64,000 nucleotides of DNA, from the NCBI GenBank assembly GCA_016794005.1, contig JAEUKY010000207.1, positions 17,630-81,629 of the forward strand, in the 5' to 3' direction. The translations under genes were made by a program, and so were the position numbers. Below, in pieces: positions 1 through 64,000 of this stretch (position 1 is the first letter of the stretch; each line of letters starts with the position of its first letter). The notes beneath the pieces were generated by a model. The model was not told where the DNA came from. It did not search any database and was given only the letters and a program-made list of their open reading frames with translations. The stretch is from Rhodospirillales bacterium (GTDB lineage: Bacteria; Pseudomonadota; Alphaproteobacteria; CACIAM-22H2).

Positions 1-6
1 TGAAGT

Positions 7-786
7 TCACCGACCCGGCAGCGCGGGTACGGCGTCGAGGAGCTCCCGGCACTCGGGCGAACGCGGCGACCGGAAAACCGCATCGGCAGATCCGTTTTCG
101 ACGATGCGGCCGCGCGACATGACGACGACCCTGTCGGCAACCGCCCGCACGACTCCCATGTCGTGCGAGATGAAAAGGTACGCGATGCGTTCTTTCCGCT
201 GAAGATCGAGCAGAAGGTTGAGGATCTGTCCGCGAACCGAAACGTCGAGCGCCGACACCGGTTCGTCCAGCACGAGAATCGAAGGCTTCGTTGCCAGCGC
301 ACGCGCAATGGCCACGCGCTGGCGCTGGCCGCCGGAAATGCCGTGGACCGGGCGATCCGCGAACGCGTACGGAAGCCCGACGCGGTCGAGCAGCGCCGCG
401 ACCGCATCCGCCTGCCCGCCCGCCTCGACGAGCGAATGCACGCGCAACGGATCGGCAACGACGCTCCGGACGGTTCCTCGCGGATTGAGTGCCAGTGCGG
501 GATCCTGGAACACCATCTGGATGCGGCGTCGCTCCGCGCGGAGTTCGGCGCCGGCCAACCGACGGAAATCCCTTCCTCCGACATGGATCGTTCCCGCGTC
601 GAGTTCGACGAGGCGCAGGATCGCGCGGGCAAGCGTCGATTTGCCGCTGCCGGACGCGCCGACGACCGCAAGCGTCTCGCCAGCCGCAAGGTCGATGTCC
701 ACGCCGTCGAGCGCCGGCACGATCCGCCCGCCGGTGCGATAGGTCTTCGTCAAGCCTCGCGCCGTGAGGATCGATGGGGCGCTCAT
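7..786 (-). CDS. Dpp/Opp-family peptide ABC transporter ATP-binding protein (DppF-like)
   Basis: ORF 7..903 trimmed to the internal ATG at 786 (MSAPSILTARGLTK...), which overlaps the stop of the upstream ATPase gene (ATGA, 783-786). Walker A GASGSGKST, signature ISGGQRQR, Walker B ILVLDEP. Confidence 0.9.
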   Translation of the reverse strand: MSAPSILTARGLTKTYRTGGRIVPALDGVDIDLAAGETLAVVGASGSGKSTLARAILRLVELDAGTIHVGGRDFRRLAGAELRAERRRIQMVFQDPALALNPRGTVRSVVADPLRVHSLVEAGGQADAVAALLDRVGLPYAFADRPVHGISGGQRQRVAIARALATKPSILVLDEPVSALDVSVRGQILNLLLDLQRKERIAYLFISHDMGVVRAVADRVVVMSRGRIVENGSADAVFRSPRSPECRELLDAVPALPGR

Positions 787-1721
787 CGGAGCATTCCCGC
801 AGGCAGGATGCAGGCGGCGCCATCGTCGCGTGCGCCTGCCCATCCTGGCTCGGACCGATTGCAGGTCGCGACCGCGTGCCGGCAGCGCAGCGCAAAGCGG
901 CAACCGGGCAGCGCGAGTGCCGGGTCGGGCGGCTGTCCTTCGATCGCGTGCACGCGGGCGCCGCGCGGCACGTCGCGCCCGAGATGGCTCTCGAGCAGCG
1001 CCTTCGTGTAGGGATGCGCCGGATCGGAAAGGACCCGCTCGGCCGGCCCGGTTTCGGCCAGCCGCGCCGAATAGACGACCGCGATCCGCGTCCCGAGACC
1101 GGCGGCCAACGCGATGTCGTGCGTCACGAACACCAGCGTGAGACCGTTCGTGCGGCAGAGCCTGACGACGAGCTCGGCGAGCTTCTTCTGGACCACCGGA
1201 TCGAGCGCGCTTGTCGCTTCGTCGGCGATCAGCATCGACGGCCGCCCGGCCAACGCCAAGGCAAGCGCGATCCGCTGGCGCTGTCCGCCGGACAGCTCGT
1301 GCGGATAGGCGCGCGCGGTCCGGACGGGGTCCGGCAACTCGACCTGAGCGATCAGCTCGACGGCATTCACGTGCGGATCTGCGTCGCCGTGGGCGGCGGC
1401 GACCTCGGCGAGCTGGTCGCCAACCCGCATGACCGGATCTAGACTTCCCGAGGGGTCCTGAAAGACGTAGCCGACATCACGTCCCGGCTTCGGCGCACCG
1501 CCGAATGCCGGCCACTCGATCCGCCCTTCGACCGTCGAACCGGCCGGAAGCAATCCGGCCATCGCCAGCGCGAGCGTCGTCTTGCCGGACCCGCTCTCGC
1601 CGATCACAGCGAGCCTCTCGCCGCGCGCCAGCGATAGCGACACGCCGGCGATCGCGGCTGGCAAGCCGGCCGAATAGCGCACGCCGGCACCCGCCAGGCG
1701 GACGAGCACCTCCGCCGTCAT
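783..1721 (-). CDS. Dpp/Opp-family peptide ABC transporter ATP-binding protein (DppD-like)
   Basis: ORF 783..2237 trimmed to the ATG at 1721 (MTAEVLVRLAG...), which overlaps the stop of the upstream permease gene. Walker A GESGSGKTT, LSGGQRQR, MLIADEATSALD. Cys-rich oligopeptide-ABC C-terminal tail (PGCRFALRCRHAVATC). Confidence 0.9.
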   Translation of the reverse strand: MTAEVLVRLAGAGVRYSAGLPAAIAGVSLSLARGERLAVIGESGSGKTTLALAMAGLLPAGSTVEGRIEWPAFGGAPKPGRDVGYVFQDPSGSLDPVMRVGDQLAEVAAAHGDADPHVNAVELIAQVELPDPVRTARAYPHELSGGQRQRIALALALAGRPSMLIADEATSALDPVVQKKLAELVVRLCRTNGLTLVFVTHDIALAAGLGTRIAVVYSARLAETGPAERVLSDPAHPYTKALLESHLGRDVPRGARVHAIEGQPPDPALALPGCRFALRCRHAVATCNRSEPGWAGARDDGAACILPAGMLR

Positions 1722-2548
1722 TGGAAAGATCGCCGTCCGGCGAGCGCCGCAACGATTCCCTCGCCGGTCAGATGCACAGCAAGCACCGTCGAAAGCAGCG
1801 CCAGTCCGGGAACGATGGAAAGGTACGGCGCGCTGCGCAGGACGGTGCGGCCTTCCGCGATCAGGCCGCCCCACGTCACCCGGTTCGGGTCGCCAAGGCC
1901 GAGGAAAGACAACGCGGCTTCGGTGAGGATCGCGCCTGCGACGATAACGGAGGCGAGCGACACGACCGGCGGAAGCGCATGCGGCAGGACTTCGCGCCAC
2001 GCGATCTCGACCGGATGCATGCCGATCACGCGGGCAGCCGCGACGAAGTCGCGCTCCCGGATCGACAGCACTTCCGCCCGCACGACGCGCGCCGGTCCCG
2101 TCCAGGCGCCAAGCGCGATCGCGAACACGACCATCGGCAGCGAAGGGCCGACGACGCTGATGAAGGCGAGCGCCAGCAGGAATCCCGGGACCGTCTGGAA
2201 CGCTTCCGTGATCCGCATCAGGCTCTCGTCGATCCACCCGCCCGAAAGGCCGGCGGCGACGCCGACGGCGGCGCCAAGCAGGATCGCGACGAGGGCCGCA
2301 AACAGCCCGACCAGCATCGATGTACGAGCGCCATGCAGCAACCCCGCCAGCAGGTCGCGCCCCAGACGGTCGGTCCCGAGCGGCGTGGACCAGTCGACGA
2401 ACGGACGCACCAGCGGGCCGCCGACGATCGAGAGCGGATCCTCCGGGTAAGCGACCGGCGCAAAAACCGCGACGATCGCGAAAGAAAGCAGCAGTCCGGC
2501 GCCGACCACGCCATCCGGCGATCCCGCGAAGCGGCGCAGCGCGCTCAC
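1718..2548 (-). CDS. Dpp/Opp-family ABC transporter permease (DppC-like)
   Basis: C-terminal part of the read-through ORF 1718..3640. The GTG at 2548 overlaps the stop of the upstream permease (GTGA). Multi-TM hydrophobic profile and a conserved cytoplasmic-loop region (SIRERDFVAAARVIGMHPVEIAWREVLPHALPP). Confidence 0.85.
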   Translation of the reverse strand: MSALRRFAGSPDGVVGAGLLLSFAIVAVFAPVAYPEDPLSIVGGPLVRPFVDWSTPLGTDRLGRDLLAGLLHGARTSMLVGLFAALVAILLGAAVGVAAGLSGGWIDESLMRITEAFQTVPGFLLALAFISVVGPSLPMVVFAIALGAWTGPARVVRAEVLSIRERDFVAAARVIGMHPVEIAWREVLPHALPPVVSLASVIVAGAILTEAALSFLGLGDPNRVTWGGLIAEGRTVLRSAPYLSIVPGLALLSTVLAVHLTGEGIVAALAGRRSFQ

Positions 2549-3531
2549 GCCGCCGTCTCCGGCCCTGCGCCGACGCGCGGATCGAGCCAGGCGTAGAGCA
2601 GGTCGACAGCCAGATTCGCCGCGATCACGACGACGGCACCGACGAGGATCACGCCGAGCAGCAGCGGCGTGTCGCGCTGCGCCACCGCCTCGTGCGCCAG
2701 CCTGCCGAGACCGGGTACCGCGAACACGCTTTCGATGACCACGCTTCCGCCGAGCATCGACGCCGCCTGCAGCCCCAGCATCGTGACCAGCGGCAGCAAT
2801 GCGTTCCGCGCGATGTGCCGCCAGACGACCTGCCGGCGCGGCAGACCGCGCGCCAAGGCGGCGCGCACGAAATCGTGCCGCCACGTCTCGATCATTCCGG
2901 CGCGCATCATCCGCAGATACAGCGCAAGATAAACCATGCCGAGGGCCGCGACCGGCAGCACGAGATGGCGCGCGATATCGCCGGCCCGTTCCAGCCCCTG
3001 CTTGCCGGACGCGATCGTTTCGATCCCGCCGCTGGGCAGCAGCCGAAGCTGGACGGCGAACACGACGATCAGCACGAGCCCGAGCCAGAATCCCGGGATG
3101 GCATAGATCGCCAGCGATCCGAGCGACAGTGCGCGGTCGACCGCGCTTCCGGGGCGGTTCGCGGCAACGATGCCCAGTATCGATCCGGCACCGAAGGCAA
3201 GCGCGATCGCCGTTCCCATCAGAAGCAGCGTGTTGGGCAGGCGTTCCAGAACCACCTCGACGACGGGGCGCGAGAACGCCACGGACCATCCGAGATCGAA
3301 ACGCGCCAGGGAAGAGACGAACAGCGCCAGCCGCGCCCAAGCACTCCGATCCAGTCCCCAGTCGCGGCGGAGCTGATCGGCAAGCCCCCGGTCGCCGCCC
3401 GTCGAGACGAGGTACGCGTCGACGGCATCGCCACTCGAGGCTTCCAGAAGGAAGAAAGTGCCGACGATAACGATCGCTAGAACCGGGACGACACCGAGCA
3501 GCCGCCGCGAAACCAGCCGCGCCCCACGCAT
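2545..3531 (-). CDS. Dpp/Opp-family ABC transporter permease (DppB-like)
   Basis: ORF 2545..3630 trimmed to the ATG at 3531 (MRGARLVSRRLLGVVPVLAIVIVGTFFLLE...), which shares 1 nt with the stop of the binding-protein gene. Typical DppB N-terminus and TM pattern. Confidence 0.85.
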   Translation of the reverse strand: MRGARLVSRRLLGVVPVLAIVIVGTFFLLEASSGDAVDAYLVSTGGDRGLADQLRRDWGLDRSAWARLALFVSSLARFDLGWSVAFSRPVVEVVLERLPNTLLLMGTAIALAFGAGSILGIVAANRPGSAVDRALSLGSLAIYAIPGFWLGLVLIVVFAVQLRLLPSGGIETIASGKQGLERAGDIARHLVLPVAALGMVYLALYLRMMRAGMIETWRHDFVRAALARGLPRRQVVWRHIARNALLPLVTMLGLQAASMLGGSVVIESVFAVPGLGRLAHEAVAQRDTPLLLGVILVGAVVVIAANLAVDLLYAWLDPRVGAGPETAA

Positions 3532-5165
3532 CAGGCGTCGAGCCAAACGTCGGCCCAGTTCGAGACGGCCCAGCGCGGGTTGGTATCGACGTTCCGCAGC
3601 CGGCTGCTCGCGACGGACGTGAAGCCCCATTCCGCGACATTGACGAACGGAACGTCCGCGAGAACCTTGCGCTGGAACTCGTGATAGAGGCCCGTGCGGG
3701 CCTTCTCGTCGAGCATACCGGCCGCCCGCGCGATCAGCGCATCCATCTCGGCGGACTGGTATCCGCCCTGGTTCGCGAATGGAACACCGGCCGGCAGGCC
3801 GCCTTGCGCGAGGATCGTCGTCGAAATCGCGGGATCACCCCGGTAGACCGGGGAACCGACGGAGAGATCGAAAGCGTGATCGGTATAGACGGCCTTCAGA
3901 TGCGCCGCCGCGTCGTTGTTGACGAGTTCGGCTTCGATCCCGATCGCAGCGAGCGCCTGGCGCAGGTACGCGCCGAACTGCCGTGTCTCGTTGAAGAACG
4001 GTGCCGGCAGCAGGCGCAGCTTGAAACGCGTACCCCCTGCGGCACGCCGGTAGCCCGCTTCGTCGAGCAGCGCGTTGGCGCGCGCGACGTCGAAGCCCGG
4101 CGCATTCAAACCGGGCGCGTGGAACTGCCCGTCGTATTTCGGGACCGGACTGTCGGAAGCGGTCGCATAGCCGAGGAAGACCGTTTTCACGACGAAATCC
4201 CGGTCGATCGCGTGCGCGATCGCACGGCGCACGCGCACGTCCGCAAGCTCGGGCCGCCGATGGTTGATTTCGACGATCAACTGGTAGGTCAGCGCCTCGT
4301 AACCCTTCGTGACGACCGACAGGCCACGCACCGAGCCGATACGAGGCAGGTCCGCGAGCGGCACCTGCGAGAATGCCGCGAGATGGACCTCGCCGGCTTC
4401 GAGTGCTCCGGCGGCTGCGGCCCGGTCGGGCAGTACGCGGAACACGATTTCGTCGAGATGCGGCTGTCCCGCCGCCCAGTAAGCCGGGTTGCGGACTAGG
4501 CGCGTGTACTCGCCGGGCTTCGTTTCGGCAAAACGGAACGGCCCGGTTCCGACGGGCGCGGCATTCGCGCGGTTGGCCCCGATATCCGTCCCTTCGTAGA
4601 CGTGCTTTGGCACGACGGCCGTCAGCGCCGGCAGCGCGTTGCGGATCAGCTGGAACGGCGTCGGCCGGGAAAAGCGGAACACCGCCGTCAGCAGATCCGG
4701 CGTGTCGACAGCGGCGAGGTCCTTGAAGACGACCCGGCCGAGATTCTGGAGTTTCTTCCAGATTTCGAGGGCGGAGAACGCGACGTCCGCCGATGTGAAC
4801 GGCTTTCCGTCGTGCCAGGTCACGTTCGGACGCAGGCGGAAGGTGGCCGAAAGGCCGTCGGCCGATCCGGCCCAGGATAGGGCCAGTCGCGGCGCCAGTC
4901 CGTCGGGCGTTCCGAACGCCGCTTCGGCCAGCGGCTCGACAATTTTCGAAGAAACGTGGAAGACGCCGTTCGACGCGACGATCGCCGGATTGATGTTGCG
5001 CGGTTCGGAATCGGCCGCCACGACGAGCCGGCCGCCGCGGCGCGGCGTCTGCGCAAATGCGGCTTGGCCGACGACGGCCGAGGCGGCAAGTGCCGCCGCG
5101 CTCGACAGCAGCGTACGGCGGTGGATCGCGTCGTGGGATTTCACGATCTCGTGCAGCGTCTTCAT
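3531..5165 (-). CDS. ABC transporter substrate-binding protein, family 5 (peptide/nickel type)
   Basis: 544-aa ORF. RR-type signal peptide (AIHRRTLLSSAAALAASAVVGQAAFAQ). Family-5 SBP length and motifs. First gene of a 5-gene minus-strand operon with overlapping junctions. Confidence 0.9.
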   Translation of the reverse strand: MKTLHEIVKSHDAIHRRTLLSSAAALAASAVVGQAAFAQTPRRGGRLVVAADSEPRNINPAIVASNGVFHVSSKIVEPLAEAAFGTPDGLAPRLALSWAGSADGLSATFRLRPNVTWHDGKPFTSADVAFSALEIWKKLQNLGRVVFKDLAAVDTPDLLTAVFRFSRPTPFQLIRNALPALTAVVPKHVYEGTDIGANRANAAPVGTGPFRFAETKPGEYTRLVRNPAYWAAGQPHLDEIVFRVLPDRAAAAGALEAGEVHLAAFSQVPLADLPRIGSVRGLSVVTKGYEALTYQLIVEINHRRPELADVRVRRAIAHAIDRDFVVKTVFLGYATASDSPVPKYDGQFHAPGLNAPGFDVARANALLDEAGYRRAAGGTRFKLRLLPAPFFNETRQFGAYLRQALAAIGIEAELVNNDAAAHLKAVYTDHAFDLSVGSPVYRGDPAISTTILAQGGLPAGVPFANQGGYQSAEMDALIARAAGMLDEKARTGLYHEFQRKVLADVPFVNVAEWGFTSVASSRLRNVDTNPRWAVSNWADVWLDA

Positions 5166-5297
5166 CGGATTGGCCTCCGGCCGCGTCGGGTGGCTTGGAT
5201 CGTCGGTGGAACCGGGTTGCCATGCTATTCGCCCGTCACCGGAGGCTTCAAGTATCGTTTGCCCTGCGATTGTCCCCCTTGTCTCCGTCCCGCTCCG

Positions 5298-5942
5298 TCA
5301 GTTTGGCGAGCGCCTTGCCCGTATCCATTCGGCAACCGTGGCCCGATAGGGCCCAATGACCGTCTCGAAGGCCGGATGGGCCCTTGATGCCGCCTGCCAG
5401 CGCAACGTCCGCCGTCCGAAGTCCGGCTTCCAGTCGAACAGCGGCATGAACGCTTCGATGATCGCGAAAGTCGCCGGATATGCGCAATCGGCAAGGCCTG
5501 GCCGGGAGCCGATCGCGAACGGCCCCTCCGCATCGAGATTCGCCTCGATCGCGTCCAGCTTCGCCTGGATGGCCGCCGCAGCGCCGCCGGCCATTCGCCC
5601 GGCCTGTACGTCGGCAAACAATGCGCGAACCCGCGGTTCGAGATGGAGGTCGTGCAGACGACCGAGGAGCCGCGCGCGTGCGCGCGCCTTCGGATCGACG
5701 GGCAGCAGTTGCGGGTCGGGAAACACCTCTTCCAGATACTCGAGGATCGTATCGGATTCGGCGAGCACGAAGTCGCCGTCGACGATTGCCGGAATCGTTC
5801 CGCTCGGGACGATGGCGCGGTACTCCGCGCTCCGGTAAGTCCCGCCGGGCGGCTCGCGGACGTCGATCGTCCTCCCCTTCAGGGCGAGGCACAGGCGGAC
5901 CTTCGCGCAATAGCTGGACAACGGAACGGCATAGAGGATCAT
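5298..5942 (-). CDS. Glutathione S-transferase family protein
   Basis: ORF 5298..6035 trimmed to the ATG at 5942 ([23 protein letters not shown]...). N-terminal thioredoxin-like GST segment ([25 protein letters not shown]) followed by a helical C-terminal domain. Confidence 0.85.
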
Positions 5943-6013
5943 TGCGGGAACCTTCGGTGCGGCATTTCGGCCATCGTACGCCGGCCTCCGTCGGAGAATC
6001 AAAGGAGCGTTCG

Positions 6014-6787
6014 ATGCGATTGGAACTCCAGACATGGCCGAAGATCGAGGCCTATCTCGCCCGGTCGAAGGGCATCCTCGTGCCGCTTGGTTCGACCGAA
6101 CAGCACGGCCCCGACGGGCTTCTCGGCACCGACCATCTATGCCCGGAAGCGATCGCCCGTCGTCTCGGCGAGCGCGACGGCATCCTCGTGGCGCCGACGA
6201 TCCAGATCGGAATGTCCCAGTTCCATCTGGATTTCCCGGGCACGCTTTCCCTGCGCCCCTCGACGCTGATGTCGGTCGTCCAAGACTATATCGCCTCGCT
6301 CGCGCGTACGGGCTTCGAGCGGATCTACTTCATCAACGGTCATGGCGGCAATGTCGCCCCTGCCCGCGCGGCATTCCAGGAATACTACGCGACGCTATCG
6401 ATGGCCGCGCGCGACGCCGACGTGCGCGTGCGCTGCAAGCTTCGGAGCTGGTGGGACCTGCCTCGCGTGGATGCCCGGCGAAAGGCGCTCTACGGCGCCG
6501 GCGAGGGGTTCCACGGCACGCCATCGGAAATCGCCCTCACGCTGGCGGCCCATCCCGCCTCCATCGCCGAGTTCGAGCGCGCACCGCCAGCGTCGCACGG
6601 CCGCAACGACCTTATCGAGCATTCGGGTGACAACTACTTCGAGGCCGCCGACTATCGTCGGCGCTTTCCGGACGGCCGCGTGATTTCGGACTCCGCCCGC
6701 GCGACGAAGGCGGCGGGCGAGGAACTTCTCGAACTGGCCGTCGAGGACCTGGCGGACGATTTCACGCGCTTCCTAGAATTCGCCTGA
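6014..6787 (+). CDS. Creatininase-family amidohydrolase
   Basis: Part of ORF 5480..6787. ATG at 6014 is preceded by AAAGGAG (6001-6007). Creatininase-family motif [12 protein letters not shown] and INGHGGN. Confidence 0.85.
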
Positions 6788-6794
6788 ATGTGCC

Positions 6795-7607
6795 TCAGCC
6801 GCGATAGAGCGTCAGGTTCCAGCGCTTGGCGAGGTCGGCGAAGAATCCCGATGTCTGGTGCAGCATGACCCAGTTGTTCATGAAATTGAGGAAGATCGGG
6901 TCGTCGACCGGCACCATGAAGCAGAGGGGAATCGTGTTGCGGGCCTGATCCGCGAGGATCATCTGCAACTGCGGATATTCGCGCTGGAGATGCGAGCCTT
7001 CTACGAGACTCGTGATCGTCACGTTCACGCGCCCTGCGAGCAGTTCCTGGAAGTCCCGGACGGGCGATTCCACACGCCGGATCGCGGCATTCGGAAGCGC
7101 GCCGCGCGCGAACTGTTCCATCGTCGTGCCGAGATTGAACGCGACGGTCACGCTCGGCTGGTTCAGCGCGTCCCAACTGGTGAATCTGGCAGCCTCGTCG
7201 CGGCGGACAAGCGGCGCAAACGCGTTGATACCCCAGGGATTGGTGAACGCGGCAGCCTTCATCCGCGCGACGGACACCGACGTTCCCGTGGCGACGATGT
7301 CGTACTGGTTCGCGGTAAGGCCGTTGATGAGCGTCGGCCATGTCGTAGGAACCCATTCGAGCTTCACGGCGAGCTCGTCGGCCAGCTTCTTCATGCAGTC
7401 AATCTGGTGGCCTGCGAGCTCGCGCGTCGCGGGGTCGCGGAAACTCATCGGATTGAAGTCGCCCGTCGTGCCGGCGCGCAGCACGCCGTTCTGCTGGATC
7501 GTCTGCAGGCGCGAGCGCGACGTCGCCTGCGCATGCGCCTCGCCCATCGCGAGCTGGACGAGAGCGGGAGCGGTCAGGCCGGCGGCGATCAGGGAACGGC
7601 GATCCAT
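6795..7607 (-). CDS. Polar amino acid ABC transporter substrate-binding protein (family 3)
   Basis: ORF 6795..7712 trimmed to the ATG at 7607 (MDRRSLIAAGLTAPALVQLAMGEAHAQ, RR signal), preceded by GGAAGGAG. Family-3 SBP length of about 270 aa. Confidence 0.85.
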   Translation of the reverse strand: MDRRSLIAAGLTAPALVQLAMGEAHAQATSRSRLQTIQQNGVLRAGTTGDFNPMSFRDPATRELAGHQIDCMKKLADELAVKLEWVPTTWPTLINGLTANQYDIVATGTSVSVARMKAAAFTNPWGINAFAPLVRRDEAARFTSWDALNQPSVTVAFNLGTTMEQFARGALPNAAIRRVESPVRDFQELLAGRVNVTITSLVEGSHLQREYPQLQMILADQARNTIPLCFMVPVDDPIFLNFMNNWVMLHQTSGFFADLAKRWNLTLYRG

Positions 7608-7647
7608 GCGAAATCTCCTTCCGGAAAACGATATGACAGTCTTGACT

Positions 7648-7666
7648 TTGACCCCCGTGGGGTCAA
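7648..7666. promoter_or_regulatory. Perfect 8-bp-arm palindrome TTGACCCC-CGT-GGGGTCAA in a divergent intergenic region
   Basis: Read directly: TTGACCCC at 7648-7655, loop CGT, GGGGTCAA at 7659-7666. A third TTGAC lies at 7642-7646. It sits between the SBP start (7607, minus) and the ridA start (7721, plus). Confidence 0.4.
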
Positions 7667-7720
7667 GCCTGTCCTGCATTTCGCAGGCCATTGCGAGCAC
7701 TTTCACGCGCACGGATTTTC

Positions 7721-8113
7721 ATGACCGCAAGACGCAATCTCATCACCAACCGCCCCTGGGAAGCGCAATGCGGGTTCGCCCGCGCGGTGCGGATCGGCAA
7801 CCTGATCGAGACGAGCCTCTGCTCGCCGGCCGACGACAGCGGCAGCATCCAGTTTCCCGGCGACGTCTATCGCCAGACCCAAGTGTGCCTCGGCATAATC
7901 GGAGGCTTTCTGCGCGAACTCGGGATGGACTATGCGGACGTAATCAAGACGCGCATCTACCTCGCCGATCCGCCGCGCTGGGTCGATGCCGGCAAGGCGC
8001 ATGCCGAAATTTTCGGCAGCATCCGCCCCGCACTCGGCTTCGTCTACATGAGTGGCTTCTTCCATCCCGACATTGCCGTCGAGGTCGAATGCACCGCCTA
8101 TCGACCGGACTGA
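7721..8113 (+). CDS. RidA/YjgF/L-PSP family protein
   Basis: ORF 7691..8113. ATG at 7721 is preferred (MTARRNLITNRPWE...), but no clear SD, so the start is uncertain. YjgF-family C-terminal pattern (DVIKTRIYLAD...IAVEVECTAY). Confidence 0.75.
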   Translation: MTARRNLITNRPWEAQCGFARAVRIGNLIETSLCSPADDSGSIQFPGDVYRQTQVCLGIIGGFLRELGMDYADVIKTRIYLADPPRWVDAGKAHAEIFGSIRPALGFVYMSGFFHPDIAVEVECTAYRPD

Positions 8114-8949
8114 CCGCGTTACCGCTGCTGCTTCTTTCCGGCTGCGGTGGCGGAGGCGGCTTCACGTGGGGCTGGCACGTCATCTCGCCCTCGACCGTGC
8201 AGGGCCAGACGAATCTCGGATTCCTGATCGAGGGCTTCCAGTCGACGGTGCTTCTGTCGCTTGCCACTCTCTGTGTCTCGATGTTGCTCGGCATGATCGT
8301 GGCCCTGCTCGGCATGTCGGGGTGGACACCTTTCGCCAGGCTTTTCCCCGCTTTCGACATGAGTTCGGGCCGCCCAGTGAGGGCCACGAGCTTTGCCGGC
8401 TGGCTATCGCGCTGGCGGCCGCTCGGCTGGATCAACCGGGGATATGTCGAGATTTTCCGGTCGATCCCGATCCTGGTGATGCTGCTGTGGGTCTTCTACG
8501 GCGTGCCGACGCTGACGGGCCTGCAGCTCGGCGTCTTCGGGGCAAGCCTTGTCGCGATCGCCGTGTGCGACAGCGCGTTCGAAGCCGAGATCTTCCGTGC
8601 AGGCATTCAGTCAATCGAACGCGGGCAACGCGAGGCCGCACGCGCGCTCGGCCTGCATCCTTGGCAGGAGATGCGGCTTGTCGTGCTTCCGCAAGCGATA
8701 CGCCGCATCCTTCCACCGCTCGCGAACCAGTTCATCTACATCGTCAAGATGTCGTCGCTCGCTTCCGTGATCGGACTGGGCGAACTGACGCGCAAGGCAA
8801 ACGAGCTGAACGTCACCGTCTTCCGGCCGCTCGAGATATACACGTTCCTCGTGCTCGAATATCTCGTTCTGATCCTGCTGATCTCGGCGCTCGTTCGCCG
8901 GCTCGAGCGCCATCTCGGCTCCGACGAAAGCCGAAGCAACGAGCGCTGA
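8089..8949 (+). CDS. Polar amino acid ABC transporter permease (His/Glu/Gln/Arg/opine family)
   Basis: Part of ORF 7012..8949. The first in-frame ATG at 8089 overlaps ridA by 25 nt. Conserved permease core (YVEIFRSIPILVMLLWVFYG, EAARALGLHPWQEMRLVVLPQAIRRILPPLANQFI). The exact start is uncertain. Confidence 0.8.
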   Translation: MHRLSTGLTALPLLLLSGCGGGGGFTWGWHVISPSTVQGQTNLGFLIEGFQSTVLLSLATLCVSMLLGMIVALLGMSGWTPFARLFPAFDMSSGRPVRATSFAGWLSRWRPLGWINRGYVEIFRSIPILVMLLWVFYGVPTLTGLQLGVFGASLVAIAVCDSAFEAEIFRAGIQSIERGQREAARALGLHPWQEMRLVVLPQAIRRILPPLANQFIYIVKMSSLASVIGLGELTRKANELNVTVFRPLEIYTFLVLEYLVLILLISALVRRLERHLGSDESRSNER

Positions 8950-8960
8950 CCTCTCCCGGC

Positions 8961-9572
8961 CTAGTCCGGCAAGGGAATGGCCCGCGGCGGCCGCGCGAAG
9001 ACGTGCTTGACCATCGGCTCGAACGCCTCGATCGGAAGCTCGCGGATACCGGGATCGATCGTATTCTGGTCGTACTTGGCGACGAACTCGGCCGTCATCG
9101 CGAAATGCGGATGCCCGCGCCACTTTTCGCGCGCAAACCGGTCGACGTCCGGATGATCGTGGAAATGGATCGCCTGGAAATACTGATGCCGCTCGAGCAT
9201 CCAGACAAGATCGTCGCCGACAAACGGCGCCAGAAGACGTGCCGAAAACGCGCCGTGCGTCGGCGTGCAGGCGATAAACCCGATGTCGTGGAGGAGTGCC
9301 GCGACGACATAGTCCTCGGGGCGCCCGTCAGCGAGCGCCATCGTCGCCGACTGGATGCAATGCCGGAAATTGTTGACCTGATAACCGAACGTCGGATCGT
9401 CCTTGGAGGCAGCCAACAGGCGCAGGACCTGGTTGGCGTGCTGTTCCGCCATATAGGGCGCGCGCTGCGCCTTCAGTATCTGCCATTCGGCAGCACCGAA
9501 CTCGTCGAGCGTCGCTTTCCCGACATAACTCCAGTTCGGATCGAGTAGCCGCGATTGCTGCCTGTCCGACAT
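8961..9572 (-). CDS. HD-domain metal-dependent protein (phosphohydrolase/oxygenase superfamily)
   Basis: ORF 8961..9647 trimmed to the ATG at 9572 (MSDRQQSRLLDPNW...). H...HD motif (FRHCIQSA...VVAALLHDIG), followed by THGAF and ERHQYF histidines. Confidence 0.75.
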   Translation of the reverse strand: MSDRQQSRLLDPNWSYVGKATLDEFGAAEWQILKAQRAPYMAEQHANQVLRLLAASKDDPTFGYQVNNFRHCIQSATMALADGRPEDYVVAALLHDIGFIACTPTHGAFSARLLAPFVGDDLVWMLERHQYFQAIHFHDHPDVDRFAREKWRGHPHFAMTAEFVAKYDQNTIDPGIRELPIEAFEPMVKHVFARPPRAIPLPD

Positions 9573-9666
9573 CTTGCCCCGTTCCGGTCCCGGCGGATTC
9601 GTCAGTGTCGACGGAGGTTCCGCAAACGTCAACCTCGTCCCAAGCAATCAGCACGCCGGAGCGCGC

Positions 9667-9969
9667 CTAACGTACGGCTCCGGCGAACAGCGCTTCGGCG
9701 ATCGCCATGATTTCGGCATCGAACGGACCGGATGCGGGCCGCTTCCCGGCACGCCGGTACCAGTACCCGGCGTTGCCGAGATCGCCCTCGATCCTGTGCA
9801 GGCACGCATGCACCCAGTCGTGGTCCGGCTCGCCCTCATCCATCTGTACGAGCCCGTGTGCCGCATCCCACTCGCCTTTCGCCGCATGCCAGAGCGCTTG
9901 ATGCGGGCGGGAAAGGCCGGCCGGCGGCCTGTTGCCGGAGACGGATGCCTTGAACGCGACGATGTCCAT
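9667..9969 (-). CDS. Conserved hypothetical small protein (about 100 aa)
   Basis: ORF 9667..10008 trimmed to the ATG at 9969, preceded by GAGGA at about 8 nt. Balanced composition and GC3-rich codons. Motif WVHACLHRIEGDLGNAGYWYRRAG resembles a widespread uncharacterised family as I recall it. No function can be assigned. Confidence 0.5.
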   Translation of the reverse strand: MDIVAFKASVSGNRPPAGLSRPHQALWHAAKGEWDAAHGLVQMDEGEPDHDWVHACLHRIEGDLGNAGYWYRRAGKRPASGPFDAEIMAIAEALFAGAVR

Positions 9970-10089
9970 GTCCGTGATCCTCGCACCCTTGCCGGCCCCG
10001 CTCAACATCGTTCGGATGCAACTGGCTGGCGGGCGCCGACGATCCGGCTATCATACGGACCCCGAAGCCGCTCAGCCGAGAAAGCAGCC

Positions 10090-11088
10090 ATGAAATTCAA
10101 AGTCGGAATCTCCCGCGACGTGCTCGATGCCAGAGGCGAGCCGAGCTTCGGTCGAGCTGCCCTCGAAGTCCTGAAAGCGAACCCTGATCTTGAGTGGGAG
10201 TATCTGCCCGAGCGGATATCGGAGCTTACGCCCGACACCGCCAGCCGGTACGACGGCATCTATATCAGTTCGCCCAAGGTCACCCGTGCTTCGCTGTCGC
10301 GCGCCGACCGGCGCGTGAAAATCCTCGCCCGCCACGGCGTCGGCTACGATTCCGTCGATGTTCCGGCGACGACCGAGTTCGGCGTCGTTCTCACCAATAC
10401 GCCGATCGCGATCCGCCGGCCGATGGCGGTGGCGGCTTTGACGCTGATTTTCGCGCTGACGTCGCGCCTGTTCGTCAAGGACCAGCTCGTGCGGGAAGAC
10501 CGCTGGCTCGACCGGACAAGCCATATGGGCGTTGGCCTGACGACGCGCACGCTGGGCCTGATCGGGGCCGGCGGTATCGGGCAGGAGATCATGAGCCTCG
10601 CCCGTCCGTTCTTCCGAAGGATGATCGCCGCCGATCCCTATGGCGATGCCGCCCGTATCGCAGGTCTCGGTGCGGCGCTTGCTCCGATCGAAACCGTGAT
10701 GGCTGAAAGCGACATTGTCGTCTGCTGCTGCCTTCTCACCGACGAGACGCGCCATCTGGTCGACGCCGCGAAGTTCGCGCGGATGAAGCCGACGTCCTTC
10801 TTCGTCAATATCGCGCGCGGCCCCGTCGTCGACGAGCCGGCCCTGATCGAGGTACTGCAGGCCGGACGCATTGCCGGTGCCGGGCTCGACGTGTTCGAGC
10901 GCGAACCGATCGCCGCGGACAATCCGCTGAAGGGCATGAAGAACGTGATCCTGACTCCGCACGCGCTCGGCTGGACCGACGAGTGCTTCCACGACATGGC
11001 ATCGACGGGTCTCAAGAGCATCGTCGACTTCTCGCTTGGAAAGCGCCCGGTCCATGTCGTCAATCCCGACGTATTCGCCGGACGCTGA
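10090..11088 (+). CDS. D-isomer-specific 2-hydroxyacid dehydrogenase family protein
   Basis: Part of ORF 9574..11088, ATG at 10090 (MKFKVGISRDVLD...). NAD-binding GLIGAGGIGQEI. Catalytic-region motifs NIARGPVVDE, DVFEREP, LTPHALGW. Confidence 0.9.
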   Translation: MKFKVGISRDVLDARGEPSFGRAALEVLKANPDLEWEYLPERISELTPDTASRYDGIYISSPKVTRASLSRADRRVKILARHGVGYDSVDVPATTEFGVVLTNTPIAIRRPMAVAALTLIFALTSRLFVKDQLVREDRWLDRTSHMGVGLTTRTLGLIGAGGIGQEIMSLARPFFRRMIAADPYGDAARIAGLGAALAPIETVMAESDIVVCCCLLTDETRHLVDAAKFARMKPTSFFVNIARGPVVDEPALIEVLQAGRIAGAGLDVFEREPIAADNPLKGMKNVILTPHALGWTDECFHDMASTGLKSIVDFSLGKRPVHVVNPDVFAGR

Positions 11089-11173
11089 CGAATTCAGTGC
11101 CGCGGCCCTAGTACGCTGGCCCGAACCATGCAATGCTCGGCGATATCTCAGGGTGGTTGGAAATAGTCGTACC

Positions 11174-11947
11174 ATGGCGTTGCTGGAAATCGAGAACGTC
11201 ACGCGCAGCTTCTACGGCGTCAACGCGCTGAACGGCGTTTCCCTTTCCGTTGCGGGTGCGGGCATAACCGGCCTGATCGGACCCAACGGCGCCGGCAAGA
11301 CGACATTGTTCAACTGCATTTCTGGCGTCATCCCGCCGGATGGCGGCCGGATCGTATTCGACGGCGCCGACATCGCCGGCCGACGACCCGACCAGATCAC
11401 CAATGCCGGGCTCGTGCGTACGTTCCAGATCGCGCGCGGGCTGCAGCGCATGTCCGTCCTCGACAACCTGATGCTCTATGGCGCCGATCAACCCGGCGAA
11501 AGCATCTGGCATGCGCTCGTCCGCACGCCGGTGAGCGTCTCGCGCGAAAAGGAACTTGTCGATCGGGCATTGGCGATCGCAGCGCGGCTCAATCTGATGC
11601 GCGTAATCCGGAATCCGGCGTCGGACCTGTCCGGCGGCCAGAAGAAGCTTCTCGAAATCGGTCGCGCCCTGATGGCGCAGCCCAAGATGATCCTGCTCGA
11701 CGAGCCGGTCGCCGGCGTCAACCCGACGCTGGCACGCGAGATCGGCGAACATCTCACGTCCCTGGCGCGCGACGGACTTCCCATTCTGCTCATCGAGCAT
11801 CATATGGATATGATTTCGCGCCTTTGCGACCACGTGATCGTCATGGCCGAAGGCCGGCACCTTGCCGAAGGTCGATTCGAGGAAGTCGCCGACAACGCCC
11901 AGGTCCAGCAGGCCTATATGGGCCGCCGCTGGAAAAGTGCCGGCTGA
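11174..11947 (+). CDS. HAAT-family (branched-chain amino acid type) ABC transporter ATP-binding protein, LivG-like
   Basis: Part of ORF 11036..11947, ATG at 11174. GLIGPNGAGKTT, LSGGQKKLLEIGRAL, MILLDEPVAGV. Confidence 0.9.
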   Translation: MALLEIENVTRSFYGVNALNGVSLSVAGAGITGLIGPNGAGKTTLFNCISGVIPPDGGRIVFDGADIAGRRPDQITNAGLVRTFQIARGLQRMSVLDNLMLYGADQPGESIWHALVRTPVSVSREKELVDRALAIAARLNLMRVIRNPASDLSGGQKKLLEIGRALMAQPKMILLDEPVAGVNPTLAREIGEHLTSLARDGLPILLIEHHMDMISRLCDHVIVMAEGRHLAEGRFEEVADNAQVQQAYMGRRWKSAG

Positions 11948-12654
11948 TGGCCGAGTTGTCCGCACGCGGAATCGTCGCCGGATACGGGGCAGCCGACGAG
12001 ATTCTCAAGGGCGTCGACTTTTCCGTCGGACGCGGCGAGATCGTCTGCATCATTGGGCCGAACGGTGCAGGCAAATCCACCTTGTTGAAGACGATTTCCG
12101 GCCTTCTGCGGCCAAAGGCCGGGACGGTTCTGCTCGACGGCAACGACATCACCGGTCGCCTTCCGCGCGATATCGCACACGCCGGGCTCGCCTATGTGCC
12201 GCAGGAGCACAACATCTTCCCGTCGATGAGCGTGCGCGAGAATCTCGAGATGGGAGGCTATATCGATCCCGGCGCGGTTTCGAAGCGGATCGTCAAGGCA
12301 ATGGAGCGCTTTCCGGTCCTCGGCGCAAAGCAGCGCCACGCGGCCCGGACGCTTTCGGGCGGCGAACGGCAGATTCTCGCGATGGCGATGGCGCTGATGG
12401 TCGAGCCGAGCGTGCTGATGCTGGACGAGCCGTCGGCTGGCCTGTCGCCGCTGGCGGCCGAGAAGCTGTTCGACGCGATCATCGAGATCAATCGCGACGG
12501 ACTTTCGATCGGAATGGTCGAGCAGAATGCAAGCGAGGCCTTGGCGATCTCGAGCAAGGCGTACATTCTTGTCGACGGACGCAACAGTCGGACCGGGGAT
12601 GCCGCCGTGCTTGCGGCGAACCCCGAGATCCAGCGCATCTTTCTCGGCGCCTGA
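11947..12654 (+). CDS. HAAT-family ABC transporter ATP-binding protein, LivF-like
   Basis: Part of ORF 11824..12654. ATG at 11947 overlaps the livG-like stop by 1 nt (TGATG, stop 11945-11947). IIGPNGAGKST, LSGGERQILAMAMAL, LMLDEPSAGLSP. Confidence 0.9.
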   Translation: MAELSARGIVAGYGAADEILKGVDFSVGRGEIVCIIGPNGAGKSTLLKTISGLLRPKAGTVLLDGNDITGRLPRDIAHAGLAYVPQEHNIFPSMSVRENLEMGGYIDPGAVSKRIVKAMERFPVLGAKQRHAARTLSGGERQILAMAMALMVEPSVLMLDEPSAGLSPLAAEKLFDAIIEINRDGLSIGMVEQNASEALAISSKAYILVDGRNSRTGDAAVLAANPEIQRIFLGA

Positions 12655-12701
12655 GACCGCAAACGGGGATTCATCGGAAATCCGAACGGATGGAGGAAAG
12701 A

Positions 12702-13901
12702 ATGAAGGGTCTGAACCGGAGAAAAGTCCTGAAACTGGCCGCCGCAACGGCAGCCGTCGGCACGATGCCTGTCCGTGCATACGCCCAGGCGGAGCCGCTG
12801 CGGGTCGGCATCCTCACGCCCCTTACCGGCGCGGGGGGCAACGACGGCCCGCGAATGCTCAAAGCGATGCAGGCCGTTTTCGAAGAGGTCAACAAGGCCG
12901 GTGGCGTGCTCGGCCGACGGATCGAAACGGTCGTCGAAGACGACCAGACCAACCCGGAAGCGGCCGTCCGCGCAGCGCGCAAGCTGATCGAAGTGAACAA
13001 GGTCCCCGTCATCCTGGGGACTTGGGCATCGGCGGTCACGGCTGCGGTGGCGCCGGTCTGCTGGGAGTCCAAGACCTTCCTGATGACGGTTTCCGGCGCG
13101 GATACGATTACCCTCCTCCCGCATCAAGGGTTCCTCATCCGCACCCAGCCGAACAGCAAGCTGCAGGCAACTTCGCACGGCGAGTTCGTCGCAAGTCTCG
13201 GCAGCAAGCGCGTCGCCGTCATCGGCATCCAGGCGCCGTTCGCGCTGCCGACGAAAGAACATCTCGACACGTTGCTCAAGGCCAAGGGTGGCGCGGTCGT
13301 CTCGCACGTGATCTACGAAAAGGACAAGACGACCTATCGCTCTGAGATCGATCAGGCGATGCGCTCGAATCCGGACTTCCTGTATCTGAATGGCTACGCG
13401 CCGGATACGGTCGTTCTGCTTCGCGACCTCTACCGGGCCAACATCAATCTCGGGAAGTTCTGCCAGTCCTACGCCGTCCCTCAGGCGACGCTCGACACAA
13501 TGCCGCCCGAAGTCTCGGAAGGCGTGATGACGGGGCAGCCGTCGGCGGACGTCGAAAGCACTGCCTACCGCAGCGCATGCGCGCGCCTCGGCGTCAAGGA
13601 GATCGACGGCTACGAGGCACAGGCGACGGATTGGGCAAGCCTTACCGTCCTGACGATCGCCAAGGCGAAGGAAGCGAGCGGCGTGGCGCTGAAGGAGAAC
13701 GTCCGCAAGATCAGCCAGGGTAGCGGCGAAAAGGTCTACAACGCGATCGACGGGCTGAAGGCCATCGCGGCCGGCAAGGAGATCAACTACGAAGGCGCGT
13801 CGGGCCCGTGCGATTTCACGGACATCGGCGACATCAGCGGCTGCCGCTTCCGCTACATGAAGGTGGCGAAGGGCAAGCTCGAGTTCCTGAAGCTCGTCTG
13901 A
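12702..13901 (+). CDS. HAAT-family ABC transporter substrate-binding protein (LivK-like fold)
   Basis: Part of ORF 11862..13901. ATG at 12702 follows GGAGGAAAG. RR signal (LNRRKVLKLAAATAAVGTMPVRAYAQ). Type-I periplasmic binding protein pattern. Confidence 0.9.
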   Translation: MKGLNRRKVLKLAAATAAVGTMPVRAYAQAEPLRVGILTPLTGAGGNDGPRMLKAMQAVFEEVNKAGGVLGRRIETVVEDDQTNPEAAVRAARKLIEVNKVPVILGTWASAVTAAVAPVCWESKTFLMTVSGADTITLLPHQGFLIRTQPNSKLQATSHGEFVASLGSKRVAVIGIQAPFALPTKEHLDTLLKAKGGAVVSHVIYEKDKTTYRSEIDQAMRSNPDFLYLNGYAPDTVVLLRDLYRANINLGKFCQSYAVPQATLDTMPPEVSEGVMTGQPSADVESTAYRSACARLGVKEIDGYEAQATDWASLTVLTIAKAKEASGVALKENVRKISQGSGEKVYNAIDGLKAIAAGKEINYEGASGPCDFTDIGDISGCRFRYMKVAKGKLEFLKLV

Positions 13902-13906
13902 CGGAC

Positions 13907-13937
13907 GCGGGCGGCGGTCATTCCGATCGCCGCCCGC
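13907..13937 (+). terminator. Intercistronic GC-rich stem-loop after the SBP gene (partial terminator or 3-prime stabiliser)
   Basis: GCGGGCGGCG (13907-13916) pairs perfectly with CGCCGCCCGC (13928-13937), with an 11-nt loop. It starts 6 nt after the SBP stop and is followed by CATTTCC, which is not a strong U-tract. Confidence 0.45.
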
Positions 13938-13970
13938 CATTTCCAGGAAAGAGAAGCGACCGGCCCGCGC

Positions 13971-14831
13971 ATGGAAGTCCTCCAACTGATTCTCAACGGC
14001 CTCATGGCTGGAACGGTTCTCGCCGTTCCGGCCATCGGACTGACCGCCATTTTCGCGGTCCTGCGCTTTACGAACTTCGCTCTCGCGTCGCACATGACCA
14101 TCGGCGCATTCGCCGGGTTCATCGCGAACACGACGTTCGGACTGCCGATCGTCCCCGCCCTCGCAGCGGCCTTCGTCGTCGCCGGGATCATCGGATGGAT
14201 GTCGGACGAGTTCGTTCTGCGCCCGCTCCGCGCGAGCGGGTTCGTTACCACCGCCATCGGATCGATCGCGCTGACGATCGCACTCGAGAACTTCGTGCGA
14301 TTCGGCTTCGGAAACCAGATGCGCGGCTACGACCTTCCGCTGCGCCGGGACTGGGTCATTTCCGGCCTGCGCGTCAGCCCGCAGCAATTCGAGAACCTGC
14401 TGATAGCCATCGTCGTAGTGGCGATGCTGTTCGCGTTCCTGTCGATGACCCGCACCGGCAAGGCAATGCGGGCCGTCGCCGACAACCCAATGCTCGCGTC
14501 GATCAAGGGGATCAATTCCGACATGGTCGCCCGACTCGTCTCGTTCATCGCGATGGGGCTCGCCGGCCTCGGCGGCATGCTCAGTGGGCTCGACACGACC
14601 ATCGATCCGCTCGTCGGCTTCCGGACGATCCTTTCCGTTTTCGCGGCGGCGGTCGTCGGCGGGCTCGGCAGCATCCCGGGTGCGGTCGTCGGTGCGCTGG
14701 TGATCGGCGTAGGCGAAGAACTGAGCCTTCTGGTCCTCACGCCGGCCTATCGCACCGCCGTCGGCTTCATCGCGATCCTCCTCGTGCTGACATTCCGTCC
14801 GCGCGGCATCCTCGGCCAAAGAGCCTATTAG
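13971..14831 (+). CDS. HAAT-family ABC transporter permease, LivH-like
   Basis: 286-aa ORF (MEVLQLILNGLMAGTVLAVPAIGLTAIF...), typical LivH N-terminus and TM profile. Confidence 0.9.
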   Translation: MEVLQLILNGLMAGTVLAVPAIGLTAIFAVLRFTNFALASHMTIGAFAGFIANTTFGLPIVPALAAAFVVAGIIGWMSDEFVLRPLRASGFVTTAIGSIALTIALENFVRFGFGNQMRGYDLPLRRDWVISGLRVSPQQFENLLIAIVVVAMLFAFLSMTRTGKAMRAVADNPMLASIKGINSDMVARLVSFIAMGLAGLGGMLSGLDTTIDPLVGFRTILSVFAAAVVGGLGSIPGAVVGALVIGVGEELSLLVLTPAYRTAVGFIAILLVLTFRPRGILGQRAY

Positions 14832-14842
14832 GGAGGCGGGGA

Positions 14843-15778
14843 ATGGAACACTACCTCGTCGCGATGGGCGTCACTGCCGGGATCTACGCGTTGATGGCGC
14901 TCGGCATGAACGTGATCTGGGGCATGGCAGGCCTTATCAACCTCGGCCTCGTCGGCTTCTTCGCCGTCGGCGCCTACACGTCTGGGATCCTGACGCTCAA
15001 GTTCGGCTGGCCGATCCTCGCCGGGATCGCCGCGGGAACGCTCGTGGCGTCGCTGTTCGGCGTCTTCGTGGCGCTGATCACGGTACGACTCCGTGGCGAC
15101 TATCTTGCCATCGTCACACTCGGTTTCGCCGAGACGATGCGCATCATCATGTCGAACGAGCTCTGGATCGCGAACGGGACGGATGGCCTCTCGGGCATTC
15201 CCGGGCCGTTCCGGCAGGCGCTGGGGCCGCACGCCTTCAATCTGCAGTTTCTCGCGATCGTCATCGTCGCCGTCGCGATCCTGTTCGTGCTGCTGCAACG
15301 CCTGACGCGCTCTCCCTTCGGGCGCGTGCTGCGCGGAATCCGCGAGGACGAACAGGTCGTCCAAGTAGCCGGCAAGAACGTCGTCATGTTCAAGGTGAAG
15401 GCTTTTGCCGTCGGTACAGCAGCACTCGGCCTGTCGGGCGCGCTCTACGGCCACTTTACCAGCTACATCGCGCCCGACCTGTTCGCGCCGCTGCTGACGC
15501 TCTACATCAAGCTGTCGCTTCTTTCGGGTGGTCTTGGCAACAATGTCGGTGCCGTCGTCGGCGCGGTACTGGTCGTCTTCTTTCTCGAATCCACGCGTTT
15601 CGTCATCCCCTATGTGCCCGAGCTTTCGGCCGTACAGGGTGCGGCGCTGAGGGAGATCCTAATTGCCGTCGCCCTGCTGCTCATCCTGCGGATACGCGCG
15701 CGCGGCCTCATCCCCGAGAAGGTCGGGGACTTCCCGCTTCCCGAGCCGACCCGGGCCTCGCAACCTCTCAAACCCTGA
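14843..15778 (+). CDS. HAAT-family ABC transporter permease, LivM-like
   Basis: Part of ORF 13808..15778. ATG at 14843 follows GGGAGG. LivM-type core (GMNVIWGMAGLINLGLVGFFAVGAY, NGTDGLSGIP). Confidence 0.9.
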   Translation: MEHYLVAMGVTAGIYALMALGMNVIWGMAGLINLGLVGFFAVGAYTSGILTLKFGWPILAGIAAGTLVASLFGVFVALITVRLRGDYLAIVTLGFAETMRIIMSNELWIANGTDGLSGIPGPFRQALGPHAFNLQFLAIVIVAVAILFVLLQRLTRSPFGRVLRGIREDEQVVQVAGKNVVMFKVKAFAVGTAALGLSGALYGHFTSYIAPDLFAPLLTLYIKLSLLSGGLGNNVGAVVGAVLVVFFLESTRFVIPYVPELSAVQGAALREILIAVALLLILRIRARGLIPEKVGDFPLPEPTRASQPLKP

Positions 15779-15789
15779 AAGCCGACGAC

Positions 15790-16296
15790 ATGCCGAAGAA
15801 GTTTCGCGAATTGACGCTGCAGGATGTGGCGACGGTCGTCGCCCTGACGAACGAGAAGGCAGACCGCCAGATCGTCTACAAGGCCGTCGAGAAGATCGCA
15901 GGCGAGACATGCGGCTGGGTCCTGCTGACGACGCTCAAGTACAACGAGGCGGAGCAGGTCGTCGAACGCGTTCACTCGAGCAATGAATCGGCATATCCGC
16001 TCGGCGGCAAGAAGCCGCTATCGAAGATCACCAAGAGCCACGAGCAGATGGAATCCGGCGAGGTCTTTCTGGCCCCGGACCGCGCGGCGGTGAAGGAAAC
16101 GTTCTTCGACCATGAACTCATCTTCTCGCTCGGCATCACCGCCATCCTCAACTCTCCGATCCGCCACGCCGGCAAGCGCCTCGGATCGCTCAATTTCTGC
16201 GGCGAGGAAGGCATGTACGGCGAGACCGAGACCCGCAACGCCAAGATCCTTGCCGGCCTGCTGGTTCCCTGCCTGCTCCAGGAGATAAAGGCCTGA
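15790..16296 (+). CDS. Stand-alone GAF-domain protein (168 aa)
   Basis: ORF 15790..16296, 11 nt after the livM-like gene. C-terminal GAF-like pattern (LGITAILNSPIRHAGKRLGSLNFCGEEGMYGETETRNAKILAGLL). No DNA-binding or catalytic output domain is attached. Confidence 0.7.
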   Translation: MPKKFRELTLQDVATVVALTNEKADRQIVYKAVEKIAGETCGWVLLTTLKYNEAEQVVERVHSSNESAYPLGGKKPLSKITKSHEQMESGEVFLAPDRAAVKETFFDHELIFSLGITAILNSPIRHAGKRLGSLNFCGEEGMYGETETRNAKILAGLLVPCLLQEIKA

Positions 16297-16311
16297 TCTC
16301 GCGGGCGGAGA

Positions 16312-16339
16312 TTGACGTGGCGGACCGGAGCGTTAACAT
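16312..16339 (+). promoter_or_regulatory. Candidate internal sigma70-type promoter upstream of the amidohydrolase genes
   Basis: TTGACG (16312-16317), 16-nt spacer, TAACAT (16334-16339). Located in the 73-nt gap after the GAF gene. Confidence 0.35.
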
Positions 16340-16359
16340 TCGACATTGGACATTCGACA
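16336..16359 (+). repeat. Perfect 10-nt direct repeat ACATTCGACA x2 (14-nt period), candidate operator
   Basis: ACATTCGACA at 16336-16345 and 16350-16359, separated by TTGG. It overlaps the candidate -10 and the predicted transcription start and ends 10 nt before ATG 16370. Confidence 0.5.
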
Positions 16360-16369
16360 ACCGGGGACG

Positions 16370-17614
16370 ATGAAGGCCATGACGCTCTACCACTTCAAGA
16401 ATTTCGAGATGCTCGACCCCGAAGTCGGTTCCCTGAAGGGGGGTTACGAGCTGGTCGTCGAGAACGACAAGATCCGCGAAATCTCGTCGAAGCCGATCAA
16501 GTCGAAGAGCGCCGATGTCGTCGATTGCGGCAAGCGCACGCTGATGCCAGGCCTGATCGACAGTCATGTGCATGCGGTCCTTTCCGAAGTCGTCATCCGC
16601 AACATGGAGAGCGTGCCCCTCACGCTTATGACCGCTCGCGCGGCCGATCTGCTGAAGCGCATGCTCGATCGCGGCTTCACGACCGTTCGCGACACGGGCG
16701 GCGCCGACTGGGGGCTCAAGGAAGCGACCGACAAGGGATTGATCCCAGGTCCGCGTCTGTTCATTGCCGGCAAGGCGATCGGTCCGACGGGCGGCCACAG
16801 CGACGGTCGCCGTCGCACCGATGCGGGCACGCGCTGCCATTGCTGCAATGCCCTCGCCTTCTCGATGGGCGTGGCGGACGGCGTGTCGGGCGTGCGCCGG
16901 GCAGTGCGCGAGGAGATGCGCCAGGGTGCTGACCAGATCAAGATCATGATGTCGGGCGGCGTGGCGTCGCCCTACGACCCGCTCGACAGCCTCCAGTTCT
17001 CGATGGACGAAGTCCACGCCGCCGTCGAGGAAGCGCACGCCTTCGGCCGCTATGTCTGCGCCCACGCCTATACGCCCGAAGCGATCACCCGCGCCGCCAA
17101 GGCCGGCGTGCGGACGATCGAGCACGGCAACCTGATCGACGACGCCTCGGCCAAGATGATGGCGCAGAAGGGCATGTTCCTCGTCGCCAACCTCGTCACC
17201 TATTTCGAGATGAAGAAGCGGGCCGCCGAATACGGGATGAGCGCGGACATGCTCGCCAAGAACGATCTGGTGATCGACGGCGCGCTGCGTTCGCTCGAAA
17301 TCTGCAAGCGCCACGGCGTTCCCGTCGCCTACGGCACCGACCTTCTGGGCCAGTTGCAGACGGAGCAGTCCCAGGAATTCACGATCCGTGCGCAGGTCGT
17401 CTCCCCGATCGAGATCATTCGGTCCGCCACGACGATCGGTGCGCAGCTCCTCCGGATGGAAGGGAAGCTTGGCTGCCTGAAGCCCGGAGCTTTCGCCGAC
17501 CTGATCGTCGTGAACGGAAATCCTCTCAAGAATCTCGGCCTGTTCCAGGACCAGGGTAAGCACCTGTCCGCGATCATGAAGGGCGGGAAGTTCCACAAGA
17601 ACGCGCTGCACTAG
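16370..17614 (+). CDS. Amidohydrolase-superfamily metallohydrolase (COG1228-like), copy 1
   Basis: ORF 16346..17614 (TTG) trimmed to the ATG at 16370 (alternative ATG 16379) by alignment with the paralog. Metal-ligand motifs LIDSHVHA, KIMMSGG, VCAHAY, TIEHGN, AYGTD. Confidence 0.9.
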   Translation: MKAMTLYHFKNFEMLDPEVGSLKGGYELVVENDKIREISSKPIKSKSADVVDCGKRTLMPGLIDSHVHAVLSEVVIRNMESVPLTLMTARAADLLKRMLDRGFTTVRDTGGADWGLKEATDKGLIPGPRLFIAGKAIGPTGGHSDGRRRTDAGTRCHCCNALAFSMGVADGVSGVRRAVREEMRQGADQIKIMMSGGVASPYDPLDSLQFSMDEVHAAVEEAHAFGRYVCAHAYTPEAITRAAKAGVRTIEHGNLIDDASAKMMAQKGMFLVANLVTYFEMKKRAAEYGMSADMLAKNDLVIDGALRSLEICKRHGVPVAYGTDLLGQLQTEQSQEFTIRAQVVSPIEIIRSATTIGAQLLRMEGKLGCLKPGAFADLIVVNGNPLKNLGLFQDQGKHLSAIMKGGKFHKNALH

Positions 17615-17626
17615 GATCCCGCCACC

Positions 17627-18865
17627 ATGAGCGTCCAGACACTATTCACGAATTTCTCGCTGCTCGAACCGACGTTCGGAGAGATTCGCGGCGGCTACCA
17701 GCTTCTCGTCGAGGACGACAAGATCAGGGAGCTTTCCGACAAGCCCATCAAGGCCAAGGATGCAGTCCGCGTCGACTGCGGCAAGCGCACGCTGATGCCC
17801 GGCCTGATCGACAGCCACGTGCATGCGATCCATTCGGAAGTGAACATCCGGTTCATGGAAAACCTGCCGCTGACGCTCGTCGCGGCCCGGGCCGCGACCC
17901 GGCTGACGGCGATGCTCAACCGCGGGTTCACGACCGTGCGCGACACCGGCGGGGCCGATTGGGGGATCAAGACGGCGATCGAGACCGGCCACATCGTCGG
18001 CCCGCGGCTGTTCATCGCCGGCCAGTCGATCGGCCCGACCGGCGGGCATTCGGACTCGCGCCGCCGCACCAGCTCCGGCGACGAGTGCATGTGCTGCAAC
18101 GGCCTGCAGTTCAAATCGGCGGTCGCCGACGGCGTCGACGAGGTCCGCAAAGTGGCGCGCGAGCAGATGCGCCAGGGCGCGGACCACGTGAAAATCATGA
18201 TGTCCGGCGGTGTGGCTTCGCCCTACGACCCGCTAGACAGCCTCCAGTTCTCCGACGGCGAGGTCAAGGCTGCGGTCGAAGAAGCGACGGCGTTCGGTCG
18301 CTATGTCTGCGCTCATGCCTACTCGGCCAAAGCGATCATCCGCGCTGCCAAGTTCGGCGTGCGGACCATCGAGCACGGCAACCTGATCGACGATACCGCC
18401 GCCAAGCTGATGGCGCAGAAGGACATGTTCCTCGTCGCAAATCTCGTGACCTACTACGCGATGAAGGAACGTGCCGCGAAGTGGGGCATGACGGCCGAAA
18501 GCCTCGAGAAGAACGAGATCGTGCTCCAAGGGGGCCTGAAATCGCTCGAGATCTGCAAGCGGCACGGCGTACCCGTGGCCTACGGCAGCGACCTTCTCGG
18601 CGAACTCCACTGGGACCAGTCGAACGAGTTCACGATCCGGCAGGCCGTGATGTCGCCGATCGAGATCATCCGTTCCGCAACCCTCATCGGTGCGGACGTA
18701 CTGCGGATGCCCGGCAAGGTCGGGACGCTGAAGGCCGGCGCCTTCGCCGACCTGATCGTGGTCGACGGAAATCCGCTCAAAAATCTTGCCTTGCTCGTCG
18801 ATCAGGGCAAGCATCTGTCCGCGATCATGAAGGGCGGAAAGTTCCACAAGAACCGCCTGAACTAG
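17627..18865 (+). CDS. Amidohydrolase-superfamily metallohydrolase (COG1228-like), copy 2
   Basis: 412-aa ORF, 12 nt after copy 1. Same motifs as copy 1. About 74 percent identical to copy 1 over 388 positions in my hand alignment. Confidence 0.9.
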   Translation: MSVQTLFTNFSLLEPTFGEIRGGYQLLVEDDKIRELSDKPIKAKDAVRVDCGKRTLMPGLIDSHVHAIHSEVNIRFMENLPLTLVAARAATRLTAMLNRGFTTVRDTGGADWGIKTAIETGHIVGPRLFIAGQSIGPTGGHSDSRRRTSSGDECMCCNGLQFKSAVADGVDEVRKVAREQMRQGADHVKIMMSGGVASPYDPLDSLQFSDGEVKAAVEEATAFGRYVCAHAYSAKAIIRAAKFGVRTIEHGNLIDDTAAKLMAQKDMFLVANLVTYYAMKERAAKWGMTAESLEKNEIVLQGGLKSLEICKRHGVPVAYGSDLLGELHWDQSNEFTIRQAVMSPIEIIRSATLIGADVLRMPGKVGTLKAGAFADLIVVDGNPLKNLALLVDQGKHLSAIMKGGKFHKNRLN

Positions 18866-18897
18866 GATCAGGTGGACAGAATGGCGGCTTGGAGAAC

Positions 18898-19719
18898 ATG
18901 ACAGGGCGGATCGGCATGCGGATGCTCGGCCGCCTCGCCCTGAACGGGGCCGCGACCCTGTCCATGGCTTACCTCCTGTTGCCCCTGTTCTTCGTAACCT
19001 GGCTTGCCTTCTTCGCGCAGGAAATCCCGTCCTTCCCGCCCGACGGCTATTCGCTGAAATGGTTCCGCGCCGTCCCGGGGAACGACCGGTTCGTTTCGGG
19101 ATTCATCCTAAGCCTTCAGGTCGCATCGATCGCCACGCTTCTCGGCATTTCCATCGGCGTGCCGGCGGCGGTCTGCCTTGTACGCATGAAATTCACGGGC
19201 CGCGAACTCGTCAGCAGTCTCCTGCTGCTACCGCTCGTCGTTCCCGGAATCGTGCTTGGCATCGCACTCTACGTCTTCCATGTCGAAACCGAGATCCTGA
19301 CGGAGATCCCGATCCTCGGCTCGATCGGCGGCCTGATCGCCGGGCACGTCCTCATCGTCATTCCATGGACGGTTCGCCTCGTCACGGCGAGCCTCGTCGG
19401 AATGGACCGTGCCATCGAGGAGGCCGCGCAGAGCCTGGGTGCGGACCGGTTCACGACGTTCCGGCGGATCACGCTTCCCTCGATCCTGCCCGGCATGGTC
19501 GCCGCCGCCATGTTCGGCTTTATCTCGTCGTTCGGAAATCTCGAGATGAGCCTGTTCCTGGTCGGGCCCGGCCGAACGACACTGCCGATCGCGATCCTCC
19601 AGTATCTCGAATGGAAGATCGATCCGACGATCGCGGCGGTCTCGGTCTTGCAAATCCTCTTCATCGGCGTGGCGATGCTGCTGACCGACCGGTTCGTAAA
19701 GATCAGCAGGGTGGTCTAG
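18898..19719 (+). CDS. Pot-type (spermidine/putrescine-like) ABC transporter permease, PotC-like
   Basis: Part of ORF 17959..19719. ATG at 18898 follows GGAGAAC. Conserved loop region (EEAAQSLGADRFTTFRRITLPSILPGMVAAAMFGF). Confidence 0.85.
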   Translation: MTGRIGMRMLGRLALNGAATLSMAYLLLPLFFVTWLAFFAQEIPSFPPDGYSLKWFRAVPGNDRFVSGFILSLQVASIATLLGISIGVPAAVCLVRMKFTGRELVSSLLLLPLVVPGIVLGIALYVFHVETEILTEIPILGSIGGLIAGHVLIVIPWTVRLVTASLVGMDRAIEEAAQSLGADRFTTFRRITLPSILPGMVAAAMFGFISSFGNLEMSLFLVGPGRTTLPIAILQYLEWKIDPTIAAVSVLQILFIGVAMLLTDRFVKISRVV

Positions 19720-19721
19720 GA

Positions 19722-20774
19722 ATGGCGCGGCTGCAGCTCACCAACGTGACGAAACGGTACGGCGAAATGAAAGCCGTCGATGACGTTTCGCTCGACGTCG
19801 CGAATGGAGAGTTCCTCGTCCTGCTCGGACCGTCCGGGTGCGGCAAGACCACGACACTCCGCACGATCGCCGGCTTCGTGGAACCGACATCCGGCTCCGT
19901 GCGGCTCGACGGCAAAGACGTCACCGATCTTCCGCCCTGGAAGCGGAACGCAGGCCTCGTGTTCCAGAGCTACGCCCTTTTCCCGCATCTGACGGTCAGC
20001 CAGAACGTCGCGTTCGGCCTGGAGATGCGCAAGATTCCGAAGGCGGACATGCCGGCGCGGATCGCCGAGGCGTTGCGCCTCGTGCGCCTCGACCATCTCG
20101 GCGAAAGGCTGCCGCGCCAGCTTTCCGGCGGACAGCAGCAGCGCGTCGCCCTCGCGCGTGCGCTGGTCTTTCGCCCCGACATCCTGTTGCTCGACGAGCC
20201 GCTTTCGAATCTCGACGCCAAGCTCCGCCAGGACGTTCGCGTCGAGATCCGGGAACTCCAGCGCAAGCTCGGCCTGACGACGGTCATGGTCACGCACGAT
20301 CAGGAGGAGGCGCTGACGATGGCCGACCGGCTCGTGGTGATGAGCGAGGGACGCATCCGGCAGATCGGCACACAGCACGATCTCTACGAGCGGCCGGCCG
20401 ACCGTTTCGTGGCGGATTTCGTCGGTCGTTCCAACTTCATCGACGGAACGATCGAGGCGCCCGGCCGTTTCCGATCCGGCGGTGGGCTGGAGATCGCCTG
20501 CGGCGAAGGCCGCACGGGAACCGCCACGCTGGCGCTGCGGCCGGAGCGAGTGGCCGTTCTCGGCAGCGATGCCGCCGCAACCGACAACCGCTTCGAAGGT
20601 CGGGTCGAGTTTCTGTCCTATCTTGGCGCCGCGATCGACCTGCATGTCCGGATTTCCCACGCCGAACGGGTGATCGTCCAACTGCCGAACCGGCCGGAGA
20701 ACGCTCCGCCGAAGATCGGCGACGCGGTCAATCTGGGGTGGAACCGGGAAACCGCACGCGTATTCCAGGACTGA
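19722..20774 (+). CDS. Pot-type ABC transporter ATP-binding protein, PotA-like
   Basis: Part of ORF 19059..20774, ATG at 19722. LLGPSGCGKTT, LSGGQQQRVALARAL, LLLDEPLSNLD. C-terminal TOBE-like regulatory domain. Confidence 0.9.
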   Translation: MARLQLTNVTKRYGEMKAVDDVSLDVANGEFLVLLGPSGCGKTTTLRTIAGFVEPTSGSVRLDGKDVTDLPPWKRNAGLVFQSYALFPHLTVSQNVAFGLEMRKIPKADMPARIAEALRLVRLDHLGERLPRQLSGGQQQRVALARALVFRPDILLLDEPLSNLDAKLRQDVRVEIRELQRKLGLTTVMVTHDQEEALTMADRLVVMSEGRIRQIGTQHDLYERPADRFVADFVGRSNFIDGTIEAPGRFRSGGGLEIACGEGRTGTATLALRPERVAVLGSDAAATDNRFEGRVEFLSYLGAAIDLHVRISHAERVIVQLPNRPENAPPKIGDAVNLGWNRETARVFQD

Positions 20775-20802
20775 TATCCAATCAACGCAAGGAGACAGAA
20801 GA

Positions 20803-21852
20803 ATGGAAAAATCGAACAGGATCTCCCGTCGCACCGTCCTCGCCAGTACCGCGGCAGCCGCCGGCGTATTGTCGCTTCCGACCGGCGTCCGCGCCCAATC
20901 GAAGGGCAAAGTCGTCGTCGGCACATGGGGCGGCGACTATGCCCGCCTGCTCAACAAGAACGTCGAACAGCCGATCCTGATCAAGGAAGGCTGGGAGGTC
21001 GTCCAGGATCAGGCCGGCGATCCTCAGCGCCGCTCCAAGATGCTCGCCGAGCAGCGACTGCCGCGCGGCACGACCGATCTCCAGGCGCTGTCGTCGATCA
21101 ACATGTTCCAGATGCACGATGCCGGAACCGTCCTGCCGATCGACTATTCCAAGCTCAAGAACGCCAAGAATCTGCTGCCGTCGATGAAGTATCCCTACGG
21201 CATCGGACACATCTACTCGGGCAAAGTCGCGGTCTACAATCCGAAGCTGATCGCTCCGGCGCCGACAAGCTACAAGACCGTGTTCGATCCGAAGCATGGC
21301 AACAAGCTCGGTATCATCGACATCCAGTACCAGTATACGATCGCGGCGGCGGCCCTCGCTGCCGGTGGTTCGATCACCAACTTCGAGCCCGGCAAGAAGC
21401 TGCTGCTGGAGTGCAAGAAGGCCGGCATGCGCATCTATCCGACGAACGAGGCCTTCGCGCAGGGCCTGCAGTCCGGCGAGTTCGGCATCGGCGTGATGTG
21501 GAAGGCCCGCGTCGTCCAGTGGCAGAACGCCAACATCAGCGTCGAGGCCGTGGCTCCGTCGGAAGGCACGCTCGCCTACATCTCCGGCTTCGTGATCCCG
21601 AAGAACGCACCGAACAAGGACGGCGCCTACGCCTATCTCGATGCGATGCTCGCCAAGGAAGCGCAGGACAACTTCGCGATCGACATGGGCTACAACCCGA
21701 CCGTCACCAACGCGGTCGTATCGCCCGAGCTCAATAAGCGCATCGGCTTTACGCCCGAAGAGATCAAGAAGATCGTCGATCTTGACTACGAGTACATGAC
21801 CAAGAACGACGTCGCCCTCAAGGAGTGGTGGGACAAGGAACTGAAGGGCTGA
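20803..21852 (+). CDS. Pot-type ABC transporter substrate-binding protein (family 1, PotD/PotF-like)
   Basis: 349-aa ORF after AAGGAGA. RR signal (ISRRTVLASTAAAAGVLSLPTGVRAQ). Motif VVGTWGGDYARLL. Confidence 0.85.
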   Translation: MEKSNRISRRTVLASTAAAAGVLSLPTGVRAQSKGKVVVGTWGGDYARLLNKNVEQPILIKEGWEVVQDQAGDPQRRSKMLAEQRLPRGTTDLQALSSINMFQMHDAGTVLPIDYSKLKNAKNLLPSMKYPYGIGHIYSGKVAVYNPKLIAPAPTSYKTVFDPKHGNKLGIIDIQYQYTIAAAALAAGGSITNFEPGKKLLLECKKAGMRIYPTNEAFAQGLQSGEFGIGVMWKARVVQWQNANISVEAVAPSEGTLAYISGFVIPKNAPNKDGAYAYLDAMLAKEAQDNFAIDMGYNPTVTNAVVSPELNKRIGFTPEEIKKIVDLDYEYMTKNDVALKEWWDKELKG

Positions 21853-21860
21853 CGCGCAGG

Positions 21861-22745
21861 ATGGCTCTAGCAAAGGCAGCGGGACAGCGGGACGAGGACG
21901 GGAGGACGTCGATCCTCTCGGCCTCGACTCTCGTCGGGCCGGCGACGATCTTCGTCTGCGCCGGCCTCCTGCTCCCGTTGCTGATCCTTTTCCGCTATAG
22001 CCTGAACCGGTTCGAGCCACGCCGGATGATGGTCGAGGCGCTCTCGGCCGAGAACTATCTGAAATTCTTCTCAGATCCCTACTACACCGGAATCTTCTGG
22101 ACGACGCTCTACGTCGCCGGTCTCTGCACGGTCATCTGTCTCGTCCTCGGCTTGCCGTTGGCCTACGCGCTGGCGCGCACGCAGACGCGCTTCAAGAACA
22201 TCCTGATCGTCCTCGTGGTGCTCCCGCTGTTCGTCGGCAATGCCGTACGGGCGGCAGGATGGATGACGCTGCTCGGAAACAAGGGCTTTCTCAACGTCAC
22301 GCTGATGGACCTCGGCATCATCGATGCGCCCATGCAGATGATGTTCACCGAAGGGGCCGTCATTGTCGGCATCGTCGCAGTCAATCTTCCCTACATGGTC
22401 CTGACCCTCCAGAGCGTCATCGAAGGCATCAACCGGGCGCTCGAAGAAGCGGCGTTCAGCCTCGGTGCCGGACCTTACGAGATGACCCGGCGCGTGCTCC
22501 TGCCGCTCGCCCTGCCGGGCCTGCTGGCAGGCACGATCCTGACCTTCATCCTCGGTATGAACGCCTATGCCACGCCCGTGCTGCTCGGCGGACCGAAATT
22601 CAAGATGATGGGGCCGCTCGTGTTCGGGCAGTTCCAACTCAACAACTGGCCGTTCGGCGCTGCGACGGCATTCATCCTGATGTCGGCGACGCTAGTTCTC
22701 ACGGCAACGGCGAATATCCTGGTCCAACGGCGCTACCGGCGCTGA
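21861..22745 (+). CDS. Pot-type ABC transporter permease, PotB-like
   Basis: ORF 21825..22745 trimmed to the ATG at 21861. Conserved loop (EEAAFSLGAGPYEMTRRVLLPLALPGLLAG). Confidence 0.85.
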   Translation: MALAKAAGQRDEDGRTSILSASTLVGPATIFVCAGLLLPLLILFRYSLNRFEPRRMMVEALSAENYLKFFSDPYYTGIFWTTLYVAGLCTVICLVLGLPLAYALARTQTRFKNILIVLVVLPLFVGNAVRAAGWMTLLGNKGFLNVTLMDLGIIDAPMQMMFTEGAVIVGIVAVNLPYMVLTLQSVIEGINRALEEAAFSLGAGPYEMTRRVLLPLALPGLLAGTILTFILGMNAYATPVLLGGPKFKMMGPLVFGQFQLNNWPFGAATAFILMSATLVLTATANILVQRRYRR

Positions 22746-22763
22746 CCACACGGAGACGGAACG

Positions 22764-23984
22764 ATGACGATCGGCGTAGGCGGCTCGACCGCGGAGAAGG
22801 AACTTGCGGCACTGACGAACATGCGCGGCAGCGTGCCGCCGATCGGCGTGGACGAGCGTCTGCGGCGGATCGACAAGGCCCAACGCCTGATGCGCGAGCA
22901 AGGCATCGACGCGCTTTGGCTGGACGTATCCTCCAGCCTGACCTACTTCACCGGCCTCAAGATGCGTCGTACCGAGCGTGCCCACGGCGCCGTTCTGCCG
23001 GCGCACGGCGATATCGTCTATCTCTCCCCCGCCTTCGAGGTCGAGAAGCTCCGGACGATGATCACGTTCGGCGACAAGATCGCACAGTGGGAAGAGGACG
23101 AGGATCCGACGGCCCTGGTCATCGATACGGTCCGCTCCCTCGGAATCGGCAAGGGTACCATCGGCATTGACGAAGCCACGCCATTCTTCACCTTCGACGG
23201 CCTGCGACGTGCAGGCAACGCGTTCACCTTCGCGAACGCGGTCGACGTCACGGCCGGCTGCCGGTCGACGAAATCCGATCACGAGCTTGCGCTGATGCAG
23301 ACCGCAAAGAACATCACGCTCGCCGCCCACAAGGCGGCGGCCCGCATCATGCGAGAAGGCATCACGACGACGGAGGTCCAGGCCTTCATCGTGGCCGCCC
23401 ACCGCAAGCTCGGCTCCGAAGGCGATCCGCCGTTCAACGCAGTCCTGTTCGGCGAAGCGACCGCCTACCCGCACGGCGTTCCCTATCCGCAGGTACTGAA
23501 GGATGGCGACATGATCCTGATCGATACCGGTGCTCCGATCGACGGGTACATGTCCGACATCACCCGCTCGTACGTGTTCGGCACGCCTTCCAAGCGCCAG
23601 CGCGACGTATGGAATCTCGAGAAGGAAGCCCAGGCTGCGGCATTCAGGGCCGCGAAACCCGGTAACCGCTGCGAAGACATCGACATCGCCGCGCGCGCCG
23701 TCATCACGGGCGGCGGCTTCGGCCCGGGATACGCCACGCCGGGCCTGCCGCACCGGACCGGTCACGGGATCGGCCTTGACGTGCACGAATGGCCCTACCT
23801 CGTGAAGGGCGACAGAACGATCCTTCGCCCCGGCATGACGTTCTCGAACGAACCGACGATCTGCATCTACGGCGAATTCGGAATCAGGCTGGAAGATCAC
23901 ATGTACATCACGGAGAAAGGCGCCAACTGGTTCACCCAACCGGCGCATTCGGTCGACGATCCTTTCGGACAGGATGTCGGCTGA
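22764..23984 (+). CDS. M24-family metallopeptidase (Xaa-Pro dipeptidase / aminopeptidase P-like)
   Basis: 406-aa ORF. Creatinase/prolidase-type N-domain plus a pita-bread domain. All five metal-ligand contexts are present (LIDTG, MSDITR, GHGIGLDVHE, FSNEP, IRLEDH). Confidence 0.9.
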   Translation: MTIGVGGSTAEKELAALTNMRGSVPPIGVDERLRRIDKAQRLMREQGIDALWLDVSSSLTYFTGLKMRRTERAHGAVLPAHGDIVYLSPAFEVEKLRTMITFGDKIAQWEEDEDPTALVIDTVRSLGIGKGTIGIDEATPFFTFDGLRRAGNAFTFANAVDVTAGCRSTKSDHELALMQTAKNITLAAHKAAARIMREGITTTEVQAFIVAAHRKLGSEGDPPFNAVLFGEATAYPHGVPYPQVLKDGDMILIDTGAPIDGYMSDITRSYVFGTPSKRQRDVWNLEKEAQAAAFRAAKPGNRCEDIDIAARAVITGGGFGPGYATPGLPHRTGHGIGLDVHEWPYLVKGDRTILRPGMTFSNEPTICIYGEFGIRLEDHMYITEKGANWFTQPAHSVDDPFGQDVG

Positions 23985-24038
23985 ACGGGGAATAGACTAA
24001 AAGACCAAGACAAAGAAAAGCTCGTCGGGAGAAGCCAA

Positions 24039-25214
24039 GTGAAGTCGAAGCAGCATGCTGCGGTCCTGCCGCCTGTCCGGATCACGCGTATCGAAGCGGC
24101 ACCCCTCTTCGGCGAAAGTCCGAAGGGCGGCTGGTCGGCCGAGATCCGCCCGCAGGATTCGATCCACGCGATAGTCGCGGTCCACACCGACCAGGGGATC
24201 ACCGGTTACGGCAGCGTGTTCACCGACGGGCGGCTGGTCCAGGCGGCGCTGAAGGTTCTCGAACCCCTCTTTGCCGGCGAAAACGCGCTTGAACCCGAGC
24301 GGGTGACCGAGAAGCTCCACCAGAACACGTTCTGGATGGGACGCGGCGGCACGCTCACGCACGCGATCAGCGGTATCGACATCGCGCTCTGGGACATTCT
24401 CGGCAAGGCGACCGGCATGAGCGTGGGACGATTGCTCGGCGGCGTCTACCGCAACCGGGTCCAGCCCTATTGCTCGCTGCTGATGGAAGAGCCGAAGGCG
24501 ATGCACGACGTGATCGCCTCGTTCCGGGCGAAGGGCTTCACGGCCTTCAAGATCGGTTGGGGACCCTTCGGACGCGGGCTCGACACCAAGCTCGACGAAG
24601 CGATCGTGCGCGCGGCACGCGAGGCCGCCGGCGAGAAGTCCCGGCTGTTCGTCGATGCCGGTGCGAGCGATGCGCACTGGCCGCTCGGCTTCAAGTGGGC
24701 CAAGCGGACCGCCGAAATGCTCAAGGATTACGACGTGGGCTGGTTCGAAGAGCCCGTGAAGCCGGACGCGATCGAAGAGTACGCGGAGTTGCGGCGCTGC
24801 TCGCCCGTACCGATCGCCGGATGCGAGGTTCTTACCCGCCGTCAGGCCTTTATCCCGTGGCTCACGCGCGGAGCGGTCGACATCGTGCAACCCGACGTGA
24901 CGAAGGTCGGCGGCATTTCCGAACAGCGCCGGATCGCATGGATGGCGTACGACTTCGGCGTCAAGTATATCGGGCACGGCTGGAACACAGCACTTGGCGT
25001 TGCCGCGGACCTGCAGATGGCTTCCGCCTTCCCCGACGTCGATCTGGTCGAGTTCATCGGCGGCAGCGCCTATGTCGACGGGATTCTCGCCGAGCCTTTC
25101 GTTCTCGACCAGGAAGGCTGGCTTTCGATACCGGACCGGCCGGGCCTCGGGGTCGGAATCGATCGCGACAAGCTCGCCCGTTATACTCCGGATCCGGCAC
25201 CTCTGTTCGCCTGA
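24039..25214 (+). CDS. Enolase-superfamily enzyme (mandelate racemase / muconate lactonizing enzyme family)
   Basis: 391-aa ORF starting at GTG 24039 after GGGAGAAG. ITRIEAAPLF N-terminus, metal-ligand contexts FVDAGAS, WFEEP, IAGCE, and IVQPDVTKVGG. Confidence 0.9.
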   Translation: MKSKQHAAVLPPVRITRIEAAPLFGESPKGGWSAEIRPQDSIHAIVAVHTDQGITGYGSVFTDGRLVQAALKVLEPLFAGENALEPERVTEKLHQNTFWMGRGGTLTHAISGIDIALWDILGKATGMSVGRLLGGVYRNRVQPYCSLLMEEPKAMHDVIASFRAKGFTAFKIGWGPFGRGLDTKLDEAIVRAAREAAGEKSRLFVDAGASDAHWPLGFKWAKRTAEMLKDYDVGWFEEPVKPDAIEEYAELRRCSPVPIAGCEVLTRRQAFIPWLTRGAVDIVQPDVTKVGGISEQRRIAWMAYDFGVKYIGHGWNTALGVAADLQMASAFPDVDLVEFIGGSAYVDGILAEPFVLDQEGWLSIPDRPGLGVGIDRDKLARYTPDPAPLFA

Positions 25215-25246
25215 CAGCCACGCCCATCCATATGCGGAGACACTCC

Positions 25247-26134
25247 ATGGCCACGACCGAAGCAGTTCTCGATACCGACAGCGCGTCGCTCGAAGCCGTT
25301 TCAGCCTACCGGCGCGATGGCTATATCGTCGTCCGGAACCTGATCGGCCCGAAGCTTATCGAGGCCTGCGTCGACGGGATCTCCGGGCTTGCAAGCGGAC
25401 GGATTGCACGGAAGACGACCGAAATCGCCTTCGAGCCCGGCGTCGATCCGAGCCGCTTGCGCCCCGAGGACCGGGAGGACCATATCCGCAAGTTCGCCTG
25501 GTACGTGGACGACTCCCCGCCTCTCTACGCTGCAGCCATGTCGCGGCGGCTCCATGCCCTGCTGGACCGCATACTCGGCACCGGTCGCGTCCTTTTCCAG
25601 GATATGGCGCTGATCAAGCCGCCGAAGATCGGCGGCGCAAAGCGCTGGCATCAGGATGCGTCCTATTTCCGCGTCAGCGATCCTGGCCTGATCGTCGGAG
25701 TCTGGATCGCCCTCGACGAAGCGACCACGGAAAACGGCTGCATGGAAGTCATCCCCGGCTCGCACCTTGCGGGCCCCGCCGTCCACCTGCCCGAGCTCGA
25801 CGTCAACGAATGCACGATTCGGCCTGATCTCCTGCGCCTGCAGGATCGCAAGCCGATCGAACTGCGGCCCGGCGACGCGCTGGTGTTCCACTCCCTGCTC
25901 CACCATTACACGGCGCCCAACCGCTCTCCCTATCGCCGCCGCGCGGTCCAGTTCCACTATCATCAGGTCGGCATGCAGTGGACGTCGCTGGAGGAGCACC
26001 GCCGGGCGTTCCACGACGAGACGGGCGCCTATGCCGGCTGCACGGTCCAGAAGGGTCCGGTGCCAGCAGGCAAAGAATTCAACTATGTGGGCGGCGGCAG
26101 AATCCACGACGTCCGGCCGACGGATTGGAACTGA
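25247..26134 (+). CDS. Phytanoyl-CoA dioxygenase (PhyH) family Fe(II)/2-oxoglutarate-dependent oxygenase
   Basis: Part of ORF 24470..26134. ATG at 25247 follows GGAGA. HxD facial-triad context (KRWHQDASYF) and a distal His region (LVFHSLLHHYTAPN). Confidence 0.85.
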   Translation: MATTEAVLDTDSASLEAVSAYRRDGYIVVRNLIGPKLIEACVDGISGLASGRIARKTTEIAFEPGVDPSRLRPEDREDHIRKFAWYVDDSPPLYAAAMSRRLHALLDRILGTGRVLFQDMALIKPPKIGGAKRWHQDASYFRVSDPGLIVGVWIALDEATTENGCMEVIPGSHLAGPAVHLPELDVNECTIRPDLLRLQDRKPIELRPGDALVFHSLLHHYTAPNRSPYRRRAVQFHYHQVGMQWTSLEEHRRAFHDETGAYAGCTVQKGPVPAGKEFNYVGGGRIHDVRPTDWN

Positions 26135-26143
26135 ACGTCGGCC
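26115..26143. terminator. Stem-loop at a convergent gene junction
   Basis: GGCCGACG (26115-26122) pairs with CGTCGGCC (26136-26143), with a 13-nt loop. It spans the PhyH stop codon and ends 1 nt before the oppF-like stop. No U-tract. Confidence 0.25.
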
Positions 26144-27166
26144 TCAGACCGGTGCGGCAACGCCCGAAAGACTGAGGTCCTTCGCCCGGTGGCAGGACAC
26201 CATGCCGCCACCCTCAACCGGTTGAAGCGTGGGCACTTCGACCTTGCAGCGTTCGACCGCATAGCGGCAGCGTGGATGGAACGCGCAGCCGGAGGGCACG
26301 CGCGAAGGATCCGCCACCTCGCCCGCCAGCACGATGCGCTTGGCGCGCTTGCGCGGATCGGGTACCGGAACCGCCGACAGCAGCGCTTCGGTGTAAGGAT
26401 GGCGCGGAGTGTTGAACAGCGCATCCGTCGACGCGAGTTCGACGATCCGCCCCACATACATCACCGCGACGCGATGGCTGACATGCTTGACGACCGACAG
26501 GTCGTGCGCGACGAAAAGATAGGAAAGCCCGATCCGGTCCTGGAGCTCCAGCAGCAGATTGATGATCTGCGCCTGCACGGAAACGTCGAGAGCCGACACC
26601 GGCTCGTCCGCGACGATCAGCGCCGGATTGAGCGCCAGCGCTCGCGCGATCCCGATGCGCTGGCGCTGACCGCCGGAAAACGCGTGCGGGAACCGGTTCA
26701 TGTAGGCAAGCGGCAGCTGCACGACATCCAGCAGTTCCGCGACACGGCGCCGGCGCGCATTGAGATCGCCGATACCGTTGACGAGCAGCGGCTCGCCGAT
26801 GATGTCTGCGATGGTCATGCGTGGATTCAGCGATGAATACGGATCCTGGAAGATCATCTGCATCTGCCGTCGGAGCGGGCGCAGCTCCGTGCGCGAAAGG
26901 CCGGAGACGTCGACTGTCCGTCCGTCTTCGGTTCCGAAACGGATGGCGCCCGCAGTCGGCTGGACCGCGCGCAGGATACAGCGCGAGGTCGTCGTCTTGC
27001 CGCACCCGGACTCGCCAACTAGCGACAGCGTTTCGCCTTTTCCGATCGCGAACGAAACGTCGTCGACCGCCTTCACGTTCCCGACGAGGCGGCGCAGGAT
27101 TCCCCGACGGATCGGGAAGTACTTCTTAAGTCCTTCGACCGAAAGTACGGGATTCCCGGAATTCAT
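26144..27166 (-). CDS. Opp-type oligopeptide ABC transporter ATP-binding protein (OppF-like)
   Basis: ORF 26144..27250 trimmed to the ATG at 27166 ([17 protein letters not shown]), ATGA overlap with the upstream gene. [37 protein letters not shown]. Confidence 0.9.
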
Positions 27167-28170
27167 GTCGCCACCCCTTCGCCGTAGAGGAAGCAGCGAA
27201 CCTCGTGATCGGCGCTTAAAGTCGTTGCCGGCGGCGGTGCCTGGTCGCACTTGCCGGGCATGAAATTTCCGCAGCGCGGATTGAACGTGCAGCCAGGCGG
27301 CCGCGCATAGGGATGCGGGATGCTGCCGGAGATCGTCGCAAGTCGCGACCGCGGCTCGGCGAGAACCGACGGAATCGATCGGAGCAGCGCCTGCGTATAG
27401 GGATGCTTCGGTGCATGGAATATCTCGTCGACCGGTCCGGATTCGACGATCTTGCCCAAATACATGACCGAAACGGCGTCGGCCATTTCAGCGATCACGC
27501 CCATGTCGTGCGTGATCAGCACGACGGCAAGCTTGCGCTCCTCCTGGATTTTTCGGATGAGTTCGAGGATCTGCGCCTGCGTCGTCACGTCGAGCGCCGT
27601 CGTCGGCTCGTCGGCGATCAGGATGCGCGGTTCGGCCGCAAGTGCCAAAGCGATCATCACGCGCTGGCGCAATCCTCCGGAGAGTTCGAACGAATAGGAA
27701 TCGACGCGCTGCTCGGGCCGCGGAATGCCGACCAGATGGAGAAGTTCGATCGCGCGATCGCGCGCTTCCTTCTCGGTCACCCTCTTGTGGAGGTGGATCG
27801 CCTCCATGACCTGATTGCCGATCGTGTAGAAGGCGGAGAGTGAGCTCATCGGCTCTTGGAACACGTATCCGATCTCGCCACCGCGGATGTCGCGCATCTC
27901 GGCGCCAGATTCGTCGAGGCCGACGATGTCGACGAGGCGCCCGTCGTGCCGGCGCAGGACGATCTCGCCGCCCTCGACCTTTCCCGGACGATCGACGATG
28001 CGCAGGATGGAGCGGGCAGTTACGCTCTTCCCGCATCCTGACTCGCCGACGATGCCGAGCGTGCGGCCCGGATAGAGATCGAAAGACGCGCCGTCGACGG
28101 CGCGCACGATGCCTTCGTCGGGCCGGAAATAGGTCTGCAGATTCCGGACGGAAAGGATCGGCTCAGCCAT
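27163..28170 (-). CDS. Opp-type oligopeptide ABC transporter ATP-binding protein (OppD-like)
   Basis: ORF 27163..28218 trimmed to the ATG at 28170 ([15 protein letters not shown]). [37 protein letters not shown]. Overlaps the upstream permease gene by 8 nt. Confidence 0.9.
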
Positions 28171-29296
28171 ATGGGTCCGCCGCGTCCCGCAGGCCGTCGC
28201 CGAGGAAGTTGAAGGCAAGGATCACGATCACGACCGGCACTGCGACGAGAAGCAGCCACGGCGCGATTGCGATCGCTTGGAGATTCTGGGCGTCCTGCAG
28301 CAGAACACCCCACGAGATCGCCGGCGGCCGCAGCCCGAGGCCGAGGAACGACAGGGTCGTCTCGCTGATGATCATCGCCGGCAGCGCCAGGCTGACGGCG
28401 GCGATGATGTGCGACAGGAACGACGGCACCATGTGGCGGAAGATGATGCGCAGCCGCGAAGCGCCCGCAAGCTCGGCAGCCGTGACGAAATCCTCCTCGC
28501 GCAGCGCCAGGAACCGGCCGCGCACGACGCGCGCAAGCTCGGTCCAGCCGATGAGCGAGATGATCACCGTTATCGCGATATAGACCTGGGTCACCGACCA
28601 GTCGCTCGGCAGTGCTGCGGCAAGCCCCATCCAGAGAGGGATCGTCGGGATCGAGCGGAGGATCTCGATCAGGCGCTGGATCGCCGTGTCGATAACCCCG
28701 CCATAAAGACCCGATACACCGCCGAGCAAGATGCCCAGAAACAAGGAGAGCGCCACCCCGATCAGCCCGATGGACAAGGACGTTCGGGTCGCCAGCATCA
28801 GCCGGGACCAGACGTCCCGGCCGAGCTGGTCGGTGCCGAGCAGGAAAAGCGCGTCTTCGGGCACGCCGCGATCTAGTCCCAGAAGGTGTCGGTTCGTTTC
28901 GAACAGGCCGAGGAAGGTGTACGAGTAACCTTCCGCGAACAGCTTGAGGTATCGCCGGTCGCTCGGATCGGGCGCGTAGACCAGCTTGAAAGTTCGCATG
29001 TCGCGCCGCCCCTTCAGGGCGTAGACATGCGGCTTGAAGCTGCCATCCTGGTCGAACCAGTGGATCGCCTGTGGCGGAATGTAGCTGCGCGCCGCGTCAG
29101 TCGAGTGCGGCCCGGTCACCGCAAGAAAGTCCGCGAACAGCGCCATGAGATAGAAAAAGATCACGACGATTCCGCTGATCACCGCGACGCGATGCTTGCG
29201 GAACCGCCACCAGGTCAGCTGCAGCTGCGTGGCTGCCGCGACCTTTTCTTCAGCGGCAGTCACGAACGGCGTGTCTGCCTTCGCCGCTTCGCTCAT
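28163..29296 (-). CDS. Opp-type ABC transporter permease (OppC-like, long N-terminal periplasmic extension)
   Basis: C-terminal 377 codons of ORF 28163..30067. ATG at 29296 (MSEAAKADTPFV...) has an ATGA overlap with the upstream permease. Conserved region ALREEDFVTAAELAGASRLRIIFRHMVPSFLSHII. Confidence 0.85.
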   Translation of the reverse strand: MSEAAKADTPFVTAAEEKVAAATQLQLTWWRFRKHRVAVISGIVVIFFYLMALFADFLAVTGPHSTDAARSYIPPQAIHWFDQDGSFKPHVYALKGRRDMRTFKLVYAPDPSDRRYLKLFAEGYSYTFLGLFETNRHLLGLDRGVPEDALFLLGTDQLGRDVWSRLMLATRTSLSIGLIGVALSLFLGILLGGVSGLYGGVIDTAIQRLIEILRSIPTIPLWMGLAAALPSDWSVTQVYIAITVIISLIGWTELARVVRGRFLALREEDFVTAAELAGASRLRIIFRHMVPSFLSHIIAAVSLALPAMIISETTLSFLGLGLRPPAISWGVLLQDAQNLQAIAIAPWLLLVAVPVVIVILAFNFLGDGLRDAADPYG

Positions 29297-30285
29297 CCGT
29301 GAATGCCCGCCCTGATCCTGGGATCGATCCACATCAGGATCAGATCGGAGATGAACGTGCCGATGACCGTGAGCACGCCGAGAAGCAGCACGATCGTACC
29401 GGCAAGGAACATGTCCTGCGCCACCAGAGCACGCAGCAGCAGCGGCCCGACCGTCGGCAACGAAAGTACGAGCGACACGACGATCGACCCCGAAACGACG
29501 AAGGGCAACAGGTAGCCGATCGTGCTTGCGAACGGATTGAGTGCGGCCCGCACCGGGTATTTCACGATCACGCGCCACTCGGCGAGGCCGCGTGCGCGTG
29601 CGGTCGCGACATAGGGGCGGCGCAACTCGTCGAGAAGGTTCGCGCGCATGATGCGGATGAGCTGGGCGGTGCCGGCCAGCGCCAGGATAAGGGCCGGCAA
29701 CGGCAGGTGCGCCATCAGGTCTTTCGCCTTGCCCCAAGACCACGGGGCGAGCTGGTACTCGGCGGAAAAGAGGCCGCCGACATTGAGGTCGAACAGTACG
29801 AAACCGAAATACATGATGATCAGGGCGAGCAGGAAATTCGGCACAGCGAGGCCGACGAAGCCGATCAGCGTGAACGCGTAATCCGCCATCGAGTACTGGC
29901 GGACCGCCGAGTAGATGCCGATCGGCAGCGCTATTCCCCAGGTCAGGAAGATCGCCGCGAGCGAGACCGCGACGGTGAGCCACAGACGGTCGCCGAGCAC
30001 CTCGGTGACCGGCCGTCCCCATTCCATGGACGTTCCGAAATCGCCCTGCGCCACCCGGCTCGCCCACTTCCAGTACTGGACCCAGATCGGCTGATCGAGA
30101 CCATAAAGCTGGCGCAATGCCTGCGCTTCTTCCTGGCGGACCATCGAACCGGAGGCCGAAAGGCTGGCGATATAGGCATCGACGAAATCACCCGGCGGAA
30201 GCTGGATGATGACGAATGAAATGACGGAGATCGCCCAGATCGTGATCAGGGCGAGTCCGAAGCGCTGGAGCGTGTAGGTAAGCAT
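29293..30285 (-). CDS. Opp-type ABC transporter permease (OppB-like)
   Basis: 330-aa ORF (MLTYTLQRFGLALITIWAISVISFVIIQLPPGDFVDAY...), typical OppB/DppB N-terminus. Confidence 0.9.
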   Translation of the reverse strand: MLTYTLQRFGLALITIWAISVISFVIIQLPPGDFVDAYIASLSASGSMVRQEEAQALRQLYGLDQPIWVQYWKWASRVAQGDFGTSMEWGRPVTEVLGDRLWLTVAVSLAAIFLTWGIALPIGIYSAVRQYSMADYAFTLIGFVGLAVPNFLLALIIMYFGFVLFDLNVGGLFSAEYQLAPWSWGKAKDLMAHLPLPALILALAGTAQLIRIMRANLLDELRRPYVATARARGLAEWRVIVKYPVRAALNPFASTIGYLLPFVVSGSIVVSLVLSLPTVGPLLLRALVAQDMFLAGTIVLLLGVLTVIGTFISDLILMWIDPRIRAGIHG

Positions 30286-30290
30286 GCGAA

Positions 30291-30321
30291 CTCAACCCCC
30301 GGAGCTGGTCCGGGGGTTGAG
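30291..30321 (-). terminator. Intercistronic perfect 12-bp stem-loop between SBP and first permease gene
   Basis: CTCAACCCCCGG (30291-30302) and CCGGGGGTTGAG (30310-30321), with a 7-nt loop. On the mRNA the 3-prime arm (CCGGGGGUUGAG) ends 5 nt before the oppB-like AUG (30285), so it covers the likely SD. Confidence 0.5.
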
Positions 30322-30350
30322 CCGCGATACGACGTTAAGAGTGTGCCCGG

Positions 30351-32393
30351 TCAATTCTTGTAGAACCAGGTTTCCGGATGCGCGCCGCCCGGCGTACGGC
30401 AGTGCTGGGCGATGCAATTGCGCGACGGGATGTTCCCGAGGCGCTCGCTGACGAGGCGTACGCCCATCAGCGCCGGCGACTGGCCGACCGTTCCGATCGC
30501 GTACTGCTGATCGATCAGGATCTTCCAGATTTCCTGGGCCGTCTTGATGCGCTCGTCGGTCTTCTGGCCGGCGGCCGACGTGAAGAGCTCGAGCATCTTG
30601 AGGATGTTCGGGTCTTCCGGCTTCTTGCCCTGCGTTCCGCCCGATGCGTACCACTTGGCATGCTCCGGACCCATGAAAGCCTCGGTCGGATCGACCGGGA
30701 TCGCATGGCGCGGGAACAGGTAGAGAAGTTCCGTGCCGCCGTTGTTCCACACCATGATGTGGTGCTCGTTGTTCTGCGTGCGCGTGAAGGCGAGATTGCG
30801 TTCCGTGTCGCGCACGTCGGCTTGGATGCCGACCTTCGCCCACTGGTCGGCGACCATTTCGCTGATCTTCGGCCAGGGCAGGAACGCCTGCACGGCCTGG
30901 ATCTGGATGCGCAGCCGCTGACCGTTGTCCGTACGGACCCGGAAGCCTTGCGCATCCTTCCGCGAGAGGCCGATCTTGTCGAGCATCTCGTTGGCAGTCT
31001 TCTGGTCGAACGTCGACCACTTCTCGCGCCAGCCCGGACCCGGGAAGTACGGAAGCGCTTCGCCCGGTGCCGTCGAACCCGGCACGGCGACGCCGAGCCA
31101 GAACGTCTCGTTCAGCTGCTTGCGGTCGATCGCCAGCGACAGCGCGCGGCGGAAGTCCGCGTTGCGCAGCCACTTGGCGATCTCGGCGTCGGCGTCGAAG
31201 CTCTGGTTGAAGTGGTAGATCGCGTCCGTGCCGTTGAGCGCGAGATCGAGATGGACCTTGTATTTGCCGCGGGCCTGGTTCTCAAGAAGGACCGGCAGCT
31301 TGCCGAGATCGATGTGGCGCTCCTGCAGGTCGTAGTCGCCCGCCATCGCGCGCAGGTTGAGCACCTCGAGGTTCTCGACGACCGTCATCTGGACGCGATC
31401 GAGATACGGAAGCTGGTTGCCCGCCGTGTCGACGGCCCAGTAGAACGGGTTGCGTTCCATGACCCACACGGCATTGTTGATCGGCTGCACCGTGCGGAAA
31501 GGTCCGAGCACCGGAAGTTCCGGATTGAGCGTCCAGTCCTTCTTGAAATGCAGACGCGCGATCCAGCTGTCGAAGCCTTCCGCGCGGGCCGCGGCATTCG
31601 CCGCATCGGCACCGCCCGGCATGAACTTCGGCAGGAACTTCTTGAGGTAGTGCGCCGGCGCGTAGGCGCCGTGGCTGCGCTTGTTCGACTGGCGTACCGC
31701 CTGCCCACCGCCGATGAGCGTGTCGCCGCCCATCAGGTCCTCGAACAGGTAGAACGGCACCTCGAACACGAAGTTAACAGTGTAATCGTCGACCTTGACG
31801 ATCTTGCCGGGCTTGCCCGCCGGCGTCATGTCGGGGATGCCGACCGGGAGGATCTCCTTGTTGGAGTAGATCTCCTCGAACCAGAAGACGAAATCGTCCG
31901 CTGTCATCGGCGCGCCGTCCGACCAGCGCAGGCCACGACGCAGGTTGAGGGTGAAGACCTTGCCGTCGTCGCTCATCTTCCACGACTTGGCGAGCGACGG
32001 GTTGACCTTGGCACCCGTGTGGTCGACCAGCATCGGCCGGTCCGACGCGTTGATTCGGTTGCCGTTCTCGTCGTCCCCCGGGCCGGTGAAGCCGCGGCGC
32101 CACGTGCCGCCGTACTTGCCGATTTCCTTGACCGGCTTGATGACCATCAGGTCCTGCGGCAGGCGGTCCTTGACCGCCGGCAGCTTGCCCTGCTTCACGA
32201 GATCCGCGAGCTGCGGGGCCTCGTTGAAGGTCTTTGGCCACTGGGCCTGGTCGGTGACGATCGTGATGCCCTCGGGCGTGCCGACGAGCCCGGACTGGCC
32301 GAGCGACGACTGCGCCGACGCTGGCGACATCGCCCCCACGGCTAGAACGAGTCCCAGCGCCAACTGGGCCATCAACGGCGAATTGAATGCCAT
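30351..32393 (-). CDS. ABC transporter substrate-binding protein, family 5, unusually large (680 aa)
   Basis: 680-aa ORF with a Sec-type signal (MAFNSPLMAQLALGLVLAVGAMSPASAQ) and family-5 SBP core motifs. First gene of a 5-gene minus-strand operon. Confidence 0.9.
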   Translation of the reverse strand: MAFNSPLMAQLALGLVLAVGAMSPASAQSSLGQSGLVGTPEGITIVTDQAQWPKTFNEAPQLADLVKQGKLPAVKDRLPQDLMVIKPVKEIGKYGGTWRRGFTGPGDDENGNRINASDRPMLVDHTGAKVNPSLAKSWKMSDDGKVFTLNLRRGLRWSDGAPMTADDFVFWFEEIYSNKEILPVGIPDMTPAGKPGKIVKVDDYTVNFVFEVPFYLFEDLMGGDTLIGGGQAVRQSNKRSHGAYAPAHYLKKFLPKFMPGGADAANAAARAEGFDSWIARLHFKKDWTLNPELPVLGPFRTVQPINNAVWVMERNPFYWAVDTAGNQLPYLDRVQMTVVENLEVLNLRAMAGDYDLQERHIDLGKLPVLLENQARGKYKVHLDLALNGTDAIYHFNQSFDADAEIAKWLRNADFRRALSLAIDRKQLNETFWLGVAVPGSTAPGEALPYFPGPGWREKWSTFDQKTANEMLDKIGLSRKDAQGFRVRTDNGQRLRIQIQAVQAFLPWPKISEMVADQWAKVGIQADVRDTERNLAFTRTQNNEHHIMVWNNGGTELLYLFPRHAIPVDPTEAFMGPEHAKWYASGGTQGKKPEDPNILKMLELFTSAAGQKTDERIKTAQEIWKILIDQQYAIGTVGQSPALMGVRLVSERLGNIPSRNCIAQHCRTPGGAHPETWFYKN

Positions 32394-32483
32394 TTTTCCC
32401 CCCTGCTATCAGGTCAGCTATCTGCCCGACTTGTTCCGGATAGTAGAACACACTTGGTCCATACCGAGTCAAGCGCGCACGAC

Positions 32484-32523
32484 GCCCGGGGATACCCGGG
32501 CCGGATCGCCCGGGCATGCCCGG
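32484..32523. promoter_or_regulatory. Two adjacent CCCGGG-core palindromes in a divergent promoter region
   Basis: GCCCGGG-GATA-CCCGGGC (32484-32501) and the perfect 14-nt palindrome CCGGGCATGCCCGG (32510-32523). They lie between the SBP start (32393, minus) and the mlrC-like start (32609, plus). Confidence 0.3.
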
Positions 32524-32608
32524 AAATAGCGCAATCCGTCGATCGCACTTGCGCCGGACGGGGCACGACGCTCGAATGTGCGGCAGTACGGTCCACCGGA
32601 GGGCGAAG

Positions 32609-34102
32609 ATGAAGCGGATCCTTGTCGTCGAGTGCATGCAGGAAATCTCGTCCTTCAACCCCCTCCAGTCCGGGTACGAAGACTTCTTCATCCAGCGCGG
32701 CCCGGCGATCCTCGGCCAGCGCGGCACCAACCAGGGTGTGGGCGGGGCGCTGGCGGTTTTCGACGCGGCCGGCGACGTCGAGGTCGTCCCGGCGATCTCG
32801 GCGCGCGCGGGCAGTGCGGGCCTGTTGTCGGCCGCCGGCTGGAAGCGGCTTTCGGGCGAGATCCTCGACAGCGTGCGGAGCAGCCTCGAGCGGATCGACG
32901 GCATCTATTTCTCGATGCACGGCGCCATGGGCGCCGACGGCGAGCTCGACCCGGAGGGCTATCTGCTCGAACGGGTGCGCGCGATGGTCGGCCCGAAGAT
33001 GCCGATCGTCATCTCGCTCGACCTGCACGGCATCCTGACCGACCGCATGCTGCGCCATTCGACCGGCTTCGCGATCTACCGGACCTATCCGCATGTCGAT
33101 TTCGCCGACACGGGCGAGCGCGCGGCCCGCCTGCTGCTGCGCCTGATCGCCGGCAAGGCGCGTCCGGAAATTGCCCGCGTGGTCATCCCCGCTCTCGTGC
33201 GCGGTGACGAGCTGATCACCAAGAACGGCTGCTACGGCGAACTGCTGCGCGAATGCCTGCGCCTGGAGCGCGACGGCGTGGCGATGGCCGCCGGCATCAT
33301 GATCGGCAACCCGTTCACCGACGTGCCCGAGCTGTGCTCGCAGGTGCTGGTTATGACCGACGGCGATCGCGCCGCCGCCGAGCACGAAGCCACCCGCCTA
33401 GCGCGCGACTTCTGGAACCTACGCTTCCGCATGCAGGGCAAGCTCATCTCGGTCGAGCGCGCGATCGCGCAGGCCAAGAGCATCGACGGCCCCGTCATCT
33501 TCACCGATGCGGCGGACGCCACGTCGTCCGGCGCCTCGGGCGACAGTGCGGAAATCCTCCGCGCGCTGAAGGACGCCGGTTACGACCGCCGCGTCCTCGC
33601 CCCGCTGATCGACGCCAAGGCGGCACAGGCCGCGCACAAGGCCGGCGTGGGCGCCACCATCGAGGTCGATCTCGGCGGGACCGTCGACCCGAAGCGCTTC
33701 AAGCCGATGCGCGTGAAGGCCACGGTGAAGCTGCTGTCCGACGGCAGCGCGCGGCTCGAGACGATGAAGGCGCCGCTGGCCGGCGGCCCCACGGCGGTGC
33801 TGACGTTCGCCAACTTCACGGTCGTCGTGATGAGCCTGCCGGTCTTCCTGTTCGACCGGGCGATGTTCTTCGCCAACGGCCAGAACCCGACCGACTTCGA
33901 CCTGATCGTCGTCAAGTCGCCGCACACCGAGAACCACATGTTCGATGCGTGGACCGACGCGAACTTCAACGTCGACGCGCCCGGCGCGACGTCGGCCAAC
34001 CTGAAAAGCCTCGGCCACACGATCTGCGCTCGGCCGGTCTACCCGCTGGACGAGAACGTCACGTTCACGCCGGCGGCGGCGTTCTATACGCCGTCGAAAT
34101 AG
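32609..34102 (+). CDS. M81-family metallopeptidase (MlrC / microcystinase C-like)
   Basis: Part of ORF 32516..34102. ATG at 32609 (MKRILVVECMQEISSFNP...), an MlrC-type N-terminus. About 497 aa. Divergent from the Opp-type operon. Confidence 0.8.
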   Translation: MKRILVVECMQEISSFNPLQSGYEDFFIQRGPAILGQRGTNQGVGGALAVFDAAGDVEVVPAISARAGSAGLLSAAGWKRLSGEILDSVRSSLERIDGIYFSMHGAMGADGELDPEGYLLERVRAMVGPKMPIVISLDLHGILTDRMLRHSTGFAIYRTYPHVDFADTGERAARLLLRLIAGKARPEIARVVIPALVRGDELITKNGCYGELLRECLRLERDGVAMAAGIMIGNPFTDVPELCSQVLVMTDGDRAAAEHEATRLARDFWNLRFRMQGKLISVERAIAQAKSIDGPVIFTDAADATSSGASGDSAEILRALKDAGYDRRVLAPLIDAKAAQAAHKAGVGATIEVDLGGTVDPKRFKPMRVKATVKLLSDGSARLETMKAPLAGGPTAVLTFANFTVVVMSLPVFLFDRAMFFANGQNPTDFDLIVVKSPHTENHMFDAWTDANFNVDAPGATSANLKSLGHTICARPVYPLDENVTFTPAAAFYTPSK

Positions 34103-34283
34103 GAGACCACAGGTTACCGGTCACCTCGCAATCCCTTGGTTCCGCTCCATGTCATACGGAGACATGGAGAAAACGCCGTGTTTGTATTCACTTGTCAAAG
34201 AGCACGTCGAAGCACAGGAATTCTAAGAATACGCCTTCCGATTGTCAAGAAAATAAGCCTATAGTTGCCCGAGGAGCATGCCA

Positions 34284-35174
34284 ATGAAAGCCGCCAAGGT
34301 CGCCGCGGTGCAGGTCAACATCCGCCACCTCGCCACGCGCGACAATGTCGCCCGCCATCTCGACCTGATCGACGAGGCGAAGGCGCGCGGCGCTTCGCTC
34401 GTGCTGTTTCCCGAACTGTCGGCCACGGGTCACAACGGTAGCCCGGAAGTGGTCCGCGACGCCGAACCGGCCGACGGCCCCATCTTCGCGACGATCGCGC
34501 GGCGCGCGGCCGAACGCGAGATGTTCGTTTCCTACGGCTTCGCCGAACTCAACCGCGGCACGCATTACAACACGCAGGCGCTGGTCGGTCCCGACGGGCT
34601 GGTCGGCCTGCAGCGCAAGACGCACGCTTCCTACGACGAGTTCTTCGTCTTCCGGCAGGCCTACGAATGGGCCGTCTACGATCTGGGCTTCGCACGCGTG
34701 GCGACGGCCATCTGCCATGACAGCGACTTCTTCGAAAGCTGGCGCGTGCTGGCGTTGATGGGGGCGGAAATCGTGCTGCTGCCGCACGCGATCCGCAAGA
34801 TGAACGCGCCCGACGGCACGCTGACGTTCGACGGGGCGGATGCCGACCGTCCGGAGATGGACATCCTCGCTGCCCAGCGCGAACTGCTGACCTTCCCCAG
34901 CATGAAGTTCCACGACGTGATGGCCCGCACGAACTGCGTCTACGGAATGCTGTCGGACCATGTCGGGTTCGACGGGCATTCCACGCATGTGGGCGGGGCC
35001 TACATCCTAGGGCCCGACGGGTTGCCGAAGGCGGCGACCGTTCCTTCGCTGGCCGACCAGATGATCGTCGCCGATCTCGACCCAGCCCTGTTCGAGCGCG
35101 CGCGGACGAACCCGTGGTTCCAGCTTCGCAAGCGCCGCCCGGAAATCTACGGCGAGCTTTCCCGCACGGTCTGA
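34284..35174 (+). CDS. Carbon-nitrogen hydrolase (nitrilase superfamily)
   Basis: ORF 34278..35174. The second ATG (34284) is preferred because GAGGAG (34271-34276) lies 7 nt upstream. Glu-Lys-Cys triad contexts FPELS, LQRKTH, AICHDS. Confidence 0.85.
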   Translation: MKAAKVAAVQVNIRHLATRDNVARHLDLIDEAKARGASLVLFPELSATGHNGSPEVVRDAEPADGPIFATIARRAAEREMFVSYGFAELNRGTHYNTQALVGPDGLVGLQRKTHASYDEFFVFRQAYEWAVYDLGFARVATAICHDSDFFESWRVLALMGAEIVLLPHAIRKMNAPDGTLTFDGADADRPEMDILAAQRELLTFPSMKFHDVMARTNCVYGMLSDHVGFDGHSTHVGGAYILGPDGLPKAATVPSLADQMIVADLDPALFERARTNPWFQLRKRRPEIYGELSRTV

Positions 35175-35185
35175 CGATCCGGGAG

Positions 35186-36025
35186 TTAGAGCGTCGCCTC
35201 GATCGACTGGCGCAGCTCGGCGGTCACCTCGGGCAGCACGCCGAACCAGGCCTTGAAGGCCGGCCGCGCCTGATGCAGCAGCATGCCGAGCCCGTCGACC
35301 GTCGGGTTGCCCCGCTTGCGGGCCGCCGCCAGCAGCGGCGTTTCGAGTGGCGTATAGACGATGTCGGAAACGAGGGCCGTCTTCGGCAGCACGTCGAGCG
35401 ACAGGTCCAGTGCGGGCTGGCCGACCATGCCCTGACTGGTCGTGTTGACGACCATCGCCGCACCGTCGAGCGCCCGGTTCCGGTCGTTCCATGCGATCGT
35501 CGTTATCGATCCGCCGATCTGCGCCACGAGTGCGGCCGCACGCTCCGGCGACCGGTTCACGAGGCGGATTTCGCGAGCACCCCGGTCCTGCAAGCCGACG
35601 ATGACGGCGCGCGCACCCCCGCCCGCTCCGACCACGACGACGGGACCGGCGTCCGCGCGCCAGCCCGGGACGCGATCGACCACGTTTTCGATATAGCCCC
35701 AGCCGTCGTTGTTGAAGCCGTTGAGCGAGCCGTCCGGCCCGACGACGATGCAGTTGGCGGCCCCGATGCGCTTGGCCAGCGGATCTAGATTGTCGACGAT
35801 CTTCAGCGCTTCGACCTTGTGCGGGATCGTCAGGTTGCAGCCCGAGAAACCGAGTGCGGGCAACGCGCGCAGGGCGGCCCCCAGCCCTTCGATCTTGATA
35901 CCGAGCGGCACGTAGACGCCGGCGAGCCCGTGCTTCTGGAGCCAGTAGTTATGGAGCCTGGGCGAGCGCGAATGCATCACCGGCCAGCCCATCACGCCGG
36001 CCATCAAGAACCGTTCCTGCGCCAT
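35186..36025 (-). CDS. aroE: Shikimate/quinate dehydrogenase family protein (AroE-like)
   Basis: C-terminal 279 codons of ORF 35186..36361, ATG at 36025 (MAQERFLMAGVMGWPVMHSRSPRLHNYW). Family motifs SRSPxLHN, CNLTIPHK, NNDGWG, GAGGGARA. Confidence 0.85.
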   Translation of the reverse strand: MAQERFLMAGVMGWPVMHSRSPRLHNYWLQKHGLAGVYVPLGIKIEGLGAALRALPALGFSGCNLTIPHKVEALKIVDNLDPLAKRIGAANCIVVGPDGSLNGFNNDGWGYIENVVDRVPGWRADAGPVVVVGAGGGARAVIVGLQDRGAREIRLVNRSPERAAALVAQIGGSITTIAWNDRNRALDGAAMVVNTTSQGMVGQPALDLSLDVLPKTALVSDIVYTPLETPLLAAARKRGNPTVDGLGMLLHQARPAFKAWFGVLPEVTAELRQSIEATL

Positions 36026-36047
36026 TTCCGTCGTTTCCCTTTTCAGA

Positions 36048-36473
36048 TCACTTGCCGCGGGCCGTGATGGCCGCCACACCGGCCGTCGCCAGCGCGATAT
36101 CCTCGGCTTCCGGCAGGCCGCTGACGCCGACGGCACCGACGAACTGGCCGTCGCGCTCGACCGGAATGCCTCCGCCCCACCCGACATAGCGCGCGTCGCC
36201 GTAATAGGAAATGTCGAAGCCCTGCACCGGATCGCGGGACTTCTGGCCGACCAGCGCGCTGGGCCGGCGGAGGCGCACGGACGTATAGGCCTTGTTCGTC
36301 GCGACCGCGACCGAGCTGAGGGCCGCCCCCGAATAGCGCAGGACCGCAAGCGTTTCACCATGGGAGTCGACGACCGCGATCACGGCTGCCTTGCCGCCCG
36401 CATCCAGTTCCTTGCGGATCGCGTCGATCGCCGCCGTCGCGTCCAGATGGTCGAGTGTCAGTTCGTTACGCAT
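36048..36473 (-). CDS. GlcG/HbpS-like (DUF336) putative haem-binding protein
   Basis: ORF 36048..36584 trimmed to the ATG at 36473 (MRNELTLDHLDATAAIDAI...). DUF336 pattern (AVVDSHGETLAV, NKAYTSV, WGGGIPV, VGAVGVSG). Overlaps the upstream ATPase gene by 8 nt. Confidence 0.8.
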   Translation of the reverse strand: MRNELTLDHLDATAAIDAIRKELDAGGKAAVIAVVDSHGETLAVLRYSGAALSSVAVATNKAYTSVRLRRPSALVGQKSRDPVQGFDISYYGDARYVGWGGGIPVERDGQFVGAVGVSGLPEAEDIALATAGVAAITARGK

Positions 36474-37227
36474 TCCCGCCCGTGCTCCCGTGCTGGCTGG
36501 TTCCGCCGAGGAACAGCTCGCCGACACGGGGGTCGACGAGCAGCTTCGACGCCTCGTCGTACATCCGGGTCTGTCCCTGCTCAAGCACTAGTCCGCGATC
36601 GGATATCTGCAGTGCGCTGCGCGCATTCTGCTCGATCAGCAGGATCGTCGTGCCGCGGTCGCGAAGACCGAGCAGGATGTCGAAGGTCTCGCGCACCATC
36701 AGCGGCGACAGGCCGATGGACGGCTCGTCGATCAGCAGCAGCTTGGGATCCAGCAGCATGCTGCGCGCGATCTCCAGCAGCTTCTGCTGGCCGCCGCTGA
36801 GCGTGGAGGCCTGCGCCTTCGCCTTGCCGCGCAGCACCGGGAAACGGTCGAGTGCCGCCTCGATACGCGCGGGAATGTCGATGGCGGGCGGGGCCGCGAT
36901 CCCGCCAAGCTCGAGATTATGGAGCACGCTCAGCTCCGGAAAGATGTTGCGTCCCTGCGGCACGTAGCTGATGCCGGCGGCAAGAAGCTCGCGCGGTGCG
37001 AGATTGGTGATGTCCGCCCCGTCGAACGCGATCTTGCCGCTGCGCACCTTCAGCAAGCCGAACACGGTCTTGAAGACGGTCGACTTCCCCGCTCCGTTCG
37101 GGCCGATCACGGTGGTGATCTTAGCGCGCTCGATCGCAAAGGTCGTGCCGTGCAGGATCGTCATCGGGCCGTAGCCGGCAACGACGGAGTCCAGCGACAG
37201 GATCGGAGCTCCGGTCTCAGGGCCCAA
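36466..37227 (-). CDS. HAAT-family ABC transporter ATP-binding protein, LivF-like (second system)
   Basis: Part of ORF 36466..37494. There is no in-frame ATG or GTG near the conserved N-terminus (PILSLDSVVAGYGP). The best candidate start is TTG at 37227, overlapping the livG-like gene by 11 nt. VIGPNGAGKST, LSGGQQKLLEIARSM, LLIDEPSIGLSP. Confidence 0.8.
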   Translation of the reverse strand: MGPETGAPILSLDSVVAGYGPMTILHGTTFAIERAKITTVIGPNGAGKSTVFKTVFGLLKVRSGKIAFDGADITNLAPRELLAAGISYVPQGRNIFPELSVLHNLELGGIAAPPAIDIPARIEAALDRFPVLRGKAKAQASTLSGGQQKLLEIARSMLLDPKLLLIDEPSIGLSPLMVRETFDILLGLRDRGTTILLIEQNARSALQISDRGLVLEQGQTRMYDEASKLLVDPRVGELFLGGTSQHGSTGGNA

Positions 37228-37960
37228 GATAGGCCTCGACGACTTTCGGGTTGTTGCGGATGCTGGCGGGATCGCCCTCGGCGATGATCCGCCCTTCGGC
37301 GAGCACGAGCACGCGCGTGCACAGCGACATGACGAAATCCATGTTGTGCTCGATGACCACGAACGTCGCGCGCATCTCGCGGTTGATCGCGCGCAGGCGC
37401 TCGCGCAGGTCGGCCAGCATCGTGAGATTGACCCCGCCCGCCGGCTCGTCGAGCAGCACCAGACGCGGGCCGCCCATGAAGGCCATCGCGGCATCCAGCA
37501 GCTTCTGCTGGCCGTAGCTGAGCCGGCCTGCCCGCTCGCCGGCCACGTGCGACAGGCGGAAGAACTCGATCATCCGGTCGGCCGCGGCACCCAAGCCCGC
37601 ATCCGGCGGCCCGAAAAGACGCGACAGCATCGAGCCGCGATGCTCCTGCCCCGCCGCGATCAGATTGTCCTTCACGGTCAGCTCCGGGAAGACCTGCAGC
37701 AGCTGGAACGTGCGGCTCACACCCAGCGCGTTCAGGTCGCAGGGGCGCATCCCGGTCGTGACCTTGCCGTCGACGCGTATCTCGCCCGACGTGGGCTGGA
37801 GCTGGCCCAGCACGCAGTTGAACAGCGTCGACTTGCCCGACCCGTTCGGGCCGATGATGCCGACGATCTCGCCCTCGTCGACCGAGAACGAGACGCCGTC
37901 GACCGCGACGATGCCGCCGAAGGACTTGTGGATGTCCTTGACCTCCAGGACCGGCGCCAT
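37217..37960 (-). CDS. HAAT-family ABC transporter ATP-binding protein, LivG-like (second system)
   Basis: C-terminal 247 codons of ORF 37217..38824, ATG at 37960 (MAPVLEVKDIHKSFGG). IIGPNGSGKST, LSYGQQKLLDAAMAF, LVLLDEPAGGVN. Confidence 0.9.
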   Translation of the reverse strand: MAPVLEVKDIHKSFGGIVAVDGVSFSVDEGEIVGIIGPNGSGKSTLFNCVLGQLQPTSGEIRVDGKVTTGMRPCDLNALGVSRTFQLLQVFPELTVKDNLIAAGQEHRGSMLSRLFGPPDAGLGAAADRMIEFFRLSHVAGERAGRLSYGQQKLLDAAMAFMGGPRLVLLDEPAGGVNLTMLADLRERLRAINREMRATFVVIEHNMDFVMSLCTRVLVLAEGRIIAEGDPASIRNNPKVVEAYLGP

Positions 37961-38931
37961 CAGTGCGTCCCCGTCGTGGCGGTGGTGCGTCGGCGGCGCA
38001 GGGCGGCGGCGATCCGTTCGGCCATGCCGATCAGCCCCTGCGGGCAGAACGTCATCAGGATCATCACAGCCGCAGCATAGAGAAGGAGGTAGTAGCCTTG
38101 CGTGAAGCGCAGGAACTCCGGCAGCAGGACCGCGACCATGGCGCCGACGAGCGGCCCCAGCAGGTAGCCGGACCCGCCGACGATGACCATCAGCAGCAGG
38201 CTCAGCGAATAGCCGAGCGAGAAGGAGCCCGGTTCGAGGAACTGCACCAGCGGCGCAAACAGCCCGCCGGCGAACCCGCCGATCGACGAACCGATTGCGA
38301 AGGCCAGCAGCGTGTATCGGCGCGTATCGACGCCCAGCGACATCGCGCGGACGGGATTTTCGCGCAAGACCATGAAAGCGCGCCCCCACGGCGAACGGAT
38401 CATCCACCACATGGCGCCGAGGAAGATCGCGAGCATCCCGAGACAGAAATAGTAATAGTCCGCCGACTTCGCGAACGAGACCCCGAACAGCACGGGCCGT
38501 TGGATGCCGGAAATTCCGTAGACGCCGTTGGTCAGCCACTGCTCGTTGCGCAGCAGCAGGTAGACGAGCGTCGTGAAGGCGAGCGTGACGAACGCGAGGT
38601 AATGGTGCTGCACGCGCAGGGCCGGATAACCGAGCAGCCAGCCAACGCCGAAGCAGATCGCCCCTGCCGCGACGAATGCGGCCGGGAACGGCACGCCCTG
38701 CTGCATCAGGATCGCCGTCGCATAGGCGCCGATCCCGACGAAAGCGCCCTGCGCCATCGATATCTGGCCGGCATAGCCGAGCGTGAGGTTGAGCCCCATC
38801 GCCGCGATGGCGGTAACGGCCCACAGGCTGACGAGATAGAGCGACGACGGCCGAAGGAACTGCGGTCCGAGCGCGAGCGCCAGAACGACGGCCGCCGCGA
38901 TGGCGAGCGGGACAAGGCGCGCGCGTTCCAT
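37960..38931 (-). CDS. HAAT-family ABC transporter permease, LivM-like (second system)
   Basis: 323-aa ORF. LivM-type core (GLNLTLGYAGQISMAQGAFVGIGAY, NGVYGISGI). Confidence 0.9.
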   Translation of the reverse strand: MERARLVPLAIAAAVVLALALGPQFLRPSSLYLVSLWAVTAIAAMGLNLTLGYAGQISMAQGAFVGIGAYATAILMQQGVPFPAAFVAAGAICFGVGWLLGYPALRVQHHYLAFVTLAFTTLVYLLLRNEQWLTNGVYGISGIQRPVLFGVSFAKSADYYYFCLGMLAIFLGAMWWMIRSPWGRAFMVLRENPVRAMSLGVDTRRYTLLAFAIGSSIGGFAGGLFAPLVQFLEPGSFSLGYSLSLLLMVIVGGSGYLLGPLVGAMVAVLLPEFLRFTQGYYLLLYAAAVMILMTFCPQGLIGMAERIAAALRRRRTTATTGTH

Positions 38932-39809
38932 CAGACCGACCGCTCCTCGACCCGCCCGAGCAGACCCTGCGGCCGGAAAAGGATCACGACGACGAGCACG
39001 ATCAGCGGAACTGCCGCGCGGTACTGCGCCGAAACATAGGAGGCCGCGAGATTGTCGAGCACACCGAGGATCAGGCCGCCGAGGACCGCGCCCCGCACGT
39101 GGTTGAATCCGCCGACGATGGCCGCGACGAACGCCGCAAGGCCCAGCGTCTCTCCGTTCGTGAACTTGGCGAGATAGATCGGCGAAATCAGGAACGACGC
39201 GAGCGCCGTCAGAAGTCCGTTGATCAGGAACGTGTAGAGGATCATCCGGTCGACATCGACGCCGAGGATGCGCGCCACGGCGCGGTTCTGCGCGGTTGCC
39301 TGCATCGCGCGCCCGGTCAGCGTAGACGAAAGGAACCAGTTGAGGAGTGCGACGGCGCCGAGCGCCACAAAGAAGATCGCGATGCTCTGCGTCGAGACGA
39401 CGGCGCCGAGGAACTCGATATCCGTTCCTTCGACGATGGGCGGAAACTGCTGAGCCTGCGAGCTGTAGAAGTCCTTGACCGACTCCTTCATCAGGATCGC
39501 GAGCGCCACGGTGGAGATGACGAGCGGAAGCACGCCGTGCCTCAGCATCGGTTCGACGACCAGCCCCTTGAACGCCGCCCCGAGAAGCAGGGCCGACACG
39601 ACGAGGCCGATGGCGATCGACGGAAGGTAGCCGAGCCCCCAGACCTTCATCGCGACGAGCACGAAGAAGGCCGGCACCATGACGAACTCGCCCTGCGCGA
39701 AGTTGATCGTCTGCGACGTCTGCCAGAGCAGCGCGAAGCCCACGGCGACGAGGGCGTAGATCGCCCCCGTCGCCAGGCCGGACACGACGAGCTGGATGAA
39801 GCCGGACAT
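38931..39809 (-). CDS. HAAT-family ABC transporter permease, LivH-like (second system)
   Basis: 292-aa ORF (MSGFIQLVVSGLATGAIYALVAVGFALLWQTSQTINFAQGEF...). Confidence 0.9.
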   Translation of the reverse strand: MSGFIQLVVSGLATGAIYALVAVGFALLWQTSQTINFAQGEFVMVPAFFVLVAMKVWGLGYLPSIAIGLVVSALLLGAAFKGLVVEPMLRHGVLPLVISTVALAILMKESVKDFYSSQAQQFPPIVEGTDIEFLGAVVSTQSIAIFFVALGAVALLNWFLSSTLTGRAMQATAQNRAVARILGVDVDRMILYTFLINGLLTALASFLISPIYLAKFTNGETLGLAAFVAAIVGGFNHVRGAVLGGLILGVLDNLAASYVSAQYRAAVPLIVLVVVILFRPQGLLGRVEERSV

Positions 39810-39840
39810 CGTATCTCCGTCGCGGTACCGCTGACCGGCC

Positions 39841-40980
39841 TTAGAGGCCGGCCTTCGGCAGTATCTCGACGATCTTCTGCTTTCCGGCGACGACCTCGCC
39901 GAGAAAGCTCTGACGGTCGATGTCGCCGTTCTTGTCCCACGTGGCTTCCATCAGGATGCCCGGTTCGTCCGACGGCTTGATCGTCATGCCGTGGAGGGCC
40001 GCGGCGAACGCCTTGCTGTCGAACTTCCCGATCTTCTCGGTCACGTGCTTGATGACGTAGACGGCCGTGTAGCCCTTGATGCCGTTGTGGTCGTTGGCGT
40101 AGCCGAAGCGCTTCTTGAACTTCTCGCCGAACTCCTGGAGTGCGGGAACGGGCGCGTCTGCCGTCAGGCCCACATGGCCCTTCACGCCGTTCGCGGCCTC
40201 GCCGGCCAGTTCGATGACCTTCTGGCCCAGAAGCGTCGTCTCGCCGATCAGCGGGGCGCGGATGCCCTGCTTGCGCGCCTCGCGCAGGAAGCGAGCGCTT
40301 TCTTCCTCGTTCGTATAGACGAAGATCGCGTCCGCATTGGCGTTCTTGACCTTCACCACGTCCGAAGCGAAGTCGACCTGGCCGGATTCCGTCGACACGT
40401 CGGCGACGACAGGAATGTTGCGCTTGCGCATCTCGGCGGTGAACGCGTCGCGCCCGCCCTTGCCGAAGTCGTTGTTGACCCACACGACCGCGACGGACTT
40501 CGCCTTGACGCCGTCGCGCATGTAGTTGGCGATCTTCGGCATGCTGACCTGCTGGCCGAACGCGGTGCGGAAGATATAGGGATTGCCCCGCTGCGTGATC
40601 GCGGCCGCCTCGCCGCCCATGATCTGCGGGATCTCGGCCTGCTTGGTCAGTTCCATGCTGGGCAGCACCGAGCCGGAGAAGACCGGGCCGAGCACGACAT
40701 AGGCCTTGTTGTCGATCATGCGCTGGATCTGGGCGCGCGCGATGCTCGCCTCGCTCTGCGTGTCGACATGCGGGACGTCGAGCTTGCGCCCGAGAATACC
40801 GCCCTTGGCGTTGATCTCCTCGACCGCGAGGATGATCCCGTCGCGCCAGTTCGTGCCGGAAACGGCACCGGCACCCGAGAGTTCGGCGAGATTGGGAATG
40901 TAGATCGTGGACTGCGCGCCCGCCGCGACGGGCGCCATCGCCATGGCGGCGACGAAGAACGATTTCATCAGGTACTTCAT
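39841..40980 (-). CDS. HAAT-family ABC transporter substrate-binding protein (second system; candidate aromatic/alicyclic acid binder)
   Basis: 379-aa ORF with a Sec signal (MKYLMKSFFVAAMAMAPVAAGAQS) and type-I PBP pattern. The ligand is inferred only from the neighbouring gallate genes. Confidence 0.85.
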   Translation of the reverse strand: MKYLMKSFFVAAMAMAPVAAGAQSTIYIPNLAELSGAGAVSGTNWRDGIILAVEEINAKGGILGRKLDVPHVDTQSEASIARAQIQRMIDNKAYVVLGPVFSGSVLPSMELTKQAEIPQIMGGEAAAITQRGNPYIFRTAFGQQVSMPKIANYMRDGVKAKSVAVVWVNNDFGKGGRDAFTAEMRKRNIPVVADVSTESGQVDFASDVVKVKNANADAIFVYTNEEESARFLREARKQGIRAPLIGETTLLGQKVIELAGEAANGVKGHVGLTADAPVPALQEFGEKFKKRFGYANDHNGIKGYTAVYVIKHVTEKIGKFDSKAFAAALHGMTIKPSDEPGILMEATWDKNGDIDRQSFLGEVVAGKQKIVEILPKAGL

Positions 40981-41157
40981 GTTTCGCTCCCTTTTTCCCG
41001 GACTTTGCCGGATTCCGCATTTGTAGCCTTACCCGTGGCGCGAAGGTATCGCGCATCCCGGAAAGTAACGTCAAATACCAAGTTCTTCGCTTCCTCTAAC
41101 ATCGGGTTACTATGCGACGGCCCTTCGTTGCGCCATCGGTCCCATGTCTGGGGTTGC

Positions 41158-41191
41158 TGAATCAAATTATTTGTTTGCCGGTTTTGGTGAA
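41158..41191 (-). promoter_or_regulatory. Bipartite motif copy 1: TTCACCAA-N16-ATTTGATTCA (read on the minus strand, toward the HAAT operon)
   Basis: The plus strand reads TGAATCAAAT (41158-41167), 16 nt, TTGGTGAA (41184-41191). It ends 27 nt upstream of the lysR ATG. Both boxes and the spacing are identical to copy 2. Confidence 0.6.
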
Positions 41192-41217
41192 TTCGGTGCA
41201 TCAATCGGCGCACTCCC

Positions 41218-42114
41218 ATGCGGATCGATTTTCTCGGCCTCCAGACCTTCCTCAGCATCGCCGAACGCGGCAGCTTCCAGCGCGCGGCGGCACATCTCAA
41301 CCTGTCGCAGACGGCGCTCAGCCACCGGATGCGCAAGTTCGAGGCCGATCTTGGCGTCAAGCTGCTGACCCGCACGACGCGCCAGGTGACTCTGTCGCCC
41401 GCCGGGCTCGAACTGCTGCCCAAGGCGCGCCGCATCCTCGACGAGATCGAGACGTCGTTCGAATCCCTGCGCCAGAGCGGCAGCCACCGGCAGGAGCGCA
41501 TCGCGATCGGCTGCCTGCCGACGATCGCGCACCACTACCTGCCTCGCCTGCTGCAGCAGTTCTCCGCCCGCTATCCCGACATGACGGTCAAGATCCACGA
41601 CAACTCGGCGACCGAGATCGCCGATCTCGTCCAGTCGGGTGCGGCCGAATTCGGGATCACCATCGTCTCGGCCAACCGCGTGGATCTCGACATAAGGCCG
41701 CTGCTGAAGGAGCCGTTCGTGCTGGTCTGCCCGGCGACGCACGCCTTCGCGCGGCAGAAGGCGGTCAACTGGTCGGAGCTAGGGGGCACCCCGCTCGTGC
41801 GGATCAGCCCGCAGGCCGGTAACCGCGCGCTGATCGACGACGCGCTGGGCAGCCGGCGCGACGCGCTGCTCTGGCGCTACGAGGTGCAGCACGTCGCGAC
41901 CGCCGTCAGCATGGTGATCGCCGGGCTCGGCCTGACGGTGGTGCCGCGCCTTGCCATCGACGTGGCCGGAACGCCGGGCGTGGCTGCCATCCCGCTGCAC
42001 AATCCCGGCGTGGCGCGCACGCTGGGGATCGTCCAGAAGCGCGGCACGGCGCTTTCTGCACCTGCCGAGTTCCTCGCCGGCCTTATCTCGACCCGGCTTC
42101 GATCCGAGAAATGA
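41218..42114 (+). CDS. LysR-family transcriptional regulator (GalR-like by context)
   Basis: 298-aa ORF. N-terminal wHTH (LQTFLSIAERGSFQRAAAHLNLSQTALSHRMRKFE) plus a LysR substrate-binding domain. Confidence 0.9.
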   Translation: MRIDFLGLQTFLSIAERGSFQRAAAHLNLSQTALSHRMRKFEADLGVKLLTRTTRQVTLSPAGLELLPKARRILDEIETSFESLRQSGSHRQERIAIGCLPTIAHHYLPRLLQQFSARYPDMTVKIHDNSATEIADLVQSGAAEFGITIVSANRVDLDIRPLLKEPFVLVCPATHAFARQKAVNWSELGGTPLVRISPQAGNRALIDDALGSRRDALLWRYEVQHVATAVSMVIAGLGLTVVPRLAIDVAGTPGVAAIPLHNPGVARTLGIVQKRGTALSAPAEFLAGLISTRLRSEK

Positions 42115-42123
42115 TGCAGAGTT

Positions 42124-42157
42124 TTCACCAATAGTCCCATATCAATCATTTGATTCA
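42124..42157 (+). promoter_or_regulatory. Bipartite motif copy 2: TTCACCAA-N16-ATTTGATTCA (toward the gallate genes)
   Basis: TTCACCAA (42124-42131), 16 nt, ATTTGATTCA (42148-42157). It ends 52 nt upstream of the galD-like ATG. It contains the dyad AATCA-TT-TGATT. Confidence 0.6.
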
Positions 42158-42209
42158 TGATCGGCCGTGCCAGAGATTCCAGGCGCGGTTTCGACGGGAG
42201 GAACGACAA

Positions 42210-43301
42210 ATGCAACAGCGCGTGCGTTGCATGCTGATGCGCGGCGGCACGTCAAAGGGTGCCTATTTCCTTGCCGACGATCTGCCGCGCGACGTCGCCT
42301 CGCGCGACGCCGCCCTGCTGGCGATCTTCGGATCGCCCGACCCGCGCCAGATCGACGGCATCGGCGGCGCCAATCCGCTGACCAGCAAGGTCGCAATCGT
42401 CTCGAAATCGAAGGACACCGAAAGCGATATCGATTTCCTGTTCTGTCAGGTCTCCGTCGACCGCGCGATGGTCGATACCACGCCCAACTGCGGCAACATC
42501 CTTGCCGGTGTGGCGCCGTTCGCGATCGAGCGCGGACTGGTCGTGCCGCAAGGCACCACGACGCGCGTGCGCGTGCGTACGATCAACACCGGAACGCTCG
42601 CCGAACTCGTCGTCGAGACGCCGGACGGCAGGGTGAACTATGACGGCGATGCGCACATCGACGGCGTGCCCGGCACGTCGGCCCCCATCGCCGTCAACTT
42701 CCTCGATGCGGAAGGCTCGGTATGCGGCAGGCTGCTGCCGACCGGCAATGCCGTCGACGTCGTCTGCGGGGTCGAGGCTACGCTGATCGACAACGGGATG
42801 CCGGTCGTCGTGCTGGCGGCCGAAGCCTTGGGACGCACCGGCTACGAAAGCCGCGAAAGCCTCGATGCGGACGTGGAGCTGAAGGCGAAGCTCGAGGATA
42901 TCCGCCTCGCGGCCGGCCGGCTCATGGGCCTCGGCGACGTCAAGGACAAGGTAATTCCGAAGATGGCGCTCGTCGCCCCACCGGCAGCCGGCGGTAATGT
43001 CTGCACGCGGAGCTTCATCCCGCATGTCTGCCATGCCTCGATCGGCGTGTTCGCGGCCGTGTCGGTCGCGACCGCCTGCGTCCTGCCGAGTACGCCCGCT
43101 GCGCGCGCAACGACGATGCCCGGCGGGCGAGTGCGCACCGTCATGGTCGAGCACCCGACCGGCAATTTCGCCGTACGGCTCGAAGTCGGCGGCAGCGACG
43201 CGGCCCCCGTCGTCGAGCGCGCAGGTCTGGTGCGCACTTCCCGGGCGCTATTCGACGGCGTCGTCTTCTACAGAACAGCAGCTCAATCGACGGCTGCCTG
43301 A
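42210..43301 (+). CDS. galD: PrpF-superfamily isomerase, 4-oxalomesaconate tautomerase-like
   Basis: ORF 42150..43301 trimmed to the ATG at 42210 after GGGAGGA. PrpF-type N-terminus ([15 protein letters not shown]) and TPNCGN motif. Context with hydratase, aldolase and dioxygenase genes. Confidence 0.8.
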
Positions 43302-43312
43302 GGCAGGGAAAA

Positions 43313-44029
43313 ATGGGCAAATCCGCTCTGGTCGTTTCGGCACATCCCGGCGACTTCGTCTGGCGCGCCGCCGGCGCCATCGCCCTGCATGTCGCGAAGG
43401 GCTATCGCGTCAAGATCGTCTGCCTTGCCTATGGCGAGCGCGGCGAAAGCCAGTGGGCATGGAAGAAAGCAGACGTCTCGCTCGCCGACGTGAAGGCCCA
43501 GCGCCACGCGGAATCCGAGAAGGCCGCCGCCGTACTGGGCGCGGAGATCGAGTTCTTCGACGCCGGGGACTATCCGCTGCGCCTGACCGAGGCGATGCTC
43601 GACCGGCTCGTCGACATCTACCGCGAGGTAAAGCCGTCTTTCGTTCTGACGCATTCGATGGAGGATCCCTACAACGGCGACCATCCGGAAGCCTCGCGCT
43701 TCGCCCAGGAGGCGCGCGTCATCGCGCAAGCCGCCGGCCACAAGCCCGATCCGTCGCGCAGTTACAGCGCGCCGGCGGTGTTCCTGTTCGAGCCGCATCA
43801 GCCCGAGCAGTGCAACTACAAGCCCAACGTGATCCTCAACATCGATCCGGTGTGGGAGACCAAGCGCAAGGCCTTCGAGGTGCTCGCCGCCCAGCAGCAT
43901 CTCTGGGAATACTATACGCGCGTCGCGCTCAACCGCGGCATGCAGGGCGGGCGCAATTCCGGCAAGCCGATGACCTACGGCGAAGCCTACCAGCGCGTCT
44001 TCCCCGCCGTCGTCGAGGAACTGTCGTGA
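43313..44029 (+). CDS. galB: LmbE/PIG-L-fold protein, 4-oxalomesaconate hydratase-like
   Basis: 238-aa ORF. LmbE-like N-terminus ([17 protein letters not shown]), [13 protein letters not shown] motif. The functional call rests on GalB of Pseudomonas putida being an LmbE-fold hydratase, plus the pathway context here. Confidence 0.75.
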
Positions 44030-44724
44030 CGCCGGTCGTCGTGCGCAACGTCGCGCGCGCCGACGCCGATGCGGTGCGGGCGCTCGGCGAATGCGGCGTC
44101 TCGACCGTGCACGAAGCCTTCGGCCGGTCCGGCCTGATGAAGCCCTACATGCGCCCGGTCTGGCGGCGCGCGCGGACGACAGGAACGGCCGTGACCGTCC
44201 TCGCCCAACCCGGCGACAACTGGATGCTCCATGTCGCGGTCGAACAGTGCCGGCCGGGCGACATCCTCGTCGTCGCCGTCGCGTCCGACAACGAGGACGG
44301 CATGTTCGGCGAGTTGCTCGCCACGTCGCTGCAGGCGCGCGGCGTGCGCGGTCTCGTCATCGACGCGGGTTGCCGCGACGTCGCCGCACTCGAGGACATG
44401 GACTTCCCGGTCTGGTCGCGCGCGATCTCGGCCAAGGGCACGGTCAAGGCGAGCCTCGGCAGCGTCAACGTGCCGGTCGTCTGCGCCGGCGTCGCCGTCG
44501 CACCGGGCGACGTCGTGGTCGCCGACGACGACGGCGTCGTCGTCGTGCCCGCGAAGGACGCCGTCGACGTCGCCAGACGCGCCAAGGCGCGCGTCGCCGC
44601 CGAGGAAGCCAAGCGCCGCCAGCTCGCCGCCGGCGTGCTCGGCCTCGATCTCTACGCGATGCGCGACGGGCTCACGAAAGCCGGCCTCGTCTATGTCGAC
44701 GCGCCCGACGAACCAAAACCATAA
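44026..44724 (+). CDS. galC: RraA-fold class II aldolase, 4-carboxy-4-hydroxy-2-oxoadipate (CHA/HMG) aldolase-like
   Basis: Part of ORF 42997..44724. GTG at 44026 overlaps the upstream stop (GTGA). RraA/HMG-aldolase motifs ([40 protein letters not shown]). Confidence 0.8.
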
Positions 44725-44735
44725 GGATCCACCGC

Positions 44736-46034
44736 ATGGCCCGCATCATCGGGGCGATCGCCGCCTCGCACACGCCGACGATCGGCTTTGCCTTCGACAA
44801 GAAGAAGCAGGACGACCCGGTCTGGGCGCCGATCTTCGAATCCTTCGCGCCCGTGCGCACGTGGATCGAGGCGAAGAAGCCCGACGCGTTCGTTTTCGTT
44901 TTCAACGACCACGTGACGTCGTTCTTCTTCGACCACTATTCAGCCTTCGCGCTGGGCATCGGCGAGCGCTACGCCGTCGCCGACGAGGGCGGAGGTCCGC
45001 GCGACCTGCCGCCGGTCGACGGACACACGCGGCTTGCCCAGCATATCGGCGCGTCGCTGGTCGCCGACGAGTTCGACATGTCCTTCTTCCAGGACCGCCC
45101 GCTCGACCACGGGTGCTTCTCGCCGCTGAGCATGATGATGGAGAGCAAGCCGAAATGGCCCGTTCCCATCGTCCCACTGCAGGTCGGCGTGCTGCAATTC
45201 CCGATCCCGTCGGCGTCGCGCTGCTTCCGCCTCGGCAAGGCGCTGCGCCGCGCGATCGAAAGCTATCCCGAGGACATCTCGGTCGCGATCGTGGCGACCG
45301 GCGGCCTTTCGCATCAGGTGCACGGCGAGCGCGCGGGCTTCAACAACACTCCGTGGGACATGCGCTTCCTCGACATGATCGAGAAGGATCCCGAGACGCT
45401 GGCGCGCATGACGCATGCAGAGTACGCCACGCTCGGCGGATTCGAGGGCGCCGAGGTCATCATGTGGCTGATCATGCGCGGCGCCCTTTCCGCCCGCGTG
45501 AACCGGATCCACCAGACCTACTACCTGCCCTCGATGGCGGGCATCGCGACTGCGATCTACGAGAACGCCGGCGAGCCGCCGCCGGATGCCGAGGCCGGTC
45601 GGCACCGCGCGCATGTCGGCCACCAGCTTGCCGGCGTGGAGGCGCTATCCGGCACCTACCCCTTCACGCTGGAGCGCAGCGTGAAGGGATACCGGATCAA
45701 CAAGTTCCTTCACGCACTGATCGCACCTGCCGTCCGGGCAAGGTTCCTCGCCGATCCGGAGACCTGCTTTGCCGAAGCCGGGCTTTCCGACGAGGAGCGC
45801 GACCTGATCCGGCGGCGCGACTGGCGCGGCCTCATCCGCTACGGCGCGATCTTCTTCATGCTCGAAAAGCTGGGCGCCGTCGTCGGCGTGTCGAACCTGC
45901 ACATCTATGCGGCCATGCGCGGGCAGACGCTGGAAGAGTTCCAGAAGACGCGCAACGCGCCGGGAGCACTCTATTCGGTCGCCGGCACCGACAAGGGCAA
46001 GACCGATTGGGCCGCATCGTCCGGCCGAACCTAG
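44736..46034 (+). CDS. galA: Fused LigB-LigA type extradiol dioxygenase, gallate dioxygenase-like
   Basis: Part of ORF 44091..46034, ATG at 44736 (MARIIGAIAASHTPTIGFAFD), 432 aa. LigB-like catalytic N-domain (FNDHVTSFFF, ATGGLSHQVHG) is fused to a LigA-like C-domain (YRINKFLHAL...RDWRGLIRYGAIFFMLEKL). Confidence 0.8.
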   Translation: MARIIGAIAASHTPTIGFAFDKKKQDDPVWAPIFESFAPVRTWIEAKKPDAFVFVFNDHVTSFFFDHYSAFALGIGERYAVADEGGGPRDLPPVDGHTRLAQHIGASLVADEFDMSFFQDRPLDHGCFSPLSMMMESKPKWPVPIVPLQVGVLQFPIPSASRCFRLGKALRRAIESYPEDISVAIVATGGLSHQVHGERAGFNNTPWDMRFLDMIEKDPETLARMTHAEYATLGGFEGAEVIMWLIMRGALSARVNRIHQTYYLPSMAGIATAIYENAGEPPPDAEAGRHRAHVGHQLAGVEALSGTYPFTLERSVKGYRINKFLHALIAPAVRARFLADPETCFAEAGLSDEERDLIRRRDWRGLIRYGAIFFMLEKLGAVVGVSNLHIYAAMRGQTLEEFQKTRNAPGALYSVAGTDKGKTDWAASSGRT

Positions 46035-47803
46035 GCCGGCGCCACGAAGTTGCACAGCAGCCGCAACGCGCCCAGCGTGCCGAACTCGATCTCGTTGTGG
46101 AGCGCCAGCGCCACATGCGTATGCCGGCCCTTCCCGAAGCGGCCGGAAAGCACGCTGCCGGCATGCGGTGCTTCGCCCGGATCGGTCACGCGCAACAGAG
46201 GCTCATAGGCCGGATCCCACGCGCTGGCGAAATAGAGGCCGCGTTCGCGCTGCCAGCCCCACCAATCGGCCGGCCCGATCCGGTTGGGAAAGTTCATCAG
46301 GGGATGATCGGGTATGGCGATCTCGACCGGGGCTCCGGGATCGCATGCGCGCCAGCGGATGCTCGGCCGGCCGATCTCGATGCGGGCAAGCGGCATCCGG
46401 TCCGGCAGCCAGCTCCCGCCCCCACGATGATACATCGTCACGAGATGCCCGCCCGCGCGGACGAAGTCGTGCAGCACCGCGACATTCGCGCACAGGTCGG
46501 CGCGCCGCTCGAACGCACGGATGCCGACAAGCACTGTCGTGAAACCGCCATGCGCGAGCGCGGCCGGATCGAGATCGCGCATGTCGACCACATCGATGCC
46601 GAGTGCGGCAATCCATTCCGCGATCGTGTCGAGACCGCCGCCCAGATAGGCGACGTGCGTACCCGTCGGCCGGGCGATCCCATTGCTCGGCACGTCGCGG
46701 ACGACCGAGGGTGCAGGCGGACGGATTGCCGGCATCGGACAGCGGCCTGAATCCTCCGCCGCGAGGCAGATCGCCGCTCGCAATTGCGCGCCCTTTCGCG
46801 CAAGCCGGCCGGCGAGCGGCTCCGGCGCGCGGATCGTCGCAAGAACCTTGCGTGCTTCTTCCAGATATCGGCGAACCGCCGCACGATCCGGCATGTCGGC
46901 TCGCGCCTGCTCGACGAGATCCTGCACCGCACCCAGTGCGGCAATCCCCGTCGCATCCGCCAGCTCGCGCAGCGTGGCGGGAAGCGATTGGCCGAGCCGG
47001 TTGGCAATGACGGTTGCACCATCGTTGCGCGCGACGAGCCGCAGCGAGACTTCGCGAGCGCCCGCCTCGATCCACCGCCCCATCTCCTGCGTGCGATGGC
47101 AGGCGCGCGACCACTCGCCGATCCGCGCGTACGGGACGCCGTTTGCCGGATCGCATTCGCCGGTATCGAATACGACATGCCCCGCCAGCGACGGCGTCTC
47201 GTCGTCGTACGATCCGTCGGCTCCCGACCAGGCCGGCTCGTAGAGAAGTGATGGAGCCCAGACGGCGTCGCCTGCAATACGGAACGCTTCCGCGGTCAGC
47301 CGCGAGATCGCCCGGTGGTGCCCGTGCTGGCCGCCGACGTCGCGAAACGTGGTGCACAGGATGTCGGGACGTACTCGCCGGATGCAGCGTACGAGGCGTT
47401 CGAGCGCGTGCGCGTGTCCCCAGCGGCGCAACGTGTCTTCGGCGCTCTTCGAGAATCCGAAATCGCGCAACGCTTCGTCGCCCGGCTCCGCCAGCCAATG
47501 TATCGAGATGCCGAGCCGGGCGGCGGCGGCCTCCATCTCGTCGGTCCGCAAGGCGCCGAGCGCCGCGTTCCGCTCCGGCCCCAGCGCGTTCTGCCCGCCC
47601 TCGCCGCGCGTGGCGCACGCATAGCCGACCGACACCGCGTGCCTTCGCACGAGCATCGCGAGCAGGCCGCTCGTCTCGTCGTCCGGGTGCGCACCGACCT
47701 GCAGGAACGACAGAACGCCCGGGAGGCCGCGAAGGGCAAGCTCCAGCCCCCAGGTGCGGTCCGCGGCCGCCTCGGCTTCCAGCCGCGACGCGTCGGCGCT
47801 CAT
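46031..47803 (-). CDS. PIG-L/LmbE-family deacetylase fused to a C-terminal alpha/beta domain (590 aa)
   Basis: 590-aa ORF. N-terminal LmbE motifs (VLSFLQVGAHPDDETSG, GGQHGHHRA). The C-terminal roughly 210 aa (THVAYLGGGLDTIAEWIAALGIDVV...HLVTMYH) tentatively resembles class-I GATase-like/ThuA-type folds. Confidence 0.8.
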   Translation of the reverse strand: MSADASRLEAEAAADRTWGLELALRGLPGVLSFLQVGAHPDDETSGLLAMLVRRHAVSVGYACATRGEGGQNALGPERNAALGALRTDEMEAAAARLGISIHWLAEPGDEALRDFGFSKSAEDTLRRWGHAHALERLVRCIRRVRPDILCTTFRDVGGQHGHHRAISRLTAEAFRIAGDAVWAPSLLYEPAWSGADGSYDDETPSLAGHVVFDTGECDPANGVPYARIGEWSRACHRTQEMGRWIEAGAREVSLRLVARNDGATVIANRLGQSLPATLRELADATGIAALGAVQDLVEQARADMPDRAAVRRYLEEARKVLATIRAPEPLAGRLARKGAQLRAAICLAAEDSGRCPMPAIRPPAPSVVRDVPSNGIARPTGTHVAYLGGGLDTIAEWIAALGIDVVDMRDLDPAALAHGGFTTVLVGIRAFERRADLCANVAVLHDFVRAGGHLVTMYHRGGGSWLPDRMPLARIEIGRPSIRWRACDPGAPVEIAIPDHPLMNFPNRIGPADWWGWQRERGLYFASAWDPAYEPLLRVTDPGEAPHAGSVLSGRFGKGRHTHVALALHNEIEFGTLGALRLLCNFVAPA

Positions 47804-48957
47804 GCGCGCGACATCGCCGCCCGCGTCGCCAAGTGCGGCGCTTCCCGGCCGTAGAGCGGCAGCGACGCGGCCCCGCGCGCGGCACTATAGGGGCCGCACT
47901 CGCCCTGCAGGACACGCGAGCTGGGCCTCGGGGCCAACGGCGGCGGTAGTTGGCCGAGCCGCGCGACGACGCCTTCGACGAGTTGCGGCGACAGCCCGGC
48001 GACGAGGACCGTATCGGGGTCGAAGAGGTTCTCGATCATGACGATGGCGTCAGCGAGCCGGCTTGCTGCACCGTCGAGCCAGTGCGCCAACGCCTTCGCA
48101 TCGACGCTCGCGTCGAGGGCCGATACGCCGAGATCGGCAAGTGCCGCCTCAAGCGAGACATAGCGTTCGAGACAGCCGCGCTGGCCGCAGAAACACGGCC
48201 GCCCGCCCGGCTCGATGACGACATGGCCGATCTCACCGGCGTTACCCGTCGCGCCGCGATAGAGGCGGCCATCGAGCACGAGGCCGAGCCCCAGACCCCG
48301 CCCCATATAGAGGCAGGCGACCCGCGCGAAACGGCGGCCGGCACCCAGCAGGTGCTCTCCAAGGGCCGCGGCGGCGGCATCGTTCTCGATCACGACGTCG
48401 TATCCCAGCGCTTCGGTCAGGACCGCCGCCGGATCGGCGAGTTCTTCCCATCCCGGCAACTCCGTGCTGCGCCGCCCGCCCGAAACGCCGCCGGCCGGCC
48501 ACGGTGCCACGATCCCCACGCCGACGATCGGCCCGGTGGTGCTGGTCGCGGCAAGTGCCGTGAAGCTCCGGATGACTTTCGGGAGCGTGCGCGCGACGGT
48601 CTGCGGATCGGCGGACGGCAGCGGCACCGTCTTCTCGCGCAATACCGCCCCCGCGAGATCGGCAAGCACGACGACCATCGCGTCGTGGCGCAGTTCGACC
48701 CCGATCGTCGTACCGCCGGTGGGATCGATGGCGAGGTCGAGGGGCGGCTGTCCGCGCCCACCGCGTCGCCGGCCGGCATTGCGCACGAGGCGGTCTCGCA
48801 GAAGTTCGTCTGCGATGTTCGTGACGCCCTGCGCCGACAGACCGGTAAGTCGCGCAAGATCGGCCCGGCTCAGCGTTCCGTGCCGGCGGAGCGCCTGCAG
48901 CACGACGCGCCGGTTGTGCTCGCGCGTGTCGTAGACGTTGGAAGGCAGGTCGCGCAT
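47800..48957 (-). CDS. ROK-family transcriptional regulator
   Basis: 385-aa ORF. N-terminal wHTH (RADLARLTGLSAQGVTNIADELLRDRLV). ROK zinc motif (GHVVIEPGGRPCFCGQRGCLE). The stop overlaps the start of the PIG-L gene (ATGA at 47800-47803). Confidence 0.9.
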   Translation of the reverse strand: MRDLPSNVYDTREHNRRVVLQALRRHGTLSRADLARLTGLSAQGVTNIADELLRDRLVRNAGRRRGGRGQPPLDLAIDPTGGTTIGVELRHDAMVVVLADLAGAVLREKTVPLPSADPQTVARTLPKVIRSFTALAATSTTGPIVGVGIVAPWPAGGVSGGRRSTELPGWEELADPAAVLTEALGYDVVIENDAAAAALGEHLLGAGRRFARVACLYMGRGLGLGLVLDGRLYRGATGNAGEIGHVVIEPGGRPCFCGQRGCLERYVSLEAALADLGVSALDASVDAKALAHWLDGAASRLADAIVMIENLFDPDTVLVAGLSPQLVEGVVARLGQLPPPLAPRPSSRVLQGECGPYSAARGAASLPLYGREAPHLATRAAMSRA

Positions 48958-48994
48958 GCTAGCAAGCCTACGAGGCGCCCGCGATTAGTTCAAC

Positions 48995-49057
48995 GGATTT
49001 GAGTTATTGACTTGGCTAGGCCCCCATGCACTACATAATCGAGGATTTACAGCTATT
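48995..49057 (+). promoter_or_regulatory. Imperfect direct repeats GGATTT..AG.TATT bracketing a weak promoter-like element
   Basis: GGATTTGAGTTATT (48995-49008) and GGATTTACAGCTATT (49043-49057). TTGACT (49007-49012) and TACATAAT (49032-49039) lie between them at a long 19-21 nt spacing. The region is the intergenic space between the ROK gene and the sugar SBP gene. Confidence 0.25.
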
Positions 49058-49105
49058 CGCCGTGGCGCGATGCGAACCGCCCGGCATAACGCGAGGGAGA
49101 TCGGA

Positions 49106-50362
49106 ATGCGGATTCTGAAGAGCCTTGCCGCGGCAGCGCTTCTCGCCGTCGGCTTCGCGGGCGGGGTCAAGGCCCAGTCCGTCGAGATCGAGTACTGGCA
49201 GTACACCTTCGAAACGCGCGTGCGCGCGATGGACGAGCTGATCAAGCGCTTCGAGGCCGCCAACCCCGGCATCAAGGTCAAGCACGTAAACTTCCCCTAC
49301 AACGACTATCGCACGAAGGTTTCGGCCGCGATGGCCGCCGGCCAGGGTCCGGACGTCGTCCAGCTCTTCTACGGATGGCTCGACGACTTCCACAACAGCA
49401 AGATCCTGCAGCCGCTGCCTGCCGCCGCCTTCCCGGCCGCGAAGATCGAGGCCGAGTACTTCCCGATGGTCCGCGAGATGAAGCGCGACGGTGCCTATTA
49501 TGCGCTTCCGACCGCGGTGCGTTCGCTTTCGGTCTTCTACAACACGCGCCTGATGAAGGAGGCCGGCCTCGATCCGGCGAAGCCGCCGGCCACGCTCGAC
49601 GCCCTTCTCGACGCGGCCAAGAAAATGACCAAGCGGGACGCGTCGGGCAACATCACGCAGGTCGGCATCGGTGCCGGCGTGGAATGGCAGGACCAGCATT
49701 GGTGGCGCGAGGTGCTCGTGCGCCAGTTCGGCGGTACGCCGTATTCGGCCGAGGGCAGGCAGGTCACGTACAACTCCGAGGCCGGCCTCAAGGCGCTGAC
49801 CTGGTACGTCGATATGTTCCGCACCCACAAGGTCACGGCGCGCAACTTCATGGACGAGCCGCAGGCCGCCTTCCGCGCCCAGCGTGCAGGACTGATGGTC
49901 GATGGCAATTTCCGCATCGGCGCGCTCGAACGCACCCGCGGGCTGGAATGGATCGTCGCCCCGCTGCCAAGCCACAACGGTATCCGTTCGAACTACGGCT
50001 CCTACTGGGTGAATGGCATCACGGCATCTTCGAAGGGCGCAAAACTCGACGCCGCGACGAAATTCCTCGCATTCGTGACGACTCCGGAGGCGATGCAGCA
50101 CTGGCTCGACGTCACCGGCGAGCTGCCGGCGCGCGAAGCGGCGGCATATTCGAAATCCGCGACCGAAAGTCCGATTTACGGTCCGTTCGTGGCCGGCCTC
50201 AAGGAAGCGCATGCCACGCGCTTCGTCGACGAGTCCGCCCAGCGCCAGTTGGTGATGGACGCGGTAAGCCGCATCCTTCTTGAGAACCAAGATCCGGCCG
50301 TATCGCTGAAGATCATGGCGGAAGCCGAGCAGAAGCTGCTCGACGGCTTCTACAAGAAGTGA
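49106..50362 (+). CDS. CUT1-type sugar ABC transporter substrate-binding protein
   Basis: ORF 49007..50362 trimmed to the ATG at 49106 after GAGGGAG. Sec signal (MRILKSLAAAALLAVGFAGGVKAQ). Family-1 SBP pattern. Confidence 0.9.
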   Translation: MRILKSLAAAALLAVGFAGGVKAQSVEIEYWQYTFETRVRAMDELIKRFEAANPGIKVKHVNFPYNDYRTKVSAAMAAGQGPDVVQLFYGWLDDFHNSKILQPLPAAAFPAAKIEAEYFPMVREMKRDGAYYALPTAVRSLSVFYNTRLMKEAGLDPAKPPATLDALLDAAKKMTKRDASGNITQVGIGAGVEWQDQHWWREVLVRQFGGTPYSAEGRQVTYNSEAGLKALTWYVDMFRTHKVTARNFMDEPQAAFRAQRAGLMVDGNFRIGALERTRGLEWIVAPLPSHNGIRSNYGSYWVNGITASSKGAKLDAATKFLAFVTTPEAMQHWLDVTGELPAREAAAYSKSATESPIYGPFVAGLKEAHATRFVDESAQRQLVMDAVSRILLENQDPAVSLKIMAEAEQKLLDGFYKK

Positions 50363-50369
50363 CGGAGAC

Positions 50370-50395
50370 GGCCCCGCGGATCGGTCCGCGGGGCC
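50370..50395 (+). terminator. Intercistronic perfect 10-bp stem-loop after the SBP gene
   Basis: GGCCCCGCGG (50370-50379) and CCGCGGGGCC (50386-50395), with a 6-nt loop. It starts 8 nt after the SBP stop and ends 13 nt before the permease ATG. Confidence 0.45.
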
Positions 50396-50408
50396 ATTCC
50401 GGACTGCG

Positions 50409-51302
50409 ATGAGCTGGTACGCGAACAGGACGATCGAGCAGAAGCGTGTCGTCTGGGCTTGGACGTTCCTTGCGGTTCCGCTCGCCTTCTACGTCCTCGT
50501 CCGCTTCTATCCGACACTCGAATCGTTCTACGTCTCGCTCCATTCCTGGCGCCTGATCGGCGAACGGCGCTGGGTCGGTCTCGACAACTATGTCCGCCTT
50601 GCGACCGATCCGGTATTCTGGAAGGTCTTCGCGAACACGTTCATCTACCTGATCGTCGGCACGCCACTTTCGATCGTGCTCTCCTTCGTCGTGGCCTATC
50701 AGCTCGATCGCGTGCGCTTCATGCACGGCTTCATCCGGGCGCTCTATTTCCTTCCGTTCCTGACGACGGCGGCGGCGATGGCGTGGGTCTGGCGCTGGTT
50801 CTACCAGCCGGTCCCGATCGGCGTGATCAACAACGCGCTCGCGAGCCTCGGCATCCCGCAGATCACGTTCCTCGCATCGACCACGAACGCGCTTCCGGCA
50901 ATCCTCGCGACCGCGATCTGGCACGGGCTGGGCTTCCAGGTGATCATCTTCATGGCCGGCCTGCGCGCGATCCCGACCAGCTATTACGAGGCGGCCCGCA
51001 TCGACGGCGTGACGGACTGGACGATCCTGCGTGAGATCACTATTCCGCTGATGCGGCCGACCGTCATCTTCCTGGTCGTGTTCTCGTCGATCGGATACCT
51101 GCGGATATTCGATCAGGTCTACAACATGACAACGAACGATCCGGGCGGTCCGCTGGATTCGACGAAGCCGCTCGTGCTGCTGATCTACCAGACCGCGTTC
51201 CGCTCCTACGAGCTTGGCTACGCAGCGGCGCAGACCGTGGTTCTGTTCGTCGTGCTGCTCGCCATTTCCCTCCTCCAGCTCCGCCTGATGAAGGATCGCT
51301 GA
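50409..51302 (+). CDS. CUT1-type sugar ABC transporter permease (MalF/UgpA-like)
   Basis: 297-aa ORF. Conserved loop (YYEAARIDGVTDWTILREITIPLMRPTVIFL). Confidence 0.9.
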   Translation: MSWYANRTIEQKRVVWAWTFLAVPLAFYVLVRFYPTLESFYVSLHSWRLIGERRWVGLDNYVRLATDPVFWKVFANTFIYLIVGTPLSIVLSFVVAYQLDRVRFMHGFIRALYFLPFLTTAAAMAWVWRWFYQPVPIGVINNALASLGIPQITFLASTTNALPAILATAIWHGLGFQVIIFMAGLRAIPTSYYEAARIDGVTDWTILREITIPLMRPTVIFLVVFSSIGYLRIFDQVYNMTTNDPGGPLDSTKPLVLLIYQTAFRSYELGYAAAQTVVLFVVLLAISLLQLRLMKDR

Positions 51303-51304
51303 CG

Positions 51305-52153
51305 ATGGCGACCGCACGGCCGCTCCCGGCATATCTCGCCGGAATCCGCCCCGGCCGCATCGTCGCGTGGACGCTGCTGGCGATCGGCGGCGTGCTGATG
51401 GTCACGCCTGTCTTCTACATGCTGATGACGTCGCTCAAGCTCCCGCACGAGGTCTACCAGCTTACCCTCATCCCGCGTGAGCCGACGCTGGAGAACTACT
51501 TCTACGTCCTGAAAGACGGCCGGTTCATGCGGTGGTTCATGAACTCGCTTCTCATCGCCACTATCGTGACGCTGTCGAACGTCTTCTTCGACAGCCTGGT
51601 CGGCTATGTGCTCGCGAAATTCACGTTCCGCGGCCGCTATGTCGTGTTCCTTGCGATCCTGTCGACGCTGATGATCCCGACCGAGATGCTCGTCATCCCC
51701 TGGTACATGATGTCGGCCGCGTTCGGCTGGCTCGACACGACATGGGGCATCATGTTCCCGGGCGTGATGACGGCCTTCGGCACGTTCCTGATGAAGCAGT
51801 TCTTCGAGACCGTCCCCGACGATTTCCTCGATGCCGCGCGCATCGACGGCCAGGGCGAGTTCGCGATCTGGTGGACGATCGCGATGCCGCTCGTCACGCC
51901 CGCACTTTCCGCGCTCGCAATTTTTGTCTTTCTCGGAAACTGGACGGCGTTCCTCTGGCCGCTGATCGTGACGACGTCGCCGAATCTCTACACGCTGCCG
52001 GTGGGCCTGACGACGTTCTCGGTCGAACAGCAGATCGACTGGGAACTGATCATGACGGGTGCGAGCCTCGCGACGATCCCCACGCTTCTCATCTTCCTGA
52101 TCTTCCAGCGCTACATCATCCGCGGCGTCGTCCTCGCCGGGCTGAAAGGATAA
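51305..52153 (+). CDS. CUT1-type sugar ABC transporter permease (MalG/UgpE-like)
   Basis: 282-aa ORF. Conserved loop (FLDAARIDGQGEFAIWWTIAMPLVTPALSAL). Confidence 0.9.
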   Translation: MATARPLPAYLAGIRPGRIVAWTLLAIGGVLMVTPVFYMLMTSLKLPHEVYQLTLIPREPTLENYFYVLKDGRFMRWFMNSLLIATIVTLSNVFFDSLVGYVLAKFTFRGRYVVFLAILSTLMIPTEMLVIPWYMMSAAFGWLDTTWGIMFPGVMTAFGTFLMKQFFETVPDDFLDAARIDGQGEFAIWWTIAMPLVTPALSALAIFVFLGNWTAFLWPLIVTTSPNLYTLPVGLTTFSVEQQIDWELIMTGASLATIPTLLIFLIFQRYIIRGVVLAGLKG

Positions 52154-52157
52154 TCCG

Positions 52158-53663
52158 ATGTCCGTTTCGCAAGCCGGTTCCGACGACCGGTTCCCCGCCC
52201 CCGTCTTCAAGGATACGGTGCTCGCACCGCTCTTCGAAGGGGCAAAGTCCACGTTCGTCGACGCATTCCGCCGCATCGATCGCGCGCACTGCGTCATGCT
52301 CCACGAGACCGGCATCCTGACGGACGCGCAGGCTGGCGCCATCGCGAAGGCGCTTGCCGACATCGAGAAGTCGCTCGACCTGAAATCGATCCCCTATACC
52401 GGCGAGGTCGAGGACCTCTTCTTCCTGATCGAGCACGCGCTGCGCGAGCGCCTCGATCCGGACGTCGCCGGCCGGCTCCATACAGGACGCAGCCGCAACG
52501 ACATCGACCACACGATCTTCAAGATCGTGCTGAAGGAGCGGATCGACACGCATCTTGCGAAGATGCGTGCACTTCTCGACACGACGATCGCCAAGGCGAC
52601 GGCGGAAACCGGAACGCTCGTCGTCGCCTACACGCACGGTCAGCCCGCACAGCCGACGACGTTCGGGCATTATCTGGCCGCCTATATCGAGATCCTTATC
52701 GCGGACATCGAGCGCCTCATCGCCGCGCGGGCCGTCGTCGACCAGAGCTCGATGGGTGCCGGAGCCATCACGACGACCGGATTCCCGCTGGATCGCGGCC
52801 GGATGGCCGAACTGCTCGGCTTCGCGCGCATTCGCCAGAACAGCTACGGATGCATCGCGGCGGCTGACTATGTGACCGCCCCCTATTCCGCCCTGCGCCT
52901 TTCGATGCTGCATCTCGGCCGCATCGTGCAGGATTTCCAGTACTGGTCCGGATTCGAGGTCGGCCAACTCCACGTGCCCGACGGCTTCGTGCAGATCTCG
53001 TCGATCATGCCGCAGAAACGCAACCCCGTGCCGATCGAGCACACGCGCCTGCTCGCGTCGCTTGCGGCCGGCCGCGCCGAGACCGCGGTTTCGATCGTGC
53101 ACAACACGCCGTTCACCGACATGAACGACATCGAAGGCGAGGTACAGGCCGCCTGCCACGCCGCCTTCGTCGATGCCGGTCGCGCCACCGACCTGCTGGC
53201 GGGCCTGATCCGCGCCGTGCGGATCAACGCCGCGCGCGTGTCGGCCAATCTCGACCGCAGCTGCGCCACGATCACCGAGCTTGCCGACAGCGTCGTACGC
53301 GAGGAAGGCCTTTCCTTCCGGCAGGCGCACGAGATCGCCGCCGCGACCGCGCGCGCCGTCGTCGCGGCCGGCTCCTCGCTCGCCGCCAGCTACGCGCCGT
53401 TCGCCGAGGCGTTCCGGCACGCCGCCGGACGACCTGCGAAGATGGACGAGGCCCGCTTCCGCACCGTCGTGTCGCCCGAGAATTTCGTCGCCGTGCGCAA
53501 ACGCCCGGGCGGCCCGGCGCCCGAGCCGATGCGCGAGGCCCTTGCCGGATACCGCGCACAGGCCGCGGCATTCTCGAAGCAGGCATCCGACATCGCGAAA
53601 CGCGAAAGCGCCCAAGCCGAAGCGCTCGACACGACCTTCAACCGACTTGCCGCGCGCGGATAG
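52158..53663 (+). CDS. Argininosuccinate lyase / fumarate-lyase superfamily protein (substrate unknown)
   Basis: 501-aa ORF, 4 nt after the permease gene. All three conserved superfamily regions are intact: HTGRSRNDIDHT, YTHGQPAQPTTFGH, ISSIMPQKRNPVPIEH. Confidence 0.85.
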   Translation: MSVSQAGSDDRFPAPVFKDTVLAPLFEGAKSTFVDAFRRIDRAHCVMLHETGILTDAQAGAIAKALADIEKSLDLKSIPYTGEVEDLFFLIEHALRERLDPDVAGRLHTGRSRNDIDHTIFKIVLKERIDTHLAKMRALLDTTIAKATAETGTLVVAYTHGQPAQPTTFGHYLAAYIEILIADIERLIAARAVVDQSSMGAGAITTTGFPLDRGRMAELLGFARIRQNSYGCIAAADYVTAPYSALRLSMLHLGRIVQDFQYWSGFEVGQLHVPDGFVQISSIMPQKRNPVPIEHTRLLASLAAGRAETAVSIVHNTPFTDMNDIEGEVQAACHAAFVDAGRATDLLAGLIRAVRINAARVSANLDRSCATITELADSVVREEGLSFRQAHEIAAATARAVVAAGSSLAASYAPFAEAFRHAAGRPAKMDEARFRTVVSPENFVAVRKRPGGPAPEPMREALAGYRAQAAAFSKQASDIAKRESAQAEALDTTFNRLAARG

Positions 53664-53673
53664 GACCCGACGA

Positions 53674-54750
53674 ATGGCCAAAATCACGCTCAAGAAGGTC
53701 GTCAAGCGCTACGGCAAGGTCGAGGCCGTCAAGGGGATCGACCTTGCGGTCGCCAGCGGCGAGTTCGTCGTGCTCGTCGGGCCGTCCGGCTGCGGAAAGT
53801 CGACGACGCTGCGCATGATCGCGGGACTGGAGGACGTCACAGAAGGCGAAGTCTCGATCGGCGGGCGGATCGTCAATCGCGTCGAACCGAAGGACCGTGA
53901 CATCGCGATGGTCTTCCAGAACTATGCGATCTATCCGCACATGACGGTGGCGAAGAACATCGGCTTCGGCCTGCGCTCGCGGGCGATGTCGGTCGTCGAG
54001 AAGGAACGGCGCGTCGCGGACATCGCCGGAAAGCTCGGCTTGACAGACCTGATGCACCGCCGCCCGTCCGAACTGTCCGGGGGCCAGCGCCAGCGCGTGG
54101 CGATCGGCCGCGCGATGGTGCGCGATCCCGCCGTGTTCCTGTTCGACGAGCCGCTTTCGAATCTCGACGCGCAGCTTCGCGCGCAGATGCGCCTCGAGAT
54201 CAAGAAGCTCCACCAGACGCTGGGCCGCACGATCGTGTTCGTGACCCACGACCAGGTCGAGGCGATGACGCTGGCCGACCGGATCGTGATCATGAGGGAC
54301 GGCGAGATCCTGCAGACGGGCACGCCCGACGAGATCTACAGGCGCCCCGTCGACATGTTCGTCGCGCGGTTCATCGGATCGCCGTCGATGAACATGCTTG
54401 CGGCCCGCAGCGTCGCTGGCCGCATCGAGATCGACGGGTTCGCATCACTCGCGTCGTCCGGACCGGTTCCGGACGAGATCACCGTCGGTGTCCGGCCGGA
54501 CGACCTGCGCGTCCTGGCGGACGGCGCCGTGGCCCCGATCCGTGCCGAAGCCGTGGTCAAGGTCGTCGAGCCGCTGGGACACGACGCGCTCGTCTACGGG
54601 CAGATCGGCCCGCACGAGGTCGTCGCCAAATGCGCGGACCGCGTGCTGCCCCGACCGGGCGACCGCGTCCGCCTCGGCGCCGATCCGGCCAATCTCCACC
54701 TGTTCGAGACGACCGGCGGGCGCACGATCCGCCACGGATTGCCGGCGTGA
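53674..54750 (+). CDS. CUT1-type sugar ABC transporter ATP-binding protein (UgpC/MalK/MsiK-like)
   Basis: Part of ORF 53281..54750, ATG at 53674. LVGPSGCGKST, LSGGQRQRVAIGRAM, FLFDEPLSNLD. C-terminal TOBE-like domain. Confidence 0.9.
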   Translation: MAKITLKKVVKRYGKVEAVKGIDLAVASGEFVVLVGPSGCGKSTTLRMIAGLEDVTEGEVSIGGRIVNRVEPKDRDIAMVFQNYAIYPHMTVAKNIGFGLRSRAMSVVEKERRVADIAGKLGLTDLMHRRPSELSGGQRQRVAIGRAMVRDPAVFLFDEPLSNLDAQLRAQMRLEIKKLHQTLGRTIVFVTHDQVEAMTLADRIVIMRDGEILQTGTPDEIYRRPVDMFVARFIGSPSMNMLAARSVAGRIEIDGFASLASSGPVPDEITVGVRPDDLRVLADGAVAPIRAEAVVKVVEPLGHDALVYGQIGPHEVVAKCADRVLPRPGDRVRLGADPANLHLFETTGGRTIRHGLPA

Positions 54751-55697
54751 AGACGAAAGGCACCATCGTCTGCGTCGGCCGTCTCTACGCCGACATCGTG
54801 ATGACGGGCCTCAAGGCGATGCCGCAGATCGGGCGCGAGCATTATGCCGACGCCGTCGTCGTGACGCCCGGCGGTGGCGCGCTGATCTCGGCGGCATTCC
54901 TTCGCAGTCTCGGCCGGAAGGTGGAACTCGCGGCCACGCTCGGGACCGACCCGGTCTCGTGCACGATCGAGCCGCTCCTGAGGAAATCGGGCATCGGGCT
55001 TTCGCTGCTTGAACGCTTCGACGGCGGCCCCCAGCTGACGGTGGCGCTCGCCGTCGGCGACGACCGCTCCTTTGTCACGCACAGGGCCGGCCCGGCGGTT
55101 CCGGAAAGCCTTGCCGGCCATCTGCGCCGGGGCGGCGTGCGGCATCTGCACGTCGCCGAACTCGCCACGCTGCTCGATGCGCGATGGCTGATCGACGTCG
55201 CGCGCGAATGCGCGATCACGATCTCGCTCGACGTGGCCTGGGACGATGCCGCGATCCGGCTGCCGGGCGCGCTGGCGCTGGCGCGCGCGGTCGACCTGCT
55301 GATCCCCAACGCGCCCGAGGCGGCCGCACTGACCGGGCTGCCGATCGACCGGCCGGACCTCCTGCTCCAGATGCTCGCGACGAGCGGGCCGACGGTCGTC
55401 CTGAAACAGGGGCGGCAGGGGGCGATCTGGTCGGACGGCATGCGGCAGTTCGCGTCGAAGGCCTTGGCCACCGACGTCGTCGACGCAACCGGTGCCGGCG
55501 ACGCCTTCGCCGCCGGATTCATCGACGCGTGGATCGACGGCGCTTCGCCGGCAACATGCCTTGCCCGCGCAACGGCCTGCGGCGCATTCGCGGTTTCGAA
55601 TGTCGGCGGCGCGCGTACGCTGCCGACCCGTACCGAGATCCTCGATCTCGAAACGCAGGTCGCCGTCCGTCCTTTCGCCGGCGCGCAGGCGGACTGA
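54747..55697 (+). CDS. PfkB-family carbohydrate kinase
   Basis: Part of ORF 54630..55697. GTG at 54747 overlaps the ATPase stop (GTGA). PfkB signature VVDATGAGDAFAAGF. Confidence 0.85.
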   Translation: MKTKGTIVCVGRLYADIVMTGLKAMPQIGREHYADAVVVTPGGGALISAAFLRSLGRKVELAATLGTDPVSCTIEPLLRKSGIGLSLLERFDGGPQLTVALAVGDDRSFVTHRAGPAVPESLAGHLRRGGVRHLHVAELATLLDARWLIDVARECAITISLDVAWDDAAIRLPGALALARAVDLLIPNAPEAAALTGLPIDRPDLLLQMLATSGPTVVLKQGRQGAIWSDGMRQFASKALATDVVDATGAGDAFAAGFIDAWIDGASPATCLARATACGAFAVSNVGGARTLPTRTEILDLETQVAVRPFAGAQAD

Positions 55698-55706
55698 TCC
55701 GCCGGA

Positions 55707-56726
55707 TCAGAGGGTTTCGGTCACCTTCGAAAGGTGCGGCGGACGATCGGGATCGAATCCCATCGTCCGGGCAGTCCGCTCGATCATCAGGTATGCCGGC
55801 CCCAGCATCGATATCGCATCGCATGCGGGATCGTCGTCGCCGATCCAGGGCAGGTCGGTCAGCGGGCCGCCGGCGAGAAACACGGGTACGCGCGCTGCGC
55901 GCAGGTCGCGGACAAGGGTGTCGACGCCGCCTGCGGTCGGATCGCCCAGCCGCAACGCGAGGACGGGCGTGCGCGTCGTCACGGCGGCGCGCGGACCATG
56001 GAGAAGTTCGGCCGAACTGAAGGCGAGCGCGGGCAGCCGCAGCGTCTCGGCGCATTTCAGCGCGATCTCGCGCGCGGGGCCGAGCCCGTAGCCGCGCGAC
56101 GTGACATAGACGCACGGCGCGCCCGCAAGCGCTTCGCCGGCACGCCCCCATTCGAGTTGCAATGCCGATGCCGCGCGGCCGGGCACGCGGGCGAGCGCGT
56201 CCAGTAACCGGGAATCGCCGGCAAGCGCCGCCACGAACTCGGCGGCTGCGAACATCGATGCCGCGACCGACTTCGTCGCAGCGACGGATTTCTCGCGACC
56301 GGCCCGGAGGGCGATCACGTGCTCGGCCGCTTTCGCGACCGGCGAATCCTCTTCGTTGACGAGCGCGACGGTCCGCGCACCCGCAGCCCGCGCGGCTTTC
56401 GTGGCCGCGACGAGATCTGGACTCTTCCCCGACTGCGAGATCACGACGAAGAGCGCGCCGTCGAGCTTGAGGTCGGCGCCGTAGGCCGTGACGACCGATG
56501 GGGCGGTTTCCGAAACAGGAATGCCGAGGCGGGTTTCGACGAGATAGCGCATATGCGCTGCCGCATGTCCCGAACTGCCGCGCCCGCAGAGCACGGCGAC
56601 CGGCACCGTCCGCAGGTCGATGCGACCGGCCAGTTCGGCAAACGATGCGCGACGAGCGACGATATCCGCAAGAACGCGTGGAATTTCGGCGGCCTCCGCC
56701 GCCATGGCCGAACTGCTGCTAGTCAT
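55707..56726 (-). CDS. Double-SIS-domain protein, GlmS-isomerase-like (GlcN-6-P deaminase NagB-II or FrlB/FraB-type deglycase)
   Basis: 339-aa ORF (alternative start at Met8, 56705). SIS motifs (VLCGRGSSGHAA, VVISQSGKSPD). GlmS-like C-terminal tail (DRPPHLSKVTETL). Confidence 0.85.
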   Translation of the reverse strand: MTSSSSAMAAEAAEIPRVLADIVARRASFAELAGRIDLRTVPVAVLCGRGSSGHAAAHMRYLVETRLGIPVSETAPSVVTAYGADLKLDGALFVVISQSGKSPDLVAATKAARAAGARTVALVNEEDSPVAKAAEHVIALRAGREKSVAATKSVAASMFAAAEFVAALAGDSRLLDALARVPGRAASALQLEWGRAGEALAGAPCVYVTSRGYGLGPAREIALKCAETLRLPALAFSSAELLHGPRAAVTTRTPVLALRLGDPTAGGVDTLVRDLRAARVPVFLAGGPLTDLPWIGDDDPACDAISMLGPAYLMIERTARTMGFDPDRPPHLSKVTETL

Positions 56727-56827
56727 CGACGCGGATCGCCTATTCGGAAGGTCGTGGACCCCGACGATAGAGCCAATCCGCCCGTTACGGCGAGTGCACC
56801 GGCCGGATCATTACCGCGATATCCTGC

Positions 56828-56856
56828 TTGACTCTATATTTTATAAAAAATAATTT
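56828..56856 (+). promoter_or_regulatory. AT-rich sigma70-type promoter candidate abutting the enolase start codon
   Basis: TTGACT (56828-56833), 17-nt spacer (CTATATTTTATAAAAAA), TAATTT (56851-56856). ATGs lie at 56857 and 56863. There is no SD sequence. Confidence 0.45.
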
Positions 56857-56862
56857 ATGTGT

Positions 56863-58038
56863 ATGAAGATCGCCCGCATCGACGTTGTCCCGCTGGAAGC
56901 CACGTTCGCCCGTCAATATGGCGGGATCGACAAGGTTCCGCCGCAACTCCTTCGTCCGGCTGCACATTTCCGAAAGATCGTGCGGGCTGGCCAGTACGCG
57001 ACGCTGGCGTTCGTGCGCGCCGAGGACGGCACGACCGGTGTCGGCGAGGCCTTCGGCCTGCCCCACCCTGGGCCGACCGCGATGCTGATCGAACGGGTCA
57101 TCGCACCCGGCCTGATCGGTCTGCCGATCGGCGAGCCGGCACAGATGCTGGCCGAATACAGCGAATACTTCGCCGCGATGGGCCACGGTCGCGGGATGCC
57201 GGCGGAAGCGATGAGCGCCATCGACATGGCGCTCTGGGATCTCAAGGCGAAGCTTGCCGGCAAACCGCTGTGCGAGCTGCTCGGCGGCACGCCCGGCCCC
57301 GTGCGCCTCTATGCGAGCCCCGTCCCGTTCCTGCCCACGCTCGACGCGTCCGCCGAAGCGGCAAAGGCGCTGGTGGCGCAGGGCTACAAGGCGATCAAGC
57401 TGAAAGTCGGCCGCGGCGCGGGCATCGATCTCGACCATATCGAGGCGGTGCGCGCCGCGATCGGTCCCGACATCGGCCTGATGCTCGACGTCAATTGCGG
57501 CTACGACGAAGCGACCGCGATCGAAGTCGGCAAGAAGCTGTCGCGCCATTCGGTCACCTGGTTCGAGGAACCGATCCCGCCGGGCGACCCGGCCGCACTC
57601 GCGCGCGTGCGCGCCAAGTCCACCGCGCAGATCGCGGCCGGCGAGAACGAGTTCGCCATGCACGATTTCGCGGCACTGGCCGAAGCAAAGGCTGTCGACG
57701 TGCTGATGCCGAACATCTCGCGCGCCGGCGGAGTCAGCGGGATGATGGCGCTGGGCCGGCTCTGCGCGAAGCACGGCATCAAGCTGGGGCCGCACGGCGT
57801 GGGAACCTGCGTCGCCGTCTCGGCCGCACTGCACACCTGCCGCGCGATGGAAGGTTTCGGCATCTACGAGGCCAATCGTCTGCTCAATCCGCTGCGCGAC
57901 GAGATGCCCAGGCAGAAGCCCGTCCTTGCAGATGGCGCCCTCCTCACGCCGACCGGTCCGGGTCACGGCGGCGATCCGCGCCCCGACGTGATGGACAGCT
58001 ACCGCCTCTCGATCTCCATCGCTTCGAGCGCCGCCTGA
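56863..58038 (+). CDS. Enolase-superfamily enzyme (mandelate racemase / muconate lactonizing enzyme family), second member
   Basis: ORF 56857..58038. ATG at 56863 (MKIARIDVVPLE) is preferred because the predicted -10 element ends at 56856. Metal-ligand contexts MLDVNCG, WFEEP, IAAGENE. Confidence 0.85.
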   Translation: MKIARIDVVPLEATFARQYGGIDKVPPQLLRPAAHFRKIVRAGQYATLAFVRAEDGTTGVGEAFGLPHPGPTAMLIERVIAPGLIGLPIGEPAQMLAEYSEYFAAMGHGRGMPAEAMSAIDMALWDLKAKLAGKPLCELLGGTPGPVRLYASPVPFLPTLDASAEAAKALVAQGYKAIKLKVGRGAGIDLDHIEAVRAAIGPDIGLMLDVNCGYDEATAIEVGKKLSRHSVTWFEEPIPPGDPAALARVRAKSTAQIAAGENEFAMHDFAALAEAKAVDVLMPNISRAGGVSGMMALGRLCAKHGIKLGPHGVGTCVAVSAALHTCRAMEGFGIYEANRLLNPLRDEMPRQKPVLADGALLTPTGPGHGGDPRPDVMDSYRLSISIASSAA

Positions 58039-58040
58039 AG

Positions 58041-58775
58041 ATGGACGTCGCCTCGATCAAGGCTCCGGACGAACTGGGTGAACTCGTCGGCCTGCCCGGC
58101 GAGACGCTGACGGCGACGCTCAAACGCACGATCCTGGAGATGATCCTTTTCGGCTATTTCGCCGACGAGGCACGTCTCTATCCGCACGAACTCGCCGAGC
58201 GTTTCGGCGTCAGCCAGACGCCGGTCCGCGAAGCGCTGATGCAGCTCTCCAGCGAAGGGCTGATCGAGGCGACGCCGCGACGCGGCTACCACATCAAGAC
58301 GCCGACAGCCGACCAGGTCACCGATCTGTGGCAGGTGCGCTGCGGTCTCGAGACGACGGCGGCCGAACGCGTGATCGCGCGGCTGGCTGCCGGCGAACTC
58401 TCCGATGCGGATCTGGCGCCGCTCGAAGCCCTCCAGCGCCGGCGCGATACGCTCGGTACGCGCATGACGACCAAGGAACACATCGAAACGAATTCCGCTT
58501 TCCACCGCGCGATCGTCGAGCTCAGCGGCAACCGTCTGCTCATCGCCGTTTTCGGTTCGATCCAGCAGCAGCTGATTGCCGCCTGGGTCCAGCGCGGGAT
58601 CGACTCGTGGCGCGCAAGGCTGACCGACGACGCGGCCGAACATCACGCCATCATGGACGCGCTGAAATCGCGCGACGTCGAGAAATGCCGAACGGTGCTG
58701 GCCAAGCATGTCGGCCGCTCGCTCGGCGGTGCGCTCGCCGATCTCGAGTTCAAACGCGCCGCAGCAAGTACCTGA
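58041..58775 (+). CDS. GntR-family transcriptional regulator (FadR/FCD subfamily)
   Basis: Part of ORF 56859..58775. ATG at 58041, 2 nt after the enolase stop. wHTH (LYPHELAERFGVSQTPVREALMQLSSEGLIE) plus an all-helical FCD-like C-domain. Confidence 0.9.
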   Translation: MDVASIKAPDELGELVGLPGETLTATLKRTILEMILFGYFADEARLYPHELAERFGVSQTPVREALMQLSSEGLIEATPRRGYHIKTPTADQVTDLWQVRCGLETTAAERVIARLAAGELSDADLAPLEALQRRRDTLGTRMTTKEHIETNSAFHRAIVELSGNRLLIAVFGSIQQQLIAAWVQRGIDSWRARLTDDAAEHHAIMDALKSRDVEKCRTVLAKHVGRSLGGALADLEFKRAAAST

Positions 58776-58811
58776 ACCGAAGGACCGGAAATCCGGCAAA
58801 GGGAGGAAACC

Positions 58812-60116
58812 ATGGAAATCTCGAAGACGCTTAGAGGCGCCTTGCTCGGTCTTGCGACATTCGTCGCCGGGCTCGCCGTGACCGCCGCCGAAGCGCAGAC
58901 GATCCGCATGTGGACGTTCCTCAATCCGGCCGGAAACGCGCCGCGCGAGAAAGCGCTCGCCGAGATGATCCGGAAGTTCGAAAGCGCCAATCCCGGCGTC
59001 AAAATCTCGGTCGAGCCGCAGGTCTGGGACCAGATGACGCCGAAGTTCCTCGCGGCTCATCGCGCCGGAAACGCGCCGGACATCGTCTGGGTCGTGACCG
59101 ACCTGCTCGGCGACGCGCTGAAGACCGGATCGCTTGCCGATCTCGGCGAACTGTTCGTCAACAAGTGGCCGGCCGCCGCGCGCGACGAGCGCAAGGACGG
59201 CTACTGGTCGCGCTGCGCGCAGGGCAACAGGGTTCACTGCCTGTTCCACTCACGTAACTACTACGGCGTCATCTACCGCACCGATTTCCTGAAGGAAGCC
59301 GGCGTCGACCCCGCGAAGCTGTCGACATGGCCCGCCTTCATCGAAGCGGCCAAGAAGCTGACGGTCAAGGATGCGTCCGGCAACGTCACGCGCTGGGGCT
59401 TCGGCCAGCAGTTCAGCGAGGACCGCGCGGACTCGCAGATGATGACTTCGCTGATGCTGTCCCGCCAAGGCGACCTGTTCGACGCCAAGGGCGGCGCAAA
59501 GTGGGCCAACGCGACGGGCGCGGAAGCGCTGAAGCTTCAAACCGACATGGTCACCGTGCACGGCGTCACGCCGCGCCAGGCCGTGACGTGGAGCGCCGAA
59601 GACCTCTACGAGCAGTTCGCCGCCGGGCGCATCGCGATGTTCACCGGGGCGGTCGTGCGCATCTCGACCATGCAGGCCAAGGTCGGCAGCGACAATGTCG
59701 GCTTCATGATCTGGCCTGGCATCGACGGCAAGCCGCATTCGCCGGCCGTGATGGCGGGCTGGGCGGTCGGCGTCTGGTCGGGCGGCAAGAACAAGGCGAT
59801 GGCCGGGAAGTTCCTCGAGTACATGTCGACCGGCGAATCTGACAAGCTGTGGGTCGAGGTCGGCGGCCAGCTTCCCGGAGCACCGTCCACGCTCGCGAGC
59901 ATGAAGGCCTTCACCGATCTGCCGGCCAACGCCTACTTGACGACCGCCGCTCTCGGCGTGGCGAAGTATGGCTGGATCCCTTCGGTCGAGTACGGCGTTG
60001 GCGGCTATCGCCAGGCGCTCAACAAAGCGGCGCAGGACGTCATCGTCGGCAATGTCGACCCGATGGCGGCTCTCGTCGCGGCCGAGAAGCGCTTCAACCA
60101 GCAGAACAACCGCTAG
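58812..60116 (+). CDS. CUT1-type sugar ABC transporter substrate-binding protein (second system)
   Basis: 434-aa ORF. Sec signal (MEISKTLRGALLGLATFVAGLAVTAAEAQ). Family-1 SBP pattern. Confidence 0.9.
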   Translation: MEISKTLRGALLGLATFVAGLAVTAAEAQTIRMWTFLNPAGNAPREKALAEMIRKFESANPGVKISVEPQVWDQMTPKFLAAHRAGNAPDIVWVVTDLLGDALKTGSLADLGELFVNKWPAAARDERKDGYWSRCAQGNRVHCLFHSRNYYGVIYRTDFLKEAGVDPAKLSTWPAFIEAAKKLTVKDASGNVTRWGFGQQFSEDRADSQMMTSLMLSRQGDLFDAKGGAKWANATGAEALKLQTDMVTVHGVTPRQAVTWSAEDLYEQFAAGRIAMFTGAVVRISTMQAKVGSDNVGFMIWPGIDGKPHSPAVMAGWAVGVWSGGKNKAMAGKFLEYMSTGESDKLWVEVGGQLPGAPSTLASMKAFTDLPANAYLTTAALGVAKYGWIPSVEYGVGGYRQALNKAAQDVIVGNVDPMAALVAAEKRFNQQNNR

Positions 60117-60156
60117 AATGGACGGCGTGCGCGCGTACCGCATCGGATAGAGACAC

Positions 60157-61014
60157 ATGCGGGACACGCGCACGCCCTTCCTTCTCTTCGCCCCGGCCTT
60201 CGCGCTGCTGGGGTTCGTGCTGCTGTCGCCCGTCGTCTATGCCGGATGGTTCAGCCTGCAGCGCATCGAGTACGGCGCCCCGACCGGCTATGCCGGGCTT
60301 CTCAATTTCCGCCGCCTGTTCGACGGCGAGACGCTCGGCGCCACGTTCGGCCGCACGGCACTGCATACCGGCCTTTCGGTCGTCCTGACCATCGCCATCG
60401 CGCTTGCGCTCGCGGTCTGGATCGACAGGCTCCGGCCGCGCGTCGGCTTCATCGTACAGACGATCGTCATCGTGCCGTGGATCGTCTCGACCGTCGTCGC
60501 CACGCTTCTGTTCCGCTGGGTGTTCGTCAACGACATCGGCATCGCCGCGTACTTGATTGGCACGGTCACCGGCGGAGTCAGCGGGCTGCTGACCGAGCCC
60601 GGGGGTGCGATGGGACTGCTCGTCGTCGTATCGGTGTGGAAACGCATCGGCTACGCAGTCATCGTGCTGCTCGCCGGCCTCAAGAGCATTCCCGACGAAC
60701 TGGAGGAGGCCGCGCGCATCGACGGCGCCAGCGGATGGCAGGTCTTCCGGCGCATCACCCTTCCGCTGCTGAAGACGCCGCTGCTGCTGACCGCCGTCGT
60801 GCTGACGCTGTCGAACATCAACACGGTCGAAACGCCTCTGATTCTGACCGGCGGCGGCCCGCGCGACGCAACGCGCGTGCTCGCGATCGACGTCTACGAG
60901 CGCGCTTTCGCGATCTTCGATCTGGGTTCGGCAACCGCCCTGGCCCTCGTGATGTTCGCGGGCAACATCCTGCTCGTGCTCGCCTACGTGAAGCTGTCGC
61001 GGTGGCGCGCATGA
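60157..61014 (+). CDS. CUT1-type sugar ABC transporter permease (second system)
   Basis: 285-aa ORF. Conserved loop (ELEEAARIDGASGWQVFRRITLPLLKTPLLL). Confidence 0.9.
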   Translation: MRDTRTPFLLFAPAFALLGFVLLSPVVYAGWFSLQRIEYGAPTGYAGLLNFRRLFDGETLGATFGRTALHTGLSVVLTIAIALALAVWIDRLRPRVGFIVQTIVIVPWIVSTVVATLLFRWVFVNDIGIAAYLIGTVTGGVSGLLTEPGGAMGLLVVVSVWKRIGYAVIVLLAGLKSIPDELEEAARIDGASGWQVFRRITLPLLKTPLLLTAVVLTLSNINTVETPLILTGGGPRDATRVLAIDVYERAFAIFDLGSATALALVMFAGNILLVLAYVKLSRWRA

Positions 61015-61865
61015 CCGCCCCCGTCTCCCGCCTGAAGATCGGCCGGACCGCGCGCGCGGCGCTGACGGGGCTGCTGTGTCTGCTGGTCCTCGCCAACCTG
61101 CTGCCGCTGGTCTGGGGAGTCCTGACGTCGATCAAGGGCGACGCCGACCTGTTCCGCTTCCCTCCGACCTTCTTCGGCTTCACGCCTACGCTCGAGCACT
61201 ACGAGCGCGTGATCGCCAGTGGCTTCCTCGGTAGCATGGGCGCCACCGTTTTCTATGCCGCCGTCACGGTCACGGCGACGCTGGCGCTGGCGCTTCCTGC
61301 CGCCTACGCGTTCGACCGGTTCGAATTCCCGTTCCGGCAGACGCTGTTCATGCTGGTCGTCGCCAGCATTCCGCTGTCGCTGGGAGCGGCCGCCCTGCTG
61401 ATTCCGAATTATGTCTATTTCGTGCAGATCGGCCTGACCAACACCTGGTTCGTGCTGCCCCTGATCTACACCGCGCACCAGCTTCCGATGGCGATCTGGA
61501 TCGTCAAGGGCGTGATCGAGGGAATACCGCGCGAGTTGGACGAGGCGGCGATCGTCGACGGCGGCACGCACGCCGATATTCTGCGCCATGTCATGCTACC
61601 GCTTTCGCGCCCGGCATTGGGGGCCGCCGGAGTTCTCGCCTTCGTCGGCACATGGAACGAGTTCGTCGCAGGCTCGGTGATGGTCGATGCGCCCGATCTG
61701 AAGCCCGTGCAGCCGATGATCTACAGCTTCATCGGATTCTTCGGACGCGAATGGGGGCCGCTTACGGCGTCGGCCACGCTTGCGATCCTGCCGATCCTGA
61801 TCGCATTCGCCTTCCTCGGCCGGCACATCGTTTCGGGCCTGACCAAAGGCGCAGTCAAGGGATAG
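61011..61865 (+). CDS. CUT1-type sugar ABC transporter permease (second system)
   Basis: Part of ORF 60246..61865. ATG at 61011 overlaps the upstream stop (ATGA). Conserved loop (ELDEAAIVDGGTHADILRHVMLPLSRPALGA). Confidence 0.9.
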   Translation: MTAPVSRLKIGRTARAALTGLLCLLVLANLLPLVWGVLTSIKGDADLFRFPPTFFGFTPTLEHYERVIASGFLGSMGATVFYAAVTVTATLALALPAAYAFDRFEFPFRQTLFMLVVASIPLSLGAAALLIPNYVYFVQIGLTNTWFVLPLIYTAHQLPMAIWIVKGVIEGIPRELDEAAIVDGGTHADILRHVMLPLSRPALGAAGVLAFVGTWNEFVAGSVMVDAPDLKPVQPMIYSFIGFFGREWGPLTASATLAILPILIAFAFLGRHIVSGLTKGAVKG

Positions 61866-61869
61866 CGGA

Positions 61870-63579
61870 ATGGACGAGATCGAGAACGGGCGATGGGACT
61901 TCGCCATCGTCGGCGGCGGCAGTGCGGGATGCGTGCTCGCCAGCCGCCTGTCGGAGAACCCGAAGCATCGTGTCCTGCTGGTCGAAGCGGGGCGCGACGT
62001 CCCGCCGGGGCAGGAAGGATCGGCCATCCGCGACATGTATCCGGGCAGGGCAGCGTTCGATCCGGCCAACCACTGGAGCGATGTCGCGGCGCATTTCGTC
62101 CCGGTCGGCCACAACGCGCCCGAACGTCCTGCCCCGCGCCACTACGAGCAGGCGAAGCTGGTGGGCGGCGGATCATCGATCAACGGCCAGGTCGCCAATC
62201 GCGGAACACCCGACGATTACGACGAGTGGGCAAGCCTCGGCGCTTCGGGCTGGAACTGGGACAGCGTCCTGCCCTATTTCCGCAAACTGGAGCGTGACCT
62301 CGATTATTCCGGCCCGCTGCACGGTGCGGACGGTCCGATCCCGATCCACCGCATTCCGCACGAGAAATGGCCGATCTACTCGACGGCCGCGGCGCGGGCG
62401 CTAGAGACGCTCGGCTATTCAGACATCCGCGACCAGAACGGCATTTTTAGCGACGGATACTTCGCGCAGACCCTTTCCAACGACGGCACGCATCGCGTAT
62501 CGGCTGCTATGGCGTATCTCGGCGCGGATGTCCGCAGACGGGCGAATCTTGCGGTCCTCGCGGAAGCGAGCGTCGTCGGATTGATCGCGGACGGGCGACG
62601 CATCTGCGGAATCGAGGTTCGGCGGAACGGCCGCAAGGTGCGGATCGAAGCGACCGAGACGATCTTGTCAGCCGGCGCCATCCACACGCCCGCGATCCTG
62701 CTGCGCGCCGGCATCGGGCCCGGCGACGCGGCGATGCGGATGGGAATACCCGTCGTCGCGGACCTGCCCGGCATCGGCCGGAACCTGCAGGAGCATCCCG
62801 GCATATCGGTTTCCGCATATCTGAAGCCGGCGGCACGGCTAAAAGCCACACGCCGGCATATCCATGTTTCGTTGCGCTACAGTTCCGGCCATCCGGACTG
62901 TCCGCCTTCCGACATGTACATGATGGTCGTCGCGAAGTCCGCATGGCATCCGCTCGGCCCGCGCATCGGGTCGCTCGTCTCGTGGCTCAACAAGGTGCAT
63001 TCGCGCGGCGCAGTTTCGCTTCGGTCACCCGATCCGGCCGTCGGACCGCTCGCCGAATTCAACTTCCTCGCCGATCCACGCGACGCCGCGCGCCTGATCG
63101 ACAGCGTGCGTTTCATGGCACGCGTCATGGCCGCGTCGCCGCTTTCGGAACTTGTCGAGCATCCGTCTCCGTCGAGCTATTCGGGCTTCGCACGGGCGCT
63201 CGGAAAACAGAGCCTGCGCAATCTCCTGCTCACCGCACCTGCCGCTTTCGCGATCGATGCGCTGCCGCCGATGCGGAAGTTCCTGTTCGACAACTTCGTA
63301 TCGGGTGGCCGGACGCTGCCGGAAATCGTCTCCGATTCCGACGCACTCGAAGCCTATGTCCGTTCGAAAGCGTTCGGACAGTGGCATGCCTGCGGCACCT
63401 GCCGCATGGGGCCGGAAGCGGACAGGGATGCCGTCGTCGATCCGGCAAGCGCGCGCGTGCACGGGCTTTCGGGGCTTCGCGTCGTCGACGCGTCCGTGAT
63501 GCCGACAGCGCCGCGCGCGAACCTCAACATCCCCGTCCTGATGATCGCCGAGAAATTCGCCGCCGCGATCCTGGCTTAG
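61870..63579 (+). CDS. GMC-family FAD-dependent oxidoreductase
   Basis: 569-aa ORF, 4 nt after the permease gene. FAD fingerprint DFAIVGGGSAGCVLASRLSE. GMC C-terminal active-site region (GQWHACGTCRMG...VDASVMP). Confidence 0.9.
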   Translation: MDEIENGRWDFAIVGGGSAGCVLASRLSENPKHRVLLVEAGRDVPPGQEGSAIRDMYPGRAAFDPANHWSDVAAHFVPVGHNAPERPAPRHYEQAKLVGGGSSINGQVANRGTPDDYDEWASLGASGWNWDSVLPYFRKLERDLDYSGPLHGADGPIPIHRIPHEKWPIYSTAAARALETLGYSDIRDQNGIFSDGYFAQTLSNDGTHRVSAAMAYLGADVRRRANLAVLAEASVVGLIADGRRICGIEVRRNGRKVRIEATETILSAGAIHTPAILLRAGIGPGDAAMRMGIPVVADLPGIGRNLQEHPGISVSAYLKPAARLKATRRHIHVSLRYSSGHPDCPPSDMYMMVVAKSAWHPLGPRIGSLVSWLNKVHSRGAVSLRSPDPAVGPLAEFNFLADPRDAARLIDSVRFMARVMAASPLSELVEHPSPSSYSGFARALGKQSLRNLLLTAPAAFAIDALPPMRKFLFDNFVSGGRTLPEIVSDSDALEAYVRSKAFGQWHACGTCRMGPEADRDAVVDPASARVHGLSGLRVVDASVMPTAPRANLNIPVLMIAEKFAAAILA

Positions 63580-64000
63580 ACCCAGCCGCCATCGACGATG
63601 TAGTGCTGGTTCGTACAGGCTGACGCCTCTTCTGATGCAAGGAACAGCGCGAACCGCGCCACTTCGTCGGGCTGCAGGCGGCGCTTCAGGCACTGTCGCG
63701 ACATGAGTTCGGCTTCGGATTCAGGCGTCAGCCACTTCTCGATCTGGCGCTCGGTCATGATCCAGCCCGGCGCGATCGCGTTGACGCGGATGTTGAATTT
63801 CCCATAATCGCGCGCCAGCGAGCGCGTGAGCCCCAGGACCGCCGACTTGCTGGCCGTATAGGCGGCCATGCCGCCCTGCCCGACCATCCAGGACGTCGAG
63901 CCGAAATTGACGATCGAACCGCCACCGTTCGCCTTCATGCCCGGCAGGACGGCCTGCGCGGCGAAGAACTGGTGCTTCAGGTTGACCGCGATCCGCTCGT
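63576..64000 (-). CDS. Short-chain dehydrogenase/reductase (SDR), 3-prime part only; the gene runs off the window
   Basis: ORF 63576..63938, with the reading frame continuing open to 64000. YxxxK catalytic motif (AAYTASKSAVLGL), NAIAPGWI, C-terminal VDGGW. The N-terminus lies outside the window. Confidence 0.85.
   Translation of the reverse strand, partial: ERIAVNLKHQFFAAQAVLPGMKANGGGSIVNFGSTSWMVGQGGMAAYTASKSAVLGLTRSLARDYGKFNIRVNAIAPGWIMTERQIEKWLTPESEAELMSRQCLKRRLQPDEVARFALFLASEEASACTNQHYIVDGGWV

What the first reader, a model, noticed from the sequence alone, without database searches (positions are those of the whole stretch)
41158..42157. Identical bipartite motif TTCACCAA-N16-ATTTGATTCA on both sides of the LysR gene, each pointing at a different operon
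The 10-mer TGAATCAAAT and the 8-mer TTGGTGAA occur with exactly 16 nt between them at 41158-41191 and, in inverted orientation, at 42124-42157. Copy 1 faces the HAAT-aroE operon (and lies 27 nt upstream of lysR). Copy 2 faces the galD-like gene, ending 52 nt upstream of its ATG. Eighteen fixed positions at identical spacing are very unlikely by chance in these short spacers. The ATTTGATT part contains a T-N11-A-compatible dyad (AATCA-TT-TGATT). The simplest reading is a shared LysR operator/promoter module that makes transporter, aroE-like and ring-cleavage genes one regulon.
Basis: seen in the sequence. Interest (0 to 1): 0.6.

Follow-up and report, generated by a model that had tools for sequence, protein, structure and literature searches.

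The report
LysR operator-promoter pair, gallate gene cluster
Two mirror-image copies of a conserved 46-base control element flank a LysR regulator gene in a Tagaea genome. They most likely let that regulator switch on a gallate-breakdown operon and an uptake operon together, which is a real and well-conserved but ordinary kind of bacterial gene switch.

Summary
The two copies are 46-nt inverted arms, 41158-41203 and 42112-42157, identical at 33 of 46 positions. There are no other copies in the window or in the 3.67-Mb genome.

Each arm has a T-N11-A dyad (TGCA-N5-TTCA), an 18-nt A-tract spacer, and then (C/A)ATTTGATTCA. The second box contains a -35-like TTGATT.

The same fixed-geometry module occurs in 53 sites beside LysR orthologues of 48-96% identity in Rhodospirillales and Hyphomicrobiales. 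Among 61 relatives, it is found in 15 of 15 genomes that carry the regulator, always beside the regulator gene. It is absent from 2 genomes that have galB but lack this LysR.

A -10-like NANNNT lies 17-18 nt after the TTG box in 21 of 44 non-redundant sites.

The right-hand operon is galD-galB-galC-galA (gallate degradation). The left-hand operon is a HAAT ABC importer followed by GlcG-like and AroE-like genes.

Best reading, about 0.8: these are LysR RBS/ABS operators fused to two outward-facing promoters.

The motif differs from the sites published for Pseudomonas GalR and sphingomonad LigR. No binding or transcription-start data could be obtained. It is a new member of a known kind, of modest interest.

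The parts
41158..41203 (-). Module copy 1, 46 nt, read on the minus strand and pointing at the HAAT/AroE-like operon. It overlaps the last 15-60 nt before lysR.
   Evidence: Inverted repeat I1. PWM score 69.6 bits, the best in the genome. Invariant columns in the alignment of 8 orthologous upstream regions fall in this block while the flanks diverge.
41188..41200 (-). T-N11-A dyad of copy 1 (TGCACCGAATTCA on the minus strand). Proposed recognition site (RBS), 18 nt before the lysR ATG.
   Evidence: Read directly. The same box is present in all orthologous upstream sites.
41158..41168 (-). AATTTGATTCA box of copy 1. It contains the -35-like TTGATT (41165 to 41160 on the minus strand). Proposed activation-site/-35 end.
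41133..41146 (-). Conserved block (CATGGGACCGATGG on the minus strand), 14-27 nt beyond the -35-like box of copy 1. Possibly the -10/start region of the leftward promoter. It does not match NANNNT.
   Evidence: Conserved in 7 Tagaea-group orthologues, even where the divergent neighbour gene differs.
41218..42114 (+). lysR-family regulator gene (298 aa).
   Evidence: Pfam HTH_1 and LysR_substrate. No NCBIfam model reaches its cutoff; the best is PsrA at 199 bits against a cutoff of 540. All database relatives are unnamed LysR-family proteins.
42112..42157 (+). Module copy 2, 46 nt, pointing at galD. It starts at the lysR stop codon TGA (42112-42114).
   Evidence: Inverted repeat I1. PWM score 58.2 bits, second best in the genome. 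Conserved upstream of galD in 6 relatives.
42115..42127 (+). T-N11-A dyad of copy 2 (TGCAGAGTTTTCA). Proposed RBS.
42147..42157 (+). CATTTGATTCA box of copy 2, with the -35-like TTGATT at 42150-42155.
42173..42178 (+). Predicted -10 hexamer GAGATT, 17 nt after TTGATT. The predicted transcription start is near 42185, about 65 nt from the centre of the dyad.
   Evidence: GAnnnT stands at the same spacing in all 7 aligned galD upstream regions. NANNNT is enriched at spacer 17-18 across 44 sites. The start site is not measured.
42210..46034 (+). galD (42210-43301), galB-like PIG-L hydratase (43313-44029), galC-like RraA-type aldolase (44026-44724), and galA-like fused LigB-LigA dioxygenase (44736-46034).
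   Evidence: NF033377 4-oxalomesaconate tautomerase at 522.7 bits, cutoff 440. Pfam PrpF, PIG-L, LigB and LigA. Start codons. The GalC assignment rests on synteny, size and reading frame only.
35186..40980 (-). Leftward operon: Peripla_BP_6 binding protein, two permeases, two ATPases, an HbpS/GlcG-like gene and an AroE-like dehydrogenase gene.
   Evidence: A second, 29%-identical aroE paralogue lies elsewhere in the genome.

Best explanation
Each copy is a composite operator-promoter for the LysR-type regulator encoded between them. A regulator tetramer is proposed to bind the T-N11-A dyad (TGCA-N5-TTCA) as its high-affinity recognition site, about 65 nt upstream of the transcription start. 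It would also bind the region up to and including (C/A)ATTTGATTCA as its activation site. That region lies three helical turns away and overlaps a -35-like TTGATT. With an inducer from the gallate pathway (gallate or its ring-cleavage product 4-oxalomesaconate, by analogy), the regulator would activate the rightward galD-galB-galC-galA operon. It would also activate a leftward promoter facing the HAAT importer/GlcG-like/AroE-like operon. Because the left dyad lies 18 nt before the lysR start codon, the same bound protein would repress lysR. What is shown: the sequence anatomy, its conservation, its exclusive genomic association with this regulator, and the promoter-like spacing. What is inferred: binding by this protein, the RBS/ABS roles, the inducer, autorepression, and the transcription start sites.
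For: (1) The two copies are unique in the window and in the genome. (2) The 46-nt arms share 33 positions, including a T-N11-A dyad. (3) Fifty-three sites in more than 40 loci have an identical 32-nt distance from the dyad's first T to CATTTG. The PWM carries 52 bits, concentrated in ATGCA, TTCA, two A-tracts and CATTTGnTTCA. (4) Thirty-six of 37 loci found through LysR homologues (48-96% identity, Rhodospirillales and Hyphomicrobiales) have at least one site beside lysR, and the lysR-adjacent sites all point away from it. (5) In alignments the module is conserved while the flanks diverge. This holds even where the divergent neighbour is a different gene, an SBP_bac_5 gene in three relatives. 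(6) Among 61 relatives the pattern occurs in 15 of 15 genomes with a LysR of at least 54% identity. All but one of these matches lie beside lysR, and the reversed control pattern gives none. It occurs in 0 of 2 genomes with galB but without this LysR, and in 1 of 43 others, as a 1-mismatch hit. (7) NANNNT occurs 17-18 nt after the TTG box in 21 of 44 non-redundant sites, against 0-2 at other offsets. (8) In L035 the orthologous binding-protein gene (70% identity) and an AroE-like gene lie in the same co-directional gene run as galB-galC, downstream of the site. In G029 a second, unlinked site precedes another HAAT-type operon.
Against: The simple sigma-70 scan finds no consensus promoter anywhere in 40900-42300. 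Copy 1 has no NANNNT at the expected place. A separate conserved promoter-like element lies between copy 1 and the binding-protein start codon, so the leftward operon may be driven partly or mainly by something else. The downstream half is not a clear dyad, so the activation-site assignment is weak. Genomes with gal genes but without this LysR number only two, and relatives are not independent. The PWM and tallies were built from loci chosen through the regulator, so some circularity remains.
Confidence: 0.8

Rival explanations
1. The module is the operator of a different transcription factor encoded elsewhere, which is inherited together with the gal cluster. LysR would bind other DNA or nothing here.
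For: No binding data exist. The co-occurrence of motif and LysR is confounded by co-inheritance of the whole cluster. Only two genomes separate galB from LysR.
Against: Nearly every site lies within about 70 nt of a lysR end or in front of the next operon of the same cluster. The T-N11-A dyad and the roughly 45-nt extent are the LysR-family signature. The neighbouring cargo genes vary (HAAT, SBP_bac_5, LigB-type, DUF1932, galD, galB), but lysR is the constant neighbour.
Confidence: 0.08
2. The conserved boxes are only core promoter elements (a -35 plus an upstream element), or belong to an alternative sigma factor, with no dedicated regulator site.
For: The best conserved box contains TTGnTT, and a -10-like signal follows at 17-18 nt.
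Against: The upstream dyad lies about 30 nt before the -35, where RNA polymerase core elements are not expected. The pattern is absent from the rest of each genome searched, and a sigma-factor promoter should recur at many loci.
Confidence: 0.07
3. The arms are terminal inverted repeats of a small mobile or formerly mobile unit carrying lysR, or a recent duplication without function.
For: Inverted arms flank a single gene. The genes flanking lysR differ between close relatives.
Against: There are only two copies per genome and no transposase. Identity is confined to specific positions (33 of 46) that match a consensus conserved across orders, while the spacers drift. Many loci have one site or three rather than a pair. 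The differences in flanking genes are explained by insertion or loss of single genes within conserved synteny.
Confidence: 0.03
4. Chance similarity of two AT-rich spacers.
For: Each half alone is not significantly over-represented.
Against: None of 100 shuffles gives even one match to the combined pattern with up to 3 mismatches. The pattern is also conserved in dozens of genomes.
Confidence: 0.01

Closest known systems
Canonical LysR-type regulator control regions with RBS (about -65, T-N11-A) and ABS (about -35), e.g. BenM/CatR, CbnR, OxyR (general knowledge of the family; summarised in PMC9942251)
   Same: It has an adjacent LysR gene and a T-N11-A dyad. The conserved span of about 45 nt reaches a -35-like hexamer. 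There is a divergent target operon, and the dyad overlaps the regulator's own leader. One regulator serves two promoters.
   Different: The consensus sequence (ATGCA-N5-TTCAy, 18 nt, CATTTGaTTCA) was not found in the papers searched. The second site lies directly after the regulator's stop codon rather than in a divergent spacer. The activation-site half is not an evident dyad.
GalR of Pseudomonas putida KT2440 / Pseudomonas sp. NGC7, the LysR activator of the galTAP and galBCD operons (PMC9942251, PMC12314914)
   Same: It is a LysR regulator embedded in a gallate cluster (galA, galB, galC, galD) and controls an uptake operon as well as the enzyme operon. 4-Oxalomesaconate is reported there as the effector, which is a plausible analogy here.
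   Different: The predicted GalR RBS ATAAANAAANNGNAT is absent from the window even with 2 mismatches. Uptake here is by a HAAT-type ABC system rather than by an MFS transporter plus porin. Orthology of the proteins was not tested, because no GalR sequence was on hand.
LigR of Sphingobium sp. SYK-6 and Novosphingobium aromaticivorans, the LysR activator of the protocatechuate 4,5-cleavage genes (PMC12710314)
   Same: It is an alphaproteobacterial LysR activator of the shared lower pathway (oxalomesaconate to pyruvate plus oxaloacetate). Its footprints lie at about -50 to -85 and overlap a T-N11-A element.
   Different: The conserved LigR box TT-N-GC-N6-TTAT does not occur in either spacer. The cluster here is of the gallate type, with a fused LigB-LigA dioxygenase.

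Membership tests
LysR-type regulator operator (RBS/ABS architecture) | A LysR-family gene (HTH_1 plus LysR_substrate domains) next to the site | tested here: met
   Pfam PF00126 at 71.5 bits and PF03466 at 149.8 bits for 41218-42114.
LysR-type regulator operator (RBS/ABS architecture) | T-N11-A motif with dyad symmetry in the recognition site | tested here: met
   TGCAGAGTTTTCA at 42115-42127 and TGCACCGAATTCA at 41200-41188. In the PWM from 53 sites, T, G, A ... T, T, C, A are the high-information positions. Some orthologues have the perfect dyad TGAATC-N-GATTCA.
LysR-type regulator operator (RBS/ABS architecture) | Recognition site near -65 and activation site overlapping -35 of the regulated promoter | tested here: inconclusive
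   The predicted -35 TTGATT and -10 GAGATT place the dyad centre about 65 nt from a predicted start for galD. NANNNT is enriched at 17-18 nt. No start site is measured, the consensus scan finds no promoter, and copy 1 lacks a clear -10.
LysR-type regulator operator (RBS/ABS architecture) | Motif co-occurs with the regulator across genomes | tested here: met
   The motif occurs in 15 of 15 genomes with the regulator, in 0 of 2 with galB only, and in 1 of 43 others. Relatives are not independent.
LysR-type regulator operator (RBS/ABS architecture) | Specific binding of the regulator protein, and effector-dependent change of footprint | not testable with these tools
   This needs EMSA, a footprint, or DAP-seq.
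Pseudomonas GalR regulon | Regulated genes are the gallate pathway genes galA, galB, galC and galD plus uptake genes | tested here: met
Pseudomonas GalR regulon | Predicted GalR recognition sequence ATAAANAAANNGNAT (PMC12314914) | tested here: not met
   No matches in the window with up to 2 mismatches.
Pseudomonas GalR regulon | Regulator orthologous to P. putida GalR | not tested
NCBIfam has no matching model above its cutoff.
Sphingomonad LigR regulon | Conserved TT-N-GC-N6-TTAT box in protected regions (PMC12710314) | tested here: not met
   None of the 6 matches with up to 1 mismatch in the window lies in 40981-41217 or 42115-42209.
Mobile-element terminal inverted repeats / intergenic repeat family | Many copies in the genome, at unrelated loci | tested here: not met
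   There are exactly two copies in the 3.67-Mb genome. The next PWM score is 23 bits, against 58 and 70 for the two copies. Each relative has 1-2 pattern matches, and all but one lie in the lysR/gal cluster.

The most novel reading that the evidence does not exclude
lysR and its outward-facing operator-promoter modules behave as a conserved regulatory cassette. Over evolutionary time the cassette has been re-wired to different cargo genes by insertion, loss and partial duplication. Cargo found beside it includes a HAAT importer, an SBP_bac_5 binding-protein gene, a LigB-type dioxygenase gene, a DUF1932 oxidoreductase gene, galD and galB. Two cases support this. The window's lineage deleted the DUF1932 gene together with one module, which left the galD module abutting the lysR stop codon. 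In G029 a module carrying a truncated DUF1932 5' end was copied in front of an unlinked transporter operon. This would be a traceable example of regulon growth by promoter capture.
Probability: 0.35. Interest if true: 0.45.

Novelty: new member of a known kind. Interest (0 to 1): 0.33.

Why it matters
It gives a precise, testable operator model for an uncharacterised LysR family. That family accompanies gallate/4-oxalomesaconate degradation genes in many Rhodospirillales and Hyphomicrobiales. Regulation of this pathway has so far been studied only in Pseudomonas (GalR) and sphingomonads (LigR), whose sites differ from this one. The model links an ABC importer and an AroE-like dehydrogenase to the pathway, so it suggests candidates for substrate uptake and for an upstream conversion step. 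It also offers a compact regulator-plus-promoter part for gallate/lignin-monomer biosensors in alphaproteobacterial hosts. It does not reveal a new regulatory principle.

Tried and rejected

(2) The generic sigma-70 and terminator scan of 40900-42300 found no promoter and nothing informative.

It is exact only in copy 2, it has an even-length centre, and no T...A pair 12 nt apart is centred on it. The conserved T-N11-A is the TGCA-N5-TTCA box.

(4) The direct-repeat similarity of 41128-41148 to 42123-42143 (71%) was considered as a third site. It is rejected as probably chance, because it is not shared by the corresponding regions of relatives.

(5) Gene conversion between the two copies is not needed.

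(6) Full-text searches for the motif string and for regulators of gallate clusters in Rhizobiales found nothing relevant.

(7) Searches for the published GalR and LigR boxes were negative.

(8) A PDB sequence search gave only generic LysR relatives (NtcB, OxyR; E about 1e-28), which does not help with specificity.

(9) The large protein search returned only unnamed LysR-family entries.

Full report
OBSERVATION. With up to three mismatches these are the only matches in the 64-kb window, and 100 dinucleotide-preserving shuffles gave none. They are also the only matches in the whole 3.67-Mb, 85%-complete genome, in which the window is C180:17630-81629. Each half alone is not unusual. The stated distances to the lysR ATG (41218) and the galD ATG (42210) are correct. 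The similarity is longer than reported. The inverted arms are 46 nt, 41158-41203 and 42112-42157, and 33 of 46 positions are identical. This adds a shared TGATGCA next to the TTCACCAA box.

GENES. The gene at 41218-42114 is a LysR-family regulator with HTH_1 and LysR_substrate domains. No curated NCBIfam model reaches its cutoff.

To the right lie four genes:
- 42210-43301: a 4-oxalomesaconate tautomerase (NF033377, 522.7 bits, cutoff 440).
- 43313-44029: a PIG-L-fold protein in the position of the GalB hydratase.
- 44026-44724: an RraA-size frame in the position of the GalC aldolase.
- 44736-46034: a fused LigB-LigA dioxygenase of the GalA type.

To the left, on the minus strand, lie a Peripla_BP_6 binding protein, two permeases, two ATPases, an HbpS/GlcG-like protein and an AroE-like dehydrogenase, spanning 35186-40980. 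A second, distant aroE paralogue elsewhere in the genome is presumably the housekeeping copy. By its closest relatives the organism is a Tagaea sp. (Rhodospirillales) metagenome-assembled genome.

ANATOMY OF THE MODULE. Read in the direction of the operon it faces, each copy has three parts:
- A 13-nt T-N11-A box with dyad character: TGCAGAGTTTTCA at 42115-42127, and TGCACCGAATTCA at 41200-41188 on the minus strand.
- An 18-nt spacer with A-runs about one helical turn apart.
- (C/A)ATTTGATTCA, which contains a -35-like TTGATT.

For copy 2, a hexamer GAGATT follows 17 nt later, at 42173-42178. This predicts a transcription start near 42185. That is about 65 nt from the dyad centre and about 25 nt before the galD start codon, which has a GGGAGGAA ribosome-binding site. 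Copy 2 begins at the lysR stop codon. Copy 1's dyad lies 18 nt before the lysR start codon.

CONSERVATION. LysR orthologues of 82-96% identity in six other genomes of the genus keep the upstream block almost unchanged while the flanks diverge. This holds even in three genomes where the immediately divergent gene is an SBP_bac_5 binding-protein gene inserted before the HAAT operon.

A scan of one genome per species found 38 loci with LysR homologues in Rhodospirillales and Hyphomicrobiales, including Aquabacter, Azorhizobium, Prosthecomicrobium, Rhabdaerophilum, Salinarimonas and Beijerinckiaceae. Almost all are linked to galD, galB, galC or LigB-type genes. A loose regular expression recovered 53 sites, all with exactly 32 nt from the first T of the dyad to CATTTG. 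The weighted matrix holds 52 bits. Its consensus is ATGcA-N5-TTCAt-nAA-N7-AAA-N5-CATTTGaTTCA.

Scanning those loci gives at least one site beside lysR in 36 of 37. Upstream sites lie on the minus strand and downstream sites on the plus strand, so they point away from lysR. Further sites stand in front of the next operon of the cluster. The matrix was built from these same loci, so this tally is partly circular. The own-genome scan is less so: the two window copies score 69.6 and 58.2 bits, and the next best position scores 23 bits and is low-complexity AT-rich DNA.

ASSOCIATION WITH THE REGULATOR. In 61 genomes (the window's own, 20 of the same genus, 16 of the same family and 24 of the same class) a 17-base degenerate pattern with up to one mismatch was found in 16. 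These 16 comprise all 15 genomes that carry a LysR of at least 54% identity, plus one 1-mismatch hit in an unrelated small genome. The reversed control pattern gave no hits. All but one of the matches in the 15 lie beside lysR or galD. The exception is a second site in G029. Two genomes have a galB homologue (55-66% identity) but not this LysR, and neither has the pattern. A genome with only a 39%-identical LysR paralogue also lacks it. Kinship makes these counts non-independent, and the decisive class (gal genes without the regulator) holds only two genomes. Even so, the result is what a dedicated operator predicts, and not what a general promoter or repeat family predicts.

PROMOTER CONTENT. 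Among 44 non-redundant sites, NANNNT occurs 17 nt after the TTGnnn hexamer in 16 and 18 nt after it in 5, against 0-2 at every other offset from 8 to 29. About 1.5 would be expected from base composition. In the seven aligned galD upstream regions the hexamer is GAnnnT every time. The second box is therefore at least partly a -35 element. The module is an operator fused to a weak promoter, as expected for an activator-dependent promoter.

Copy 1 and its Tagaea orthologues do not show NANNNT. Instead they share a conserved block, 41133-41146, at the place where a -10 would be. That promoter is therefore less certain.

WHAT THE WINDOW'S ARRANGEMENT DERIVES FROM. Most relatives have the order lysR, site A, a DUF1932/NAD_binding_2 oxidoreductase gene, site B, galD. 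The window's copy 2 matches site B. For example, the site-B sequence of L023 is almost the same over the 44 nt compared. Neither site A nor any DUF1932 homologue is found in the window's genome. The window and its 96% relative G019 have therefore lost that gene together with site A, which brought the galD module up against the lysR stop codon. The identity of the two copies therefore reflects shared constraint rather than recent copying.

DOES COPY 1 CONTROL THE IMPORTER OPERON? Three observations favour this:
- Its orientation.
- Its conservation where the 5' leader is short and has no other conserved element (L026).
- The L035 locus, where an orthologous binding-protein gene (70% identity), the permeases and an AroE-like gene follow galB-galC in the same direction, downstream of a site.
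In addition, in G029 a second, unlinked site precedes another HAAT-type operon whose binding protein is only 21% identical. A truncated DUF1932 5' end lies between that site and the operon.

One observation urges caution. In the window, 178 nt separate copy 1 from the start codon. That stretch holds a second conserved element, TTGACG-N17-CGATAC on the minus strand (41074-41046), with two GTAACGTC-like direct repeats. The element is shared with L021, L023 and L024. This suggests a proximal promoter, possibly with its own regulator.

MECHANISM. The best reading follows the standard LysR scheme, which is established knowledge of the family and is summarised in PMC9942251. In that scheme a tetramer holds the T-N11-A recognition site and a second, weaker site next to or overlapping the -35. 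The effector changes the contact with the second site and allows recruitment of RNA polymerase. Here the dyad centre and the centre of the CATTTGATTCA box are about 31 nt apart, three helical turns. A conserved A-rich patch lies about 21 nt from the dyad. This pattern is compatible with the two alternative activation sub-sites described for BenM/CatR-type regulators, but that link is inference only. Autorepression of lysR is inferred from the position of copy 1's dyad. The effector is unknown. 4-Oxalomesaconate and gallate are the candidates by analogy with Pseudomonas GalR (PMC12314914).

COMPARISON WITH KNOWN SYSTEMS. The system works like the GalR system of Pseudomonas putida and the LigR system of sphingomonads. 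Their published sites are absent from the two control regions. ATAAANAAANNGNAT for GalR has no match in the window, and none of the six TT-N-GC-N6-TTAT (LigR) matches lies in either spacer (PMC12314914, PMC12710314). According to PMC9942251, no GalR site had been characterised experimentally by 2023. The motif string itself is not found in any relevant paper. All close protein relatives are unnamed LysR-family entries. This is therefore a new operator consensus for an uncharacterised branch of a very well known regulator family.

LIMITS. Orthology to GalR and LigR was not tested. The genome is 85% complete, so further sites could lie in unassembled parts.

VERDICT. Novelty: new member of a known kind. 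Interest is modest.

Noticed in passing
window 41046-41103 (minus strand): A second conserved promoter-like element lies between module copy 1 and the binding-protein start codon. It reads TTGACG (41074-41069), 17 nt, CGATAC (41051-41046), with GTAACGTC at 41065-41072 and a CTAACATC repeat at 41096-41103. It is conserved in L021 and L024. In L023 it sits between the inserted SBP_bac_5 gene and the HAAT binding-protein gene. It may be a proximal promoter with another regulator's site.
   Followed up: partly
window 40998-41011: A small hairpin, CCGG-N6-CCGG, lies just before the ribosome-binding site of the HAAT binding-protein gene. It is kept, with sequence changes in loop and stem, in all seven Tagaea-group orthologues. 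It may be a translational or small-RNA target element, such as those known for ABC-transporter mRNAs in alphaproteobacteria.
   Followed up: no
window 42112-42114 versus L022:6913-7864: The window's lineage (and G019) lacks the DUF1932/NAD_binding_2 oxidoreductase gene and its own module (site A), which lie between lysR and galD in most relatives. No homologue is found anywhere in this genome. The enzyme's role in the pathway is unknown.
   Followed up: partly
L059:3001-3200 (G029:C22:580600-580800): A second module copy lies far from lysR. It is followed by a truncated 5' fragment of the DUF1932 gene and then by a different HAAT-type ABC operon. This looks like promoter capture by partial duplication.
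   Followed up: partly
L022:4270-5874 and the equivalent places in L023 and L025: In three close relatives an SBP_bac_5 (peptide/opine-type) binding-protein gene is inserted between the module and the HAAT operon. It has no permease genes of its own nearby, so it is an orphan binding protein placed under the LysR-facing promoter.
   Followed up: no
window 41128-41148 and 42123-42143: A 21-nt direct similarity (71%) links the conserved block left of copy 1 with the spacer of copy 2. It is not conserved in relatives and is probably chance.
   Followed up: yes

Follow-up and report, generated by a model that had tools for sequence, protein, structure and literature searches.

A gene cluster with an ArgH-like lyase points to a glucosamine-compound consumption route without earlier description

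Background

The archaeal chitin route of Thermococcus and Pyrococcus comprises the PIG-L deacetylase Dac, GlmA, a glucosamine (GlcN) kinase and the SIS deaminase GlmD. As in the module proposed here, PIG-L deacetylation comes before phosphorylation, and a kinase and then an SIS-type GlcN-6-P deaminase follow; however, the archaeal route frees the sugar by a glycoside hydrolase, whereas most loci of the module have no glycosidase and carry a fumarate-lyase-superfamily enzyme instead. The PIG-L enzymes BshB and Bca act on GlcNAc-malate or bacillithiol conjugates, and BshB is a single-domain protein of ~230 aa, whereas its counterpart in the window (the whole 64,000-nucleotide stretch of Rhodospirillales DNA analysed, positions 17,630 to 81,629 of contig JAEUKY010000207.1) is a fusion. 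The FrlB/FrlD and FraB/FraD systems combine a PfkB kinase, a double-SIS enzyme and a transporter, as does the window, but frl and fra loci possess neither a lyase nor a PIG-L protein, and the SIS protein of the window is of the NagB-II type and replaceable by classical NagB.

The glucosamine ABC system of S. meliloti, SM_b21216-SM_b21221, includes the GlcN kinase SM_b21217 (10.1101/2024.04.15.589591; PMC4961836) and resembles the window in being an amino-sugar CUT1 operon with catabolic genes between the permease and ATPase genes. Unlike the window, it has no reported lyase, and no homologue of the window PfkB kinase was found on S. meliloti plasmids at E<=1e-20. The class-I lyase 2SL removes the succino group in S-(2-succino)cysteine breakdown, where a deacetylase is also used (PMC9706529), and is a precedent for the pathway role proposed for the window lyase. 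Neither the 2SL pathway nor the BshB/Bca pathways include the sugar transporter, kinase and deaminase of the proposed module.

Organisation of the locus

The features of the locus, in positions of the window, are as follows.

46031..47803 (-): PIG-L (LmbE-type metal-dependent deacetylase/amidase)/ThuA-like fusion, 590 aa, cytoplasmic; Pfam PIG-L 81 bits
47800..48957 (-): ROK-family transcriptional regulator (wHTH + ROK); Pfam ROK 129 bits plus MarR_2/HTH_24
48958..49105 (no strand): divergent intergenic control region; sigma-70-like site at 49012-49039 (+), a consensus match only
49106..50362 (+): CUT1 periplasmic solute-binding protein (SBP) with signal peptide; SBP_bac_1/8
50409..51302 (+): ABC permease 1 (UgpA/MalF-like)
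51305..52153 (+): ABC permease 2 (UgpE/MalG-like)
52158..53663 (+): ArgH-like class-I lyase (fumarate-lyase superfamily), 501 aa; Lyase_1 + ASL_C2
53674..54750 (+): ABC ATPase, UgpC/MalK type with TOBE domain; NF008653 475 bits
54747..55697 (+): PfkB-family sugar kinase, presumed GlcN kinase; PfkB 141 bits, GAGD motif
55707..56726 (-): double-SIS protein, candidate NagB-II-type glucosamine-6-phosphate deaminase; NF046059 249.6 bits

The gene order, the gaps of 4 nt between permease 2 and the lyase gene (52154-52157) and of 10 nt between the lyase and ATPase genes (53664-53673), and the preservation of the catalytic motifs in the 501-aa lyase are all as described in an earlier sequence-only reading of the locus. 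The ROK regulator and PIG-L fusion that it had placed at the flank lie just outside the range 49106-56726, at 47800-48957 and 46031-47803, both on the (-) strand. These two genes overlap by 4 nt, the ROK gene running into the start of the PIG-L gene, and are transcribed divergently from the transporter operon. The transporter has the components of a CUT1 importer, namely SBP_bac_1, two BPD_transp_1 permeases and a MalK/UgpC ATPase with TOBE domain. The PfkB gene has a GTG start and shares 4 nt with the end of the ATPase gene, and no terminator-like sites above chance were found inside the transporter operon. The double-SIS gene is convergent to the operon and forms its own transcription unit, with a promoter-like site at 56867-56838. 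The ROK regulator scores ~120 bits on the NCBIfam Mlc/NagC model, far under the equivalog cut-off. The control region at 48958..49105 contains small palindromes, and no Rfam elements were found in it.

Relationship of the lyase to ArgH

Argininosuccinate lyase (ArgH, EC 4.3.2.1; E. coli b3960, T. thermophilus 2E9F) shares with the window lyase its fold, the Lyase_1 and ASL_C2 domain pair, and the catalytic Ser loop, His and Lys/Asn carboxylate clamp. The three regions of the fumarate-lyase superfamily are intact in the window lyase (RSRND, AYTHGQPAQP and SSIMPQKRNP...E) and at least 95% conserved across its clade; Pfam Lyase_1 scores 136 bits, and the best PDB sequence match is 2e9f, T. thermophilus ArgH, at 194 bits. 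All orthologues are named argH by PGAP, and the window lyase exceeds the cut-off of the argH model TIGR00838 by 11 bits (290.7 bits, cut-off 279.5). Together with the fully intact catalytic residues, these features would favour a genuine argininosuccinate lyase, as a second or only copy, that came to lie in a transporter operon by chance, but such an origin is extremely improbable. E. coli ArgH scores 717.3 bits on the same model, whereas the orthologues and paralogues of the lyase that were examined score 307-352 bits. The window lyase is 27-33% identical to the ArgH proteins of E. coli and Azospirillum, which are 47% identical to each other and keep all five of the ArgH-specific motifs that it has replaced: S..FD, EDIH, SDRD, NPD and LAY(N/S)KDMQEDK are T....L, EDLF, AAAD, NPV and FTDMNDIEGEV in the window lyase. 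Around nine active-site positions conserved in ArgH carry other residues; in duck delta-2 crystallin numbering we take the replaced positions to be R238, T281, D293, Y323, K325, Q328 and K331, and they presumably include residues contacting the arginine moiety. Unlike ArgH, the window lyase has no N-terminal LWGGRF/S..FD motif and carries ~40 extra C-terminal residues, and the motif HNTPFTDMNDsEGE is at least 95% conserved in its family.

The genomic setting also separates the two groups. Canonical argH lies in a tlpA-argH-lysA context in Azospirillum, the one alphaproteobacterial locus looked at, and in an arg cluster in E. coli, whereas window-type lyases have an operon and plasmid context, with orthologues on 27 alphaproteobacterial plasmids, a patchy distribution and an operon position that is fixed across orders and phyla. 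The canonical 467-aa ArgH is found on replicons of 3.4-6 Mb and is at least 89% conserved across Rhizobiaceae genera, as against ~60% for the paralogue. Judged from its sequence and setting, the window lyase is most probably a neofunctionalised ArgH-like paralogue and not an argininosuccinate lyase, and this indirect evidence speaks against its being the housekeeping argH of the genome.

Other neofunctionalised ArgH-like enzymes, of ~500 aa like the window lyase, are the EDDS lyase of Chelativorans sp. BNC1 (PDB 6G3D), PRK06705 and XcbC/XcbD, of which XcbC matches the window lyase at 189 bits. PRK06705-type proteins have the VQxSSIMPQKRNPVxxEH and HNxPFxDxxD motifs in common with the window lyase, whereas EDDS lyase, with AGTSSIMPQKKNP, falls into a different motif group. 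The characterised members of this set of enzymes lie outside the clade of the window lyase. PRK06705 genes, however, adjoin a nucleoside hydrolase and a PanF-like symporter, whereas window-type lyase genes adjoin PIG-L and a CUT1 system.

Conservation of the gene cluster

Among related genome loci with enough flank around the lyase gene, 30 of 31 carry the gene directly 3' of permease 2 and before the ATPase gene, the encoded lyases being 48-94% identical, and the arrangement is therefore no chance juxtaposition. This position and the diverged motifs support the earlier proposal of a non-ArgH paralogue tied functionally to the transporter. The PIG-L fusion adjoins the transporter in 24 of 26 survey loci, all 22 PLSDB plasmids with a long PIG-L protein carry the lyase within ~7 kb, and database look-ups that start from PIG-L reach the lyase cluster too. 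SBP orthologues are present on 27 alphaproteobacterial plasmids (50-60% identity) and on eight Deinococcus plasmids and one Thermus plasmid (44-46%), and the ROK regulator is present in ~15 related loci. A plasmid of Bacillus sp. F19 carries a ROK gene, an ABC system of another family, a lyase (40% identity), a BadF-type kinase and a long PIG-L protein that matches over its full length (34% identity, E 1e-144). Plasmid 1 of D. deserti holds, in a single operon, a ROK gene, a lyase (35%), an SBP (46%), two permeases, an MshB-like PIG-L protein and a PfkB kinase. The module is thus seen in members of three bacterial phyla (Alphaproteobacteria, Bacillus and Deinococcus). A 94%-identical counterpart is present on the Tagaea chromosome OZ257249.1.

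The conserved core of the cluster is the transporter and lyase, followed by the PIG-L fusion, with looser linkage of the kinase and SIS genes. This does not agree with the view that the kinase and SIS protein are the hallmark partners. A lack of co-conservation of the lyase with its neighbours, named in the sequence-only reading as an argument against its hypothesis, was seen only in part: in the neighbourhood survey the lyase is co-conserved with the transporter and PIG-L, whereas the kinase and SIS genes are facultative and replaced non-orthologously. Some plasmids carry the regulator, transporter and lyase alone, and PIG-L, kinase and deaminase are each missing from some loci, which leaves uncertain both the order of steps and whether deacetylation is required. 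A sub-clade of lyases from Acidobacteria MAGs shares 78-80% identity with the window lyase; there the gene lies alone beside a GSDH-type sugar dehydrogenase, with neither a transporter nor PIG-L near it.

Sugar kinase and SIS protein

A minority of loci have a kinase gene, from one of three families (PfkB, ROK and BadF). The window PfkB protein possesses the GXGD catalytic motif (...DATGAGDAF...) and reaches no equivalog cut-off, and its plasmid homologues at E<=1e-20 occur solely in lyase clusters; it represents a cluster-specific clade with a presumed role as GlcN kinase. The place of PfkB is taken by ROK kinases in Wenxinia, Roseomonas and Paroceanicella, while Bacillus has a BadF-type kinase instead. 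An SIS or NagB gene is adjacent in few lineages only: the clusters of Tagaea, a Roseobacter (L029) and Roseomonas have a NagB-II-type SIS protein, the Roseomonas homologue scoring 313 bits on NF046059, and the Paroceanicella cluster has a classical NagB, above the equivalog cut-off, in its place. This replacement suggests GlcN-6-P as the likely intermediate, and the non-orthologous swapping of kinase and SIS genes where they are present indicates a functional link rather than its absence.

The double-SIS protein of the window scores 249.6 bits on the NagB-II model NF046059 (cut-off 430) and matches Shewanella NagB-II (PDB 8eol) over its full length, residues 4-338, with E 9e-51; its score on the FrlB/FraB deglycase model NF008481 is very low (26.8 bits, cut-off 430). 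These similarities support the assignment of the locus to amino-sugar catabolism, one of two branches that had been envisaged. The other was Amadori catabolism of the FrlBD/FraBD kind, in which the lyase would cleave fructosyl-aspartate, PfkB would phosphorylate the fructosamine and the SIS protein would deglycate it. The PfkB and double-SIS pair of the window fits this scheme, as does a weak match of PfkB to the fructoselysine 6-kinase model (51.6 bits, cut-off 247), but the scheme is very unlikely, given the far closer match of the SIS protein to NagB-II than to FrlB and the classical NagB that stands in for it in Paroceanicella. Moreover, no parts of the module are less conserved than the kinase and SIS protein, deglycases of the FraB/FrlB type would leave the lyase unnecessary, and PIG-L would have no role.

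PIG-L fusion

The PIG-L fusion was modelled with AF2 at a pLDDT of 88.8. In Foldseek searches, the modelled N-domain matches MshB best (E 2.6e-8), then chitobiose deacetylases and BshB, and the modelled C-domain resembles ThuA-like 1t0b and the GH42 middle domain. The ThuA-like C-terminal domain has a class I glutamine-amidotransferase fold and many invariant Arg/His/Glu/Trp residues. The AHPDDE and H-x-x-H motifs are invariant, as are the PIG-L (PF02585) residues H38, D40, D41, E42, H159, H161 and H162. The sequence QHGHHRA aligns with the second PIG-L His motif of LnmX and chitobiose deacetylase, the consensus of which we take to be HPDH. With 590 aa, the window fusion is a short form of a protein that has ~800 aa in most other genomes, and ~215 aa of the middle domain present in the Aminobacter form are missing from it.

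The PIG-L partners of the lyase score highest on the MshB, Mca and BshB profile models, and by structure and profile the PIG-L domain is nearest to the GlcNAc-glycoside deacetylases MshB, Mca/BshB and chitobiose deacetylase. Deacetylation is not guaranteed, since the Foldseek matches show that the PIG-L fold also houses a hydratase, GalB. An EamA/DMT exporter gene follows PIG-L in five loci.

Proposed pathway and substrate

From these sequence relationships, the module probably serves the catabolism of an imported and probably anionic GlcN or GlcNAc conjugate, N- or O-linked to C2 of succinate, with a putative acid group of the aspartyl or malyl type that would yield fumarate. Against this reading, we know of no N-succino-glucosamine that is widespread in nature. 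The conjugate would be imported by the CUT1 ABC system, and the cytoplasmic PIG-L/ThuA-like fusion would strip the N-acyl group from the GlcNAc moiety. The ArgH-like lyase would then release fumarate and the free amino sugar by the beta-elimination of its superfamily, the sugar kinase (PfkB in the window) would form GlcN-6-P, and the NagB-II-type SIS enzyme would convert this to fructose-6-P and ammonia, with the two divergent operons presumably controlled by the ROK protein. The literature searched contained no description of such a pathway, as the sequence-only reading had anticipated, and the locus points to a glucosamine-compound consumption route without earlier description.

The leading guess for the substrate is GlcN(Ac)-malate, the bacillithiol core. 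Tentatively, the substrate may be GlcNAc-alpha-1-O-L-malate, GlcN-malate or bacillithiol, with the lyase beta-eliminating the malyl C2-O bond to give fumarate and GlcN, and the PIG-L fusion, as BshB/Bca, taking off the acetyl or cysteinyl group. GlcNAc-malate is, to our knowledge, the only well-known natural compound in which C2 of a C4-dicarboxylate carries GlcNAc, and the PIG-L enzyme BshB uses it as a substrate; the PIG-L partners, in turn, lie closest to MshB, Mca and BshB by profile and to MshB and BshB by structure. The closest characterised relatives of the lyase, ArgH and EDDS lyase, are C-N lyases, but the ArgH-like branch already contains the C-O eliminating XcbC (189-bit match), and 2SL, whose pathway includes a deacetylase as well, cleaves a C-S bond (PMC9706529). 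The transporter parts are similar to those of Ugp, a system of the anion type, and the EamA/DMT exporter makes cysteine export conceivable, although EamA family functions are highly diverse. Two genera with the module, Bacillus and Deinococcus, make bacillithiol, but a GlcN-malate lyase would compete with biosynthesis in such producers. The support is purely circumstantial, and loci without PIG-L call for another explanation. It is possible, but rather doubtful, that the module represents a hitherto unknown scavenging of bacillithiol or of its GlcNAc/GlcN-malate core, in which the ArgH-like lyase eliminates the malyl aglycone as fumarate with no hydrolysis. The literature searched contained no catabolic route for bacillithiol; if true, the proposed scavenging would be the first such route for a major bacterial low-molecular-weight thiol, and beta-elimination of a glycosidic bond would add a new type of reaction to the fumarate-lyase superfamily.

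An amino-sugar N-substituted aspartate, such as the Heyns-type N-(2-deoxy-D-glucos-2-yl)-L-aspartate or an N-glycosyl-aspartate, is an unlikely substrate, from which C-N cleavage would give fumarate and GlcN or a glycosylamine. It leaves the most conserved partner, PIG-L, without a role; we know of no abundant natural source in both marine and soil habitats. This possibility is close to the N-substituted aspartates suggested earlier and retains the C-N chemistry of ArgH and EDDS lyase. It also accounts for the operons of Roseomonas and Paroceanicella, which combine the lyase with a kinase and a GlcN-6-P deaminase and have no deacetylase.

Organisation of the locus

The lyase gene lies inside a CUT1 sugar ABC transporter operon, flanked by gaps of 4 nt and 10 nt, an observation that is real and robust. 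ORF listing, translation and profile searches bore out the gene layout and spacing proposed in the sequence-only reading.

Genes of the locus, identified by ORF listing, translation and profile searches
46031-47803, - strand: PIG-L fusion, 590 aa
47800-48957, - strand: ROK regulator, paired with the PIG-L fusion and divergent from the ABC operon
49106-50362, + strand: SBP
50409-51302, + strand: permease 1
51305-52153, + strand: permease 2
52158-53663, + strand: Lyase_1 and ASL_C2 protein of 501 aa (the lyase)
53674-54750, + strand: UgpC/MalK-type ATPase
54747-55697, + strand: PfkB kinase, its GTG start overlapping the ATPase stop
55707-56726, - strand: double-SIS gene, convergent

A promoter/terminator scan revealed no convincing internal terminators in the operon, and Rfam matched neither a riboswitch nor a glmS element; apart from this, scans of the locus for promoters, terminators and palindromes were uninformative. 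PDB homologues of the SBP are too distant to suggest a ligand, the best being maltose/acarbose-type binders (E 7e-23). Tagaea spp. are the nearest genomes to the window in a scan of the genome collection, and the window PIG-L protein is 100% identical to a protein of a 'Rhodospirillales bacterium' MAG.

The operon lyase differs from ArgH

The lyase scores 290.7 bits on the NCBI argH model (TIGR00838), 11 bits above the cut-off of 279.5, and every orthologue is therefore automatically named argH, whereas E. coli ArgH reaches 717 bits on the same model. The lyase exhibits 27.5% identity with E. coli ArgH and 32.7% with Azospirillum ArgH, which are 47% identical to each other. In an alignment, the superfamily catalytic elements are retained (RSRND, AYTHGQPAQP, SSIMPQKRNP and the downstream Glu), but ArgH-specific motifs present in both canonical enzymes are altered: S..FD to T....L, EDIH to EDLF, SDRD to AAAD, NPD to NPV, and LAY(N/S)KDMQEDK to FTDMNDIEGEV. 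The altered positions are assigned to arginine-moiety binding on the basis of work on duck delta-2 crystallin. Across 117 members of the clade, conservation of the new motif, HNTPFTDMNDsEGE, is 95% or higher. Among solved structures, T. thermophilus ArgH is closest (194 bits), followed by EDDS lyase (156-159 bits). Judged by its sequence, the lyase is not ArgH.

The low TIGR00838 cut-off admits the whole paralogue clade (291-352 bits), and its automatic annotation as argH, with the arginine-biosynthesis GO term, spans dozens of plasmids and genomes. Across Alphaproteobacteria, Deinococcus and Bacillus, hundreds of genes so named almost certainly encode enzymes other than ArgH, and they corrupt metabolic reconstructions.

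In a search seeded with Shinella ArgH, canonical ArgH (467 aa) kept at least 89% conservation between Rhizobiaceae genera and was mostly located on large replicons or contigs, whereas the paralogue, carried on plasmids, reaches about 60%. This search and look-ups of cluster members showed canonical ArgH to be ubiquitous in genera where some strains possess the paralogue, and recovered no same-strain pair of the two. The chromosome-size record of Bacillus sp. N5-665 carries canonical argH together with a PRK06705 paralogue, which is distantly related to the lyase.

Conservation of the neighbourhood

The genome-collection scan returned 34 loci, 33 with a usable lyase match, from Rhodospirillales, Hyphomicrobiales, Rhodobacterales, Kordiimonadaceae and Emcibacteraceae, with lyase identities from 94%, as on the complete Tagaea chromosome OZ257249.1, down to 48%. 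The lyase directly follows permease 2 in 30 of the 31 loci with usable flank and, in these same loci, precedes the ATPase wherever the contig continues. The PIG-L fusion, about 800 aa long in most genomes, is divergently adjacent in 24 of the 26 loci having enough upstream sequence and likewise adjacent in all six loci fetched separately. About 15 loci have a ROK regulator, nine have the PfkB kinase and three the SIS gene. The partners of the lyase are the transporter and the PIG-L fusion and not the kinase and SIS enzyme taken as its partner set in the sequence-only reading; the kinase and SIS genes are linked less tightly.

The lyase is also present at 52-64% identity on 27 alphaproteobacterial plasmid records. 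Aminobacter sp. MSH1 and Thalassospira marina are among its carriers. In PLSDB, each of the 22 records that has a homologue of the long PIG-L fusion carries the lyase as well, the genes lying no more than about 7 kb apart, and plasmid homologues of the window PfkB (E<=1e-20) are found only within lyase clusters. Co-localisation with the module is not universal, since a sub-clade in Solibacteraceae (Acidobacteria) MAGs stands alone: a GSDH-type sugar dehydrogenase gene lies 21 nt upstream of its lyase gene (L006 9908-11506; L045-L047), and neither transporter nor PIG-L is nearby. At 78-80% identity, this lyase is nearer to that of the window than the Rhizobiales orthologues are, and it therefore looks recently horizontally transferred.

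Other neighbours were set aside. An alpha/beta hydrolase, MacB, a DEAD helicase and an ornithine cyclodeaminase beside the Kordiimonadaceae and Emcibacteraceae loci were judged mere synteny. To the right of the SIS gene, at 56857-61014 (+), lie an MR_MLE enolase-superfamily enzyme, a GntR regulator and a second CUT1 transporter.

Second CUT1 transporter
58812-60116, + strand: SBP
60157-61014, + strand: permease

Outside the closest Tagaea genome (L002) this block does not accompany the locus, and it is thus probably a separate sugar-acid system; the MR_MLE and GntR genes were left out of the module because they are conserved in only part of the genus.

Variants of the module

In Shinella and Bosea plasmids the cluster consists solely of transporter, lyase and a LacI-type regulator, making transporter plus lyase the minimal unit. 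In Roseomonas, a ROK regulator borders SBP, two permeases, lyase, ATPase, ROK kinase and a SIS protein that scores 313 bits on the NagB-II model. Paroceanicella has SBP, two permeases, lyase, ATPase, a ROK protein and a classical nagB, whose product reaches the TIGR00502 cut-off (242.1 against 236.9), and in Wenxinia PfkB is replaced by a ROK kinase. Non-orthologous kinases of three families and GlcN-6-P deaminases of two unrelated folds stand in for one another, which is strong evidence for a pathway ending in GlcN -> GlcN-6-P -> Fru-6-P. An Amadori (fructosamine) pathway, an option raised in the sequence-only reading from the kinase and SIS pair, is disfavoured: the SIS protein resembles NagB-II and can be exchanged for classical NagB, no other genes of the module are as poorly conserved as those for the kinase and SIS protein, and the PIG-L enzyme would be left without a role.

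More distant versions exist outside Alphaproteobacteria. A Bacillus sp. F19 plasmid combines a ROK regulator, an ABC system of a different family, a creatininase-family amidohydrolase, the lyase (40% identity), a BadF/BcrAD-type kinase, a second ROK gene and a full-length homologue of the long PIG-L fusion (34% identity, E 1e-144). Deinococcus plasmids possess an orthologous SBP (44-46% identity) beside a lyase of the window's motif group (35% identity); the D. deserti operon runs ROK, lyase, SBP, two permeases, PIG-L and PfkB, and its 277-aa PIG-L protein scores highest on the MshB, Mca and BshB models.

An extra SBP_bac_6-type ABC system (binding protein, ATPase and fused permease) adjoins PIG-L in two Tagaea loci (L003 3-3707; L005), and a transporter of this type serves the Bacillus sp. 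F19 version (L039 4169-8196); the Tagaea and Bacillus binding proteins are 24% identical (E 8e-29). Glycoside hydrolase genes lie on the regulator/PIG-L side in Paroceanicella (GH9, L052 1207-3576) and Wenxinia (GH3 with a PA14 domain, L037 1-2204), hinting that the natural substrate may sometimes arrive within a larger glycan.

The PIG-L fusion

An AlphaFold2 model of the PIG-L fusion, built on 54 homologues, has a mean pLDDT of 88.8. Foldseek matched the N-terminal domain to MshB (E 2.6e-8), then to chitobiose deacetylases, GalB, BC1534, teicoplanin deacetylases and BshB, and the C-terminal domain to a ThuA-like protein and a GH42 middle domain. The PIG-L metal and base motifs are invariant. 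The window protein lacks a middle region of about 215 aa, where some homologues have a NEW3/NPCBM-associated domain. The ThuA-like domain (46031-47200, residues ~380-590) possesses unusually many invariant polar and aromatic residues (R459, R482, R484, D512, W516, E519, R520, Y523, H560 and H562), suggesting that it is a second binding or catalytic site and not a passive oligomerisation domain.

In five Rhizobiales/Rhodobacterales loci (L029, L035, L037, L038 and L043), a gene for an EamA/DMT-family membrane transporter adjoins PIG-L, co-directionally in the four with gene calls shown. It was seen only where PIG-L is present, and its product may export what the PIG-L enzyme releases.

A gallate/protocatechuate meta-cleavage-type cluster, at 41218-46034 (+), lies immediately left of the PIG-L fusion.

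Genes of the meta-cleavage-type cluster
41218-42114, + strand: LysR regulator
42210-43301, + strand: PrpF-family isomerase
43313-44029, + strand: small PIG-L protein of 238 aa, GalB-hydratase-like
44026-44724, + strand: RraA-like aldolase
44736-46034, + strand: fused LigB/LigA dioxygenase

With the fusion, this cluster brings the PIG-L-fold genes of the window to two, unrelated to each other and about 2 kb apart.

A candidate pathway

The locus probably serves the catabolism of an amino sugar, with a lyase step that has no known precedent. The central proposal of the sequence-only reading is borne out: a lyase other than ArgH would serve a pathway for an amino-sugar conjugate. A conjugate of GlcNAc or GlcN with a 2-substituted succinate (malyl or aspartyl) group is probably imported and broken down, given that the lyase is fixed inside the transporter operon, keeps its fumarate-side chemistry while the other half-site is remodelled and acidic, and partners a GlcNAc-glycoside-type deacetylase, and that the downstream steps are GlcN-specific. 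The lyase would yield fumarate and the free amino sugar. MurNAc, chitobiose and GlcNAc-Asn were rejected as substrates on chemical reasoning, since the superfamily mechanism needs a second carboxylate beta to the leaving group, which they lack.

As the leading specific candidate we infer, tentatively and at rather low probability, GlcNAc/GlcN-malate, the bacillithiol core, because GlcNAc-malate is, to our knowledge, the one well-known natural GlcNAc-C4-dicarboxylate and is a substrate of PIG-L enzymes. It would rationalise both the EamA-type exporter gene after PIG-L and the Ugp-like character of the transporter. The main alternative is a conjugate in which the amino sugar is N-linked to an aspartyl group; it agrees with the C-N chemistry known for the lyase's closest relatives and with the loci without PIG-L. 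If the bacillithiol core is the substrate, the module would show recycling of a major thiol cofactor in soils and oceans and reveal non-hydrolytic glycoside cleavage; as a conserved unit, it offers a tractable way to find a lyase of new specificity and an amino-sugar nutrient so far unrecognised in the environment.

Searches of the available literature library for the gene combination, bacillithiol catabolism, and LmbE with argH returned nothing relevant and no description of the module, in agreement with the earlier statement that no described pathway of such a composition is known. S. meliloti SM_b21216-21 was rejected as the same system, being a glucosamine system with no reported lyase.

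The wider ArgH-like family

ArgH-like proteins of about 500 aa form a large, mostly uncharacterised population, with more than 150 clusters at 50% identity above 205 bits in an exhaustive representative search. Besides archaeal-type true ArgH, they comprise at least two large motif groups, almost all uncharacterised: Group A (VQxSSIMPQKRNPV, HNxPFxD) and the EDDS-lyase-like Group B (AGTSSIMPQKKNP, KGxPFxHxRD). The motif group of the lyase, VQxSSIMPQKRNPVxxEH with HNxPFxDxxD, is common to NCBIfam PRK06705, the Bacillus plasmid protein and the Deinococcus proteins. A PRK06705-type 'argininosuccinate lyase' of the B. cereus group scores 1120 bits on the PRK06705 model (Bacillus sp. N5-665, L041 5157-11385) and neighbours a PanF-like Na+ symporter, a RihC-like nucleoside hydrolase and two unknown proteins, which suggests another uncharacterised pathway for a sugar-linked succino-compound.
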